From positions 64,001-128,000 of the forward strand of contig CAVOGR010000005.1 of NCBI GenBank assembly GCA_963695555.1: DNA of 64,000 bases. Reading direction: 5' to 3'. Below, piece after piece: positions 1 through 64,000 of the stretch (position 1 is the stretch's first letter; each line of letters starts with the position of its first letter). The position numbers and the translations under genes were made by a program. The notes beneath the pieces are model-generated. The model was not told the origin of the DNA. It was given only the letters and a program-made list of their open reading frames with translations, and ran no database searches. Origin of the DNA: an uncultured Gemmatimonadales bacterium (GTDB lineage: Bacteria > Gemmatimonadota > Gemmatimonadetes > Gemmatimonadales > GWC2-71-9).

Positions 1-1393
1 GTCATCCGGCGGGAGATCCCCGCCGAGGGCAGCTCACGGGCCTGGGTCAACGGCAGCCCTACCACGGTGGGCGTGCTGGCGAAACTCGGCCGTCTGCTGG
101 TCGACCTCCACGGACAGCATGAGACGCAATCGCTGCTGCATGCGGACGAGCAGCGGGACATTCTCGATGCCTTCGCCCAGGCCGAGGCAGACCGGAGTGC
201 CGTGGCCGAAGCGTTCGAGGCGGTGGTGGCGTTGCGGGAGGAGGAACGCTCACTCAGCGCGCGGCGTGAAGAAGTGGAACGGCGCGCGGATTATCTCCGC
301 CACGTCGTGGGCGAGATCGACGCGGCCCGGGTCGTGCCCGGTGAAGACGAGCAGCTCGCGGCCGAGGCGCGGAAGCTGAGCCAAGCGACCGATCTCGAGA
401 CCCACGCCCGAACCATCGCGGATGCGTTGGTTGATGCCGACGGCAATGCTCTGGACATGCTGCATCGGGCGGAGCGGGCTCTTCAGTCGCTCGAGCAGCT
501 CGATCCCGAGGTCGCGCCCTGGCGAGAAATGTTAGACACCGCCCATGCCAACCTGAGCGAGCTGGGCCGGCTTGCCGACCACTACGCAGCGGAGATCGAT
601 CGCGATCCGAGCCGCTTGGGCGAGATCGAGGCACGGCGGGACGTGCTGTTCGATCTCAAGCGAAAGCACGGCGGGACTCTCGAGGCCGCGCTGGCCACCC
701 GTGACGAGGCACTCCGCGAGCTCGAGCTGCTGGACACGGCAGAACTCGATCTCAGGACCCTCGGCGCTCGGCGCCATGCCGCCGAGGCGGCGCTGGCTGC
801 CGCCTGCGATGCGCTGAGCGCCAAGCGCGGTGACGCCGCCGCACGACTCGCCCGGGCGGTGAATCGGCTCCTGCCAAAGCTCGGGCTCAAGGGCGGGAAG
901 CTCCTGCCGGAGTTGTCGTCCGCGTGCGGAGCCGACGCGTACCGGTCGAGAGTCGGTCTCGTTCGGCGTGCAGCTCAACGTGGGGCTCGATCCGAGGCCG
1001 CTCAACCGGGTGGCATCGGGCGGCGAGCTGTCGCGCATCATGCTCGCCTTGAAGGTCGTGCTGGCTCGGCACGACCGAATACCGACGCTGGTGTTCGACG
1101 AGGTGGATCAGGGCATCGGTGGTGACGTGGGTGCCCGGGTTGGCGAGGCACTGGCCGAAGTGGCGGCCGGCCGGCAGGTCCTGGTCATCACCCACCTGGC
1201 GCCGATTGCGGCCAAGGCCGACCGGCATCTGGTGGTGGCAAAGCGGTCGCGCCAAGGCCTGGCCACGAGCGACGTGCAGGTGATCCACGGCGAGGACCGG
1301 GTACTCGAACTGGCGCGGATGCTGGGCGATGCGGAAGGCCTGACGGCGCGGCGGCACGCGCAGGAACTGCTGGCGGGAAGGCGGAAGTCGTAG
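1..1393 (+). CDS. recN: DNA repair protein RecN (5' end outside window; one apparent frameshift near 915-960)
   Basis: LVDLHGQHETQSL motif and long coiled coil in ORF 67..1125; VASGGELSRIMLALK, LVFDEVDQGIGG and QVLVITHLAPIAA in ORF 968..1393. Confidence 0.93.
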
Positions 1394-1790
1394 GTCTCAG
1401 GGGCCCGCCGTTTCTCTCGTTGGTCCATCTTGCGGTCATCTACGGAGCCGTGGCTCGGACGAAGGGATTCGCCGAGCCACCGCCCGAGCGTATCGTCATT
1501 CAGATAGACGATTTCCCAGCGCCGACGATAAGGACGGCCGCCGCCACACCAGGACCCGCCAGTAGCGCTTCAGTCCTCGCGGCTCCCATCATCATGCCAT
1601 CGAGTCCGGTCGCTGCGGTTCCTTCGGCGCTGCCTCCGATTGACCTGCGCCGCCAATTCGAGCCCGGGGAGTCTGCCTTGTTAGCAATGAGCAAAGGGGC
1701 GGCTGCTGGCGGGTCGGCAGGTCGCTGGCTTCCAGGCAACCGGGACAGCGTGTTCGCTGAGACGGAGCTCGGTATATCGCCGCCTGCGAG
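1394..1790 (+). pseudogene. Remnant of an energy transducer TonB-like gene (anchor and Pro-rich linker; no C-terminal domain)
   Basis: SLVHLAVIYGAVART membrane anchor, Pro-rich linker, LPPIDLRRQFEP...VFAETEL; the reading then degenerates into G-rich repeats; no convincing start codon. Confidence 0.5.
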
Positions 1791-1809
1791 CGCATGGGTT
1801 GGCTCAGGA

Positions 1810-1899
1810 GGGAGTGAGGGAGTGAGGAGTGAGGAGGGTGGTCGCAACGGCGTGTTGGTCTTCCGCAAGCGTCGCGCCGAAGGACCGATAGCCGATAGC
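1810..1899 (+). repeat. Short tandem 7-8-mer repeats (GGGAGTGA/GGAGTGA; CCGATAG)
   Basis: GGGAGTGA GGGAGTGA GGAGTGA GGAG at 1810-1836; CCGATA GCCGATA GC at 1885-1899. Confidence 0.6.
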
Positions 1900-1985
1900 G
1901 GGGGGTGGGGAGCGGGGCAGGGATAGACCGATAACTCATCGCCGGTCTCCTTGCCGGGATTCGTGGCCCCCCGCATATTGCCGTC

Positions 1986-2183
1986 ATGAGTGCGGTTGCC
2001 CGCGAGGTTCAAGTGGCGCTGCTCCGGCGCATGACGGCCGCGCGGAAGCTCGACCTGGCTGCGCAGCTGCGGCAGGCGGCCTGGGACCTGAAGGCCGGCG
2101 CCATCCGGCGCGCACACCCCGAGTTGTCCGGCCACGAGGTTCAGGATCGGGTCCGCCGAGTCTTTCGGGATGCCGGTTCCTGA
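1986..2183 (+). CDS. Small helical protein, putative antitoxin/partner of the downstream nucleotidyltransferase
   Basis: 65 aa, LLRRMTAARKLDLAAQL...AIRRAHPELS; overlaps the start of the NTase gene. Confidence 0.7.
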   Translation: MSAVAREVQVALLRRMTAARKLDLAAQLRQAAWDLKAGAIRRAHPELSGHEVQDRVRRVFRDAGS

Positions 2184-2858
2184 CCTGTTTGCAGCGTTCC
2201 TCCGCCCGCTCAACCAGCTGGACCTCCCCTACATGGTCACCGGAGCGGTGGCGGCCATCGTCTATGGCGAGCCTCGGCTGACTCATGATCTCGACATCGT
2301 GCTCGAGCTCGAGCCGGGCGACAGCCAGCCGACTGATAGCGGCCTTTCCCGAGACCGAGTTCTACTGCCCCCCCCGGGAAGTCATAGAGGAAGAAGCTCG
2401 GCGCGAAGTCGGACGGGCACTTCAACCTGGTCCATCTCGAATCCGCCTTGAGGGCGGATGTGTACCTTGCCGGCCGCGATCCCTTCCTGCACTGGGGGCT
2501 GGCCCGCCGGCGGCGAGAGGAGATGGGAACCGAGAGCATCACGGTCGCTCCCATGGAGTACGTGATCGTCATGAAGCTTCGCTATTTCCGCGATGGCGGG
2601 GCGGAGCGCCACCTGCGTGATATCGAACGCATGCTCGAGATCAGCGGGTCGCGGCTGGACCACAGGGCCCTGCAGCCCTGGATCGAGACGTATCAGCTGG
2701 AGTCCGAATGGGCCGCGGGTCGCCGGAGGGTACGGAAATGCGTGACTGCTGAGGGGCATTCGCGGGGAGCACAGCCAGGATCTGAGCTGGAGACTCGGAG
2801 CGGATCAAAGGTACGGTGGGCTTCGAGGGCACGAAAGGGGGGCCGGGACCCTGCCTAG
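2170..2858 (+). CDS. Pol-beta-superfamily nucleotidyltransferase (DUF6036-like), two apparent frameshifts (~2322, ~2411); true 3' end uncertain (~2745-2858)
   Basis: YMVTGAVAAIVYGEPRLTHDLDIV; FYCPPREVIEEE; RADVYL; EYVIVMKL...RHLRDI distributed over ORFs 2170, 2285 and 2448. Confidence 0.75.
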
Positions 2859-2870
2859 AGGTCGGCGCTC

Positions 2871-2951
2871 TTGACGCCTGGTGGTGTCTAGTGTACCAAT
2901 ATAGGTAACAATTGTCACCACAAAGGGTGCTGTTGTCACAATAATGGGTAC
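2871..2951 (+). promoter_or_regulatory. Promoter with repeated imperfect operator boxes upstream of HTH-MNT gene
   Basis: TTGACG at 2871 followed by an AT-rich stretch; TTGTCACCACAAAGGGTGC (2912-2930) and TTGTCACAATAATGGGTAC (2933-2951) at 21-bp spacing; related box at 2892-2910. Confidence 0.55.
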
Positions 2952-3558
2952 GACAAGGTCAGATAACGCCGCAAAGGCTCTCTTCGGGCGGACAAGGCGT
3001 AACATCCTGGCTCTTCTGTTCGGGCGGCCAGGTGAGTCGTTCTACCTGAGAGAGATCGTACGTCTTGCAGGGACAGGGACGGGCGCAGTCCAACGGGAAC
3101 TGACCAGGCTCACCGCTGCTGGTTTGCTCCGCCGATCCGCTAACGGCAACCAGGTCTACTTCGAGGCCAATCCCGACTCCCCCATCTACCAAGAGCTGCG
3201 AAGTCTCATTGTGAAAACGGCTGGCATAGCGGATGTCCTGCGCGCAGCCCTGCTACAACTCGCTGACAAGGAACGCATAAGCCTTGCGTTCATCTATGGC
3301 TCCGTTGCCTCGGCAACACAGGACCCGGGAAGTGACGTGGACCTGATAATCGTCGGCGATCTCCAGCTCTCAGCCTTGCTCCCACGTCTTCGCCAGGTGC
3401 AGGAACAGATTGGACGTGAGGTCAACCCGACCATCATTAGCGTGCCGGAGTTCACACACAAGCTCAAGATGCGAGAGCACTTTCTGCATCGAGTAATGGC
3501 GGGCGACAGGATCTTCCTGGTAGGAAACGCCGATGAGCTTGAGCAGCTGGCTCGCTAA
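2944..3558 (+). CDS. Winged-HTH + minimal nucleotidyltransferase (MNT) antitoxin
   Basis: N-terminal LFGRTRRNILALLF...YLREIVR...VQREL HTH; YGSVASATQDPGSDVDLII (GS-x10-DxD). Confidence 0.88.
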   Translation: MGTTRSDNAAKALFGRTRRNILALLFGRPGESFYLREIVRLAGTGTGAVQRELTRLTAAGLLRRSANGNQVYFEANPDSPIYQELRSLIVKTAGIADVLRAALLQLADKERISLAFIYGSVASATQDPGSDVDLIIVGDLQLSALLPRLRQVQEQIGREVNPTIISVPEFTHKLKMREHFLHRVMAGDRIFLVGNADELEQLAR

Positions 3559-3976
3559 CGGTTGGCTGGTTGACCACGAAGCGAGTCCCGAGGAGATCGC
3601 TGACCTGTTGGCCATTGTCGATCGAGACCTCACCGACGCCGCCATTGAGGCGCTCAGCCCAGATTGGCGCCTCGGCATAGCGTACAACGCAGCACTGCAA
3701 CTTGCGACCCTGGCGCTCGCGGCCGAGGGGTTCCGTCCCGGCCGGCAACGCGGCCATGAATACGCGCTCCGATCGCTCGCCTATACGATCGAGGCAGAGT
3801 CCGCGTTGGTGGATGTCCTTGATGGTGTACGCCGCAAGCGCAATCTGAGTCACTACGAGCGCACAGGAACGACATCTTCCGGTGAAGCACTGGAGATATA
3901 CACTCTCGCCGCACAACTTCGCGCACGAGTTGTGAGTTGGCTGCGGGACAGCCATCCCGATCTCTATCAAGCCTGA
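3533..3976 (+). CDS. HEPN-domain protein (putative RNase toxin of the MNT-HEPN pair)
   Basis: AYNAALQLA helix, GH motif, RRKRNLSHY; overlaps the MNT gene. Confidence 0.8.
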   Translation: MSLSSWLANGWLVDHEASPEEIADLLAIVDRDLTDAAIEALSPDWRLGIAYNAALQLATLALAAEGFRPGRQRGHEYALRSLAYTIEAESALVDVLDGVRRKRNLSHYERTGTTSSGEALEIYTLAAQLRARVVSWLRDSHPDLYQA

Positions 3977-4165
3977 CCCAATTGCGGTGGCGGGGCCCTG
4001 GTCAATCTGAATGGGCGTGTCCACGCCCTGCGGATAGTCTGGCGTAGCATTGGGGGTGGACGCGACTTCGGGCGATTAGACCATAGCATGTCGCGTCGAT
4101 CGATGTCCCGCGTCGGCGGCTCGCGGGACCGCAAGCGGCACTAGAGCGTGTCACGTTCGCGGATC

Positions 4166-5342
4166 TTACGGTTGTCGACTCTCCTTCCGCCTGCTCATCA
4201 CCAACACCCGACCGACCTGTTTCTGCTTGCGATACCCCAACAAGTGAAACATCTGAAGCGCAACGAACCGGGCCACGCGCACGTCGATCACCAGCGTGTC
4301 GGCGAGGGTCGGGTGCCGGCGTACGCCGGGCAGCACGCGGAGCAGCTGTTCAGCGCGGGTATGACGCAGGATCCGCGACACGGTCAGCCAGAAGGGACTG
4401 AATTCCCGGATGACGAAGAAGCCATCGTCGCCCTGGGTCTGATAGAGCGGCATCAGAATCCGCCCGCCGGCGGGGGCATGGATGTCTCCCGACCGGTCCT
4501 CCGCCACCCACTCGCCTTGGGTCAGGGGTTGGAAGCTCTCGTATCCGGGCCGCATGCGAAACCGATCCTCCGGCTGGACAGGGTGGCGATACCGCACCTC
4601 GAACACCCGTGGCAGTCCTCGCCGGTTCTCTTCCAGCAAGCGTTGCGCTCGTTCGACTTCGGCCAACCGGTCGGCATTGGGCAACACGCCGCCGGCGGCC
4701 AGCGCAACCCAGACGCCGGCCTCCAGGAGATCGACTGAAGCGGGGTCTTCGTGGCGGCCGCCTTCGAACCCCATGGTGATGTAGCCGAGGCCGTTCAAGT
4801 ACTCGAGCAGGGTACCCTCGATGTGCTCTTCCAAGCCGAGGATGATCGGGGAGCGAAAGCGGAGGGCAAATGCGCGGTTTCGGAGCGTGTCGCCGACGGT
4901 GGCAAAGGCCGCACTCTTCCCCGAGGTCGTGTGGAGGTCGATGAAGAACGCACCGTGTTGCGCCCGGTCGAGTGCGGTTTCGATGGCTTCGAGCACGTCG
5001 ACCAGTTCCTGGTCTTCACTGATCGCCGGATCGGGCGGGTGACCGTTTCGGAGCGCTACGATGCGTTCGGGCTTGAAGTGTCGGTTGAGGTCGCGGTCGA
5101 TGGCCCGCTCGCCCCGGGCCAGCGCGGCCAAGTTGCCGGCCAACCCTAAGAATTCGCCCCAGATCGGAATGCGCCGGTCGTGGATCGTCTGGAAGATGCG
5201 CTCGAGCGCAGCCACACCCGCGGGCTCGTTGCCGTGCAGACCTGCCGTCGCCACCAACAGCGGGCCCGTGCGCGCGCCAACGATCCGGCCGATCAGCCGA
5301 TCGCGAAGCTGAAGGCCGGACCACAGCGGGTTCGGACGTCAC
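4166..5342 (-). CDS. Succinylglutamate desuccinylase/aspartoacylase (AstE/AspA, M14-like Zn hydrolase); apparent frameshift near the 5' end
   Basis: GLHGNEPAG, DRDLNR, IDLHTTS, FEGGRH, ILMPLYQ..G.DGFF; GTG at 5342 overlaps the upstream stop but is out of frame with ORF 4166..5257. Confidence 0.88.
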
Positions 5343-7258
5343 GAGTCTTCGTGGAGCTTGTCGTGCAGCAGGCGCTCGACCATGGGCATGAAGTCGCCGA
5401 CACTGACGATGCCGACGAGTTTACCGTCCTTTACGACGGGAAGGCTTGGAATCCGGTGCCGGCGCATGAGTTCGATGGCCTCAAGGGTGGAGGTTTCCGG
5501 ATCGACCGTTGCCGGGTTGGTGTCCATGATGTCCCTGACGGGAATGGTCAGCTTCCCTTCGCGGCGGTTGCCGCTCGCCAATAAACGTAACACCGATCCG
5601 AATGACACCAGCCCGATCAGGTGATGCTCGTCGTCCTCCACCGGGACCTGCCGGATATGCTTCCAATCCATGAGCAGGGCGGCCAGGTCAACCAGCTCGT
5701 CCTCCTTCACGGTAAAAAGGTCGGTCGTCATGTACTGCTCGACCTTCAAGTAGTGGTGCTTCCAGCCGCCGCCCTCGTCGATCGACGCGAGTTTCCACTC
5801 GTGACATGGCTTGCCGCTCTGCTGGCGGTGAGCGGTTGCGGCGGTGAGCGCAGCCAGCCGCTCGCTCCGGGTGCCCTGCGAGCCCATCTGTAAGAGTGAG
5901 CGCTCGAGCCAGTGGGCCCCGGTCCGGCCGGATGCGACGCGGCTTTCGATTGCGGTGAGATATCGGTCGGTGTCGCGCCGGGCGACACCCGCGCCCCTGA
6001 GCCCCGAGTAGGCCAGGGGAATCAGATCCTTCAGGATCAATTCCCGCGCACCCACCGTTTTCCCGTCCAGCCAGGTAAAGCCGACATTGAGGCCGCGGCG
6101 GGCCGCCGCCAGCACGTTGGCCCGAGCGTCATCGAACTGGATACGCTCGGTGATGTCGGGATACCGCTCCACACCCCCGAGAACGAGCCCGACCCAGAAG
6201 GCCGCGTTGGCCACCTCGTCGAACACGCTGGGGCCGGACGGAAGTACCCGGCACTCGATTCGGAGGTGAGGCACGCCCTGGCACACGCCATAACACGGGC
6301 GGTTCCAACGGTAGACTGTGCCGTTGTACAGCTGCAGGGCCGCGAGGGTCGGCACACCGCCCGCCCGGAGCACCTCGAACGGGTCCTCCGGGTTCTTCGT
6401 CGCCATCAGCGCCGGAATCCGGGCGATGTCCTCACGGAACACCTCGAGCACGGACTGCTTGATCCACTGCTCGCCAAATCGGACCCGTGGCGTGAGTTCC
6501 CTCAGGTGGGGCGTGGTGCGACGGGTGTCGATCGATTGTTGAAAGAGTGCGATGCGGGTCTCGGCCCAGAGCCGCCGGCCGAACAAGAGCGGGGAATTGA
6601 CGCTCGCCGCGAGCACGGGCGCGGTCATCACCTGTGCCACGTTGTAGGTGTGGGCGAAGGCGTCTGGATCGACCTGGAGGTGCACCTGGAAACTGGTATT
6701 GCCGCCCTCCAGCATCACCGAGTCGTGCTCCAGGTTGAGCTCGTCCGCTCCTTGGATGTTGATGCGATAGGTGCCGCCGCGAATCCGAGTGAGTACGTCA
6801 TTGAGGACGTGGTAGCGTTCGCGCGGCGTCATGTTGTCGAGCGACAGATCGGACTTGGCCAGGGTGGGGAGAATGCCCGTGAGCACCACGTCCGCCTGGT
6901 GCTGGTGGGCCTGTGCCCGAACGGCTTCGATGTGGGCGTTGAGCCGCTGTTCCAGTTCGTGGAAACAGCGGTCCGTGAGGTCGAGCGGGTCCAGATTGAT
7001 TTCGAGGTTGAAGGCCGCGAGCTCGGTGGTGTACTCCGGCCCGGCCAGCCCTTCCAAGACCCGGAGCGCCGTCGGCGCAGGCCGCCAGCCCCGGTCGACC
7101 AGAAACAATTCCTGTTCCGCGCCGATCCGGCGCCGGCCCGACTCGATCTGGCCCTGAGCCAGCATCTGCTCCAACGCGCGCAGGTCGTTGAGCAGCGCCT
7201 TGGTGAAAATGCGAAACTCGTCCGGGCCGAGTTTCGGCGCGACCTCTAGAGTTCCCAT
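5339..7258 (-). CDS. Glutamate-cysteine ligase family 2 (GCS2-like carboxylate-amine ligase) fused to a C-terminal CBS pair
   Basis: IGAEQELFLVD, TTELAAFNLEIN, NTSFQVHLQV, NSPLLFGRRLWAETRI, VYRWNRPCY, HLRIECRVLPSGP; CBS repeats (VEQYMTTDLFTV...; LPVVKDGKLVGIVS). Confidence 0.88.
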   Translation of the reverse strand: MGTLEVAPKLGPDEFRIFTKALLNDLRALEQMLAQGQIESGRRRIGAEQELFLVDRGWRPAPTALRVLEGLAGPEYTTELAAFNLEINLDPLDLTDRCFHELEQRLNAHIEAVRAQAHQHQADVVLTGILPTLAKSDLSLDNMTPRERYHVLNDVLTRIRGGTYRINIQGADELNLEHDSVMLEGGNTSFQVHLQVDPDAFAHTYNVAQVMTAPVLAASVNSPLLFGRRLWAETRIALFQQSIDTRRTTPHLRELTPRVRFGEQWIKQSVLEVFREDIARIPALMATKNPEDPFEVLRAGGVPTLAALQLYNGTVYRWNRPCYGVCQGVPHLRIECRVLPSGPSVFDEVANAAFWVGLVLGGVERYPDITERIQFDDARANVLAAARRGLNVGFTWLDGKTVGARELILKDLIPLAYSGLRGAGVARRDTDRYLTAIESRVASGRTGAHWLERSLLQMGSQGTRSERLAALTAATAHRQQSGKPCHEWKLASIDEGGGWKHHYLKVEQYMTTDLFTVKEDELVDLAALLMDWKHIRQVPVEDDEHHLIGLVSFGSVLRLLASGNRREGKLTIPVRDIMDTNPATVDPETSTLEAIELMRRHRIPSLPVVKDGKLVGIVSVGDFMPMVERLLHDKLHEDS

Positions 7259-7369
7259 GGGCCGTTCAGTTGGAGGAATGGCGGATCCGTCCGCCGGGCT
7301 CCTGGTGTGCCAAGGTGGGAGCCGAGTCGTGGGATCTTCATTAAGTGAAGATGAAGTGTCTGCTGGGCT

Positions 7370-8953
7370 TCAGCCACCCCACAAGCGGAAGTAGAGCCTG
7401 AGGCCCATTCGCGCCGTCTTCGCCTTGGGCACTCGGCTGCCGCCGGCCCGGACGACACCCTCGTAACTCCAGTACGCCTCGACCGGGAGGCCGGGCCTCA
7501 GTTCATTGGTAGCGCTTGGACTCCGGTAGGTAATGCCGCCGCCCACTACGGTGGCGTTGACGCTACCGTCCAGGCCCAAATCGCTGGCGCTGACACCGGC
7601 AAGGGCGTCTCCCGCGGCCGCGTACGCATAGCTGTCCTCGCCGCGCGACCAGTGGCTCGCCCTTGCTTGGATGGCAAGCGTCGGGGTGATCGCGATGTAC
7701 GGCTGAATGCTCACTCGAACGATGTCGCCCGGGTCCCAGCGGACGGTGGCCAGGCGGTTGGAGAACGGGACGGGCCGCTCCGGCGCGGTGACCCGTCGTT
7801 CCAGCGTCGACGCAAACTGTCGAGTGTAACTCCCCTCGATCCGGGCACCGATCCGCCCGCGCCCGACGTCGGTAATTATGCCTAAGGCCACGTCCAGTTG
7901 CCGGTCGCCGGTGCCGAGCCCGATCAAATCGTTCGAGAGCGGGCGGTACCCGGTCGGCAGCCGGGCCATCACTTGGGCGTAGGTCCTGAACCCGCCTGGC
8001 TTCCCGGGCCGGTCCCAGCGGTCGACAAAAGCGTAGCTGGCCCCGACCTCGATGTCGCCAAGGAGAAACTCGAGCGACTCCGCGAGCGGCAACGCCGCGA
8101 TCGGTCCGGCCGGATTCTCCACGAAGTTGAGGTAGTCGGTTTCAGTGAGTGGGGTTGTAGGCAGTGGTAGTGCGCTGGAGAAGCCGGGCACGCCGAGCGT
8201 CGCGTCGAGCGTGCCCTGCAGAGCCTCGATGTCTCCGAGGATGACGGCGCCTTCCGCGCTCGACGAAAGCGGCAAGAACGGCGTTGCCGTGCCGGGTACC
8301 AACATGAGTCCGTTGAGGTCGTCCCTGAGGAGCGTGGCGTCACTCAAGGTCTGCTCCGCGAGTGCCCGGAGCGTGGGATCGCCGTCGTATTGGCCGGCGA
8401 GCAGATTGGTGTTCAGGGTAACCAGCGCGTTGTCGAGTTCGCTGAAGAACGCCGCCGCCTCGGCGGCACCGGTCTGGGTGCCGAACACCGGATCGGCGGG
8501 ATTGAACCCCGCGTTGGCACCACCGGCGTCGAACCGTTGGGCGGTCTGCACCCGTTGCCGCACGATGGGCACCGTGCCGAACAGCGTCAGCCGCTTGGTC
8601 AGGCCGAGGGCGAGGCCAATGCCCAGGGTACCGACGTTGGCATCGCCCTGGGTCGCGGTGCGCCCGATGCTCAGCCGATAGCTCGACGCGCCCGCAATCC
8701 GTCCAATCGTGGCCTCGGCCGGCAGCAAGTCAGGAAAGAACTCGGCACCGAGTGCGGCGCGCTGGAAGTCGGCAGTATAGACTTCGGTTGCGCCCCGGTT
8801 GAAGCGGCTGTCGAAGTTCCGGAAGGCACCGGTGATCTCGAACCTGACGGCGCCCCGCGGCACACCGATCGCCGGGAGCTGGGCGTGGGCGGCGGAGGGC
8901 ACGGCGGAGGTCAACGCCAGACCGAGGAGTAGTGAAGCGAGGGATTGGCGCAC
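7370..8953 (-). CDS. Secreted/outer-membrane beta-barrel-like protein of unknown function
   Basis: GTG start at 8953, signal peptide ending AAHA-Q, alternating beta strands, LGDIEVGASY and C-terminal ARMGLRLYFRLW. Confidence 0.7.
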   Translation of the reverse strand: MRQSLASLLLGLALTSAVPSAAHAQLPAIGVPRGAVRFEITGAFRNFDSRFNRGATEVYTADFQRAALGAEFFPDLLPAEATIGRIAGASSYRLSIGRTATQGDANVGTLGIGLALGLTKRLTLFGTVPIVRQRVQTAQRFDAGGANAGFNPADPVFGTQTGAAEAAAFFSELDNALVTLNTNLLAGQYDGDPTLRALAEQTLSDATLLRDDLNGLMLVPGTATPFLPLSSSAEGAVILGDIEALQGTLDATLGVPGFSSALPLPTTPLTETDYLNFVENPAGPIAALPLAESLEFLLGDIEVGASYAFVDRWDRPGKPGGFRTYAQVMARLPTGYRPLSNDLIGLGTGDRQLDVALGIITDVGRGRIGARIEGSYTRQFASTLERRVTAPERPVPFSNRLATVRWDPGDIVRVSIQPYIAITPTLAIQARASHWSRGEDSYAYAAAGDALAGVSASDLGLDGSVNATVVGGGITYRSPSATNELRPGLPVEAYWSYEGVVRAGGSRVPKAKTARMGLRLYFRLWGG

Positions 8954-8966
8954 GCTGAAAGTTACT

Positions 8967-8997
8967 GGGAGTAGGGAGTAGGGAGTAGGGAGTAGGG
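8967..8997 (+). repeat. Heptamer tandem repeat (GGGAGTA)x4.4
   Basis: Directly visible perfect repeat. Confidence 0.95.
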
Positions 8998-9066
8998 CTC
9001 GGCGGTTGGGCGCGGTACGGAAATGAAATGCGCAGACGATCCGCCGAACCGCCGAGCCGTCCACCC

Positions 9067-9117
9067 GCCGATGGCCGATGCCGATAGCTGATAGCCGATA
9101 GCTGATAGCTGATAGCT
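9067..9117 (+). repeat. Heptamer tandem repeat (GCYGATA) ~x7
   Basis: GCCGATG GCCGAT GCCGATA GCTGATA GCCGATA GCTGATA GCTGATA GCT. Confidence 0.93.
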
Positions 9118-9160
9118 TCCAAGTTGCGACCCATCCAGCGTCCCCCCATGTTACCCCACG

Positions 9161-9243
9161 GCCCGGGTGGCGAAATGGCAGACGCAAGGGACTTAAAATC
9201 CCTTGGGGGCAACCCCGTGCGGGTTCGAGTCCCGCCCCGGGCA
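9161..9243 (+). tRNA. tRNA-Leu (anticodon TAA), CCA not encoded
   Basis: Acceptor stem GCCCGGG/CCCGGGC-A, D loop GGCGAAATGGCAGACGC, anticodon arm AGGGA-CTTAAAA-TCCCT, long variable arm, T loop GGTTCGAGTCC. Confidence 0.97.
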
Positions 9244-9432
9244 TTGGTTGAGGGACGGCGACTTTACGGCCGCGCCGCAGGTTCCTTATTCGCAGTGATA
9301 TTTCCTCGGATGCGGTCCACCTCTGTGGGCCCCATGTGACCACGGACCACGACTCAAAGCGTCGTGCTCATCCCTCCGGGAACTGCCGCCGCAACCAGTC
9401 GCGGCTGCCGGGCTTCCTCCCACCTGCGCCAC

Positions 9433-9449
9433 TGGAGAGATACTCCCCA
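9433..9449. promoter_or_regulatory. Candidate upstream activator site for a sigma54 enhancer-binding protein
   Basis: Imperfect palindrome TGGAGA-GATAC-TCCCCA about 150-170 bp upstream of the -24/-12-like element. Confidence 0.35.
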
Positions 9450-9600
9450 CTGGGGTAGAATCGGCCGGTCGAGAACCGGCCCCTGGACGTCCTACCAGCT
9501 CTTCTGCTCGTCCCCACCGCACATCCTAAGTTCATACCCGATCTTGGTTTATCAGCACGAAGTGCATTTCCTTCCTTTGCGTTGGGCCCTGGAGTCCGAC

Positions 9601-9616
9601 TCGCACGGCGATTGCT
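9601..9616 (+). promoter_or_regulatory. Candidate sigma54 (-24/-12) promoter
   Basis: TCGCACG-GCGA-TTGCT versus consensus TGGCACG-N4-TTGCW; the single mismatch hits the normally invariant GG. Confidence 0.45.
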
Positions 9617-9649
9617 CTACCAGGGAGGAGACCAACATGACCGGAGGAT

Positions 9650-9952
9650 ATGGTGCCACCGAACAGCGGGGTAAAAGGCGGTCTCTGTTCGACCTGCGAC
9701 AACGCTCCCACCTGCAGTTATCTGCGCTCGCGCAGATACCCGGTGCTTCAGTGCGAAGAATTTACGGCTTTCACGCCGCCTGACGTCAGGACGCGGCAGC
9801 CCAGTCGGCGCAGGCCCGAAGCGGACAATCCCCACATGTCGCCGGTGAGGCCGAACCACCTCCTCGGCCTCTGCGGCACCTGTGAGGAGTGGGAGACCTG
9901 CACGTACCCACGTTTCGAGGGAGGCGTCTGGCAATGTGAGGAGTATCACTAG
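9650..9952 (+). CDS. Small Cys-rich protein with two GLCxxC-x5-C...CEE(F/Y) repeats
   Basis: GGAGG RBS; GLCSTCDNAPTCSY...VLQCEEF and GLCGTCEEWETCTY...VWQCEEY. Confidence 0.78.
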   Translation: MVPPNSGVKGGLCSTCDNAPTCSYLRSRRYPVLQCEEFTAFTPPDVRTRQPSRRRPEADNPHMSPVRPNHLLGLCGTCEEWETCTYPRFEGGVWQCEEYH

Positions 9953-9994
9953 CTCGACGGCGGCTCGGATCGGAGGACTGAAGGGCGTGACCCG

Positions 9995-10847
9995 ATGACA
10001 ATGCGGATGAACCCGGAAGACGTATTTCAGATCGTCGACCGGCACAACGGGAGTCAGGGCGCACTCATCTCGATTCTCGAAGACGTGCAAGCGTCGTACA
10101 ACTACCTGCCCGAAGCGGCGCTCAGAATCGTTGCGGGGCGAACCGGGCGCTCGCTGGTCGACGTGTATGGGGTCGCGACGTTCTATCGGGGCTTCAGCCT
10201 GCAGCCCAGGGGCAAGCATCTGGTGACCGTATGCATGGGGACCGCGTGCCACGTGCGCGGTGCACGGGGCGCACTCAAGGGGTTCCAACGGCGACTCGGG
10301 GTGGACGCCGGCGGCACCACGAAGGACAGCGAGTTCTCCCTTGCCACGGTCAACTGTCTTGGGGCGTGCGCGCTCGCACCGGTGGCGGTTGTCGACGGGG
10401 AATATTTCCGAAACGTCAAGGAACGGGACGTCCCGGGCGTGCTCGACCGGGCCTCGCGGATCGATAGCGACCTTGCGTTGAGCAGCGACGAGCGGGTCTT
10501 CGGCGTGAGCGTGTCATGTCCCAACTGCAATCGAAGCCTGATGACTCATGAGCACTTGCTCGATGGACATCCGATGGTTCGGGTGACGGCCTCGTTCGGC
10601 CGAAAACACGGCTGGATTCGACTGAGCAGTCTGTACGGCGACTATCGGATCCGGAGTGAGTACGAAATTCCGCAAGGGTGCCATTGTTCACTTCTTCTGT
10701 CCCCGGTGCCACGCGGAGCTAAAGTCGGGGCGGCTCTGCCCTGACTGTGACGCACCCACGATCCTCCTGCTGGTCAGGGGTGGTGGGACGGTCCAGATAT
10801 GCTCGCGCCGCGGCTGCAAGCAACACCTGTTGGATTTGGGCTCGTGA
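9995..10847 (+). CDS. NuoE/HydC-like [2Fe-2S] subunit fused to a Cys-rich C-terminal domain (apparent frameshift ~10677)
   Basis: YNYLPE..L, VYGVATFY, CMGTACHVRG, CLGACALAP; then CPNC...CPRC...CPDC...CSRRGCKQH. Confidence 0.88.
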
Positions 10848-10911
10848 CGTCGCCGCGTTGGCGAAGAGTGGCGGGTGGGACAACCCGGCAACCGACGAGA
10901 CACACCGACTA

Positions 10912-13900
10912 ATGGCCAGACTCAGCACGATCGACGAACTGGAGGAACTGCGGCAGACCATCCGAGACGGTGAGGAGCGGCTTGGGCCGCGCATCACTGT
11001 CTGCGCGGGAACAGCGTGCCAAGCGAGCGGTGCGAACGACGTTCAACGCATCATCAAACGACACCTCATCGAGCACGATCTCGTTGATCGGGTTGCCCTG
11101 CGCATCACAGGGTGTCATGGGTTCTGCGAAATGGGCCCCTTCGTCGTGGCAGAGCCTCGGGCAGCCTTCTATCCCAAGATCCACACGGGCGATGTCGCCG
11201 CCATCGTCGATGCAGCACTCGCCGGCGAATGTGTCGAATCTTTGCTTTACCGAAACCCCTCGACGGGTGAACGCCTGCCGGTGTCTCGACGAGATCCCGT
11301 TCTTCGCCAAGCAGAAGCGCGTGCTCTTGGCGAGAAACCAAGCGGTCGATCCCATCCGGTTGTTCGACTACATCGCCCGTGGCGGCTATGAGGCGCTGGT
11401 CAAAGCCCTGACGGAGTACACCCCTGAGGGCATCATCGACCAAGTCCGGCGCTCCGGTCTGCGGGGCCGGGGGGGGCGGGGTTCCCCACGGCCGAGAAGT
11501 GGGAGGCAGCCCGCCAACGAGACGGTACCGACGGCAAGTATGTGGTGTGCAATGCGGACGAGGGCGATCCCGGTGCCTACATGGATCGCAGCATTCTCGA
11601 GGGCAATCCCCACTCCGTGATCGAAGGCATGATCATCGGCGGCCTGGCCATGGGCGCGACCGAGGGATTCGTCTTCGTGCGACACGAGTACCCCCTGGCC
11701 ATCAAGCACCTGCTCATCGCGCTCAGGTTGGCACGGGAATTCGGATTACTCGGTGAGCACATCCTGGGCACCGGGCTCGACTTCGACATCAACATCGTCA
11801 AGAGCGCCGGTGCATTCGTGTGTGGTGAAGAGACTGCCCTCATCCGCACCATCGAAGGTGCCGTGGGCGAGCCACGGCAGCGACCGCCGTTCCCAACCGA
11901 TAAAGGCATCAACGGCAGACCCACCTGCATCAACAACGTGGAGACATGGGCCAACGTGCCCATCATCATGACCCAGGGCGGCGACGCCTACGCGCGGGTC
12001 GGAACCCCGACCAGCACCGGCACGAAGGTCTTCTCGGTCGTCGGGAAGATCAGAAACACGGGCCTGGTCGAGGTACCGATGGGAACCTCGATACGGGAGA
12101 TCGTCTACGACATCGGCGGCGGACCGCCGGACGGTGGCCGGATCAAGGCGGTCCAGATCGGTGGACCGTCCGGCGGATGCATTCCGCATTGGCGCTTCGA
12201 TCTCCCGATCGACTACGACAGCCTGAAGCAGGTCGGCGCCATCATGGGGTCGGGTGGCATGATCGTGATGGACGAGAGCACCTGCATGGTGGACGTGGCC
12301 AAGTACTTCATGGGCTTTCTCAAGGACGAGTCGTGCGGCAAGTGCTACCCGTGCCGCAAGGGCACCCAGCGGATGTGGGAAATCCTCGATGACATCACAC
12401 AAGGGAAGGGTACAGTCGCGCACCTGGACCTCCTCGAGGAGCTCGGCCAGACCGTGGCCGATGCGAGCATGTGCGGGCTGGGCCAATCGGCCGCCAACCC
12501 GGTCCGCAGCACGCTGCGGTACTTCCGGGGCGAGTACGAGCGGCACGTGATCGACGGCGTGTGCGACGCCCATGTCTGCAAAGGGCTCACGGGCGCACCA
12601 TGCCAATCGGCCTGTCCAGTCGGCACGGAGGCGTGGCGCTACGCGGCGCTCATCGCGCAGGGCGAGTACGAGGAGGCGTATCGAGTCATTCGGAAGTCGA
12701 ATCCGTTCCCCTCCGTGTGCGCCCGGGTGTGTGACCACAAGTGCGAGCAGCATTGCCGGCTCGGGACCACGGGACAGGATCCCGTCGCGCTCCGGGCCCT
12801 CAAGCGGTTCATTACCGATCGCGTCGATCCGACCACGTACCAGCCCGAGCGGCACACCGCCGCCGCCGTGCCGGGCAAGAAGATCGCGATCGTTGGGGCC
12901 GGCCCCGCGGGCCTGACTGCGGCGCACAACCTCTCGCTCAGAGGCTACCGGTCAACCGTCTTCGAGGCTGCGGACCATCCGGGAGGCATGCTCGTGCAGG
13001 GCATCCCCAGCTTCCGCCTGCCGCGGGAGGTCGTGCAACAGGAAATCGACGCGCTGATCGATGAGAACATTACGCTGCGTTGCGGCATGGCGTTGGGCCG
13101 GGGCTTCACGGTCGACAGTCTGTTCGAGGATGGCTACGACGCGGTATTCCTGGCCCTGGGTGCCCACGAGAGTTGGCGCATGAATATCCCGGGCGAGGAT
13201 CTGGCCGGCGTCCACGCCTCCATGGAGTTCCTGAAAGCCTGGAATATGCGCGGCGAATCCGTCGCGCACGGCAGGGTCGGAGTCATCGGTGGGGGCAACT
13301 CGGCTATCGATGCCGCTCGCGTGGCTCGGCGTCAGGAAGCAGTATCCGAGGTCACCATCTTCTACCGCCGCACCCGCATGGAAATGCCCGCCTTCGCCGA
13401 GGAAATCGATGGAGCCCTCGAGGAAGGCGTCCAGCTGGAGTTGTTGGTGTCGCCCGTGGCCCTGGTCGGCGAGGACGGACACCTGACAGCGGCCGAGTTC
13501 GTCGTCAACGAGCTGGGTGAGATAGACAAGAGCGGGCGGCGCACGCCGACCGCCAAGCCTGGATCCGAATACCGCGTGCCGCTGGACACCCTGATCGTCG
13601 CCATCAGTGAAGCGGCGAGCGATGTCGGAGCCGGGCACATCTCCGGCCTCGAGTTGAGAGATGGCATGGTGGCGGTCGATCGACGCACCCTTTGCACCGG
13701 ACGGCCCGGGCTCTTCGCCGGTGGTGATGTAGCCTCGGGGCCAAACACAGTCATTGATGCCATCGCGGCCGGAAGACGGGCCGCCGACGTCATCGAGCGG
13801 TATCTCCAGGGACGAGACCTGGTGGCGCCCGCCGAGCCCCGCCTGCCGACGGTCTACGTCGCACCGATGGTCGACCAGCCGGAAGACAGCGGCGCGCGCG

Positions 13901-14084
13901 AAGGGTTCTTGTGCCGGTTCGATCCCCGGAACAGCGTCGGCACTCGTTCGTCGAAGTCGAGGAAACGCTGACACCCGAGGATGCCATCCGGGAGGCCAGG
14001 CGGTGCCTGCGGTGCGACCTGGAGTTCACGAGCTGCCCGGAGGCTGAAGAGGCCTTCCGAGGGCCTGGCAGAAGCCATCGATGA
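10912..14084 (+). CDS. NuoF/HydB-like NADH/FMN subunit fused to a GltD/NfnB-like FAD-NAD(P)H module (apparent frameshifts ~11280, ~11480, ~13900)
   Basis: [67 protein letters not shown]; then [53 protein letters not shown]. Confidence 0.9.
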
Positions 14085-14812
14085 TTACGCTGACCATCAA
14101 CGCGGTGACCGCGCACGTGGAGGGCGGGACGACGCTGCTCGAGGCGGCGCAGTTCCTGGGGTTCCCGATCCCGACGCTGTGCCACATGGAAGGGCTGTCG
14201 CCCTACGGGGCGTGTCGCCTGTGCGTCGTGGAGATTGGCGAGGGAGCCAAGTCGAGATTGGTCAGCGCCTGCACCTACCCCGCCGAGGAGGGACTCGCGG
14301 TTCGCACCGCCTCGTCACGGGTGGTGAGAACCAGGAAGATGATTCTCGAGCTGTTGCTGGCATCCTGCCCGCAGTCGAAAACGATTCAGGATCTTGCGGC
14401 AGCTCACGATGTGCGACAGCAGCGGTTCCGACAGGAATACGAAGACTGCATCCTGTGCGGGCGCTGCGTCCGGATGTGCGAGGAGCAGATGATGGCCAAG
14501 GCCATCGGTTTTCGCGGACGGGGCGAGCAGCGCAGCATTGGCACCCCGTTTGACGCCAAGTCCGACGTCTGCCGGTTGTGCGGCGGCTGCCTCTACGTGT
14601 GCCCGGTTTGTGAACTGCGGTGTACCTACGCGGAGCCGGAGAAGGCGATCTGTGGCGGCTGCGCCAATCTGAGTCCTCCGTGCCTCGATGGGCACGAGTT
14701 TGATGACATGATGTGCTATATGAATCCCTGCGCCGCCTGTGAGATCGTGCACCGCCAAGGGGCGGACAAAACGTCTAAGGAGACCGGCGATGTCGCTGTC
14801 CAGAGTGAATAG
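14081..14812 (+). CDS. NuoG/HydA N-terminal-like FeS subunit ([2Fe-2S] + 2[4Fe-4S]) with Cys-rich tail, no catalytic domain
   Basis: IPTLCH...GACRLCVVE...SAC; CILCGRCVRMC; CRLCGGCLYVCP; tail CGGC...PPC...MMC...PCAAC. Confidence 0.88.
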   Translation: MITLTINAVTAHVEGGTTLLEAAQFLGFPIPTLCHMEGLSPYGACRLCVVEIGEGAKSRLVSACTYPAEEGLAVRTASSRVVRTRKMILELLLASCPQSKTIQDLAAAHDVRQQRFRQEYEDCILCGRCVRMCEEQMMAKAIGFRGRGEQRSIGTPFDAKSDVCRLCGGCLYVCPVCELRCTYAEPEKAICGGCANLSPPCLDGHEFDDMMCYMNPCAACEIVHRQGADKTSKETGDVAVQSE

Positions 14813-16373
14813 GTCAGCAGCAACCCTCACCAAGAACCGAACGGACGGTTCGGTGTCCCCCATCTCGGGGATGTGCGTCACTTGCGTCGATGGTTGCATC
14901 GGTATGTGCGAGATCGGCAAGTCTGCCTTCCGCGGCCACGAAGTGATCTACCCGCAACCGTTCGGCGTCATTACCACCGCGTCCGAGAAGGACTACCCCG
15001 TCGATTACTCGCACATCAACATCATGGGCGGTGTGGTGGGAGCGCAGGGCATCGAGGCCGACAGTGACCTGGCCGTGTTTCCCAATGTGAATCTCGAGGT
15101 GCGGTTCGGCCACGACCAGGGGCTCAAGTTTCGGTATCCCTGGATCATCCCGGGCATCGGATCTACCGACGTGGCCAAGAACAACTGGGAGGGTCTGGCT
15201 ATCGGCTCGGCCCTGGCCGGAACGGGACTGACGATTGGTGAGAACGTCACAGGGATGGACCCTGCCTCGGTGATCGAGGGCGGACACGTCGTCGACACCG
15301 CGGACCTCAAGCGGCGCGTCAAGCTGTACCAGGAGCATCAGCGGGACGGCTACGGCGCCATCGTGGTGCAGACCAATGTCGAGGGCACGCGTCTGGGTGA
15401 GCACGAGTACGCGATCAACACCCTCGGGGTCGAATGCGTCGAGATCAAGTGGGGGCAGGGTGCCAAGAATATCGGCGGGGAAGTCAAAATCAAGGATCTC
15501 AAGAAGGCCCAGATGCTGCATGAGCGCGGCTACATCGTCCTTCCCAATCCCACGGACCCCGCGATCATCAAGGCGTTCAAGGCCGGCGCGTTCAAGGAAT
15601 TCGAGCGGCACTCTCGCGTCGGCATGGTAACCGAAGAGGCATTTGCGGAGCGAGTCGCATACCTGCGCCGCTTGGGCGCCAAGTACGTCTTCCTCAAGAC
15701 CGGTGCCTATCGGCCCGCGGCGCTGGCGCAGGCCCTGGCGTACGGGTCCAGGTACGGAATCGACCTCGTGACGGTGGACGGAGCCGGCGGTGGCACGGGC
15801 ATGAGTCCCTGGCGGATGATGAACGAATGGGGTGTCCCGGTGGTCGAACTCCACTCACTGCTCCACCAGTATGCTGCGCGCCTGGCCGCCAAGGGCCAAC
15901 CAGTCCCGGCACTGGCGCTGGCCGGCGGTTTCACCTTCGAGGACCAGATCTTCAAGGGCCTGGCTCTCGGGGCACCGTTCGTGAAGCTGATCGGCATGGC
16001 GAGGAGCCCTCTGGCGGCGGCCATGGTGGGGAAGACCATCGGGAAGGCCATCGATGCGGGGCAGATCCCCGTATACGTAGAGCGTTTTGGCCGCACCACT
16101 GATGAGATCTTTGTCACCGCTCACACGCTACGCGACGAGTTGGGTGACGATGAATTCGAGAGGCTCCCGACCGGCGCCATCGGTCTCTACACCTACTATG
16201 AGAGACTGGCCCAGGGCCTCCGGCAGCTCCTGGCGGGCAGCCGGAAGTTCTCGCTCGACCACATGTCCCGGGACGATCTGGCCGCGCTCACGCCGTTGGC
16301 CGCACAGGTCACCGGTCTGCCTTATGTCATGGATGTGGACATGGGGCAGGTCGACGCCATCCTGGGCGTGTAG
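14790..16373 (+). CDS. Stand-alone FMN-binding glutamate synthase family protein
   Basis: AAGGAG RBS; N-terminal CVTCVDGCIGMC; EIKWGQGAKNIGGE, LKTG, TVDGAGGGTGMSP, AGG...FKGLALGA. Confidence 0.85.
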   Translation: MSLSRVNRSAATLTKNRTDGSVSPISGMCVTCVDGCIGMCEIGKSAFRGHEVIYPQPFGVITTASEKDYPVDYSHINIMGGVVGAQGIEADSDLAVFPNVNLEVRFGHDQGLKFRYPWIIPGIGSTDVAKNNWEGLAIGSALAGTGLTIGENVTGMDPASVIEGGHVVDTADLKRRVKLYQEHQRDGYGAIVVQTNVEGTRLGEHEYAINTLGVECVEIKWGQGAKNIGGEVKIKDLKKAQMLHERGYIVLPNPTDPAIIKAFKAGAFKEFERHSRVGMVTEEAFAERVAYLRRLGAKYVFLKTGAYRPAALAQALAYGSRYGIDLVTVDGAGGGTGMSPWRMMNEWGVPVVELHSLLHQYAARLAAKGQPVPALALAGGFTFEDQIFKGLALGAPFVKLIGMARSPLAAAMVGKTIGKAIDAGQIPVYVERFGRTTDEIFVTAHTLRDELGDDEFERLPTGAIGLYTYYERLAQGLRQLLAGSRKFSLDHMSRDDLAALTPLAAQVTGLPYVMDVDMGQVDAILGV

Positions 16374-16556
16374 CCGGCAGGCGTCTCGTGTTGGAGCCGT
16401 TCCTCGGTGCCCAAGGATCGACTACGTTTGTCGTCAGCCGAGCGACGGTGGGCCGGCCAGAGTGCAGGTGCGGACAGCGAGACTCCGTGATCCCTGGCCG
16501 ACATCCATCGATTAACGCCCAGGCTGGGCACCGAGCCGAGATGGAGCAGGGGGGAC

Positions 16557-18267
16557 ATGCAGACGACCGGGCGGCCTTTGAGGAGTTTCGAACTCTCGCG
16601 CCGGATAGTGAATCTGGCGAATCAGGCGATCCCGCGAGTCGAGTTCTTGAAGGGTCTGTCGGACCTCCTGCTGCAGTACTCGGATTGCGACGGGCTCGAG
16701 ATCCGGGTCCACGGCCAGGTGGAGTATCGGGCGCGGGCGACCGCCAGGCCCGAGCGATCATTTCGCTTCGAACCCTCCAGCGCTGACGGACCGAGGGATG
16801 ACCCAGAGCCGCTCGTCGAGATCGACCGATCCGACCTCGGGCGGCTCGTGCGGGACGAACTCGAAGGGAAGCTGGCTCTCCCGTCGCAGTGCTTTACGCC
16901 GTACGGCAGTTTCTGGACCGGGGATATGGCTGAGACGGTGGGACCGTACTCGTCTCGGCAATCCGCCGAATCAGGCAGCTCCCGCATCGCCTCAATGGCG
17001 CTCGTTCCCTTCGTCATCGATGACAACAACTTCGGCATCCTGCAGCTTGAATGTGCGCAGCGGCATGCGTTTGCCCACGACACGATTGAGCTGTACGAGG
17101 CCCTGGTGGAGACAGTCGGGTTCGCGATCGCTGAGCGGCGGGCACGAGCCGGCACTGAGGGAGCGCGTCAAGGAGCTGACGTGCCTCTACCGCATCGCGC
17201 GGGTGATCGAGGAAAGCGGAGACAGTCCGGAGGCAGCCCTCAGTCGGATCGTCGAGGCGCTGCCGGCCGCGTGGCAGTATCCCGAGTTGGCGGTGGCTCG
17301 AATTGTCCTCGACGAATCGGAGCACGTGACGGGCGACATCGAGGCGACCTACGTGCGGCAGGTTGCGAACATCGTCGTGAACGGAGCCTGTCGTGGGACG
17401 ATCGAGGTCGGATACGTCCAGGAGGTACCATACGGCGTGAGCGAGCCCTTCCTGCAAGAAGAAGAGCACCTGATCAACGCCGTCGCGAGGGAGATCGAGG
17501 AGTTCGTCAAGCGCCGCCAAGCCTCCGCGGAACGATTACTGTTGGAGCAGCAACTTCGTCACGCCGACCGATTGGCCACCATCGGCCACTTGGCCGCGGG
17601 CGTCGCGCACGAAATCAACGAGCCGCTCGGCGGCATTCTGGGATTTGCACAGCTAGCCCGAAAGGGCTCCGCGGTGACGGAGAGCACCGCGAACGACCTG
17701 GATAGGATCATTGCCTCCTGTCTCCAGGCTCGGGAGATCGTCAACAAGTTGAAGCTCTTTGCCCGACAAGCGCCCATCCAAAAGACGAGGGTGTCGCTCG
17801 CCGACATCGTCCAGGATGCCTGCTCGTTGGTGAGGGGTCGGTGTGCGACTCAGGGCATCGATATCGTGACCGACTTCGATGCTGAGTTACCCACCGTGCC
17901 CGCGGATCCACTTCAACTCAAGCAAGTACTCGTTAACCTGGCTGTAAACGCGGTGCAGGCGATGCCGGGCGGGGGCGTGCTGACGGTCGCAACGCGCCTG
18001 GACGGCCACACAGCCGTCATCGGGGTCCAGGATACCGGCGTCGGGATGGCCGAGGACATCCTGGCGAAGATCTTCAGTCCGTTCTTCACGACCAAGGACG
18101 TTGGCGAAGGGACCGGCCTGGGTCTGTCTGTGGTACATGGAATCGTCACGGCACATGGCGGCACAATCGACGTTGTGAGTAAGAGTGGCAACGGTGCCAA
18201 GTTCGTTGTGCGACTGCCACTCTCGGCCACACCGGGGGGCCGGGTGGGTCAGGAGACCAAGCCGTGA
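16557..18267 (+). CDS. Cytoplasmic sensor histidine kinase with GAF-like input domains (apparent frameshift ~17147)
   Basis: LRERVKELTCLY linker; H box LAAGVAHEINEPL; QVLVNLAVNAVQAM; DTGVGM; FSPFFTTK; GTGLGL; no clear TM helix. Confidence 0.9.
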
Positions 18268-19604
18268 GCGGCCAGAAGGAACGGATCCTGGTCGTCGATG
18301 ATTCACCCGACGCACGGGAGGTGCTCAGCCGCAACCTGATAGCGGAAGGCTATCACGTGATGACCGCGCCCGGCGTGGCGGAAGCCACCGGGATTCTCGA
18401 GGCGACACCCGTGGACCTCGTCATCACCGATCTCAAGATGCCCAAGGTCGGCGGGATTGACCTGATCCGGCACGTGCGGGCACGGTTCAAAGAAGTTGGG
18501 GTCATCATGATCACCGGCTATGCCTCCATCGAAACGGCCGTGACGGCGGTAAAGGAGGGAGCCGAGGACTATCTCGCCAAGCCGTTCACCGACTCCGAAC
18601 TCCTTGCCGCGGTGCGCGATGCTCTTCAGAAGGCACGCTTTCGACGCGCAGCGAACTCCTACGGCGGAACGGCACCAATCCATGCTGTTGGGCTGGTCGG
18701 CGAATCCGAGGCGATGCAACGGGTCTATGATGCACTGGTGAAGGCCGCGTCTACGCCATCGACTGTGCTCATCACCGGCGAGAGTGGCACCGGGAAGGAG
18801 CTGGTGGCCAGAGGGATTCACTACCACGGATCACGGGCTCGGGCGCCCTTTGTGCCCATCAACTGCGGCGGTATACCGGAAGGTTTGGTGGAGAGCGAGC
18901 TGTTTGGTCACGTCAGAGGCGCGTTTACCGGGGCCACAACCTCGCGGGCCGGCTTCTTCCAGGCGGCGGACGGCGGCACAGTCTTCCTGGACGAGATCAG
19001 TGAGACCAGCCTGGCCATGCAAGTCAAGCTCCTTCGAGTGCTTCAGGACAAGGAGATCCGTATGGTCGGTGGCACTCAGCAACTGAAGGTCGACGTGCGC
19101 GTCATCGCCGCCACCAACAAGAACCTGCTCGACCTGGTTCGCAGACAGTTGTTCCGTGAGGACCTGTATTTCCGAGTCAACGTGATCCCGATCGACGTTC
19201 CGCCCCTGAGGGACCGGGACGACGACGCCATCCTCCTCGCGCGACACTTCGTCCTCAAGTACTCCGACGAGTTGGGCAGGGCACCACCGCAGTTCTCTGA
19301 CGGCGTCCTGGATGCGTTCCGTCACTATCACTGGCCGGGAAACGTGCGCGAATTGGAAAACGTGATTCACCGGCTCCTGGTCTTGAGCGAAGGCGGTGTC
19401 GTAGATATCCCCGACTTGCCGGCAGTGATGCGCTACTCGGTCGGGAGCGGCGTCGGCCGGAACTGCACGCTGGCCGAAATCGAGGCCGAGCACGTGCGTA
19501 ATGTCCTGGCAAGCGTGGACGGCAACAAGACGCGAGCCGCTGAGATTCTCGGCATTGATCGCAAGACATTGCGAGAGAAGCTGAAGCGCACTTCGATGGG
19601 CTGA
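18264..19604 (+). CDS. Sigma54-dependent response regulator (NtrC/AtoC family)
   Basis: REC (ILVVDD...TDLKMP), [36 protein letters not shown], Fis-type HTH. Confidence 0.95.
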
Positions 19605-20188
19605 AGAGCCCTGCCCCGGGATAGAGCCGAACCGTCCATTCTTCGGTCGCACGTTGGTAGGCCGGCCAGATGGGTCCCGATCCCGTCCGGCAGGCTCGGA
19701 GCGAGAACACGATGCTGTCCCCGACGAGCAGGCCCTCGCCCCGCGGCACGACACCGACGCGCACGCGCTCGAGGCGGAAGTGTGCACGCTCCTTGGGATC
19801 AGCGGCGCTATCGGATTCGGGCTCGACAGGCTCATGGTCTCGCGCAATCAAGACCAACACCGGGGAGGAAGTCCGCCGTGGATGATGTGGAGGTCCTGAG
19901 CTGACCCCCACAAAGCCGCGTCCCGCCCCGCCCCGGGCATTGGTTGAGCTCTGGCGCGTTCCGGAGTGCAACGGTAGCAACGGCCCTGCTTCAGACACAG
20001 CATTCTGTCGCGTGTTGCAGCGCGGGAAACTTCCACGCTGCGTCAAGGCGGGCTGGGACCAGCCGGGACCGTTCCCCGCAGTGTCGTAACTCCTGGCGAG
20101 GGCGGCTCGTATGGATAAGGTGAGAGGATCTTTCGAGTTGCCCTGCAATACGCCGTGAGACAGAGCCCGGGAAAGGAGTGTCGGCGGA

Positions 20189-20659
20189 ATGCCTCCATAC
20201 TCTTTGATCATCAACGGCCGGCAGCTGGACGTTGACGCCCCCGCGGAAAAGCCCCTCCTTTGGGTGCTCAGGGAGGATTTCGGACTGAAGGGCACCAAGT
20301 ACGGTTGCGGAGTAGGGATCTGCGGAGCATGCACGGTTCACCTCGACGACGAGCCGATTCGATCCTGCGTGACCCAGATTGCCAGCGTTGCGAATCGCTC
20401 CGTTATTTCAATCGAGGGCCTCTCCCCGGACGGAACGAACCCCTTGCAACTCGCGTGGGTTGAACGGGACGTGTCCCAGTGCGGCTACTGTCAGGCCGGT
20501 CAAATCATGTCTGCCGCAGCGCTGCTCGCCCGCACCCCATCGCCAACGGATGAGGATGTCGACAGGGCCATGTCCGGAAACCTGTGCCGGTGTGGGACCT
20601 ATCGCCGCATTCGGGCGGCCATCCACCAGGCCGCCGAGCTGAAGAGAGAGGAGGGATGA
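20189..20659 (+). CDS. Molybdo-hydroxylase small [2Fe-2S] subunit (IorA/CoxS-like)
   Basis: [34 protein letters not shown]. Confidence 0.93.
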
Positions 20660-22857
20660 CAATGGTGACTCGGCGCGAGTTCATCCGCGTGACGGCGGTG
20701 GCAGGAGGTGGTTTCCAGCTGGCCGTGGCACTCCCCGCCCGGCTTTGGCGGATGGCAGGAGCCCTCCCCACTGCCGAGCTCACAGTTTTCGTCCACATCG
20801 GCACCGACGACATCGTCACGATCACCGTGCCCCGACCCGATATGGGCCAAGGTGTTCGGACCTCGCTGCCCATGCTCATCGCCGAAGAGCTGGATGCTGA
20901 CTGGTCCCTAGTCCGTATCGAGCAAGCCGACCTGAACGAAAGCAGGTACGGGAGCCAGTACTCGGGAGGAAGTCACAGCATCTGGGCGAGCTGGGTGCCT
21001 CTGCGGCGGGCTGGTGGCACGGCACGGTGGATGCTGGTCGAGGCGGCTGCGCGCCGGTGGGGCGTGGGAGCCTCGCAGTGCGAGACCGGGCCGGGCGTCG
21101 TGCGCCATCCCCCCAGCGGCCGCACCGCCCGCTACGGCAGTCTCGCGGCTGAAGCAGCGAACCTCCCGGTTCCCGACGATCCACCGCTCAAGGATCCAGC
21201 CGAGTTTCGCATCATCGGTCACGCTACCGGCAACGTAGACGCCCCCGACATAGTGGTCGGGTCGGCCGTCTTCGGGTTGGACGTGGAGCGCCCCGGCATG
21301 CTGCGAGCGGTAGTCGCGCGGTCGCCGGTATTCGGCGGAAGGCTAGTATCGGTCGATCCGTCAGCAGCGCTGGCTGTTCCAGGGGTACGGGACGTTATCG
21401 AGGTGCCCGGAAGTACATTTCGAAGGCCACGCAACGAGCCCCTCGTCCCAGACGGCGTCGCCGTTGTGGCGGACAGCGTATGGGCGGCGCTACAGGGACG
21501 AAAGGCGCTGCGCGCGGAGTGGGAATCCGGCTCAGGATCCGCCGAGAGCACCGAGGCGTTCTGGGCGCGCTGCGAGGAGGCTGCCTCGAGGCCGGACCCA
21601 ACGGTGGTACGACAGGACGGCGACGTCGCAGCTGCCCTGAATGACGCAGCCCGGAGAGTGAAGGCCGTATACCGGCTCCCCTTCCTGGCGCACGCACAGA
21701 TGGAACCGTTGAACTGCGTCGCCGAGGTCTCACGGGCTGGGTGCGAGATCTGGGCGCCAACGCAGAATCCAGCTGGCGCCCGCGAAGTTGCGGCTGCTGT
21801 CACAGGGCTCCCCCCCGACATGATCCAGGTGCACGTGATCCGATCGGGAGGCGGTTTTGGCCGGCGCTTCTACGGCGACTACGTCGCGGAGGCCGTGTTC
21901 TTGTCGAGCGCCGTAGGTGCCCCGGTCCAAGTCGTCTGGACCCGGGAAGACGACATGCGCCATGGCGCCTATCGTCCGGCCGGCTTCTATGCGATTGAGG
22001 GTGGGCTCGACGAGGCGGGGAACATCGTCGCATGGCACGATCATCTGGTGAACGCGAGCCGGGACAGATCTCTAGGGATGTCCCGACCAGAACGATACGC
22101 AGGTCAAATGTATGAGTACGCGTTCCCGATGGGCTTCATCCCAAACGTTCGCCTCGAATACACGGAAGTAGACAGCGTGATACCCCGCGGTCAGTGGCGC
22201 GCGATAGAGGACTCGTCGAATGTCTTCGTCCTCCAGAGCTTCCTTGACGAGCTCGCTCGCGCCGCGGGTCGCGACCCGGTCGAGATGCGCCTGTCCATGC
22301 TGGGCGAGCCGCGCGGCGTACCCTACTGGGGCGGGACCTACGACACGGGCCGCTTGCGTGGCGTGTTGGAGACCGCGGCGGCCGCCGCGGAATGGGGAAG
22401 GCGACCCCCGGAAGGAGTCGGGCGCGGCATTGCCGCGAGCTACGCGAATAACGCGTATGTCGCCCACGTGGTGGACGTCGCGCTCGATGACGTGGGGGAG
22501 GCGCGTGTGCTGCGGGTAGTGTCGGCCGTGGATTGTGGACGAGTCGTCAATCCCAGCGGAGCCGAGGCTCAGGTCGAGGGGTCGATCGTCTTCGGGCTCA
22601 CGGCTGCCCTGTACGGCCGAATTACCGTGGATGGGGGCAGCGTTACGGAGAGCAACTATCACGACTACCCTCTGATGCGGCTCAACGAGACCCCACAATT
22701 CGATATCCACTTTATCGAGTCGCAGGCCGCGCCGTCAGGGATCGGGGAGGGAGCCCTGCCACCCATCGCTCCGGCCCTTACGAACGCCATCTACAATCTG
22801 AGCGGAGTCCGCATCCGTACCCTGCCACTGGCGGGACAGCAGCTCCGCAGAGCGTGA
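20656..22857 (+). CDS. Molybdopterin-binding subunit, isoquinoline 1-oxidoreductase beta-like (IorB), Tat signal
   Basis: TRREFI Tat motif; [38 protein letters not shown]. Confidence 0.92.
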
Positions 22858-23070
22858 GCGGTTGCAGGCGACCATTTGCCCGGAACAGCGACCGAACGGT
22901 GCGACGACATCCTCATTGGCCCGACAGGAGCACGTCATGCGAATTCCCAGGTGCCCGTTCGTGTCCAATCTCCTCGCACCGATGTTCTCGAGCCGCTCTC
23001 CCCGATCAATCGTGATGTCGTGGCGACGGTGCGGAAGCAACGCGCGCCTCATGGCGACGAGTAATCAGAG

Positions 23071-24234
23071 ATGGAGCCCGATATGAAACTCCTGCTGTTC
23101 ATCATTGTCACTATGTGGGCGGCCGTTCACACGACATCGAGCTTTCAAAGAGTCATTGGAGGCCCTGATTTCGACCGGGGAGTCTTTGTCAGCCCTACCA
23201 GCGACGGAGGCTACGTCGCGGTTGGCGTAACCAGAAGTTTCGGCGCGGGTGGCGAAGACATCTACCTGGTCAAGACTGATGCCACAGGGAATGTGCTGTG
23301 GACCCAAGCGTACGGTGGCCCTAAGGAGGACAATGGCTGGTCGGTCCACGAAAGCGCCGGGAGTTTGGTCCTCGCAGGCTTCACCGAGAGCTTTGGCGCG
23401 GGCGGATTCGATTGCTACCTGGTCAAGACGAACGGCGAAGGGGCCATGCAGTGGTCGAAGACGTACGGCGGCGTAGGCAAGGACCGGTGCTGGGGCCTCC
23501 TGCCTACGAGTGACGGAGGCTTTGTCCTCGTCGGGGAGACCACCAGCTCTGGCAGCGGGGCAGAGGACTGCTACTTGATCAAGACCGACGCATCAGGCAC
23601 CGAAGTGTGGTGGAAGACCTACGGTGGTGACAAGAGCGATCGGTGCTTTTCGATCGCCCAGGCGGACGATGGGGGTTTCCTCCTAGCGGGACAGACGTAC
23701 AGTGAGGGCGCCGGAGATCGAGACGTCTATCTCATCAAGACCGACGCATCAGGGATGCAAGAATGGTCGAAGACGTTCGGCGGGGCAGCCTCTGATGTAG
23801 GACACTCGGTGACCCGAACTACCGAGGGCGACTTCGTCGTGACCGGCTACACCACGAGCTTCGCCATCGCTGAGGACGATCCCTACCTCATCAAGATTGA
23901 CGCCACGGGCCACACTCTATGGACGCGTGTGATTCCGATGGAAGGAGTCAACCATACCTTGACAGGAGAGCAGACAACCGACGGTGGGTTCATCCTCGGT
24001 GGATTGGCCGAGTTTCGAGCGACAGGGGGAAGCGGAGCGCTCCTGGTCAAGACCGATGCAGAGGGCAATCTCGAGTGGTCGAGGGACATTTTTCAAACGA
24101 CGACCGGCGGGAGTGTGGGCTATACCGTCCGGGCCACGCCCGATGGGGGCGGCATCCTGACGGGCCACACGACCGAAGGGAGCGCGGGAGATGTGGACCT
24201 CTTCATGGTCAAGGTGGACGGCGAAGGCCAGTGA
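23071..24234 (+). CDS. Secreted repeat protein (probable beta-propeller)
   Basis: Hydrophobic N-terminus; about 7 repeats of T.DGG(Y/F)..AG.T.S......D.YL.KTD..G...W.KTYGG. Confidence 0.85.
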   Translation: MEPDMKLLLFIIVTMWAAVHTTSSFQRVIGGPDFDRGVFVSPTSDGGYVAVGVTRSFGAGGEDIYLVKTDATGNVLWTQAYGGPKEDNGWSVHESAGSLVLAGFTESFGAGGFDCYLVKTNGEGAMQWSKTYGGVGKDRCWGLLPTSDGGFVLVGETTSSGSGAEDCYLIKTDASGTEVWWKTYGGDKSDRCFSIAQADDGGFLLAGQTYSEGAGDRDVYLIKTDASGMQEWSKTFGGAASDVGHSVTRTTEGDFVVTGYTTSFAIAEDDPYLIKIDATGHTLWTRVIPMEGVNHTLTGEQTTDGGFILGGLAEFRATGGSGALLVKTDAEGNLEWSRDIFQTTTGGSVGYTVRATPDGGGILTGHTTEGSAGDVDLFMVKVDGEGQ

Positions 24235-24247
24235 TGAGTAGGCGCCC

Positions 24248-24670
24248 GTGAGAATAGGTGCTGGTCCCGCGGTTCTCCTCGTTGCCTCGACTGCTTGCAG
24301 CAACGCGGCACCTCACGATCCGTGCAACCCCATCGATCCGGTGCTGGCCAAGTCGTCATTTGTCGCCGTCATCGGACCGACGGCAGGTCAGCGGTCCGCG
24401 AGTCCCCTCCAGGTGCGCGGGTGCTCGCGGACCTTCGAATCCAACGTCGTCTGGGAACTCCGATCGCGGGATGGGAGCGTCCTCGCCTCAGGCCACACCT
24501 CTGGCGGCGGAGCCGAGGGAGCGGCGGAGTTCAGGTTCACTGTTTCGTTCACCGTCTCCGCACCGGAGCTTGGTCATCTGGAGGTGTTCGAACCCGACGA
24601 GTCGGACGGTGAGGGCTATCCCGGGGGGCGTTCCACCATTCCCGTCATTCTTCTGCCGAACCCCGAGTAG
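24248..24670 (+). CDS. Lipoprotein with Gmad2-like immunoglobulin domain
   Basis: Lipobox-like STA-C; SPLQVRGCSRTFESNVVWEL...G.LEVFE. Confidence 0.75.
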   Translation: MRIGAGPAVLLVASTACSNAAPHDPCNPIDPVLAKSSFVAVIGPTAGQRSASPLQVRGCSRTFESNVVWELRSRDGSVLASGHTSGGGAEGAAEFRFTVSFTVSAPELGHLEVFEPDESDGEGYPGGRSTIPVILLPNPE

Positions 24671-24825
24671 ACCGCCGCCAGGCATTGGCAGTACGCGCGC
24701 GTGACGGCGGTTCGGCGGGGGCGGTCGACTTGGCTAGGTTGGGCCGCCCTTGCGTAACCCCAGCCACTTCTCACATTCCCCCTCGAAGGCTATTCACCCC
24801 ACTCCCAACTCCCGGTCACGATCCC

Positions 24826-25644
24826 ATGATGCTCCGAGCAGTCAGACCCGGCCAGGCCCCCGCGCTGGATGACGCCGACGCCCAACGGCCCAAAGCCCTG
24901 CCCGATAAGCCGGAGCGGCAGGCCCAGCTCCAGGCGATCCACCAGCGCATGATCGAGCTGCAGCGCCGGCTCTTCGCGGAGCGCAAGCAGGCCCTGCTCG
25001 TGGTGCTCCAGGCCCGCGACGCCGGCGGCAAGGACGGCACCATCCGCCGGGTGTTCGGCACGCTCAACCCGCAGGGATGCCGGGTCACCGGCTACGGCAA
25101 GCCGACCACCCGCGAGCTCCAGCAGGACTACTTGTGGCGAATCCATAGCGAGGTCCCGGGACGCGGCATGATCGGGATCTTCAACCGCTCGCACTACGAG
25201 GACGTGCTGGTGGTTCGGGTGCTGGGCTTGGTGCCCGAGAAGGTCTGGCGGAAGCGCTACGACCAGATCAACGAGTTCGAGCGGATGCTGAGCGAGAACG
25301 ACGTGACCATCCTCAAATTTTTCCTGCACGTCTCCAAGGACGAGCAGCGCCAGCGGCTGCTTCGGCGGCTCAAGGATCCGAAACGGAACTGGAAGTTCAA
25401 TCCCGACGACCTCACCGCGCGGGACGATTGGGACGATTACACCGAGGCCTATCGCGAGGCGTTGGCCACGTGCAGTACCGACTGGGCGCCGTGGTACGTG
25501 GTGCCGGCCGACAGCAAATCCGCCCGCGACCTGCTCGTGGCCGAGGTGGTGGTGGACGCCCTCGAAGGAATGAATCCGGAGTTCCCGCCGGCCGCCGCCG
25601 AGGTGCAGCGCTACGCGTCCGCGCTCGATTCCGCGAAGGGCTAG
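24826..25644 (+). CDS. ppk2: Polyphosphate kinase 2 family (class III-like)
   Basis: QARDAGGKDGTI, FNRSHYEDVL, KFFLHVSKDEQ, WKF...D, APWYVVPAD. Confidence 0.93.
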   Translation: MMLRAVRPGQAPALDDADAQRPKALPDKPERQAQLQAIHQRMIELQRRLFAERKQALLVVLQARDAGGKDGTIRRVFGTLNPQGCRVTGYGKPTTRELQQDYLWRIHSEVPGRGMIGIFNRSHYEDVLVVRVLGLVPEKVWRKRYDQINEFERMLSENDVTILKFFLHVSKDEQRQRLLRRLKDPKRNWKFNPDDLTARDDWDDYTEAYREALATCSTDWAPWYVVPADSKSARDLLVAEVVVDALEGMNPEFPPAAAEVQRYASALDSAKG

Positions 25645-26093
25645 AACACCCCGCTCGGGCCGACGATGATGTAGGTCAGGGAATTGCCGTTCAGGTACCA
25701 CGGGTTGGTGGTACCCAGGTTTCGCTTGACCGAAGCGAGCAACTTGGGGTCGGCCGTCGACATGGTGATCCCGACGAGGAATGCGACTCCGCCCCCACCG
25801 GTCAAATTGTCCCAGTCGAGGGTGTAATCCGGGCCCGCAAAGGTGAAGCCGGGGAGGTAGGGCACGAGCGCCGGTGGCGCCACGCCGGGGCCCACATCCG
25901 GCGGCCACATCTGGTAGTCCGCCCAATAGTTGAACGCCCCAACCCTGACCGCGTGGATTTCGCTCGCGACCTTCACGGCATAGGCCTGGCGCTTCAGGTC
26001 GATGTACTTGAGGATTGCCATACTGCTCAGCAACCCGATGATGATCATCACCATCAGGATTTCGATGAACGTAAAGCCCCGACGTCGCTTCAC
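25641..26093 (-). CDS. Type IV pilin / type II secretion pseudopilin
   Basis: RRG-FTFIEILMVMIIIGLLSSMAI prepilin cleavage motif. Confidence 0.9.
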   Translation of the reverse strand: MKRRRGFTFIEILMVMIIIGLLSSMAILKYIDLKRQAYAVKVASEIHAVRVGAFNYWADYQMWPPDVGPGVAPPALVPYLPGFTFAGPDYTLDWDNLTGGGGVAFLVGITMSTADPKLLASVKRNLGTTNPWYLNGNSLTYIIVGPSGVF

Positions 26094-26605
26094 GACCTAC
26101 CTCGCGCGGCCAGGACCTCGAAACTGTCACCCAGAAAGTCGCGGAAGACGTCGGTCGAGCCCAACGTGAGTTCCACCGAGCCAGTGGTCCCGTGGAGTGC
26201 AAATGCGTTGCCATCGAGCGGCTCGAGCCAGGTGCCCTCAGCCGCGGCGTGTGCCTCACTCAACGTTGCTGGCAATCGTCCGTATTGCGCCACGAATGAC
26301 TCGACTCGCATCGCCTGGGTGTACATGACGACCCGCAGATTGGCTTCCTGAACTGCCGGAGTGTCCGGCGGCAAGGGAGGAGCCTGGAGCCAAGCGGGGC
26401 GCGTGAGAACGGCATAGAGCGAGAAGGCCACCGTCAGCGCAAAGACCCCGGGCAAGAGTCGCTGGCGGCGACGATGCTTCGGTTCGCGGTTGCGGCTCCG
26501 CTGCAGCTCGGCTTCTGAAGCGAGCGCGTTCTGGGCAGCATCGAGCAAAGCCTGCTTGGTGTCCATGGCGCGTCGGCCGTATCCGTTTCGCCGTTCATCA
26601 GACAT
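26090..26605 (-). CDS. Single-pass membrane protein, possible pilin-like C-terminus
   Basis: TM LLPGVFALTVAFSLYAVL; ESFVAQYGRLPATLSEA; 4-bp overlap with the pilin gene. Confidence 0.65.
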   Translation of the reverse strand: MSDERRNGYGRRAMDTKQALLDAAQNALASEAELQRSRNREPKHRRRQRLLPGVFALTVAFSLYAVLTRPAWLQAPPLPPDTPAVQEANLRVVMYTQAMRVESFVAQYGRLPATLSEAHAAAEGTWLEPLDGNAFALHGTTGSVELTLGSTDVFRDFLGDSFEVLAARGRS

Positions 26606-26787
26606 GCAGGGGCGTCTCCCTTGCGGTTCACCGGCCCAATGTAGGGCCCAAGGGGTCGGCGGGGGCAGGAGGTATGCCAGGCCTCCGTGGACCGAATGCC
26701 TGAGTATGGGGCTCCCCGGTGGCCGGTCCAGGTCTCCTGGCGCCCAATACCTGGCAATCTGCCACAACCCCGGGCGCGGTACGCGCC

Positions 26788-27165
26788 CTAGGCGTCGAGC
26801 CGCTCGCCCGCGAGAACTCGGGCGACTTGCTCCGGGAACTCGCGGACGCTGATCGGCTTGGTAATGTAGCCGTCGAACCCAGCAGCCAGCGCCCGCTCGC
26901 GATCACCGGCCATGGCGTGCGCGGTGAGGGCGATGACCCGTGTGGCCGCATGGGCCGAGTTGCGGATATCCCCGAGAAGGGCGTAGCCATCGCGCTCGGG
27001 GAGCTGAATGTCCATGAGGACCAAGTCCGGACCCTCCCGCTCCAAGGCCTCCATGAGTCCCTCGCCGTTCTCGAGGCCCGTCAGCGCATGGCCCTTGAGC
27101 CGGAGCAGGGTCTGGATGAGCTTCATGTTGTCGGGGTTGTCTTCCACGATTACAATCGTCGCCAT
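26788..27165 (-). CDS. Single-domain response regulator (CheY/DivK-like)
   Basis: IVIVEDN, LVLMDIQLP, IALTAHAM.GD, GFDGYITKP. Confidence 0.92.
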   Translation of the reverse strand: MATIVIVEDNPDNMKLIQTLLRLKGHALTGLENGEGLMEALEREGPDLVLMDIQLPERDGYALLGDIRNSAHAATRVIALTAHAMAGDRERALAAGFDGYITKPISVREFPEQVARVLAGERLDA

Positions 27166-27249
27166 CAGGAATGCTCCCTCGCTGTGTGCGCCTGAGCCCG
27201 TGCGCCAACAATATGCTAAAACCGCGCCAAACGCATCTCCCTGCCCGCG

Positions 27250-27278
27250 TTGAGAAAGCATTGTCCACCACGTAGAAT
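27250..27278 (+). promoter_or_regulatory. Sigma70-like promoter of the tyrA-aroA-cmk operon
   Basis: TTGAGA-N17-TAGAAT. Confidence 0.55.
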
Positions 27279-27323
27279 TCGCTGCTAACCGCCATCCTTC
27301 CGTCCCGACCGGCGAGTCCTCTG

Positions 27324-28154
27324 GTGCGTCCAGCTACGTTGGCAGTCATCGGCCTCGAGGCGATCGGCGTTTCGCTCGCCCGGCAGGCCCGCCGCGCGGG
27401 GGTTCCCCGGGTAATAGGGTATTCACCGATACCGGCGACGGCGGTGCGCGCGCTCAAAGCCGAGGCCATTTCAGATATGGCCCTCTCGCCGGAACAGGTG
27501 GTCCGCGACGCCAATCTCATCGTGATTGCAGCCCGATCGAGCGACACGATTCGCCTCGTCGCGTCACTCGCGGCCCACGCTCCGTCCGACGCCTTTCTGA
27601 CCGATGTCGCGAGCGTCAAGGCCCCCGTCTGCCGAGCGGCGACCGGCCACGGGCTCACCGAGCGGTTTGCCGGGTCGCATCCGCTGCCGCGAGCCGGTGA
27701 GCACGCGACCGATCTCTTTCGCCACGCCGTGGTGTACGTGTGCCCCACGGATCCAGTGCGGGGAGAGCCGGCGGCTCGGCAGATCATGCACTTCTGGTCC
27801 GAGGTGATGGAGGCGGCGCCAGTCTTGATCGAGGCCGAACGCCATGACCAGCAGATCGCCTGGACCCGCCACCTGCCGCAGGCCGTCTCCAGCGTCCTCG
27901 CCAAGACGCTGGCGGAGCGTTGCCTGGGTGGTATCTCGTTCGGGTCCGGCGCGCGGGACGCGACGCGCCTTGCCGCGAGCAGCCCGGAGGAATGGGCCGA
28001 TCTCCTCATGGAGAACGCCGAGCCGGTGCTGGAAGCGCTGGCCGAGACCGAACACGAGCTTGCCGGTCTCAAGGCGCTGCTCGAGGCGCGCGATGCGGGA
28101 AAGCTTCGGGACTATCTCCAACGCGCGGCCGATTTCCGGCGCGGTCTCGCCTGA
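27324..28154 (+). CDS. tyrA: Prephenate dehydrogenase
   Basis: TDVASVK, GSHPL, HDQQIAWTRHLPQ, G.GARDATRLA.S.P..W; position before aroA-cmk. Confidence 0.85.
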   Translation: MRPATLAVIGLEAIGVSLARQARRAGVPRVIGYSPIPATAVRALKAEAISDMALSPEQVVRDANLIVIAARSSDTIRLVASLAAHAPSDAFLTDVASVKAPVCRAATGHGLTERFAGSHPLPRAGEHATDLFRHAVVYVCPTDPVRGEPAARQIMHFWSEVMEAAPVLIEAERHDQQIAWTRHLPQAVSSVLAKTLAERCLGGISFGSGARDATRLAASSPEEWADLLMENAEPVLEALAETEHELAGLKALLEARDAGKLRDYLQRAADFRRGLA

Positions 28155-29428
28155 TGAGAGTCTGTGGACGGGTGCAGGTCCCAGGTGACAAGAGTATCAC
28201 CCACCGGGCGCTGCTCTTGGCCGCCCTCGCGCGCGGAACGAGCAGCATTACCGGCGCCCTCACCTCGCATGACGCGCGCTCGACCGCGGCCGTGCTCCGG
28301 AGGCTCGGCGTCGGCGTCTCGCCGCTCAGGGCCGGCGCCCGGACCCTGGTCCACGGATGGGGACGATTACGCGAGGCCGATCGCCCGCTCGACTGTGGCA
28401 ACTCGGGCACCACGGCGCGCCTCCTGCTCGGCGTCCTTGCGGCGCACGCGTTTCGAGCAACCCTGACCGGCGACCGCTCGCTCCGAGCCCGGCCGATGCG
28501 CCGGGTGACGGCCCCCCTCACGCAAATGGGGGCCAGGTTCAGCGAGCAGAACGGCGACGGATTGCCGCTCACGGTCGAAGGCGGCCCACTGGCCCCTCTT
28601 ACCTATCGATTACCGGTGTCCAGCGCGCAGGTCAAAGGGGCGTTACTCTTGGCCGGCCTGGCGGGAGGCGTGGCGGTCGAACTGGTCGAGCCCAACGGGC
28701 GCTCGCGCGACCATACCGAGCGCCTGCTCCGCGGGCTCGGCTTTGCCGTCGGCCACGACGGCGACGCGATCCGGTTCGATCCGGCGGGCCGTGTCGAGCC
28801 ATTCGACCTGTTCGTTCCCGGAGACTTCTCCTCCGCAGCCTTTCTCATGGGGGCGGCACTCCTGGCGGAAAGTGGCGAGCTGACGCTCGATGGGGTGGGT
28901 CTCAACCCGACGCGGACCGGCTTTTTGGACGTGGTCCGTCGGATGGGAGGGAGGATGGAGTCGCTCGGTGCGACCGAGGCGCTCGGCGAGCCGCTCGGAA
29001 CACTCGTGGTGCACCCATCTCGGTTGCGCGCGACCGAGGTCGTCGCGACAGAGATCCCAGGCTTGATCGACGAAGTGCCCATGCTGGCGGTCTTGGCCGT
29101 GCGGGCGGAAGGGACGTCGGTATTTCGTGAAGTCGGAGAGCTCAGAGTCAAGGAGAGCAATCGCTTGGAACTGGTGGCGGAGAATCTGAGGGCGGTCGGC
29201 ATGGAGGCCGAGGTGTCGGGCGACGACCTCCACGTGACCGGGCGAGATGCACCGCCCGTGGGGCGGGTCCGGACCGCCGGCGACCACCGGCTCGCGATGG
29301 CCTTTGCCGTGCTTCGGACCCTCCCGGGCGCGCGCGTGGACATCGACGATCTCCGATCGGCCGACGTCAGCTTCCCGCACTTCGCAGATGTGCTCGCTTC
29401 CATTACCGGGGACGGCGCACATGGGTAG
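28154..29428 (+). CDS. aroA: 3-phosphoshikimate 1-carboxyvinyltransferase
   Basis: PGDKSITHR, DCGNSGTT, SSAQVK, RDHTER, ELRVKESNR, DHRLAM. Confidence 0.97.
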   Translation: MRVCGRVQVPGDKSITHRALLLAALARGTSSITGALTSHDARSTAAVLRRLGVGVSPLRAGARTLVHGWGRLREADRPLDCGNSGTTARLLLGVLAAHAFRATLTGDRSLRARPMRRVTAPLTQMGARFSEQNGDGLPLTVEGGPLAPLTYRLPVSSAQVKGALLLAGLAGGVAVELVEPNGRSRDHTERLLRGLGFAVGHDGDAIRFDPAGRVEPFDLFVPGDFSSAAFLMGAALLAESGELTLDGVGLNPTRTGFLDVVRRMGGRMESLGATEALGEPLGTLVVHPSRLRATEVVATEIPGLIDEVPMLAVLAVRAEGTSVFREVGELRVKESNRLELVAENLRAVGMEAEVSGDDLHVTGRDAPPVGRVRTAGDHRLAMAFAVLRTLPGARVDIDDLRSADVSFPHFADVLASITGDGAHG

Positions 29429-30143
29429 CCGCATCGTCGCAATCGACGGCCCGTCGGCCGCCGGCAAGTCGAGTACGGCACGCGCGGTGGCCGAAGCGCT
29501 GGGGTTCCTCCACCTGGACTCCGGGGCACTCTATCGCGGGGTCACGCTGGTGGCGATTGGCCCCGAGTCCGGAGGCACGCGGCCGCCGCGTGATATCGAT
29601 CCGACGGAGCTGGTGCAGGAGCTGGAGCGGCGTCGGCTCACCATGCGAGTTAACGGACCCAAGTTCAGCGTATACCTGGACGGCCGTTTGGTGGATGGCC
29701 CGATCCGGAGCCACGAGGTCACGCAATCGGTGTCGGAGGTGGCGGCGATCCCGCCGGTCAGAACCTGGGTCACGGCCCGGGTTCGAGAGCTCGCGGCTGA
29801 CCAGTCGGTCGTGGTGGACGGCCGGGACATCGGCTCCGTGGTGTTTCCCGATGCCGGCCTCAAGATCTTCCTCACTGCCTCTCCGACGACCCGGGCCAGG
29901 CGCCGCCTGCTTCAGCGTGGAGAGGGGGTATCGCGCGAGGGGGTGGAGCGGGAGGCCGACGCGCTGGTGGCCCGCGATTCGGCCGACGCGAGCCGGGACG
30001 TCGCCCCGCTGGCCCAGCCGCCCGACGCGGTCCCCGTGGACGGCACCCGGCTGAGCTTCGACGAGCAGGTGGAGGCCATCGCCGGCCATGCCCGGCGCGT
30101 ATTCGGGCTCCCCCCGGACGGGACCGGTCCGGGTGCTTGCTAA
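29421..30143 (+). CDS. cmk: Cytidylate kinase
   Basis: AIDGPSAAGKSS, LDSGALYR, DGRDIGSVVFPDA. Confidence 0.95.
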   Translation: MGSRIVAIDGPSAAGKSSTARAVAEALGFLHLDSGALYRGVTLVAIGPESGGTRPPRDIDPTELVQELERRRLTMRVNGPKFSVYLDGRLVDGPIRSHEVTQSVSEVAAIPPVRTWVTARVRELAADQSVVVDGRDIGSVVFPDAGLKIFLTASPTTRARRRLLQRGEGVSREGVEREADALVARDSADASRDVAPLAQPPDAVPVDGTRLSFDEQVEAIAGHARRVFGLPPDGTGPGAC

Positions 30144-30259
30144 GTCTCGATTTGCCCGTTAGTTATTCCGGCTACCTCGATGTCGGCACTCCGGTCGGCT
30201 CGAGCCTGTCACCTTTCCCCGAAGTCAGTCCGCTTCGGGACGAAGTCCGGGACACACCA

Positions 30260-32182
30260 ATGATGGTAAACCAAACCACCCCCCCCCCCGACACTGACGC
30301 GCCCGCAAAGACCGAGCGCATGCCCACCTCCGACGCCACGGCGCCGCTCACCCTCGTGCGGTCCGATCTGTACGATGAGGAGTACAGCGATCAGGACTAC
30401 GAGACGATGCTCGCCATGTATGAAGGAACCATGGCGTCCATCGCGGAAGGTGAGATCGTCAAGTCGAAGGTTTTGCGCGTAACGGACAACGCCGTCATCC
30501 TCGACCTGGGGTTCAAGTCGGAAGGATCGGTTGCCCTCGAGGAGTTCAAGGACGCCGGGTCCCTTCAAGAAGGCGATGAAGTCGAAGTCTTCCTCGAGAG
30601 CCTCGAGGATCAAGACGGTGCGGTCGTGCTGTCGAAGAAGAAGGCCGACTTCATGCGCGTCTGGGAGAAGATCCGAGAGGCCCATGAGGCGGATGAGCCG
30701 GTTGAGGGCACCTTGATGAAGAAGATCAAGGGCGGGGTGGTGGTCAACCTGATGGGGGTCGATGCCTTCCTGCCGGGCAGCCAGATCGCGCTTCGGCGGG
30801 TTCCCAACATCGACGAGCTGCTTGGCCAGTCCTATCAATTCAAAATCATCAAGCTCAACAAGCGGCGCCGCAATATCGTCGTCAGCCGTCGTGTGATTCT
30901 CGAGCACGAACGCGCCCACAAGCGCGAGTACCTCATGAAGGAGCTGGAGGTCGGCCAGGTCCGGAAGGGTGTCGTCAAGAACATCACGGACTTCGGTGCG
31001 TTCATCGACCTCGGTGGCGTCGACGGCCTGCTGCACATTACCGACATGTCGTACGGCCGCGTGGCCCACCCGAGCGAGTTGGTGCAGATCGGCTCGGAGG
31101 TCGACGTCAAGATCCTCGATATCGACTGGAACCGCGAGCGGATCAGTCTGGGCATGAAGCAGCTCCAGGACTACCCGTGGAAGGACGTCGCCCAGAAATA
31201 CCCGGTCGGCACGCGGGTCCAGGGCAAAGTGGTGTCGATCACCAACTACGGCGCCTTCGTCGAACTGGAGCCCGGGATCGAGGGCTTGGTTCACATTTCC
31301 GAAATGAGCTGGACCCGCAACGTCCGCCATCCTTCGAAGATCGTGAGCATTGGCGAAACGATCGAAGCCGTGGTGCTCAAGGTCGATGAGAGCGAGGAGA
31401 AGATCTCGCTCGGCATGAAGCAGACCGAGCAGGACCCCTGGATGGTCCTGCCGCTCAAGTATCCGGTCGGCACCAAGATCAGCGGTAAGGTGCGGAATCT
31501 GACCAGTTTCGGTGCCTTCGTGGAAATCGAACCCGGCATCGACGGACTGATCCACATTTCCGATATGTCCTGGACGAAGCGAGTCCAGCATCCGTCGGAG
31601 ATCGTCAAGAAGAACGACACGGTCGACGTCGTCGTCCTCAACATCGATCCCGATGCCAAGCGGATCTCGCTGGGGCTGAAGCAGGCGGAGGACGATCCGT
31701 GGCTCAAGATCGGCGAGACCATCCCGATCGGTACCGAGATGCGGGCCCGGGCAGTCCGGCTGATGGACAAGGGCGTCGTGGTGGATCTCGGCGACGACCT
31801 CGAAGGCTTCGTGCCGATGTCTCAGCTCGGTGTTCCGGACATCCAAGCCCCCGGGGACGCGGTGCAGGAGGGCCAGCCGGTCGACGTGAAGGTCCTCGAG
31901 GTCGATCCCATTCACCATCGGATCGTCGTCGCGGTGGTGGCATATCCGGATGAGCCGTTCGAGCCGTTGCCGCCTCGAGTGCCATACGTTGAGGACGAGG
32001 ACGCGGGCGACGACGACGCCGACGCCGACGAGCCAGATTCGAAGCCGGTCGCTGCCGCCGCCGATGCGCCCGCGGTCGAGGCAGCCGCCGAACCCGAGGC
32101 CGAGGCAGCCGCCGAACCCGAACCCGAGGCTGAGTCGGCCCCGGCGGGTGAAGCAGAGGAGCCGGAGGCGAAGCCCGAATAG
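30260..32182 (+). CDS. rpsA: 30S ribosomal protein S1 (start may be 30320)
   Basis: Six S1 repeats ([20 protein letters not shown] etc.); acidic Ala/Glu/Pro tail. Confidence 0.97.
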
Positions 32183-32203
32183 GGCGCGTTCCGATCCACG
32201 ATC

Positions 32204-32230
32204 AGGGGCCCCTCGATAGGGGCCCTTTTT
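32204..32230 (+). terminator. Intrinsic terminator after rpsA
   Basis: GGGCCCCT-CGAT-AGGGGCCC stem followed by TTTTT. Confidence 0.8.
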
Positions 32231-32295
32231 CCTTTGCCCCGGGCGCGTTCGCGCGTCTCACCTGCCGTGCTCGTGGCTGTTATATTGGGCCCACC

Positions 32296-33849
32296 ATGGC
32301 AACCCCACGCAAACTGCTCGAGGATCTCCAACACCGTCAGGCCCAAGCGGAATTGGGCGGCGGCGAAGCGCGAATTGTCAAACAGCACGGGAAAGGCAAG
32401 CTGACGGCGCGCGAACGGCTCGACCTCCTGCTCGACGAGGGAAGCTTCATCGAGCTGGACCGCTTCGTTACCCACCGGGCAACGGATTTCGATCTGGCCA
32501 ATGAGAAGTACTTGGGCGACGGCGTCGTCACCGGCTCGGGGTTGATTGACGGTCGACTGGTGTACGTGTTCTCCCAGGACTTCACCGTGTTCGGCGGGTC
32601 GCTCTCGGAGGCGCACGCGGAAAAGATCTGTAAGGTGATGGATCTCGCCGTGCGAAACGGCGCGCCCATTATCGGGCTGAATGACTCGGGCGGCGCCCGG
32701 ATCCAGGAAGGCGTGGTCTCGCTCGGCGGCTATGCCGACATCTTCCTGCGCAATACGCTGGCCTCTGGTGTGGTGCCACAGATTTCCGCCATCCTCGGCC
32801 CATGCGCCGGTGGCGCCGTCTACAGCCCCGCCATCACCGATTTCGTCCACATGGTCCGCGGCGTGAGCTACATGTTCGTTACCGGCCCGAACGTGGTGAA
32901 GACGGTGACCCATGAGGAGGTGACGTTCGAGGACTTGGGAGGCGCCGACATTCATGGCTCAACGTCCGGCGTGGCACACTTCGTTTCGGATAGCGAACCC
33001 GAATGTCTCGCTGCGATCCGGGATCTCGTGGGCTACCTGCCCAGCAACAACTTGGACGAGTCGCCCATCCACACGACAGCGGATCCCGTGGATCGCCGCG
33101 AAGAGTCCTTGCTCGAGCTGATTCCCGACAATCCCAACCAGCCGTACGACATGCATCAGGTGATCACCGCGGTGGTCGACGACGGCAAATTCCTCGAAGT
33201 GCATCAGGGATACGCCGGCAACATCCTCGTGGGATTTGCCCGACTCGGGGGTCGGTCGGTGGGTGTGGTCGCGAACCAGCCTGCCGTGCTTGCCGGAGTG
33301 CTCGATATCAACGCGTCGCTCAAAGGCGCCCGGTTCATTCGCTGCTGTGATGCCTTCAACATTCCGCTCGTCACCTTTGAAGACGTGCCTGGATTCCTGC
33401 CGGGGGTCGGTCAGGAACATGGTGGGATCATCAAGCACGGTGCCAAGTTGCTCTACGCGTACTGTGAGGCGACGGTGCCGAAGCTTACGGTGATCACGCG
33501 CAAGGCCTACGGCGGGGCCTACGACGTGATGAGCTCGAAACACATCCGAGGCGACCTCAACCTGGGGTGGCCGACCGCCGAGATCGCTGTGATGGGCCCG
33601 AAGGGGGCGGTCGAGATCCTGTTCAAGGACGATATCCGGAGCGCCAAGGACCCCAGCGCCGAGACCGACCGGCGGATCGCCGAATACAAGGAGCGCTTCG
33701 CCAATCCGTACCTCGCGGCGGCGCGGGGGTATCTGGACGACGTCATCGATCCGCGGGAGACGAGGCCCCGGCTCATCGCCGGCCTGCGGCGGCTCGTGAC
33801 CAAGCGGGACAAGAACCCTCCGAAGAAGCACGGCAATCTCCCCCTGTGA
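32296..33849 (+). CDS. pccB: Acyl-CoA (propionyl-CoA) carboxylase carboxyltransferase subunit
   Basis: [54 protein letters not shown]. Confidence 0.92.
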
Positions 33850-33906
33850 AGGCCTCCAGATCTGGGACGTCCCCCTGGCCAACCAGAGGAAAACAACGCA
33901 TTTTAT

Positions 33907-34941
33907 ATGGTTGATCCCACCTCGGGGCCGCATGGCATGATGACCGGCGACAGGAAGGACCGTAACGCATTCCCATGGCAGGCTTTGGCCATGGCTGGCA
34001 CCCTGGTGCTGGCCGGGGCCGGCAGCGTTGATGCCCAGGGAGCGGTGGACCCCAACGTGGTCCCCCGGGCCACGGCGTTGGTACGGGAAGGACGCCGGAT
34101 GGATGCGACGGAACTCCTGGGTCACTATTTGGCCACCGCACCGGGAGACGGGCGCGCCTGGTTTCATCTGGGTCGGCTCTACCTGCTCGGGGCGCGCGAC
34201 TGGCACGTGACGGGACACACGGGGGAACCGTCCGGTCTCCTGCTGCTCGATCTGTCCGCCGTTGCGCTCGATCAAGCGCTCCAACTCAACATCGACTCGA
34301 GCATCGTGTTCCGCGGCATGGTCGACATGGATCGCGACCTCATCGCGCTGGAGCGTGATGGGTGGGAGGCGGTGCGCGATCGCCGCCTGGCGATGGAGCG
34401 CTTCCGGATGCCCGATTACTTGCTGGAACTTGGCGTCAATCTCCTGGGATCGTGTCCGGCGAATGGCGTGATCGTGACCGGCAGCGATCTCGAGACCGTC
34501 GCCGTGTGGTACGCATCGGTCGAGCGAGGCGTCCGCAAGGATGTCCTGCCTCTGGTGCCCAAGTTGTACGCGACAGACTCGTTATACCGGAATCAGATGG
34601 CTCTGGCGTTTGACGTCGACCGCTCGTGGCCGGTGCAACGGGCGCTGGTCAAGGTGGCGGAGCGTCGACCCCTGTGCCTGACGCCGTTCGCCGAGCGGGC
34701 CGCAGCACCGCTTCCGGAGTGGCGGCCGATGCGCCTTGTGATCGCCGGTGGTGCGCACGTCACCCTCACCGATGATGTCCTCACGGTGACCAGTCTGCTG
34801 CGCGAACTCAGGAACCATGGCTCGGTCTGGAGCGAAGGTGCGCGCGCCATCTATGCCCAGGCCGCCAAGGAGAACATCCTCCTCTGCCGCGGAATCATTG
34901 CAGTTTTAGGAGAGCCCTTACCTCCCGCATGCGGCCAATAA
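33907..34941 (+). CDS. Exported protein with N-terminal TPR-like helices (start uncertain)
   Basis: Signal-like LAMAGTLVLAGAGSVDA-Q; PGDGRAWFHLGRLYL TPR-like. Confidence 0.7.
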   Translation: MVDPTSGPHGMMTGDRKDRNAFPWQALAMAGTLVLAGAGSVDAQGAVDPNVVPRATALVREGRRMDATELLGHYLATAPGDGRAWFHLGRLYLLGARDWHVTGHTGEPSGLLLLDLSAVALDQALQLNIDSSIVFRGMVDMDRDLIALERDGWEAVRDRRLAMERFRMPDYLLELGVNLLGSCPANGVIVTGSDLETVAVWYASVERGVRKDVLPLVPKLYATDSLYRNQMALAFDVDRSWPVQRALVKVAERRPLCLTPFAERAAAPLPEWRPMRLVIAGGAHVTLTDDVLTVTSLLRELRNHGSVWSEGARAIYAQAAKENILLCRGIIAVLGEPLPPACGQ

Positions 34942-36437
34942 GCCGCATCCTCATCGCCAATCGCGGCGAGATCGCCCGTCGCATCATCCGTGCATGCCAT
35001 GAAGAAGGTCTGGAAGCGGTCGCCGTGTATTCGGACGCCGACCGGAATAGCCTGCATGTGCGCGCCGCCGATTTCGCGGTACCCATCGGCCCCGCAGCCC
35101 CGGCCGAGAGCTACCTCCGGATCGATCGTCTGATCGAGGCCGCACGCCAAATCGGAGCACAGGCCATTCATCCCGGCTATGGCTTCTTGGCCGAGCGCGC
35201 CGCGTTCGCCCAAGCGGTCCTGGACGCCGGCCTCGGCTTCGTCGGGCCGGGTCCGGAAGCCATGCGGGCGCTCGGCGACAAAACCGAGGCGCGCCGGCGA
35301 ATGGCCGAGGCCGGCGTGCCGATCGTGCCGGGCACGACCGAACCCATCACCAGCGCGGCCCAAGCGGAGCAGGCGGCCCAATCGCTGGGTTATCCGGTCA
35401 TGGTCAAGGCGGCGGCCGGGGGTGGCGGGAAGGGCATGCGGGTGGTGGGATCGGCCCGGGAGCTGCCCGGTGCCATCGAGACCGCGCGCTCGGAAGCGCG
35501 CAAAGCCTTTGGCGACGATACGACCTATCTGGAGAAGTTCATCGTCCGGCCGCGCCACGTCGAAGTGCAAATCCTCGCCGACGGCGAGCGCACAATTCAC
35601 CTCGGCGAGCGGGAGTGCTCCATCCAGCGCCGGCACCAGAAACTGGTGGAGGAATCGCCGTCGGTTGCCGTGTCGGCCGAGCTGCGCGAGCGCATGGGAC
35701 AGGCGGGCGTGGCCGCGGCGAGGGCGGTCGGGTATGTCGGGGCCGGCACCTGCGAGTTCCTCCTGGCGGAGGATGGGTCGTTCTACTTCCTCGAGATGAA
35801 TACGCGCATCCAGGTGGAACACCCGGTGACGGAACTCGTGCTCGGGGTCGATTTGGTTCGTGAGCAGCTTCGCATCGTGCGAGGGCTCCCGATGACGCCA
35901 ACCGACGGCCCGCATGTGCCGAGGGGGTGGGCCATCGAATGCCGGATCACGTCGGAAGACCCGTCCCACGGGTTTCTGCCGTCCACCGGGCGCATTCGGT
36001 TTCTCCGGGCGCCGTCGGGGCCGGGAGTGCGCTGGGACGGCGGCGTCGAAACCGGCGACGAGGTGACTCTCTTCTACGATTCTCTCCTTGGCAAGCTCAT
36101 TGTCTGGGCTCCAGACCGGCCCCAGGCGATTCGGCGCATGCAGCGCGCCCTGAACGAACTCCTCGTCCTCGGAGTGGGGACCAATCAGGGTTTCCACCGA
36201 AGTCTCTTGGCCGACCCGGCATTTCAAGCCGGCGAGATCGACATTCAATTCCTCGACCGCCGTCCCGACTTGCTCACGCCGCCGCACGATCCCGAATTGA
36301 TGGTGGTTATTGCCGTAGCGGCGGCATTGGCGGAAGACGAGGCCCGGCGCTCCTGGGCGCCGATCGTGTCCGGGGGCGAGACCAAGGCCGCCCCATCTGC
36401 CTGGACCCACGCGGCTCGGCGGGATGCCCTCCGATGA
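34929..36437 (+). CDS. accC: Biotin carboxylase subunit
   Basis: ILIANRGEIA, HPGYGFLAE, GGGGKGMR, RECSIQRRHQK, EMNTRIQVEHPVTE. Confidence 0.93.
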   Translation: MRPISRILIANRGEIARRIIRACHEEGLEAVAVYSDADRNSLHVRAADFAVPIGPAAPAESYLRIDRLIEAARQIGAQAIHPGYGFLAERAAFAQAVLDAGLGFVGPGPEAMRALGDKTEARRRMAEAGVPIVPGTTEPITSAAQAEQAAQSLGYPVMVKAAAGGGGKGMRVVGSARELPGAIETARSEARKAFGDDTTYLEKFIVRPRHVEVQILADGERTIHLGERECSIQRRHQKLVEESPSVAVSAELRERMGQAGVAAARAVGYVGAGTCEFLLAEDGSFYFLEMNTRIQVEHPVTELVLGVDLVREQLRIVRGLPMTPTDGPHVPRGWAIECRITSEDPSHGFLPSTGRIRFLRAPSGPGVRWDGGVETGDEVTLFYDSLLGKLIVWAPDRPQAIRRMQRALNELLVLGVGTNQGFHRSLLADPAFQAGEIDIQFLDRRPDLLTPPHDPELMVVIAVAAALAEDEARRSWAPIVSGGETKAAPSAWTHAARRDALR

Positions 36438-37714
36438 TGGAAACCGAAGCCAACCCTACCCCACTCAACACGGCCGAGGTCGAGCCGGTCGAGATTCTCC
36501 GCCTGGCCGCAGGCGGCGACGGGGTTGGGCGTTGGGGAGATGGGCGGGCCGTGTTTGTACCGCGGACGGCACCCGGCGACGTGGTCGAGGTCGTGGCTCA
36601 TCGAGTCTACCGGCGGCGCATTGCCGGCCGCGTGCGGCGCGTCATCTCGGCCGGAGCGGGTCGGGTGAGCCCGCGATGCGCGCATTACGCCGGTGATGGC
36701 TGCGGCGGCTGCCAGTTGCAACACGTCGATCTCCCGATTCAGCACCAGGCAAAGAGCGCCATGGTGGGTGATGCCCTGCGCCGCATAGGCAAGATCGACT
36801 GGCCGGATCCGGAGGTCGTGTCGGACGGCGCACCGTGGGCCTACCGCAACAAGATCACGTTGGCGCGGACGGCGTCGGGGGACGGATTCGGCTTTCACCG
36901 CTGGGATCGTCCCGATCAGGTGTTCAAGCTCCGCCGCTGCGAGATCGCCGCGGCCGACCTCAATGTGCTCTGGACCACGGTCCTGCAGCATCTGGACGCC
37001 ATTCCACCGACCGTCGACCGGATGGTGCTGCGGCTCGACCGCGACGGGGCCCGCCACGTCGTGGCCTACGCCGCCGCGGGTGGCGACTGGGCTCGGGCCG
37101 CTCAACTGGCGTCGGCGCTCGAGGCCGATGGCCTTCCGACCAGCGTGTGGTACGAGCCGGCTGGTGGATCTGTGCGGCTGCTCGCCGGGCCCGGCAGCGA
37201 TCATCGGGCAACGGTATTCGAGCAGGTCAACTCGGCGATGGGTGCCCGGGTCCGGCGGGACGCGATAGCTGAGCTCGGGTCCGTGACGGGCCGGCATGTG
37301 TGGGATCTCTATGCCGGGGTGGGGGACGCAAGCCGTCTCCTGGCCGAAGCCGGCGCCACGGTCGAGGCGGTCGAGCGCGATCCGCTTGCGGACGAGGCCA
37401 GGCAAGCGGCGGGCGGCCTGCCGATTACCTGGTACCAAGGTGAGGTCGAGACGATGCTCGCCGTGCTCAGGCCGAGCGACCATGTCCTCCTGAACCCGCC
37501 GAGAACGGGGCTCAGCCGCGTGGCTAGCGGGCGATTAGCGGATCGCGGCCCCAGGCGGATCGTCTATGTGTCGTGTGATCCCGCCACCCTGGCGCGGGAC
37601 CTCGGCCACCTCGTGGCATGTGGTGCCGGCTACCAGGTCACCCACGTGCGGGCCTACGATCTCTTCCCCCAGACGGCCCACGTCGAGATCGTGGCCCGGG
37701 TCGATCGTCCATGA
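36434..37714 (+). CDS. TRAM-domain RNA (uracil-C5) methyltransferase, RlmD/TrmA family
   Basis: C.HY...CGGC, FEQVN, DLYAGVG, NPPR.G, YVSCDPATLARD, DLFPQTAHVE. Confidence 0.9.
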   Translation: MMETEANPTPLNTAEVEPVEILRLAAGGDGVGRWGDGRAVFVPRTAPGDVVEVVAHRVYRRRIAGRVRRVISAGAGRVSPRCAHYAGDGCGGCQLQHVDLPIQHQAKSAMVGDALRRIGKIDWPDPEVVSDGAPWAYRNKITLARTASGDGFGFHRWDRPDQVFKLRRCEIAAADLNVLWTTVLQHLDAIPPTVDRMVLRLDRDGARHVVAYAAAGGDWARAAQLASALEADGLPTSVWYEPAGGSVRLLAGPGSDHRATVFEQVNSAMGARVRRDAIAELGSVTGRHVWDLYAGVGDASRLLAEAGATVEAVERDPLADEARQAAGGLPITWYQGEVETMLAVLRPSDHVLLNPPRTGLSRVASGRLADRGPRRIVYVSCDPATLARDLGHLVACGAGYQVTHVRAYDLFPQTAHVEIVARVDRP

Positions 37715-38238
37715 AGTACTATGTGACGGTTGGCGACCGAGAGATCGTGGTCGAAGTCGACGGCAACACCGTCTCGGTCGACGGCCGCGCCGCCAAGGCC
37801 GAACTCACGGTGGTGCCGGGGACGCCGTTGCGCCAGCTGTTCTTCGACGGCCGATGTTTCGTCCTGTCGGTGTCGGGAGGGGGCAGGGGTGTCTGGGTGA
37901 TGGGCCGCCACGGTGAGGTGTGGGAGTCGGAGGCGCTCGACGAGCGCACCCGGCACATTCGGACCCTGACGGGCGCGGGTCAGGGCCGCCGCGGGGGCGG
38001 AACGATCCGGGCCCCCATGCCGGGGCTCGTGGTTCGGGTGCTGGTGGAGCCTGGACAGGCCGTGGAGGAGGGGACTGGGGTGGTGGTGCTCGAGGCCATG
38101 AAGATGGAGAACGAGCTTCGGGCGGCGGGCCCGGGGGTGGTCCGGGCGGTGCGGGTGGAGGCCGGGATGGCGGTGGAGAAGGGGGAAGTCCTGGTCGAGC
38201 TGGTGGAGGATGCCGATGGGCCGGCCGGGCCCGCTTGA
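37711..38238 (+). CDS. Biotin carboxyl carrier protein
   Basis: RAPMPG...LEAMKMENEL. Confidence 0.92.
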   Translation: MKYYVTVGDREIVVEVDGNTVSVDGRAAKAELTVVPGTPLRQLFFDGRCFVLSVSGGGRGVWVMGRHGEVWESEALDERTRHIRTLTGAGQGRRGGGTIRAPMPGLVVRVLVEPGQAVEEGTGVVVLEAMKMENELRAAGPGVVRAVRVEAGMAVEKGEVLVELVEDADGPAGPA

Positions 38239-38264
38239 CCCTGCGGCGTTCAGGCGGCTATCTT
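38235..38264 (+). promoter_or_regulatory. Sigma70-like promoter of rplM-rpsI
   Basis: TTGACC-N18-TATCTT. Confidence 0.55.
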
Positions 38265-38310
38265 GTCGGTCTGTCTTGGTTTACCTCTTTTCGACCGAGG
38301 GCTGGAAAGC

Positions 38311-38766
38311 GTGAGCAAGACCTTTACCGCAACACCGCGTGACATAACTCATCAGTGGCATGTGGTCGATGCGAAGGACGTCCCATTGGGGCGGCTCGCA
38401 TCGGTCGTCGCGCAACTGATCCGGGGCAAGCACAAGCCCACCTTCACCCCGCACATGGACGGGGGCGATTTCGTGGTGGTGGTGAATGCGGAGAAGGTGC
38501 GGTTGTCGGGGCGGAAGCTCGATCAGAAGCGGTACTTCTCTCACAGCGGGTACATGGGGAACGAGAAGCACACGCCGGTCCGGAGCGTGCTCGCGAAACA
38601 CCCCGAGCGCGTGATCGAGCGGGCGGTGTTCGGGATGTTGCCCAAGACGTCGCTGGCCAAGCAGCATTTGCGCAAGAAACTCAAGGTGTATGCCGGGACC
38701 GAGCACCCGCATCAGGCGCAGCAGCCGGTGCCGTTTCCCATTCAGACTAGCCAGGTACGCTCATGA
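38311..38766 (+). CDS. rplM: 50S ribosomal protein L13
   Basis: WHVVDA...LGRLAS...[15 protein letters not shown]. Confidence 0.97.
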
Positions 38767-39170
38767 CGGCAGCAGGAACTGAAGAATTTCGGTGGCAAGC
38801 GGTCGGGCGAAGGAAGACCAGCGTCGCGCGGGTCTATTTGACGCCAGGGACCGGCAAGTGGAATGTCAACGGGCGCACGCTTGGCGACTACTTTCCGCGA
38901 TCCTCGTTGGTCCAGCACATTCAGCAGTCCTTTGCGGCCACGGACACGTTGGGGGCGTTTGACGTCAAGGCCCATGTCGAGGGCGGCGGACCTTCGGGCC
39001 AGGCCGGCGCCATGCGATTGGCCATCGCGCGCGCCTTGCTGCGTGCGGATGACACGCACCGGGCCAAGCTGAGGGCGGCCGGGTTGTTGACGCGCGACGC
39101 CCGCATGGTGGAACGAAAGAAGCCCGGTCAGCCGGGAGCGCGGAAGCGCTTCCAATTCTCGAAGCGGTAG
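38763..39170 (+). CDS. rpsI: 30S ribosomal protein S9
   Basis: [10 protein letters not shown]...ERKKPG...[10 protein letters not shown]. Confidence 0.97.
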
Positions 39171-39202
39171 CGGCGAAGCGGCGGGACACCGCCGCGTCGC
39201 AC

Positions 39203-39283
39203 CACACACATCGCGGGATTCCGATCGGGGTGCCCTCGCGGGGGTCGGATCGGAGCGCGAACGCGATGGCGGACGAACCCTAA
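39203..39283 (+). ncRNA. rpsB leader RNA (t44 / S2 leader-like)
   Basis: CACACAC 5' end, CGGGGTGCC...GGGTCG core, ATCGCG/CGCGAT outer stem, TGGCGG...AACCC 3' end, directly before rpsB. Confidence 0.7.
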
Positions 39284-39307
39284 TTCAGACGGGAACAGCA
39301 GACACGC

Positions 39308-40234
39308 ATGACACAGCCGCAGTTGCAAGACCTCCTCGAAGCCGGTGTGCATTTCGGGCACCAGACTCGTCGCTGGAATCCCAAGATGCGCCGGTTCATC
39401 TTCGCGGAACGTTCCGGCATTTACATCATCGATCTCCAGAAGACGCTCCGGCAGGTCAAGGCGGCGCAGGAGCTTCTCGAAAACGTGGTGATGCGTGGCG
39501 ACGGGGTGCTGTTCGTCTGTACCAAGCGCCAGCTCAAGGGCGTGGTCGAGGCGTCCGCCCGCGACGCCGGGGCCTATTGGGTCACCGAGCGGTGGCTGGG
39601 CGGTACGCTGACCAACTTCCAGACGATCAAGCGGCAGATCCACCGGCTGCGCGTGCTGGAGCAAGGCGCGGCGGAAGGGGAATTTGAGAACTACACCAAG
39701 AAGGAACGGCTCCTGTTCGAGCGCGAAAAGGTGAAGCTCAGCCGCAACCTCGAAGGGATCAAGCTGATGGGCCGGCTGCCCGGCGCGCTCTTCGTGGTGG
39801 ATGCGAAGAAGGAGCGGATCGCGGTGGCGGAGGCCAACAAACTCGGGATTCCCGTCGTGGCGATCGTTGATACCAACGCCGATCCCGATGTCATCACCGT
39901 GCCGATTCCCGGCAACGATGATGCGATCCGGAGCGTCTCCGTGATCACCGACGCCCTCGCGGGCGTGATCAAGGAGGCCCGTGGCAAGATGCCGATTCGC
40001 GAGTCCGTGGAAGACCTCGAAGCGGAGACGTACAGCACGGATGCCGGGACGGAGGGTGACGTCGACTCGGAGCGCCGCCGCCGCCGGCCGCGGAGGAAGC
40101 GTCGGCCCAAGCCCGAGGCCATCGCGGCGCGGCTCAAGTCGGAGTCGGAGCCTGCGGGCACGAGCGACGCGGCTGCCGAGCCCGAGCCGAAGAAGGCTGC
40201 CACCGCCCCCTCGGTGGCGAATTCCGAAACGTAG
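39308..40234 (+). CDS. rpsB: 30S ribosomal protein S2
   Basis: LLEAGVHFGHQTRRWNPKM; RWLGGTLTN; PGNDDAIRS. Confidence 0.98.
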   Translation: MTQPQLQDLLEAGVHFGHQTRRWNPKMRRFIFAERSGIYIIDLQKTLRQVKAAQELLENVVMRGDGVLFVCTKRQLKGVVEASARDAGAYWVTERWLGGTLTNFQTIKRQIHRLRVLEQGAAEGEFENYTKKERLLFEREKVKLSRNLEGIKLMGRLPGALFVVDAKKERIAVAEANKLGIPVVAIVDTNADPDVITVPIPGNDDAIRSVSVITDALAGVIKEARGKMPIRESVEDLEAETYSTDAGTEGDVDSERRRRRPRRKRRPKPEAIAARLKSESEPAGTSDAAAEPEPKKAATAPSVANSET

Positions 40235-40261
40235 TCGGGGACGAGGTTTATGGTGCCGGAT

Positions 40262-40302
40262 CCGCCGCCGCTGCCCGCTCTCGGGCCGCGGGCGGCGGTT
40301 TT
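40262..40302 (+). terminator. Hairpin/attenuator between rpsB and tsf
   Basis: CCGCCGCCGCTGCCCG-CTCT-CGGGCCGCGGGCGGCGG followed by TTTT. Confidence 0.55.
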
Positions 40303-40329
40303 CCTATCGCAACGTTGATTCGAGGACCG

Positions 40330-40935
40330 ATGGCTACCAATACGATTACTCCACAGGATATCGGCGAGCTGCGCAAGCGCACCGGCGCCGGTATGATGGA
40401 TTGCAAGCGCGCCCTCGAGGAAGCGAAGGGGGACATGCAGGCGGCGGCGGACATCCTCCGGGCCAAGGGCATCGCGAAAGCGGAGAAGCGGAGCGGGCGA
40501 AGCGCCGCCGAAGGGATCGTGGTGACGTACATCCACCACAACCAGCAGGTCGGGGTGCTGCTCGAGCTCAACTGCGAGACCGATTTCGTGGCCCGGACCG
40601 ATGACTTCCAGGCCCTCGGCCGCGATCTGGCCCTGCATGTGGCCTCCGCGGACCCGATCGGCATCACGGCCGCCGACATCCCGGCGGACATGCTGGACCG
40701 GGAGCGGCGCATCGCCGAAGAGCAGGTGGCAGCCGACGGAAAGCCGGAACACATCCGGCCCAAGATCGTGGAGGGAAAGCTCAGGAAATTCGTCGCGGAG
40801 CGGACCCTGCTCGACCAGCCGTTCGTGAAAGACGATTCGAAGACGGTGGGCGAGCTCATCAAAGAGGTGGCCGGGGCGCTGGGTGAGGCGATCGCGGTCC
40901 GACGATTCGCGCGGTTCAAAGTCGGAGAAGAGTAG
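40330..40935 (+). CDS. tsf: Elongation factor Ts (short form)
   Basis: [32 protein letters not shown]. Confidence 0.97.
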
Positions 40936-41642
40936 TGGCCGCCTACCGCCGTGCCCTTCTCAAACTCTCCGGTGAAGCGCTGGCCGGCGCGCGCGGTGTA
41001 GGGCTGGATTTCGACGCGGTGGGAGCGCTGGCCGACGAGATCGGGCGCGTCGGTGCCACCGGCCTCGCGCTCGGCGTAGTGGTTGGGGGCGGCAACATCA
41101 TTCGCGGCGCCGCGGCGAGCGCGGCGGGCCTCGACCGGGTCAACGCCGACTACATGGGCATGCTTGCCACGGTCATCAATGCGCTCGCAATGCAGGACAC
41201 TCTGGAAAAGCGCGGGGTCCATACCCGCGTCATGACCGCCATCCGGATGGAATCGCTGGCCGAGCCCTACATACGCCGCCGAGCGTTGCGGCACATGGAG
41301 AAAGGCCGCATCGTGCTCTTTGCCGGCGGCACCGGCAACCCGTTCTTCTCGACCGACACCGCGGCGGTCCTACGGGCCCTGGAAATGGAGGCGGAGGTCA
41401 TCCTGAAGGCCACGAATGTCGATGGGGTCTTCACCAGCGATCCCAAAGTCAATCCGGATGCTCAGTTCCTTCCGGAGCTTTCCTTCCACGACGCGCTGGT
41501 CAAGGGGTACGAGGTCATGGACGCGAACGCCTTTGGTCTGTGCAAGGCGAATCGCTTACCGATCGTGGTATTCAACATCAAGGAACCCGACGCCATCATG
41601 CGGACGCTGAGGGGCGAGCGGGTGGGGACGTTGGTGTCATGA
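40935..41642 (+). CDS. pyrH: UMP kinase
   Basis: [30 protein letters not shown]. Confidence 0.97.
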
Positions 41643-42193
41643 ATGCGATACCGGATTTGATCAAGAACGCCCGCGAGCTCATGGACAAGGCGGTTGGGAA
41701 CACGAAGCGGGAGCTCGCCACCATTCGCAGCAGCAAAGCGACGACCTCGCTGCTCGATCTGGTCAAGGTCGACGCGTATGGCAATACCATGCCGCTCAAT
41801 CAGGTGGCCATGGTCGCGGCCCCGGAAGCGCGGCTGCTGACCGTCCAGCCGTTCGATAAGTCGCTGGTGCCCGCCGTGGAGAAGGCGATCCGCGAGGCCG
41901 ACCTCGGTCTCAATCCCTCGACCCAGGGCGGGTTGATCCGGGTGCCGCTGCCGGCCCTGTCCGAGGAACGGCGTAAGGAACTGGTCCGGCTGGTCCACAA
42001 GCTCGCCGAAGAGGGGAAGGTGGCTATCCGGCACGCGCGCGGTGACTCCATCACCAAGATCAAGAAGCTCGAGCACGTGTCCGATGACGATAAGGCGCGC
42101 GCCGAGAAAGAGGTGCAGAAGCACACCAACGAGCATACGGAGCTGATCGACTCATTGGTGCAGGGCAAAGAAGCCGAAATCATGGAAGTGTAG
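41639..42193 (+). CDS. frr: Ribosome recycling factor
   Basis: VDAYG...[24 protein letters not shown]. Confidence 0.96.
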
Positions 42194-42198
42194 TGTCG

Positions 42199-42939
42199 AT
42201 GACCGAGGATGCTCTCCGCCAACTCACGGTGAACGGCGCGGTGCCCGCGCACATAGCCATCATCATGGACGGCAACGGTCGCTGGGCCACCGAACGGGCC
42301 CTGCCCAGGCCGTTGGGCCATCGCGCCGGCATGAAGGCCGTGCGGGAGGTGGTGGAAGGGGCACTCGAAGCGGGCGTCAAGGTCCTGACCCTCTTTGCCT
42401 TCAGCCAAGAGAACTGGAAGCGACCGCCGGACGAAATCCAGGCCCTGATGTCGCTCCTCGAGCATTACATCGCCAAGGAGCTGAACGAGCTGCGCAAGAA
42501 CGGGGTGGCCGTGTCGGTGATCGGCGATGTCGCCCGGTTGGGCGCGCCGGCGCGAGCGGCGGTCGATCGGATCGTGACCGAGACCACAGGCGGCAAGGCG
42601 CTCGCCCTCAATCTGTGCATCTCGTACGGCTCTCGAGCGGAAATCACGGAGGCCGCCCGCCGCCTGGCGGAGGACGTCGCCACCGGACGACTCGCTCCAG
42701 CCGACATCACGGAGGAGCGCTTTGCCCAGCAGCTCCAAACCGCACGCTGGCCCGACCCCGATCTCCTGATTCGAACGTCCGGCGAACTCCGGCTTTCGAA
42801 TTTTCTCCTCTGGCAGCTGGCGTATGCCGAGCTCTACATCACGCCCAAGCTCTGGCCTGACTTCACCCGACACGATCTCTTCGACGCCATCCTGGAGTTC
42901 CAACGGCGCGATCGGCGGTTCGGTCGCGTCACCGTGTGA
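42199..42939 (+). CDS. uppS: Undecaprenyl diphosphate synthase
   Basis: HIAIIMDGNGRWA; FSQENWKRP; DLLIRTSGELRLSNFLLWQ. Confidence 0.96.
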   Translation: MTEDALRQLTVNGAVPAHIAIIMDGNGRWATERALPRPLGHRAGMKAVREVVEGALEAGVKVLTLFAFSQENWKRPPDEIQALMSLLEHYIAKELNELRKNGVAVSVIGDVARLGAPARAAVDRIVTETTGGKALALNLCISYGSRAEITEAARRLAEDVATGRLAPADITEERFAQQLQTARWPDPDLLIRTSGELRLSNFLLWQLAYAELYITPKLWPDFTRHDLFDAILEFQRRDRRFGRVTV

Positions 42940-43805
42940 TGGATCGCAATCTCATCCAACGAATCAGCGTGGTCGTGGTCGCCGTTCCGGTGGCCGTGCT
43001 GTTGGTGTACCAGGGTGGTGTTGCGCTTGCCCTGGCACTCGCCGCCGTCGGTTCGCTCGGCGCCCGGGAGGTCTTCAGCCTGGCGCGGAAGGGTGGGGTG
43101 GACGCCGTGCCCAGCCTGGGACTCGTTGGCGCCGCGGCTCCGTCCTTGGTGGCCTACGCTCTGCTGGCCGGTGGCCCCATGAGCAACGTCGGGGCCCGCG
43201 TCTGGATCACCATGAGCGCGCTGCTGGTCCTTTTCATTCTCTCCTTCGTGTTGCTCACCCGCCGCCCCGACCAGAAACCGCTCGCGGCCGCCGCCGTGAC
43301 GCTGTTCGGCATCGTGTACGCCGGTGCGCTGCCGGCCTTCGTGCTGATCATGAGGCATGGCTATGAGGGCCCGCGATCGTGGCCGGGGGTGGCGCTGGTT
43401 TTCTTTCCGCTTGTGATCGTGTGGGTGTGTGACTCCGCGGCCATGTTCGGCGGCCGGGCAATCGGCGGGCCGAAGCTCGCTCCCACGGTGAGCCCGGGCA
43501 AGACGCGCTCGGGGGCGCTGATGGGTGTCGTCGGGGCAGTAGCGGTCGTCCCCCTCTATCAAGCGATCGTGCTCCGGCCGGCAGGGATCGACATGGTGTG
43601 GTGGCAGGGCTTCCTGCTCGGCGCGATCCTCGGCGTGGTCGGACAGATCGGCGACCTGGTCGAATCTCTCCTGAAGCGGGAAGCCGGGGTGAAGGATTCC
43701 AGCGCGCTCATTCCGGGTCACGGCGGTGTGCTCGACCGGCTGGATTCCCTCTATTTTGCGCTTCCGGTAGCCACCATGCTGTACCTCAGCTTCGGTGTCC
43801 TCTGA
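42939..43805 (+). CDS. cdsA: Phosphatidate cytidylyltransferase
   Basis: SPGKT; GDLVESLLKREAGVKDS..IPGHGGVLDRLDS. Confidence 0.95.
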   Translation: MDRNLIQRISVVVVAVPVAVLLVYQGGVALALALAAVGSLGAREVFSLARKGGVDAVPSLGLVGAAAPSLVAYALLAGGPMSNVGARVWITMSALLVLFILSFVLLTRRPDQKPLAAAAVTLFGIVYAGALPAFVLIMRHGYEGPRSWPGVALVFFPLVIVWVCDSAAMFGGRAIGGPKLAPTVSPGKTRSGALMGVVGAVAVVPLYQAIVLRPAGIDMVWWQGFLLGAILGVVGQIGDLVESLLKREAGVKDSSALIPGHGGVLDRLDSLYFALPVATMLYLSFGVL

Positions 43806-44917
43806 TGCGCGGCGTTGCCGTGCTGGGCTCGACCGGTTCAATCGGGCGGAGCACCCTGGAAGTGCTGCGCCGCCAGCGCGATCACTTCCGACTCGTGGCG
43901 CTCACGGCCGGACGGAACCGCGAGTTACTGGAAGGACAGGTTCGGGAGTGGCAGCCGGCTTTCGCCGGGCTGGTCCATGAGAATGGCCCGAACGGCCCGG
44001 CCCGACCCGAGGTCCTCATCGAGGCGGCCACGCGGCCGGACGTCGACATCGTGGTCAACGCCGTGGTTGGAGCGGTGGGGCTCGATGCCACGCTGGCGGC
44101 CTTGCGCGCAGGCAAGCGGGTGGCGCTCGCCAATAAGGAAACGATGGTGATGGCTGGCGAGCTGGTGGCTCAGGCCGCGGCGGCGGGCGGTGGCGAAGTC
44201 GTGCCGGTGGACTCCGAGCACAACGCGGTCCTCCAGTGCATCACGGGACAGGAGCAGGCGCTGTGCCGGCTGATTTTGACCGCGTCTGGGGGACCGTTCC
44301 GCGAGTGGCCGGCCGACCAGCTGCAGCATGCCAGCGTGGAAGACGCCCTGTGCCACCCGACGTGGAAGATGGGAGACAAGATCACCGTCGACAGCGCGAC
44401 CCTGGTCAACAAGGCCTTGGAGTTGATTGAAGCACACTATCTGTTCGGCCTGTCCTACGACGCGCTCGAGGTCGTGGTCCACCCGCAAAGCATCATCCAT
44501 GCCTTCGTCGAGTTCCAGGATGGCAGCGTCATCGCGCAACTCGGGTTCCCCTCGATGGAGCTACCGATTCTCTACGCCCTCACCCACCCGACCAGGCTGG
44601 CCGATTCGGGAACGCGCCGTTTCGATCCCGTCGCCGCCGGCCCACTGACCTTCGAGCCTGTCCGGTCGGACGCGTTCGGCGCGTTCCGCGCCGGGGTCGC
44701 GGCTGGACGAGCGGGTGGAACCGCTCCGGCCGTGTTCAATGCGGCGAATGAAGTGGCCGTCGAGGCGTTCCTGGACCGGCGCCTGGGGTTTGCCCAGATC
44801 GGCGACCTGATCGAGCACGTCTTGGAGGGTCACAGCGTGGTGCCGGCTGACTCGATCGACGCCGTGCGGTCCGCGGATGACTGGGCCCGAGCCCGGGTGC
44901 GGGAGCTGATTCGATGA
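43805..44917 (+). CDS. dxr: 1-deoxy-D-xylulose-5-phosphate reductoisomerase
   Basis: LGSTGSIG; LANKE; PVDSEH; HPTWKMG.KITVDSATLVNK. Confidence 0.96.
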   Translation: MRGVAVLGSTGSIGRSTLEVLRRQRDHFRLVALTAGRNRELLEGQVREWQPAFAGLVHENGPNGPARPEVLIEAATRPDVDIVVNAVVGAVGLDATLAALRAGKRVALANKETMVMAGELVAQAAAAGGGEVVPVDSEHNAVLQCITGQEQALCRLILTASGGPFREWPADQLQHASVEDALCHPTWKMGDKITVDSATLVNKALELIEAHYLFGLSYDALEVVVHPQSIIHAFVEFQDGSVIAQLGFPSMELPILYALTHPTRLADSGTRRFDPVAAGPLTFEPVRSDAFGAFRAGVAAGRAGGTAPAVFNAANEVAVEAFLDRRLGFAQIGDLIEHVLEGHSVVPADSIDAVRSADDWARARVRELIR

Positions 44918-46296
44918 GCGCGCTGTACGCGGTCGGCGCCCTCGTGGTGGTGCTCGGTGTGTTGGTCTTCGTTCATGAGGCCGGCCACTTCGTGGCGGCC
45001 AAACTGGCCGGCATCTTCGTGCATCGATTCTCATTGGGACTCGGCACCCCGGTGCCGTGGCTCACCTTCCGGCGTGGCGGGACCGAGTACTCGGTCTCCT
45101 GGTTGCCGCTCGGCGGGTATGTGAAGATGGCCACCAAGGAAGAGGACGCGACCAGCAGCGCCTTGGAAGGCGGGGCGGCCGAGGTCGAGGTGCCGCCGGA
45201 TGGCTACTTCGAGTCCAAACCCGTCTGGGTCCGGATGGTGGTCATCCTCGCGGGCGTGGTGATGAACGCTCTCTTCGCCTGGGCCGCCTTCTCCTTCCTG
45301 GTGGCCAAGAACGGGATCGGGGTAAACCCCGTGACCACGGTGGGCCAGGTGGTGGATAGTCTGCTCCCGCCCGAGGGCGCACCTCTGAAGCAGCTCCAAA
45401 GCGGCGACCGGATCGTCGCGGTGGCCGGGGAGCCGGTGGCGAGTTGGAACGAGATCGTCGAGCGCATCGGATCAGCGCCTGGCGATTCGGTTGTCATCGA
45501 CGTCGCTGGTAAACCGTCCATCGTCCTGGCCATCCACCACGACGCGCTCGATGCGCGCCTTCGCACGGCCATAGCCCTCCAGCCCTGGCAGCCGTCGGTG
45601 GTCGGTGACGTGCTGCCGGATCGCCCGGCCGCGAGCGCCGGACTGACTTCCGGCGACACCATCTTGGCGATCGGCGGCAAGGAAGTGCGCCAGTGGGGCG
45701 AAGTGGTCGATGTCATCGAGCAAAACGCCGGCAACGAGCTCGAACTCCTCATCGGCCGAACTGGAAATCGGATTCGCACCACCGCAACGCCTGCCCCTGA
45801 AGAGGTGACGGATCCGGACGGCACCACCCGCACGGTCGGAAAACTGGGCTTCCGGTTTCAGCCCCTGATCGAGTACCAGGAGCTCTCGTTCGGCGGCGCG
45901 CTCGTCGCCGGGTGGGACGAAATGGTGAATCAGTCGACGCTCGTGGTCCGCACCGTCCGGGGCATGTTCTCCGGCCGGGTGTCGAGCCGTGAGGTGGGCG
46001 GGCCGATCCTGATCGGCCAGATCGCCGGCCAGGCCGCCCGGCTCGGCTTCGACCAATTCCTGTTCTTCATGGGAATCATCTCGATCAACCTGGCGGTGCT
46101 CAATTTGCTTCCCATACCCGTCCTCGACGGCGGCCAGTTCCTCTTCCTCCTGGCCGAGGGGGTATTGCGCCGGCCCTTGTCGCTGAAGCTGCGGGAGCGC
46201 CTGACGGCGGTTGGGCTGGTGCTGGTGATCACCCTCATGGGGCTCGCCTTCTGGAACGACATCTCCCGGCTTCTGACCCGGTACCTGGGCGGATGA
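44914..46296 (+). CDS. rseP: RIP metalloprotease RseP with two PDZ domains
   Basis: [24 protein letters not shown]. Confidence 0.95.
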
Positions 46297-46373
46297 AGCC
46301 TGGCGCGGGCGCCTGCGGGGCGTATTGGGCGGTGGGGTGGCCGGGGCCCGGTCGGACTCTTGCGACAGGGGCG

Positions 46374-46402
46374 TTGCCAGGGTTAGCTTTCTCTGCTACA
46401 AC
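46374..46402 (+). promoter_or_regulatory. Sigma70-like promoter of rpsO-pnp
   Basis: TTGCCA-N17-TACAAC with extended -10 TG. Confidence 0.5.
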
Positions 46403-46459
46403 AGATTGCAGATTCACGAGTTGGGTGCCGTTGCCCCGTTACTTTGGAACTACGTCCGC

Positions 46460-46720
46460 ATGACCTTCGACAAGCAAACCGTGGTCGCCAGCCATCAGAG
46501 CCACGATCGCGACACGGGATCGACCAGAGTGCAGGTGGCGCTCCTCACCGAGCGGATCAATTCCCTCACGGATCACTTCCGGACCCATCCCAAGGACCAC
46601 CATAGCCGTCAGGGTCTCTTGAAGATGGTCGGCACGCGCCGCCGTCTCCTGAATTATCTCAAGCGAACCGACCTCGTCGGCTACCGCGCCCTCATCGAAG
46701 AGCTGGGGTTGCGCCATTAG
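46460..46720 (+). CDS. rpsO: 30S ribosomal protein S15
   Basis: [13 protein letters not shown]...[22 protein letters not shown]. Confidence 0.97.
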
Positions 46721-46735
46721 TCCGACAGGTTGGCG

Positions 46736-46773
46736 AGGGCGCCCCGACTGAGTACACAGGGCGCCCTTTCTTC
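46736..46773 (+). terminator. Hairpin/terminator between rpsO and pnp
   Basis: AGGGCGCCC...GGGCGCCCT followed by TTCTT. Confidence 0.6.
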
Positions 46774-46805
46774 ATGTCTGTACTCGTCTCTATAAGGTTA
46801 CATAC

Positions 46806-48887
46806 GTGCATAGGATTGAAACTGAATTCGCCGGCCGGAAGCTCGTCGTCGAAACCGGCCGGATGGCCAAGCAGGCGGCGGGGTCCGCCTATCTCCAGTT
46901 CGGCGACACGGCGGTCCTCGCGGCCGTCACCGTCTCGCCAAACATCTCATCGCTCCCGTTCTTTCCCCTCACGGTAGAGTACCGCGAAAAGACCTACGCG
47001 GCGGGGAAGATTCCCGGAGGCTTCATCAAACGCGAGGGGCGCCCGTCCGAAAAGGAAATCCTCGCCTGCCGGCTCATCGATCGGTCCATTCGTCCGCTCT
47101 TTCCGGAAGGTTTCAAGAACGAGATCCAGGTTTTCGTGACGGTGCTGTCCGCGGACCAGGAGAACGATGCGGACGTGCTCGGGCTGTTGGGTGCCTCGCT
47201 GGCGCTCACCATCTCCAACGTGCCGTGGAACGGTCCCATCGCCGGCGTCAGGGTCGGACGGGTCGACGGCAATTGGATCTTGAACCCGACGTTCCATCAG
47301 CTGGAAGTCTCGGAGCTCGACTTGATCGTCAGCGGCAAGGCCGACTCGATCGTCATGGTCGAGGGCGGGGCGCTGGAACTGGGCGAGGACGACGTGATCG
47401 GCGCGCTGAAAGTGGCGCAGAAGGGCATCGTGGAGCTCGTTGGGATCGTGAACGAGGTCAGCGCCAAGTGCGCCGTCGAGAAGATGGCGTGGACCAAGCC
47501 CACTCCCGACCCGGCCATTGTCGCGCGGGTCCGGGCCGTGGCGGAGGAGCCGATCCGGCAGGCCATCAACGGCGCGGACAAGGCAACCAGGGCTGCCAAC
47601 GTCAAGATGGTCAAGGCCGATGTGGCCGCGCGGCTGATCGAGGAGTTCCCGGACGCCGCGCGTGACATCGCGACGGAGCTCGGGGAAATCGAGTACGTCG
47701 CCATGCGGGAACAGGTTCTGGAGCAGGGCGAACGCGTGGATGGGCGCAAGCTCGACGCCGTGCGCCCCATCGCGGTCGATGTCGGGCTCCTTCCCCGAAC
47801 GCATGGATCGGCACTCTTCACCCGGGGGCAGACCCAGGCCCTCGTCGCGGTCACGCTTGGGACGGCGGATGATGAACAACGCATCGATAGCATCGACGTC
47901 GCCGGTGAAACGACCAAGTCGTTCATGCTGCACTACAATTTCCCGCCCTTCGCCACGGGCGAAGTCAAGATGATCCGCGGCACGAGCCGCCGGGAGATCG
48001 GGCACGGCACCTTGGCCGAACGAGCGCTCCAACCACTCCTTCCGAATTACGAGGAATTCCCCTACACCCTGCGGATAGTCTCAGAAGTGCTCGAGTCCAA
48101 TGGGTCGAGCTCCATGGCGACGGTGTGCGGCGGGGCGCTGGCCCTGATGGATGCCGGCGTGCCGATCAAGGCTCCGTGTGCCGGGGTGGCCATGGGACTG
48201 GTCAAGGAAGGCGCCCGGGTTGCCGTGCTCACCGACATTCTGGGCTCGGAAGATCACTTGGGCGACATGGACTTCAAGGTCGCGGGCACCGCCGACGGCA
48301 TCACGTCCATTCAAATGGATATCAAAATCGAGGGCCTCGACCTCAAAGTCATGAAGGACGCCCTCGAGCGCGCGCGGAAGGCGCGGCTCCACATCCTCAA
48401 GGAAATGGCCAAGACCATCTCCTCGGCGCGGCCCGAGCTGTCGCCCTATGCACCCCGCATCTTGAGCATCCAGATCAAGCCGGACAAGATCGGCGATCTG
48501 ATCGGTCCCAAGGGGAAGACCATTCGCGGAATTCAGGATACCACCGGCGCTCGCATCAACGTGGACGATTCCGGCATGGTGACCGTCTCCTCGGTCGGAG
48601 GAGAGGGGGGCGAGAAGGCCCTCGCGATGATCCGCGCGATCGTGACCGAACCCGAGGTCGGGAAGACCTACGAAGGGCCGGTGAAGAGCACCACGGCGTT
48701 CGGTGCCTTCGTCGAGATCCTCCCCGGGGTCGAGGGATTGCTCCACATCAGTGAGCTACAACATGCCCGAACCGAACGGACCGAAGACGTCGTGAAGCGC
48801 GGCGACGTGGTCAAGGTGAAGCTGCTCGAAGTCGACGAGCGCGGGCGCATGAAGCTCTCCCGGAAGGCCCTGCTGCCGAAGGAATGA
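46806..48887 (+). CDS. pnp: Polyribonucleotide nucleotidyltransferase
   Basis: FFPLTVEY; RSIRPLFP; FTRGQTQ; SNGSSSMA; GDMDFKVAG; KH and S1 domains. Confidence 0.98.
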   Translation: MHRIETEFAGRKLVVETGRMAKQAAGSAYLQFGDTAVLAAVTVSPNISSLPFFPLTVEYREKTYAAGKIPGGFIKREGRPSEKEILACRLIDRSIRPLFPEGFKNEIQVFVTVLSADQENDADVLGLLGASLALTISNVPWNGPIAGVRVGRVDGNWILNPTFHQLEVSELDLIVSGKADSIVMVEGGALELGEDDVIGALKVAQKGIVELVGIVNEVSAKCAVEKMAWTKPTPDPAIVARVRAVAEEPIRQAINGADKATRAANVKMVKADVAARLIEEFPDAARDIATELGEIEYVAMREQVLEQGERVDGRKLDAVRPIAVDVGLLPRTHGSALFTRGQTQALVAVTLGTADDEQRIDSIDVAGETTKSFMLHYNFPPFATGEVKMIRGTSRREIGHGTLAERALQPLLPNYEEFPYTLRIVSEVLESNGSSSMATVCGGALALMDAGVPIKAPCAGVAMGLVKEGARVAVLTDILGSEDHLGDMDFKVAGTADGITSIQMDIKIEGLDLKVMKDALERARKARLHILKEMAKTISSARPELSPYAPRILSIQIKPDKIGDLIGPKGKTIRGIQDTTGARINVDDSGMVTVSSVGGEGGEKALAMIRAIVTEPEVGKTYEGPVKSTTAFGAFVEILPGVEGLLHISELQHARTERTEDVVKRGDVVKVKLLEVDERGRMKLSRKALLPKE

Positions 48888-48891
48888 AGGC

Positions 48892-50160
48892 GTGGAGACC
48901 ATACAGCTCGACACGGGGCTGTTCCGGACCCGCGCCGCTAATGGCCTGACGGTTCTCTCCGAGGCCCTGCCCGGGGCGCGCTCCGTTGCGATGGGCATCT
49001 GGGTGCGAGCGGCCAGCGCTCACGAGCTGCGGTCCAAGATGGGGGTCTCCCATCTGCTCGAGCACATGGTCTTCAAAGGCACCGACCAGCGCACGGCCAA
49101 GCAAATCGCCCTGGAGCTCGAAGTCCGGGGCGGCTCGCTCGACGCCTATACCAGCCGAGATCACACCAGCTACCAAGCCCAGGTTCTCGACCACGACCTC
49201 CCGGTCGCGGTCGAGATCCTGACCGATCTGGTTCGGCACCCCCTGCTCCGAGAGGTGGACCTGATCCCGGAGCGCAATGTGGTGTTGGAGGAGATCAACG
49301 GCGTAATGGATACGCCGGACGACCTGGTGTTCGAGATTCTCGGAGAGGTGCTCTGGCCAAACCACCCCTATGGCTTCTCCATACTTGGCACGGCGGAAAC
49401 CGTTGGTGGCCTCTCCGCGGAGGATCTCCGGGCCCGCCACCAATGGGGTTACTACCCCGCCAACATGGTCATGGTTGCCGCCGGTCGGGTCGAGCACGAG
49501 ACCATCCTCGAACTCTTGGAGCGGCAGGGGTGGTTCGACGCCCAATCCGAGACCAAGCCTCGCGACAGCGCGGTGTCGACCCCGGCAGTCCAGGGGGCAA
49601 CCCGCCAAGCGCACAAGGACACCACCCAAGCGCACGTCGCCTTCGCCACGGACACCTTTCCGTATGCCAATCCGCGGCGATATGCCATGACGATCCTGAC
49701 GAACACGTTCGGCGGCGGGATGTCGAGCCGCCTGTTCCAGCGGATCCGGGAAGAACTCGGCCTGGCGTACTCGGTGTACGCCTTCCAACAGTTCTACCAG
49801 TCATCGGGCACCTGCGGGGTGTACATTGGGACTCAGCCGGCAACGGCCGGGGCGGCCATCGACGCTATCCGCCGGGAGTACCAGCGCCTCGGGAGCGAAG
49901 GGCTGGACCCCCAGGAGACGGAGGATGGCAAGCGCCAGCTCCAGGGACAGGTCATCCTGTCCCTGGAGACGCCGCAGAGTCGCATGGCGCGGCTTGCCAG
50001 CATCGAGCTTCAGGGAGAGCAATACCGCTCCGTCGATGAGGTGCTCCGGACGATCGACGCGGTGGAGCGCGACGACCTGGCGGCTCTTGCCGAGGAGTAC
50101 TGGGCACCGGACCGCCAGACCATGGTGTGGTTGGGGCCCCATGAGCCGCCAGTCGTGTGA
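48892..50160 (+). CDS. M16 family zinc peptidase
   Basis: HLLEHMVFKGT (HxxEH); GGGMSSRLFQ.IREE.GLAYSV. Confidence 0.93.
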   Translation: METIQLDTGLFRTRAANGLTVLSEALPGARSVAMGIWVRAASAHELRSKMGVSHLLEHMVFKGTDQRTAKQIALELEVRGGSLDAYTSRDHTSYQAQVLDHDLPVAVEILTDLVRHPLLREVDLIPERNVVLEEINGVMDTPDDLVFEILGEVLWPNHPYGFSILGTAETVGGLSAEDLRARHQWGYYPANMVMVAAGRVEHETILELLERQGWFDAQSETKPRDSAVSTPAVQGATRQAHKDTTQAHVAFATDTFPYANPRRYAMTILTNTFGGGMSSRLFQRIREELGLAYSVYAFQQFYQSSGTCGVYIGTQPATAGAAIDAIRREYQRLGSEGLDPQETEDGKRQLQGQVILSLETPQSRMARLASIELQGEQYRSVDEVLRTIDAVERDDLAALAEEYWAPDRQTMVWLGPHEPPVV

Positions 50161-50220
50161 AGTAGCTCCAGTGGAAGGTCAATTCAGCAGGCGACTTACT
50201 TCTTTTCTCGGGGTTGATCG

Positions 50221-51333
50221 ATGCGCATAGGCGTACCCAAGGAGATCAAGGCGAACGAGAACCGCATCGCGCTGGTCCCAGCCGGTGTCTCGGCGTTTGT
50301 CGCGGCCGGGCATTCAGTAGTGGTCGAAGCGGGCGCAGGTATCGGCAGCGGGTTCGAGGACGACGCCTACCGCGATGCCGGCGCCGAGCTGACCTCGCAG
50401 GTGGACGAGCTCTGGCGCCGGGCCGATCTCATCATGAAGGTGAAAGAGCCCATCGCGGTGGAATGGCCGAGAATGCGGCAGGGCCAGGTTATCTACACCT
50501 ACTTCCATTTTGCCGCGTCGGAGCCCTTGACCCAGGCCGTAATCAAGTCAGGTGCGGTGGCGGTGGCCTATGAGACGGTCCAGCTCGCCAACGGCGAGCT
50601 CCCGCTCCTGACTCCCATGTCGGAGGTGGCCGGCCGTATGGCGGTCCAAGAGGGTGCCAAGTATTTGGAAAAGATCTTCGGTGGGAGTGGGATCTTGCTT
50701 GGTGGCGTCCCAGGCGTGGTTCCGGGCGAGGTCGTGATTCTTGGTGGCGGGGTCGTGGGGACCAATGCGGCACAGATTGCCGCCGGTCTCGGGGCGCATG
50801 TGACCATTCTCGACATCGACCTGCCCCGGCTTCGCTACCTGGCGCACGTGCTTCCAGCGAACGTCGATACCGTGTACTCCAACCGGCACAATATCCTCGA
50901 TGCGATCCGCCGGGCCGACCTGGTGGTTGGTGCGGTGTTGCTGCCCGGCGCCAAGGCGCCGAGCCTGGTGACCCGGGAGGATCTGAAAGAAATGAAGCCG
51001 GGCTCGGTCATTGTGGATGTCGCGGTTGATCAGGGAGGATGCGTGGAGACGATCCGCCCCACCACCCATGAGGATCCCACCTATTTCGTGGATGGCATCC
51101 TGCACTACGGGGTGGCGAATATGCCGGGTGCGGTACCCCGGACATCGACCCTGGCGTTGACGAATGCCACGCTCCGCTACGGCCTGCGTCTTGCACAGTC
51201 CGGGTGGAAGTCCGCTTGCCGGGCCGATCGGGCGCTCAAACTGGGGCTCAACATCGTGGAAGGCAAGGTGGTGTATCCCGGCGTTGCCGAGGCCTTCAAC
51301 CTTCCGCTGGTCGACGTGGACAAGGTGGTCTGA
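50221..51333 (+). CDS. ald: Alanine dehydrogenase
   Basis: GVPKEIK..ENR; PLLTPMSEVAGR; DVAVDQGGC; YGVANMPGAV. Confidence 0.96.
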   Translation: MRIGVPKEIKANENRIALVPAGVSAFVAAGHSVVVEAGAGIGSGFEDDAYRDAGAELTSQVDELWRRADLIMKVKEPIAVEWPRMRQGQVIYTYFHFAASEPLTQAVIKSGAVAVAYETVQLANGELPLLTPMSEVAGRMAVQEGAKYLEKIFGGSGILLGGVPGVVPGEVVILGGGVVGTNAAQIAAGLGAHVTILDIDLPRLRYLAHVLPANVDTVYSNRHNILDAIRRADLVVGAVLLPGAKAPSLVTREDLKEMKPGSVIVDVAVDQGGCVETIRPTTHEDPTYFVDGILHYGVANMPGAVPRTSTLALTNATLRYGLRLAQSGWKSACRADRALKLGLNIVEGKVVYPGVAEAFNLPLVDVDKVV

Positions 51334-51337
51334 CCCG

Positions 51338-51775
51338 GTGGTCGAGGTGCTGATCGCTCGGCTGCCCCACGCCGAGGGCCTCCCGCTCCCGAGTTTGGCA
51401 ACACCCGGCTCGGCCGGGTATGACTTGGCGAGCGCAGAGACCGCCACCCTCCAGCCAATGGAGCGGAAGCTGATCAGGACCGGGCTCCAAATTGCGCTGC
51501 CACCGGGCTATGAATGCCAGCTCAGGCCCCGATCCGGGCTGGCGCTTCGGGACGGCATTACCCTGCCCAACACCCCGGCCACGATCGACAGCGATTACCG
51601 GGGGGAGCTGATGGTGGCGCTGGTGAATCTGGGTGACAGGCCGTTTGAGGTGACCCGGGGGATGCGGATCGCGCAAATGGTCGTGGCGCCCGTGGTGCGG
51701 GTCCGGTTTCAGCCTGTCGAAGGCCTGCCCGTGTCCGAGCGCGGTGAAGGAGGCTTTGGCAGCACTGGGTGCTGA
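51338..51775 (+). CDS. dut: dUTP diphosphatase
   Basis: SAGYDL; RPRSGLA; TIDSDYRGE; RIAQ; RGEGGFGSTG. Confidence 0.95.
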   Translation: MVEVLIARLPHAEGLPLPSLATPGSAGYDLASAETATLQPMERKLIRTGLQIALPPGYECQLRPRSGLALRDGITLPNTPATIDSDYRGELMVALVNLGDRPFEVTRGMRIAQMVVAPVVRVRFQPVEGLPVSERGEGGFGSTGC

Positions 51776-51843
51776 GGGTGGGCTGTCCCGCGGGGACCCC
51801 GCTCATTAGCTTACAGCTTTTCCGGTGATATGGTCGGTCACAC

Positions 51844-52881
51844 ATGAAGTTCCTGAGATTCAATCTGGGCTCGCTCATTCCCGCGAACGAGATCGCGGTC
51901 GATCTCGGGACGGCGAATACCCTCATCTATGTGAAGGGTGAGGGCATCGTCCTCAATGAGCCGTCCGTGGTGGCGCTCGAAAAGGCGACGGGCCAAATCA
52001 AGGGTATCGGCCTCGAAGCCAAGCGGATGCTTGGCCGGACGCCGGACTCCATTTTGGCGGTCCGACCCCTCAAAGACGGCGTCATTGCCGACTTCGATGT
52101 CACGGAGCGGATGCTGCGCTATTTCCTGAAGACCATCATCGACAAGCACTTCTTCAAGATCAAGCCGAAAGTCATCGTGTGCGTCCCGTCGGGTATTACC
52201 GAAGTGGAGCGCCGTGCGGTGCGCGATTCGGCGGAGACGGCGGGGGCCAAGGAAGTCTCCATGGTTGCCGAGCCCATGGCGGCCGCTATCGGGGTCGGAT
52301 TGCCGGTCGACACGCCGACCGGCAACATGGTGATCGACATCGGTGGCGGCACCACCGAGATCGCCGTGATCGCGCTGTCGGGCATCGTGTCGGACACCTC
52401 GATCCGCACCGGTGGCGACGAGATGGACCAGGCCATCGTCCAGTTCATGAGGAAGAACTACAATTTGCTCGTGGGCGAGCCCACCGCCGAAATCATCAAG
52501 ATCAAGATCGGCTCCGCCGCGCCGGTAGGCGAGGAAACCGAGATGCCGGTCAAGGGACGGGACTTGGTGTCCGGTATTCCCAAGACGGTCCGGGTCCACT
52601 CGAGCGAAATTCGGGAAGCCGTGCAGGAGCCGATCCAGCAAATCGTCGACGCAGTCCGGCGGGCGCTAGAGATCACGCCGCCCGAACTGGCGAGCGACAT
52701 CGTCGATCGCGGGATCGTGATGACCGGCGGTGGCGCCCTGATTCGCGGGCTGGATGTGCTCCTGGCCCAGGAAACCGGACTTCCGATTCACATCGACGAA
52801 GACCCGCTCACGTGCGTTGTGCGGGGAACGGGGAGGATTCTGGACGAGTACGAGAAGTACAAGAGCGTCCTCGATAAGTAG
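51844..52881 (+). CDS. mreB: Rod shape-determining protein MreB
   Basis: DLGTANTL; EPMAAAIG; DIGGGTT; TGGGAL. Confidence 0.97.
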   Translation: MKFLRFNLGSLIPANEIAVDLGTANTLIYVKGEGIVLNEPSVVALEKATGQIKGIGLEAKRMLGRTPDSILAVRPLKDGVIADFDVTERMLRYFLKTIIDKHFFKIKPKVIVCVPSGITEVERRAVRDSAETAGAKEVSMVAEPMAAAIGVGLPVDTPTGNMVIDIGGGTTEIAVIALSGIVSDTSIRTGGDEMDQAIVQFMRKNYNLLVGEPTAEIIKIKIGSAAPVGEETEMPVKGRDLVSGIPKTVRVHSSEIREAVQEPIQQIVDAVRRALEITPPELASDIVDRGIVMTGGGALIRGLDVLLAQETGLPIHIDEDPLTCVVRGTGRILDEYEKYKSVLDK

Positions 52882-52882
52882 C

Positions 52883-53734
52883 ATGTCACCTGCGCCGGAT
52901 CGCTCGCACACCAATCGTGACACCACGCTGTTTCTGATCTGCATCATCATCTCCGGGGCCTTCCTCTTTACGCCACCGCCGCAGGCGGACGCGGTCGCCA
53001 CGTTTGTGCGTGGGACCGTCTTGCTTCCGTTGGTGGAGCTGCAACAACGCGCCGAGGAAGGCAAGACGAGCCGGTCCCGCTTCCAGGCCCTGCAGGCCGA
53101 GCGCGACTCCTTGGTTACGGAGGCGCAGGCACTGCCGGTGCTCGAAGCCGAGAATGCCAGGCTTCGCCGACTGTTCAGCCTCCGCGAGCGCTTGGCGACG
53201 CCGTTCGTCGCGGCCGAGGTCCTGCATCAGGCTCAGGTAACGGATGGACTCACGCTGCTCCTGAGCAGCGGGTCGGACGACGGGGTGGCCGAGTACCAAC
53301 CGGTGATTGCCCCGGAAGGGCTGGTCGGCGTGACCCGGGGCGTTGAACGCCGGGCGAGCACGGCCACGACGTGGGCCCATCCCGAGTTCCGCGCCAGCGC
53401 CATCACGAACGATGGTGAAGTGTCAGGGATCGTCGCGCCGTTCTTCCAAGCGTCGACCGGAACCCCGCTGCTCGAGCTTCGCGGTGTGCCGTACCGCGAC
53501 AGCGTCCCGCCTGGCACCCTGGTGCTCACGTCGGGACTGGGCGGGATCTATCCCAAGGGAATCCCGATCGGCACCATTGCAGGGGTGGCACGCGAGTCCG
53601 CCGGATGGGAACGGGTGTATGTGGTGCGACCAATGGTCAATCCGGGCTCGGTGAGCCACGTGTTGATTCTGACCGGTGCGCTGCGCCGGCCCGTTGCGGA
53701 CGCATTCCCGCCTGATTCAGGGCCCGATGACTGA
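52883..53734 (+). CDS. mreC: Rod shape-determining protein MreC
   Basis: TM, coiled coil ENARLRRL, TSGLGGIYPKGIPIG; operon position. Confidence 0.92.
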   Translation: MSPAPDRSHTNRDTTLFLICIIISGAFLFTPPPQADAVATFVRGTVLLPLVELQQRAEEGKTSRSRFQALQAERDSLVTEAQALPVLEAENARLRRLFSLRERLATPFVAAEVLHQAQVTDGLTLLLSSGSDDGVAEYQPVIAPEGLVGVTRGVERRASTATTWAHPEFRASAITNDGEVSGIVAPFFQASTGTPLLELRGVPYRDSVPPGTLVLTSGLGGIYPKGIPIGTIAGVARESAGWERVYVVRPMVNPGSVSHVLILTGALRRPVADAFPPDSGPDD

Positions 53735-54221
53735 CCGCGGCACGCGATACCGTTTCGGCCTGGTCATCCTCATCCTGGTCGGGCTGCATTTCTACCTCCG
53801 GCCGCGGCTCTGGGATGCGCGAATTGCGCCCGATTTTCTCATGCTGGCCCTCATGCTGTATGCCATCCGCACGCGGCCGGGAAATGCTGCCGTGGCCGGG
53901 TTTCTCGTCGGAATCACGGCAGACGCGTTGACCCCGGCCCGCTTTGGCGCAGGCGCGCTGGCTCATACGTTGGTCGGATACCTCGCGGCCTGGGGCAGGG
54001 CCGTTTTCTTCGCCGATAACCTCTTGGTCCATGCCGGATTCATCGGGGCCGGCGTCTGGCTGCGGAATCTGGTCGTGCTGGTATCGAGCGGGGCCAGCGC
54101 GCGCCAGGTGCTGGTGAATCTCGTGACGTGGTCGCCGCTGCAGGCGCTCTCGACCGCCGTGGCCGGCGTGATCATCTTGATCGTCTTCCGAGACTGGCTG
54201 TCCATCCGGCTCGACGAATGA
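53727..54221 (+). CDS. mreD: Rod shape-determining protein MreD
   Basis: Hydrophobic, PDFL...GFLVG...D; between mreC and mrdA. Confidence 0.88.
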   Translation: MTDRGTRYRFGLVILILVGLHFYLRPRLWDARIAPDFLMLALMLYAIRTRPGNAAVAGFLVGITADALTPARFGAGALAHTLVGYLAAWGRAVFFADNLLVHAGFIGAGVWLRNLVVLVSSGASARQVLVNLVTWSPLQALSTAVAGVIILIVFRDWLSIRLDE

Positions 54222-56119
54222 GCGACTTCGATTCCCGTCGACTTCGCGAACGGGCACGCTGGACCCAGTGGGTGCTGGTCGGAGCCTTCGCGATCCTGCT
54301 CGGCGCCTTCTTCCGGTTGCAGGTCATCGAGCACGAGCGCTATCGACTTCGCGCAGAGCACAATCGCATCCGCCCCGTTCCACTGACACCGCCGCGCGGC
54401 CTCATTCTCGATCGACATGGCGAGGTCATTGCCGAGAATGTGCCAGGGTTTGCGGTCAAGCTGCTTGCCTCGTCAGAGGATTCCTTACGGTCGGTATTGC
54501 GGCGTGTCAGGCAGATCGTGGACATCGATAGCAGTCTGGTGGAGCAGGTTGTCAGACGGTTTCGCCGCGCTCCCCACCTGCCGGTCGTCCTGGTGGCCGA
54601 CGGCTCCTTTGAGATGGTCTCGCGACTCGAGGAGCATCGCTCACTCCTGCCGGGGCTCGTCATCGAATCGGAGCCCAAGCGGTGGTACCCCGACGGACCT
54701 GCGGTGGCCCATCTCATCGGGTTCATCGGGGAAGTGAGCGAACGCGATCTCGACCAGGGGCGATACCCAGGGGCCGACCCAGGCACGCTCGTCGGCCGAT
54801 CCGGGTTGGAAGAGGAATACGACCAGCAGCTGCGCGGGCGCCCGGGGGTGCGCTACATCGAAGTGAGCGCCGGGGGCCAGCTGGTTCGCGAGGAGGGGGT
54901 TGCGCCAGCGGTGCCCCCCGTCAGTGGCACTGCCGTGACGACGACCGTGGACCTGGGACTGCAGCGTTTCGTCGATAGTCTGTGGCAGGCGGACCTGCCC
55001 GGCGTGCGCGGCGGGTTGGTGGCACTCACACCGGCGGGAGAAATCCTCGCCCTCTATTCCTCGCCGTCGTTCGATCCCAACATGTTCATCGGCGGGATCT
55101 CGCGCGAGGACTGGCAGGCCCTCCGGGCGGACTCCACTCACCCCCTCATCAATCGCGTCATTCAAGCGCGTTATCCGCCTGCCTCGCCGTTCAAGCTCGC
55201 GATCGCCGCAATGGCGCTCCGCAAGGGCGTGGTCGACTACCGCTCGCGGATGCCACAGCCCTGCCGCGGCGGCATCCAGCTCGGGAATCGCTTCTTTCGC
55301 TGCTGGAAGCGTGAAGGTCACGGCAGCCTGGACCTGGTGGGTGCGATCGAGAAGAGCTGCGACGTGTATTTCTATCAGCTCGGCGCCCGGCTCGGGATCG
55401 ACGCCATCCTGTCCGAGGGAGTGTCCTTGGGATTCCGCGACCGAAGCGGGATCGACCTCCCGGGTGAGATGAGTCCCATCTTTCCCGCGTCGACCGCCTA
55501 CTTCGATCGGGCCTACGGCTCGCGCGGGTGGAGTCGGGCCGGGGCCGAGTTCAATTTCGCGATCGGGCAAGGTGAGAACACGCAGACCCTGATCAACATG
55601 GTCAAGTTCTATCAGGCGCTGGCCGGGAACGGAACAGCGATCCCGCCGCACCTCGTGGGGACGGCAGCCGGCCAGCCCCGTGACCTGGCCCTCGCCCCGG
55701 AAGTCCTCGAGGTCCTCCGGCGCGCCATGCTCCAGGTGGTGGAGACCGGGACCGCCGTCCGGAGCCGTCAAGCAGGCTTGAAGGTGGCCGGGAAGACCGG
55801 AACGGCACAGAATGCCCATGGAGACGACCACGGGTGGTTCGTTGGGTTCGGGCCGGTTGAGCAACCTCAGATCATCGTGGGGGCCATCATGGAGTATGCC
55901 AAGCACGGCTCCTCGGTTGCGCCCTACGTCGTGAAAACCCTTCGGCGCTTCGTGTTGGGACCGGAATCCGCCTCCGGCAAGGATCTCGGCCAGTTGAGCC
56001 AGGAGGCGCCGCAAGACACCGCGCCGCGCTGGGTCCCGATCTCGCCGGACAGCGCCGTCACGCCGCTGCCAACCCTGCCCGCCGAGTCCACCTACGCGCC
56101 GGTGGTGCCGCTGCCATGA
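54218..56119 (+). CDS. mrdA: Penicillin-binding protein 2
   Basis: PRGLILDR; SPFK (SxxK), SCD, KTGTAQ. Confidence 0.94.
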   Translation: MSDFDSRRLRERARWTQWVLVGAFAILLGAFFRLQVIEHERYRLRAEHNRIRPVPLTPPRGLILDRHGEVIAENVPGFAVKLLASSEDSLRSVLRRVRQIVDIDSSLVEQVVRRFRRAPHLPVVLVADGSFEMVSRLEEHRSLLPGLVIESEPKRWYPDGPAVAHLIGFIGEVSERDLDQGRYPGADPGTLVGRSGLEEEYDQQLRGRPGVRYIEVSAGGQLVREEGVAPAVPPVSGTAVTTTVDLGLQRFVDSLWQADLPGVRGGLVALTPAGEILALYSSPSFDPNMFIGGISREDWQALRADSTHPLINRVIQARYPPASPFKLAIAAMALRKGVVDYRSRMPQPCRGGIQLGNRFFRCWKREGHGSLDLVGAIEKSCDVYFYQLGARLGIDAILSEGVSLGFRDRSGIDLPGEMSPIFPASTAYFDRAYGSRGWSRAGAEFNFAIGQGENTQTLINMVKFYQALAGNGTAIPPHLVGTAAGQPRDLALAPEVLEVLRRAMLQVVETGTAVRSRQAGLKVAGKTGTAQNAHGDDHGWFVGFGPVEQPQIIVGAIMEYAKHGSSVAPYVVKTLRRFVLGPESASGKDLGQLSQEAPQDTAPRWVPISPDSAVTPLPTLPAESTYAPVVPLP

Positions 56120-57357
56120 GAACCGTGGGACTCGATCGTCCGCTCATCCTCACCAGCACGCTCCTGCTGGCGTTCGGTCTGACGATCCTCTACTCAGCCG
56201 GGCAAACCGATGTGTCGAGCCTCGCGTCAGGTGCCTGGCAGCGCCAACTGGCCTGGGCACTCATTGGCTTGGGAGCCGGTGCGGCGATCTTCCGCGTTTC
56301 GTTTCGGGTGCTCGAGTGGAGCGCTCCTGCGCTCTACGGCCTCGCGGTCTTCTTGCTCGTGCTGGTCCTGATCATTGGCACCGGTGCGGGGACCGCTGCC
56401 GGCAGCAAGAGCTGGCTGACGATTGGCGGATACCGACTCGGGCAGCCCGCCGAGTTCGCCAAGCTTGCAGCCGTCATCATGCTAGCCAAATACCTGGCCG
56501 GCCTGCGCGACCCGCCCGAGTCTCTGCGTGGACTGGTCACCCCATGTCTCATCGCGGGAGTGCCGTTCCTCCTCGTGCTCCGGCAACCGGATCTCGGGAG
56601 CGCCATGGTCTTTGGCGGCATCCTGCTCGCGATGTTGTACTGGAGGGGGACCCGGCCGTGGCTCCTGGTCCTCCTCCTTTCACCCGTAGTCAGCCTGCTG
56701 TCCGCATTCAATGCAATGGTCTGGGGCGTCTGGATGGTGCTGTTGGCCATCCTCCTGCTGATCTGGCGGCCATACCTGGTCGAGGGTATCACGGTCTACG
56801 TCATCAACATGGCCATGGGTGCCATCGCCATCCCAATCTGGAAACGGCTCGCGCCCTATCAACAGAACCGCTTGCTTACCTTCCTCAATCCCGAGGTCGA
56901 TCCCACGGCGGCAGGATACCACGCGATCCAGTCCAAGGTGGCCATCGGGTCCGGCGGCTGGCTGGGCAACGGCTTCCTCCAAGGACCGCAGAAGCGGCTG
57001 GCCTTCCTGCCGGAGCAGCACACCGATTTCATCTTTCCCGTCCTCGGAGAGGAACTCGGCTTCCTCGGCGTCGCGGCGGCTCTTGCCCTGTTCTTCCTGT
57101 TCTTTCTGGTGATCCTGCGAATCGCACGTCGTTCCCCGGACCCGTTCTCGAGCCTCGTGGCGTTCGGGCTACTCGGCCTCTATTTCACCCACGTCTTCGA
57201 GAACGTCGGCATGACGGCCAACATCATGCCCATCACGGGTATCCCGCTGCCGTTCTTTTCCTATGGCGGCTCGTTCCTGCTGGTGACGTTCATGGCGCTC
57301 GGCCTCCTCCTTCGGGTCGCCTGGGACTCCCAGCTTGGTGGGTATCTCGATATTTAG
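56116..57357 (+). CDS. rodA: Rod shape-determining protein RodA
   Basis: QPAEFAK; QPDLGSA; LPEQHTDFIF; TGIPLPFFSYGGS. Confidence 0.95.
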   Translation: MRTVGLDRPLILTSTLLLAFGLTILYSAGQTDVSSLASGAWQRQLAWALIGLGAGAAIFRVSFRVLEWSAPALYGLAVFLLVLVLIIGTGAGTAAGSKSWLTIGGYRLGQPAEFAKLAAVIMLAKYLAGLRDPPESLRGLVTPCLIAGVPFLLVLRQPDLGSAMVFGGILLAMLYWRGTRPWLLVLLLSPVVSLLSAFNAMVWGVWMVLLAILLLIWRPYLVEGITVYVINMAMGAIAIPIWKRLAPYQQNRLLTFLNPEVDPTAAGYHAIQSKVAIGSGGWLGNGFLQGPQKRLAFLPEQHTDFIFPVLGEELGFLGVAAALALFFLFFLVILRIARRSPDPFSSLVAFGLLGLYFTHVFENVGMTANIMPITGIPLPFFSYGGSFLLVTFMALGLLLRVAWDSQLGGYLDI

Positions 57358-57476
57358 CAAGGACTTACAGATCTAGGCCTGGCGCAGAACCGCTTCCGAC
57401 CCAAGATTGTACGGGTGCCCGTGCCCCCTCTCGGTAGGACCCAACCCCCTCTTCCAGCCATGAGCCCATGCCAGTG

Positions 57477-58343
57477 ATGGCCTGGTTTAAGAAGGAACGG
57501 AAGCCTCGACCTGCTCAGCGGCAGCGTCGCGAGATCCCGCCCGATGCGTGGGAGAAATGCGAGAAGTGCGGCCACGTTGACATTCGGGAACGCTTCGACC
57601 GGAGCCTCAATGTCTGTCCGGAATGTGGCCACCACCGCCGCCTGTCAGCCGAAGAGTATATCGACCTGCTGGCCGATGAGGGCTCATGGCGCGAGCGATA
57701 CGACAAGCTCCGGTCCACCGATCCCTTGGGGTTCGAGAACTACCGCGATCGGCTCAACACCGCCTACGCAAAGGTGGGTCACTCCGAGGCTGTGTACACC
57801 GGGCTGTGCCGGATCGATGGGATGCCCTGCAATCTGGCCGTGATGAACTTTCGCTTCATGGGCGGGTCCATGGGCTCGGTGGTTGGGGAGAAGATCGCAC
57901 GCCTGACTCGCCACGCCGCGGAAAAGAAGCGACCGCTGATCATCGTTTCGACTTCGGGCGGTGCGCGCATGCAGGAAGGCGTTCTCTCGCTGATGCAGAT
58001 GGCCAAGACGTCGGCCGCCATCGCCGAATTGAATGCCCTCGCCGTCCCCTTCATTTCCATCCTGACCAATCCGACCACAGGGGGTGTCTCCGCCTCCTTC
58101 GCGATGCAGGGAGACGTGATTGTCGCAGAGCCGGGCGCCGTGATCGGCTTTGCCGGTCCTCGGGTCATCAAGCAGACCATCGGACAAGACCTACCCGAGG
58201 GATTTCAGACCGCGGAATTTCTCCTGGAGCATGGGCAAATCGATCAGGTCATTGCCCGCGGCTCACTCAGGGACACCACGGCCCGACTCCTGCGTCACAT
58301 GCAGCGCGTCCCGCCGCGTGACGAGCCGACCGACGTCGTTTGA
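57477..58343 (+). CDS. accD: Acetyl-CoA carboxylase carboxyltransferase beta
   Basis: Zn finger CEKC...CPEC; FMGGSMGSVVGEK; SGGARMQEG; GFAGPRVI. Confidence 0.96.
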   Translation: MAWFKKERKPRPAQRQRREIPPDAWEKCEKCGHVDIRERFDRSLNVCPECGHHRRLSAEEYIDLLADEGSWRERYDKLRSTDPLGFENYRDRLNTAYAKVGHSEAVYTGLCRIDGMPCNLAVMNFRFMGGSMGSVVGEKIARLTRHAAEKKRPLIIVSTSGGARMQEGVLSLMQMAKTSAAIAELNALAVPFISILTNPTTGGVSASFAMQGDVIVAEPGAVIGFAGPRVIKQTIGQDLPEGFQTAEFLLEHGQIDQVIARGSLRDTTARLLRHMQRVPPRDEPTDVV

Positions 58344-58386
58344 TCGCTCGGGTGCTCGCCCGGCCACCCTCGCCGCTCCATCCTTC

Positions 58387-59628
58387 ATGCCGCTCACCTA
58401 CGATGACGCGCTGGCGTTCCTGTTCCCGCGTACCACCACCATCAAGTTCGGGCTCGACACCACCCGGGCCTTGCTGGACGGGCTTGGGAACCCGCAGAAC
58501 CAGTTCGTCTCCCTGCACATCGGGGGAACCAACGGGAAAGGGAGCGTCGCTGCCCTCGTCGCCTCGGCACTCCGTGAGGCCGGTTGGACGGTGGGACTCT
58601 ACACTTCCCCTCATCTCTGTTCCTTCCGCGAGCGAATCGTCGTTGATGGAATTCCCATCAGCGAATCGGCAGTGGCCATGTGGACCGAGCGGCTCCAGCC
58701 GGAGCTGATCCGACGAGAAGCAACGTTTTTCGAGACGACGAGTGTCATCGCCTTTGCCGACTTCGCCGCGCGCGGCGCCGAGATAGGCGTCGTGGAGGTC
58801 GGATTGGGCGGCCGGCTCGACAGCACCAACGTGCTGGCCCCCCTCGTGAGCGGCATCACCCGCATCGCGCGGGATCACATGAAATACCTGGGCGACAGCC
58901 TGGCGGACATCGCTCGTGAGAAGGCCGGCATCGCGAAGCCCGGCGTTCCATTCATCGTGGGTGAGGAAGACCCGGCTGTCGTCGCTGTGCTGTGCGAGGA
59001 GGCCCGGCGCGCGGTCGAGGCGGCGTCCGCCGGCGCCAGGGCGGATATCCGCGTCATCCCACCGGACCGGCGCTGGGGGGGTGCGCTTGGCCTGGCCGGC
59101 GAGCATCAGCGGCGTAACGCGGTTGTGGCGGAGGCCATGCTGGCGGCGCTCCCGGCCCCATACCGCCCCTCTCCCGGTCACGTTGGACGCGGGTTCGCCA
59201 CGACGCGGCTCCCTGGGCGGCTTCAACATCATGGGAAGTGGCTGTTCGATGTCGCACACAATCCCAATGGGGTCGAGACGCTGGTGGCCGCCATCGGGTC
59301 ACTCGAGCCGCCGCGCCCGCTCAACGCGCTGGTATCGATCCTGGGCGACAAGGAGTGGGCCGAGATGCTAATCATGCTCGACACGGTCATCGACCGGGGC
59401 GTCCTTACGATGGCCCCGACTGCCGCGGCTCGGGGTTGGAGTGTGGACTGGCTCGATCGGTGGCTTGCCGACCAGACCCGCCCGCCCGCCCGGGCCAGTT
59501 GGAGGCTCATTCCGGACTTCGAGGAAGCCGTGCGGGAGGTCCAGCGTGATGCCCGGACCGTGCTGGTCACAGGGTCCTTCCACACGGTCGGGGACGTGAT
59601 GAACGTGCTGGGACTCGCCCCACTCTGA
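58387..59628 (+). CDS. folC: Folylpolyglutamate synthase/dihydrofolate synthase
   Basis: GTNGKGS; YTSPHL..FRERI; EVGLGGRLDSTN; DVAHNP. Confidence 0.94.
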   Translation: MPLTYDDALAFLFPRTTTIKFGLDTTRALLDGLGNPQNQFVSLHIGGTNGKGSVAALVASALREAGWTVGLYTSPHLCSFRERIVVDGIPISESAVAMWTERLQPELIRREATFFETTSVIAFADFAARGAEIGVVEVGLGGRLDSTNVLAPLVSGITRIARDHMKYLGDSLADIAREKAGIAKPGVPFIVGEEDPAVVAVLCEEARRAVEAASAGARADIRVIPPDRRWGGALGLAGEHQRRNAVVAEAMLAALPAPYRPSPGHVGRGFATTRLPGRLQHHGKWLFDVAHNPNGVETLVAAIGSLEPPRPLNALVSILGDKEWAEMLIMLDTVIDRGVLTMAPTAAARGWSVDWLDRWLADQTRPPARASWRLIPDFEEAVREVQRDARTVLVTGSFHTVGDVMNVLGLAPL

Positions 59629-59728
59629 CGCGGGGCCCCCCACCATGGGGTGAATGCGCGATCCCGCCGTCGTTTTCTGACGCTCGGCAGGATGGAGGTG
59701 GGCAGCGGGGGATGCTATCTTCCCCGGC

Positions 59729-61027
59729 ATGTCATTTCAGGCCCTGCCGGGCTTTCGCGATTTTTACCCCGATGCCATGGCCCTGCGCTCTCACATCTTC
59801 GCCACCTGGCGGAGGGTGGCGGCGAGCTATGGGTTCGAGGAGTTCGACGGCCCGCCCTTGGAGCCGCTCGAACTTTTCACGGCCAAGAGCGGCCAGGAAA
59901 TCGTCGATCAGCTCTACGCCTTCGAGGATAAGGGCGGGAGGGCCGTTGCACTCCGTCCCGAGATGACACCCACCCTGGCACGGATGGTGGGTGCGCGCGG
60001 GAACGCCCTCAAGAAGCCGATCCGATGGTTTGCGATTTCCCAGCTGTTCCGCTACGAGCGCCAACAGCGCGGCCGGCTGCGCGAGCATTTTCAGCTCAAC
60101 TGCGATATCCTCGGTGAGACGGGCCCCGCTGCCGATGCGGAGATCATCGCGCTTGCGCTCGATGCCATGCGGGCGTTCGGATTGACGTCGGCCGACGTCC
60201 GGGCCCGCATCTCGGATCGTCGAGTGCTCGAGGCCTTGCTCCGCGGTGCAGGCATTGCCGACGACCGGATGCCCGCCGCGTTTCAGGCGATCGACAAGGT
60301 CGAACGGATGAGCCGTCCGCGCCTGACCGCGATGCTGACGGAGCACGGGCATGCGCCGAAGGACATCGAGGCCATCTTTCAGGTCGCAGAGCTTCGTACG
60401 TGGGATGCTCTCGCGGAGGCGTTGGATCGTGTTTCGGGGGGCGAGGACGTGGGTCGCCCGCTCCGTACGGTCATGGACGCCCTGGAAGCCATGGGGCTTG
60501 GGTCGTTTGTGGACCTGGATCTGTCGATCGTGCGAGGGCTCGACTACTACACCGGTATCGTCTTTGAATTGTTCGATGCGGGGAAGACGTTCCGGGCCAT
60601 TTGTGGAGGCGGCCGCTACGACACCTTGCTGAAAGCGCTGGGCGGCACCGACCTTCCCGCACTCGGGTTCGGCATGGGTGACGTTGTGCTCGGAGACCTC
60701 TTGGCTGACCGTGGCTTGGTGCCTCCGCCCACCCCCAGCATCGACGTGTTCGTCGCCGGGGCGACTGATGAAGATCTGTCGGATCTCCTCGGGTTGGTCC
60801 ACGCGCTGCGTGACCGTGGTATCCGGGTCGAGTACAGCTTCAGGGGGGCGAGTCTCGGCAAGCAGCTCGGCCTCGCGGCATCACGGGGAGCGAGACTCGC
60901 GGTCGTCATCGGGCCGGATGACCGGGCACGGGGCGAAGTCGTGATCAAGAACCTGACGGACGGCTCCCAGCGCTCGGTAGCTCGTGCCGCCGCGGTGGAC
61001 GAACTCGCCAGCCTGCTCGCCGGATGA
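59729..61027 (+). CDS. hisS: Histidine--tRNA ligase
   Basis: LRPEMT; FRYERQQRGRLREHFQ; RGLDYYTG; GGGRYD. Confidence 0.96.
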   Translation: MSFQALPGFRDFYPDAMALRSHIFATWRRVAASYGFEEFDGPPLEPLELFTAKSGQEIVDQLYAFEDKGGRAVALRPEMTPTLARMVGARGNALKKPIRWFAISQLFRYERQQRGRLREHFQLNCDILGETGPAADAEIIALALDAMRAFGLTSADVRARISDRRVLEALLRGAGIADDRMPAAFQAIDKVERMSRPRLTAMLTEHGHAPKDIEAIFQVAELRTWDALAEALDRVSGGEDVGRPLRTVMDALEAMGLGSFVDLDLSIVRGLDYYTGIVFELFDAGKTFRAICGGGRYDTLLKALGGTDLPALGFGMGDVVLGDLLADRGLVPPPTPSIDVFVAGATDEDLSDLLGLVHALRDRGIRVEYSFRGASLGKQLGLAASRGARLAVVIGPDDRARGEVVIKNLTDGSQRSVARAAAVDELASLLAG

Positions 61028-61080
61028 ACACTCGCCGACCGAAGCCGGGCCTCGCCACATCACCTCTTTCGCGGATCTGA

Positions 61081-62544
<1,464 letters not shown>

Positions 62545-62545
<1 letters not shown>

Positions 62546-63858
62546 TGGGCAGGGCGGAGGCGATCTCGACGGTCGACGAGGGGATCTTGATGGCTGCCGC
62601 CGGACTGTCTCGGGCGGACGGCGTACTCGTCATGGGAGGGGTGTCGCTTAGCCAGATTGCGGAGACGGTCGGGACTCCGGCGTACGTCTACAATGCCGAG
62701 GCGATCCGCGAGCGCTACCGGCAACTGACCGATGCCTTTCAGGGGGTTCCGCACCGGGTGTGCTACGCCGTCAAGGCCAATAGCTCGTTGGCTGTCCTCG
62801 GACTCATGCGCGAGTTGGGAGCCGGAGCCGACCTGGTGTCGGCGGGCGAGATGCACCGGGCTCTCGCTGCCGGATTCTCTCCAGAAACATTGGTGTTCAG
62901 CGGCGTCGGGAAGACCACGCTGGAGCTTCGCCAGGCCATCGAGGCAGGGGTCGGCCAAATCAATGTCGAATCCCAGGAGGAACTCGCTCGCCTGGGGCGT
63001 ATTGCTGAAGAGTTGAGACGGCCCGTCTCGCTGGGCCTCCGGGTGAATCCTGACATTGCCACGGCCACCCACCCATACATCGCAACGGGCGACTCGGGTG
63101 CGAAGTTCGGGATTCCCCAAGGTCAAGTTCCGGCTGCCGGGGAGTACATCAATCGCCACCCCCAGCTCACCCTCTCCTGCCTCGCCATGCATCTCGGCAG
63201 CCAGTTGGTCGAGGTAGCACCCTACGTGCGCGGCGTGACGACCCTTCTCGAACTGAACGATGCACTTCGCCGTGATGGCATCGATACGGTCACCGTGCTC
63301 GACATCGGCGGCGGGTTCGGAATTCCGTACGATGGTGGACCGGGGATCGACATTCGGGCCGTGGGTGAGGCAGTGCGGGCGCTGCTCGCCACCACCGCGT
63401 TCGAGGTCATGATCGAACCCGGACGATTCCTGGTCGGCAACGCGGGCGTGCTCCTAGCCGAGGTGCAATACCGCAAGCGGGTGGGCAGCAAGACGTTCCT
63501 CGTGCTCGACAGTGGGATGAACGACCTGCTTCGTCCGGCCCTCTATCGGGCCTACCACCATGTAGTCGAGCTGGAAGCCCATGCGCGAGCAGAGGAAGAC
63601 GTGGACGTGGTCGGACCCGCCTGCGAGACCGGAGATTTCCTGGCGCTCGGCCGACGCTTGCCCATGATCGAGGCGGGAGAACGTCTCGCGGTGCTTGGAA
63701 CCGGTGCCTACGGCTTCGTCATGAGCTCGAACTACAACACGAGACCACGAGCCGCCGAGGTGCTGGTGGACGGTGACCGGTTCGGCATCGCTCGGCGACG
63801 GGAGTCCGTGGCCGACCTGCTCCGTGGCGAGACCGTCGATCCACTGTCGCCTGCATAA
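62545..63858 (+). CDS. lysA: Diaminopimelate decarboxylase
   Basis: [39 protein letters not shown]. Confidence 0.96.
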
Positions 63859-63886
63859 CTACGCAGCCCCAAAGAGCACCACACAC

Positions 63887-64000
63887 ATGAGCCTGCGCCA
63901 CAACGGCATTCTGATCATCGACTTCGGGTCCCAGTACACCCAACTGATCGCGCGCCGCGTGCGCGAGGCCCACGTCTATTCGGAGATCCATCCGCCGACC
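63887..64000 (+). CDS. guaA: GMP synthase (glutamine-hydrolysing), 5' part only
   Basis: [27 protein letters not shown]. Confidence 0.92.

Follow-up and report, generated by a model that had tools for sequence, protein, structure and literature searches.

What does a Bfu-type electron-transfer module do when the enzyme encoded directly downstream of it resembles the FMN-binding part of glutamate synthase? The question is raised by seven genes on the forward strand of the window, by which we mean the whole 64-kb stretch of DNA analysed here, drawn from a source genome that is 87% complete. A sequence-only reading had described five co-oriented genes followed by a sigma-54 two-component system between att-like repeats, and both the positions of the genes and the repeat were confirmed:

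9161..9243, + strand: tRNA-Leu(TAA), an integration hotspot (ARAGORN)
9231..9252, + strand: left att-like repeat, at the tRNA 3′ end (repeat search, shuffles)
9650..9952, + strand: 100-aa Cys-repeat protein with two CxxC-x4/5-C-x8/14-C repeats (motif)
9995..10847, + strand: BfuC/NuoE-like [2Fe-2S] subunit with a Cys-rich C-terminal extension (PF01257)
10912..14084, + strand: BfuB::GltD, comprising Trx-like, FMN/NADH, B1 and B2/Zn parts and a GltD/NfnA-like FAD-NADPH domain (PDB and profile matches)
14081..14812, + strand: short type-2 BfuA with A1 [2Fe-2S] and A2 and A4 [4Fe-4S], without A3 (Cys pattern, alignment)
14790..16373, + strand: GltB-like FMN TIM barrel of 527 aa, the proposed catalytic subunit (PF01645, hhalign, AF2)
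16557..18267, + strand: GAF-domain histidine kinase, 569 aa in G002 (domain matches)
18264..19604, + strand: NtrC-type sigma-54 response regulator (domain matches)
19927..19948, + strand: right att-like repeat, closing a 10.7-kb islet (repeat search, shuffles)

An islet at a tRNA-Leu gene

The reading frames of BfuC (indel at 10675), BfuB (11272, 11477 and 13895) and the kinase (17151) are broken in the window by five 1-bp indels. Every ORF is intact in G002, a genome of the same genus that differs by 301 mismatches over 10,510 columns, and among the matches listed the indels are missing from short-read contigs at all five positions in run X1, at four of five in X3 and X4, and at two of five in X2. 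Thus, the frameshifts, for which polishing had been proposed, are sequencing errors, as evinced by the intact G002 genes and the contigs of X1. Contigs of the islet are also found in three RNA libraries, where their depth is flat and the flanks are covered too, so that DNA carry-over stays possible.

The seven-gene set is an integrase-less islet inserted at tRNA-Leu. Its direct repeat spans 21 bp (9232-9252 and 19928-19948) in a search for which 0/100 shuffles gave a match, and as an exact 22-bp repeat it has two copies genome-wide; moreover, the tRNA-Leu site is empty in the relative G003 and displays three att copies in G001. No integrase was detected within the 64-kb window by a PF00589 search, which returned six matches elsewhere in the genome. 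The composition of the islet does not differ significantly: its GC is 0.637 against 0.651 (9% of 693 compared windows are as low) and 13% of 178 windows are as distant in tetranucleotides. The repeat and the empty site in G003 bear out the original depiction of the system as island-borne; the island is only the route by which this lineage acquired the operon and not a property of the system. Just beyond the right repeat lies a Mo-enzyme pair (IorAB-like, 20189-22857), which we considered as a catalytic partner and rejected because it is outside the repeat, is missing from G002 at the same site, and has an IorB-like counterpart near the operon in a single locus among the matches listed.

The Bfu subunits and their putative FMN partner

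BfuC (283 aa in G002) matches PF01257 with 151 bits and possesses the thioredoxin-like [2Fe-2S] domain; its C1 motif is retained in 58/60 relatives and its Cys-rich extension in 57 of the 59 homologues longer than 200 aa. BfuA (243 aa) combines A1, A2 and A4 with the lack of A3 and a separate catalytic subunit, which is the constellation that defines type-2 Bfu enzymes, and its best PDB match is WorA (9mqx_A, E 1.2e-44). An alignment of 65 sequences revealed eight further conserved Cys in the BfuA C-terminus, seven of them invariant and one conserved at ≥90%; in the AF2 model pLDDT is below 50 across the cluster-binding half. The missing catalytic part of this NuoG-like gene is no oddity but the normal type-2 design seen in WorA and BamI. 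The Cys-repeat protein at the head of the set yielded no Pfam or NCBIfam match, and an atlas search recovered only hypothetical proteins as its neighbours, whereby no function was gained; both repeats are kept in 42/43 homologues, and it is possibly a metal-binding accessory or a regulator.

BfuB (1056 aa in G002; best PDB match 7t2r_B, E 1.6e-197) displays the bifurcating-type NADH and FMN motifs, SLBB and B1 when compared with Schut 2022 (Suppl. Figs 9-10), and its B2 ligands C458, H545, C551 and C556 are found in 45/45 fused and 13/13 canonical versions. All four B5 Cys are present in the window and G002, and in only 10 of the 59 BfuB sequences; B5 has been reported as dispensable in T. sibiricus NfnABC, and degenerate B5 ligands have also been reported for StnB. 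In both the window and G002 the B3/B4 ferredoxin domain is replaced by a GltD-like domain: residues 558-1036 have StnC/NfnA (8oh5_C, 9n5u_A) as their best PDB match, and the domain includes GxGxxA, a motif proposed to mark NADP(H) binding (PMC7483475). Among 75 typed nearest loci, BfuB ends in the GltD domain in 62 and in the canonical ferredoxin domain in 13, with the type of ending switching repeatedly on the tree. Since B3/B4 is missing, ferredoxin coupling appears unlikely for the window copy, and judged by its domains this form lies outside the strict Bfu definition (Schut 2022); a HydB without B3/B4 has been reported not to bifurcate (PMC11406978). The natural BfuB pairs, with either B3/B4 or an NADPH/FAD end, offer a direct test of the role of B3/B4 in the unsettled Bfu mechanism.

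The FMN protein is a distant relative of GltB. Its sole Pfam match is Glu_synthase (PF01645, 45 bits against a cut-off of 20.4), hhalign pairs it with GltB over 330 columns (98.8%, E 1.4e-16), and its AF2 model has a pLDDT of 90.5. FMN-pocket residues are shared with glutamate synthase, and its EIKxxQGAK and GGTGxSP motifs are of the GltB type, the latter lying at residues 334-340 (hand-counted) of the FMN protein as the equivalent of the GGTG-x-SP loop of GltB. E151, Q194, K220, Q223, K226 and K303 align (also hand-counted) with E886, Q909, K931, Q934, K937 and K999 of A. brasilense GltB; of K937 and R957, which we take to be 2-oxoglutarate-binding, the former is retained as K226 and the latter has no clear equivalent in the alignments. 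Counting against the reading preferred below, identity to canonical GltB2 is 23%. PDB sequence searches with the protein gave nothing significant, and its profile retrieved designed TIM barrels, with GltB only at E 0.28. At its N-terminus the protein bears a CxxCxxxCxxxC motif; the [3Fe-4S] Cys motif that GltS has in the C-terminal part is missing, the aligned region being devoid of Cys. With the queries used, glutaminase (GATase II) or GXGXG parts were found neither in the operon and the 80 nearest loci nor in the 87%-complete genome.

The cluster is not rare, relatives being encoded by at least 599 GTDB stretches, in keeping with the earlier remark that homologous clusters may exist in databases. 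BfuA immediately precedes the FMN gene in 78/80 nearest loci, which come from many phyla, and in 125 of the 129 loci with ≥62% identity, the remaining four having less than 210 bp of upstream DNA. This conserved operon bears out the proposed synteny of the FMN protein with NuoEFG-like genes and its treatment together with the Bfu-like module as one unit. Across the 80 nearest loci the operon has no conserved H-cluster, NiFe or Mo/W unit alongside it, again as first supposed. The overlap of the FMN gene with the FeS gene is real here (23 nt) but lineage-specific: the gap is ≤0 in just 3/74 relatives measured, most having about 15-45 nt. In trees made with FastTree, all but one of the Bfu-linked FMN proteins fall into a single clade of 130 rows (SH 94), the exception branching separately, amounting to two changes of the Bfu link on 164 rows, and BfuB and FMN tree distances correlate with r 0.66, a value computed on kin that are not independent. 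More distant homologues stand alone, lacking a Bfu gene in 27/30 cases at 50-61% identity and in 10/10 of an independent set; these probably use free ferredoxin. We found no description in the literature of an operon with this architecture, which is real, widely shared and apparently undescribed.

A candidate route of ammonium assimilation and its alternatives

We propose as the most likely reading, giving the whole somewhat less than an even chance, that the operon catalyzes ATP-independent reductive amination of 2-oxoglutarate with free ammonia to glutamate, using NADH together with ferredoxin or NADPH. Of its parts, a single complex of BfuABC and the FMN subunit is very probable and glutamate/2-oxoglutarate as the substrate is fairly probable, whereas strict confurcation in the NADPH form is doubtful. 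The predicted product would be one soluble Fe-S flavoenzyme, in which type-2 BfuABC is joined by the GltB-like FMN subunit as the third-substrate site. NADH would be oxidized at the BfuB FMN, and a second, lower-potential donor would enter at the C-terminal end of BfuB. In the canonical form this donor would be reduced ferredoxin, acting through B3/B4, and in the window form NADPH, acting through the fused FAD/2[4Fe-4S] GltD domain. From there electrons may travel along B1-A1-A2-A4, the Cys-rich tail of BfuA and the N-terminal 4-Cys cluster of the FMN subunit to its FMN, which, once reduced, would convert the imine of 2-oxoglutarate and free ammonia into glutamate. If NADH and a stronger reductant are pooled in this way, ammonium could be assimilated below the NADH-only limit and without the ATP cost of GS-GOGAT. 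The E0′ of the couple is -140 mV, from which we computed -279 to -368 mV at 1 mM to 1 µM ammonium; across this range it falls in the mid-potential slot of Bfu enzymes. By the same kind of computation, NADPH alone is a reductant just under NADH plus ferredoxin and above NADH plus NADPH, so that in the fused form confurcation brings no thermodynamic gain over plain NADPH.

Nitrogen chemistry centered on glutamate, as put forward in the sequence-only reading, is the best-supported function in view of the GltB homology and the nitrogen-gene neighbors. GDH, GlnA, NrpR, ANTAR or split GltB genes, queries chosen after the neighbors had been seen, occur near 20/32 stand-alone homologues and 17/46 Bfu-linked metagenome loci, and GDH by itself is found at 8/80 nearest loci vs about 1.7 expected; in the independent set, two of 10 stand-alone copies are head-to-head with NrpR, one of them also lying 2 kb from gltBD. 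The stand-alone genes show no excess of NrpR operators in their upstream regions (3/31 vs 115/1550). Canonical GltB is present in only 9/53 carriers, but within one class it occurs in 5/12 carriers vs 95/139 (Fisher p 0.11), which is no clear mutual exclusion and counts against the proposal. The host itself encodes GlnA and several GDH-family genes, which likewise weighs against the proposal. In the accessible part of an M. maripaludis transposon preprint, canonical split GltB is the sole form mentioned. As for regulation, the kinase family recurs in 38/80 loci, mostly upstream of the operon, and the sigma-54 regulator family in 41/80. Sigma-54 sites precede the operon in 24/53 relatives (vs 2/1060 shuffles), by which it looks inducible; the best such site of the window copy matches at only 8/12 positions, and a sigma-70-like site at 9433-9461 was discarded for its chance-level score.

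The same complex could conceivably run catabolically in amino-acid-degrading sediment bacteria, deaminating glutamate oxidatively and passing the electrons to NAD+ or NADP+, a reaction that co-oxidation of ferredoxin or NADPH might help to pull. The reactions of Bfu enzymes can run in either direction (PMC9304861). The commonest nitrogen neighbor of the Bfu-linked form is GDH (8/80 nearest loci; 12/46 Bfu-linked metagenome loci), the operon seems inducible, and the amino-acid fermenters Peptoclostridium acidaminophilum and Acetoanaerobium have stand-alone homologues. However, canonical Bfu wiring from glutamate to NAD+ and ferredoxin (mean -390 mV) needs about 0.2 µM ammonium, and NrpR, ANTAR and GlnA beside the stand-alone forms suggest assimilation; we hence regard this direction as improbable. 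We also accord a small probability to a different substrate for the complex, be it another 2-oxo acid/amine pair (e.g., an N-alkyl amino acid), a hydroxy acid or an unrelated flavin reaction. The low identity to GltB2, the elusive R957 equivalent, the invariant motifs FERHSR and WRMMNEWG that lack a GltB counterpart and the host's further glutamate routes leave room for it, as does the fold: the best 50 rows of a structure search are hydroxy-acid oxidases and type-2 IPP isomerases (Z 25.6-26.7), glutamate synthase not being among them, which by itself does not disqualify it, and in Foldseek both families interleave with glutamate synthase. Yet, Glu_synthase is the only Pfam match, FMN_dh (PF01070) gives none at E 0.01, the two signature motifs are of the GltB type, and glutamate/glutamine genes recur as neighbors.

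It is quite improbable that there is no single complex, with BfuABC::GltD being a NADH/NADPH transhydrogenase-like module or serving a hydrogenase or formate dehydrogenase whose gene lies at another locus, and the FMN enzyme being merely co-regulated and fed by free ferredoxin. The stand-alone homologues, the proximity of the GltD domain to the Stn/NfnABC NADPH module, and the NiFe-hydrogenase- and molybdopterin-family proteins elsewhere in the genome (including a 1001-aa NuoG/FdhA-like protein) are compatible with such a separation. It is opposed by the BfuA-FMN adjacency, fixed across many phyla and with both BfuB forms, by the one main origin of the Bfu link, by the correlated tree distances with their caveat of kinship, by BfuA's own conserved Cys-rich tail, and by the ferredoxin form, which minus the FMN protein would have no third substrate; a complex prediction for the FMN subunit with BfuA scored 0.00 and weighs neither way. 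Finally, a glutamine-dependent glutamate synthase with amidotransferase and GXGXG subunits supplied in trans finds a precedent in archaeal GltS encoded as separate domains (PMC8097209) and in split GltB near 4/32 stand-alone homologues, but no such subunit lies near the 80 nearest or the 46 Bfu-linked metagenome loci, and the queries used detected no GltB1-type amidotransferase or GXGXG match in the 87%-complete genome, making it highly improbable.

If reductive amination by a single complex holds, the operon might represent a third ammonium-assimilation route beside GDH and GS-GOGAT, one that is glutamine-free, ATP-free and confurcation-driven, with a low-potential arm swapped repeatedly between ferredoxin and NADPH and a window form coupling two nicotinamide pools without ferredoxin; this broader claim we consider somewhat unlikely. 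Should the main reading hold, electron bifurcation would extend to the way in which many uncultured sediment bacteria assimilate nitrogen, and a function could be assigned to the thousands of proteins annotated as "FMN-binding glutamate synthase family protein". Annotating these genes as hydrogenase, complex I or classical GOGAT would be wrong.

Relationship to known systems

The nearest solved system is the type-2 Bfu enzyme WorABCSL of Acetomicrobium mobile (PDB 9MQX; PMC12318220, PMC9304861), which shares C1 of BfuC, the FMN/NADH motifs, B1 and B2/Zn ligands of BfuB, the short BfuA (A1, A2 and A4, no A3) and an operon-encoded catalytic subunit that is a protein of its own. The system described here differs from Bfu enzymes in its partner, a GltB-like FMN barrel outside the 12 types of Schut 2022 (Suppl. 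Table 1), where no amino acid or imine is listed as a third substrate; in the GltD-like domain in place of B3/B4 in the window and most typed loci; in the extra Cys-rich tails of BfuC and BfuA; and in the often incomplete B5 ligands. With glutamate synthase (GltB, Fd-GltS, archaeal GltB2; PF01645; PDB 1EA0, 1OFD) it has in common the TIM barrel with its FMN-pocket residues and motifs and a GltD-type NADPH module within the operon. In contrast to that enzyme, beyond the 23% identity, it lacks the glutaminase, central and GXGXG parts, carries an N-terminal 4-Cys motif instead of the C-terminal [3Fe-4S] one, and has its GltD fused to BfuB rather than as a free beta subunit. The hydroxy-acid oxidases and type-2 IPP isomerase share the FMN TIM-barrel fold, matching with Z about 26 and an rmsd of about 3 Å over about 300 residues, but at 12-16% identity and without the GltB-type motifs, the protein here showing no FMN_dh match. 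Stn/NfnABC (PDB 8OH5, 9N5U, 9BOV; PMC7483475, PMC12018979) likewise unites NuoE-, NuoF- and NuoG-like parts with a GltD-like NADPH/FAD domain; there, however, the GltD domain resides in the A subunit as the mid-potential arm and B3/B4 is kept on B, whereas here the GltD domain takes the place of B3/B4 on BfuB and an extra FMN enzyme follows.

The operon and its recurrence across phyla

The operon noted in the sequence-only reading is present with all of its genes on the + strand, as recovered by an ORF listing and family scans:

9650-9952, +, Cys-repeat protein, 100 aa
+, BfuC, NuoE-like
+, BfuB, NuoF-like, fused to a GltD-like domain
+, BfuA, short, NuoG-N-like
+, FMN protein, PF01645, 527 aa
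+, GAF histidine kinase
+, sigma-54 activator

Three of the operon's genes are interrupted by five 1-bp indels. The cluster in the same-genus genome G002 has all frames intact (100, 283, 1056, 243, 527, 569 and 446 aa), and all five indels are missing from the short-read contigs of metagenome run X1 (among the rows listed, four are missing in X3, four in X4 and two in X2). Thus, the frameshifts, which had been marked for polishing, are assembly errors rather than decay. The runs carrying the cluster are metagenomes labelled estuary or sediment, and the closest homologues among the matches listed are Gemmatimonadota MAGs.

The FMN protein has matches in at least 599 GTDB stretches and at least 7999 database proteins. 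Its 80 nearest loci come from Planctomycetota, Zixibacteria, Ignavibacteria, Acidobacteriota, Deltaproteobacteria, Alphaproteobacteria and others; in 78 of them BfuA is directly upstream of the FMN gene, and in the remaining two the sequence stops within 130 bp, so the synteny with NuoEFG-like genes extends well beyond the window. By FMN-protein identity (166 loci), the Bfu link is seen in 125/129 loci at 62% or more, 3/30 at 50–61% and 0/7 below. In a FastTree phylogeny of 164 rows, the linked proteins fall into a single clade (SH 94), apart from one separate case; two rows (incomplete or with stops) were omitted from the tree, and its root, the six most distant rows, carries a long-branch warning. 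Some genomes have a Bfu-linked and a distant FMN-gene copy, or two in tandem (G373, C1:1963680 and C1:1097550; loci L157 and L147).

When the neighbors of the 80 loci were clustered, the only real families to recur besides the Bfu genes were the Cys protein (49 loci), the sigma-54 regulator (41), the histidine kinase (38), a PPDK_N protein and GDH. The genome also has hydrogenase- and formate-dehydrogenase-like genes, at other sites, that show no conserved association with the operon. Upstream of the operon, 24/53 relatives have a sigma-54 site, versus 2/1060 shuffles; no good site was found upstream of the window operon, where the two-component genes lie downstream. The Cys-repeat protein, to which family scans and database neighbors assigned no family, is kept mainly with sigma-54-regulated forms, duplicated in L045, L049 and L076, and moved downstream in, e.g., L020. 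The middle domain of the kinase (17160-17540) is also found N-terminally, at 27–40% identity, in PPDK_N-domain proteins, which are near 11/80 nearest loci and directly follow the operon in seven (L011, L028, L039, L049, L057, L062 and L069); it may be a sensor common to both proteins, for a single signal.

The islet at tRNA-Leu

The att-like repeats proposed to enclose the operon and its two-component genes are likewise real: the 3′ end of tRNA-Leu recurs as an exact 22-bp copy at 19927-19948. In the same-genus genome G003 the tRNA is followed directly by the flanking gene, with no insert, and G001 has three att-like repeats with other cargo (L114, contig C283, 4600-7975: an islet array of three tandem copies, with the tRNA on one side and the flanking gene on the other, and no integrase among the genes compared). 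Given this empty or variable site in relatives, a composition unremarkable versus the genome, and no integrase within the 64-kb window, the islet is an old accessory element at an integration hotspot, and accounts for the operon's arrival in the lineage, not for its function. Strong FMN-gene matches occur in 7/61 close genomes and 5/301 across the phylum, the window's own genome counted. The same-order version (five genomes of one genus) is 63–64% identical versus 76–80% for versions in other phyla, which suggests separate acquisitions.

A second islet (19949-24690), ending at a degenerate att copy near 24674-24690, encodes a Mo enzyme resembling IorAB whose start is twin-arginine-like, together with a repeat protein and a small possible lipoprotein; the islet is missing from G002, and 19942-24809 is skipped by the contigs of two runs. 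Upstream of the tRNA, short heptamer-type repeats (8967-8997, 9080-9116) have many copies across same-genus genomes. Outside the islet, 4166-7258 (− strand) encodes a GCS2 glutamate-cysteine-ligase-like protein with CBS domains, then an AstE/AspA-family deacylase.

The FMN protein and the electron-transfer module

The AF2 model of the FMN protein is a confident TIM barrel (pLDDT 90.5), though weak in two loops and around the N-terminal Cys residues, and a fold search with it does not separate glutamate synthase, hydroxy-acid oxidases and IDI-2 by structure alone. Sequence comparison sets it with glutamate synthase: its sole Pfam match is Glu_synthase, and a profile built from four GltB2 rows, canonical or YerD-like, aligns with it at 98.8%, with 23% identity. 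By alignment, E151, Q194, K220, Q223, K226 and K303, invariant across 41 near homologues, map to Azospirillum brasilense GltB E886, Q909, K931, Q934, K937 and K999, residues that we take to bind FMN and 2-oxoglutarate; R957 has no clear counterpart in these alignments. Unlike GltS, the protein lacks the GltS-type [3Fe-4S] motif, and has an N-terminal CxxCxxxCxxxC motif invariant in the 41 homologues. Three full-length homologues (P0132, P0155, P0163) without the QGAK and/or GGTGMSP motifs are possibly inactive paralogues. A second PF01645 protein in genome G000 (C1:1025613-1027223, 536 aa), outside any classical GOGAT, has an N-terminal extension with a Rieske-like Cys/His pattern.

BfuB has the NADH motif, FMN motif and B2 ligands of bifurcating enzymes. 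BfuA, closest to WorA, has the A1, A2 and A4 sites without A3, plus eight additional conserved Cys, and its predicted architecture is the type-2 Bfu design, in which A4 is fed by extra subunits. The C-terminus of BfuB is the canonical B3/B4 ferredoxin domain in 13/80 nearest loci and, in 62/80, a GltD-like domain with eight conserved Cys and GxGxxA and YRR motifs, whose nearest match is the NADPH module of StnC/NfnA. This state changes 15 times on a BfuB-core tree of 97 rows (shuffled mean 28), with at least eight changes forced by well-supported branches; hence, the arm has been repeatedly swapped or lost. Having the GltD-like domain in place of B3/B4, the window form falls outside the strict Bfu definition; relatives with B3/B4 conform to it on this point. 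Only 10/59 BfuB sequences have the complete set of four B5 Cys; B5 is reportedly dispensable in one NfnABC and degenerate in StnB. G000 offers another example of a GltD module associated with an enzyme that normally uses ferredoxin: at C2:499493-501742, a GltD-like domain is fused to what reads as a 2-oxoacid oxidoreductase gamma-like subunit.

Nitrogen context and the proposed reaction

Stand-alone homologues adjoin genes for GAF-ANTAR regulators, NrpR, GlnA, GDH, split GltB, carbamoyl-phosphate synthase, PurF and CTP synthase; one in the cultured Peptoclostridium acidaminophilum (L123, 10001-11521; NZ_CP007453.1, EAL2_RS12730) adjoins a small FMN-binding protein. One or more of five nitrogen markers, picked after the neighbors were known, is near 20/32 stand-alone and 17/46 Bfu-linked metagenome loci, many on short contigs. 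None of ten stand-alone copies from a class-wide genome search has Bfu genes; two have NrpR head-to-head, one of these 2 kb from gltBD, and NrpR operators are not enriched upstream of stand-alone genes. GDH is near 8/80 nearest loci, where the GDH density of this genome predicts ~1.7 (Poisson p = 3e-4, kinship ignored). Large GltB occurs in 9/53 carriers (50 of the 80 loci plus three relatives); within one class, its presence in 5/12 carriers versus 95/139 others (p = 0.11) counts against simple GOGAT replacement. The host genome (87% complete) has GlnA and several GDH-family genes, and no match to large GltB, split amidotransferase or GXGXG; glutamine dependence, with an amidotransferase supplied in trans, is very improbable.

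The 2-oxoglutarate plus ammonium/glutamate couple has E0′ = −140 mV. With assumed pools of 1 mM 2-oxoglutarate and 50 mM glutamate, the calculated equilibrium ammonium is near 1 mM for NADH alone, about 1 µM for NADPH alone, near 30 µM for NADH with NADPH and near 0.2 µM for NADH with ferredoxin. At low ammonium the couple would thus occupy the mid-potential slot, the place of the Bfu third substrate; for enzymes with B3/B4 this favors reductive amination by confurcation. The argument is less strong for the fused form, given the roughly 1 µM that NADPH could reach unaided; that form might just use both nicotinamides, or economize on NADPH by drawing partly on NADH. We tentatively propose, at a little under even confidence, that the products form one Bfu-type complex performing reductive amination to glutamate with free ammonia. 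The same complex running catabolically is rather unlikely, and its acting on another substrate comparably so; that the genes specify no single complex is more doubtful still.

The operon is real and widespread, and apparently previously undescribed: no description was found in the full-text literature searched, whose coverage mostly excludes subscription journals, or in passages of PMC12018979, PMC11406978, PMC12318220, PMC7483475, PMC4335013, PMC8097209 and bioRxiv 10.1101/2024.03.05.583561. The main text of PMC9304861 lacks the word “glutamate” and leaves 17 BfuB clades without assignment, so the B3/B4 form could be among them unnamed. Judged from its predicted proteins, the operon is a type-2 Bfu architecture in a new form, with a subunit resembling glutamate synthase and an arm exchangeable between ferredoxin and NADPH. 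In its predicted working the product resembles the Bfu enzymes and the synthase half of GltS, but the window copy is a strict member of neither.
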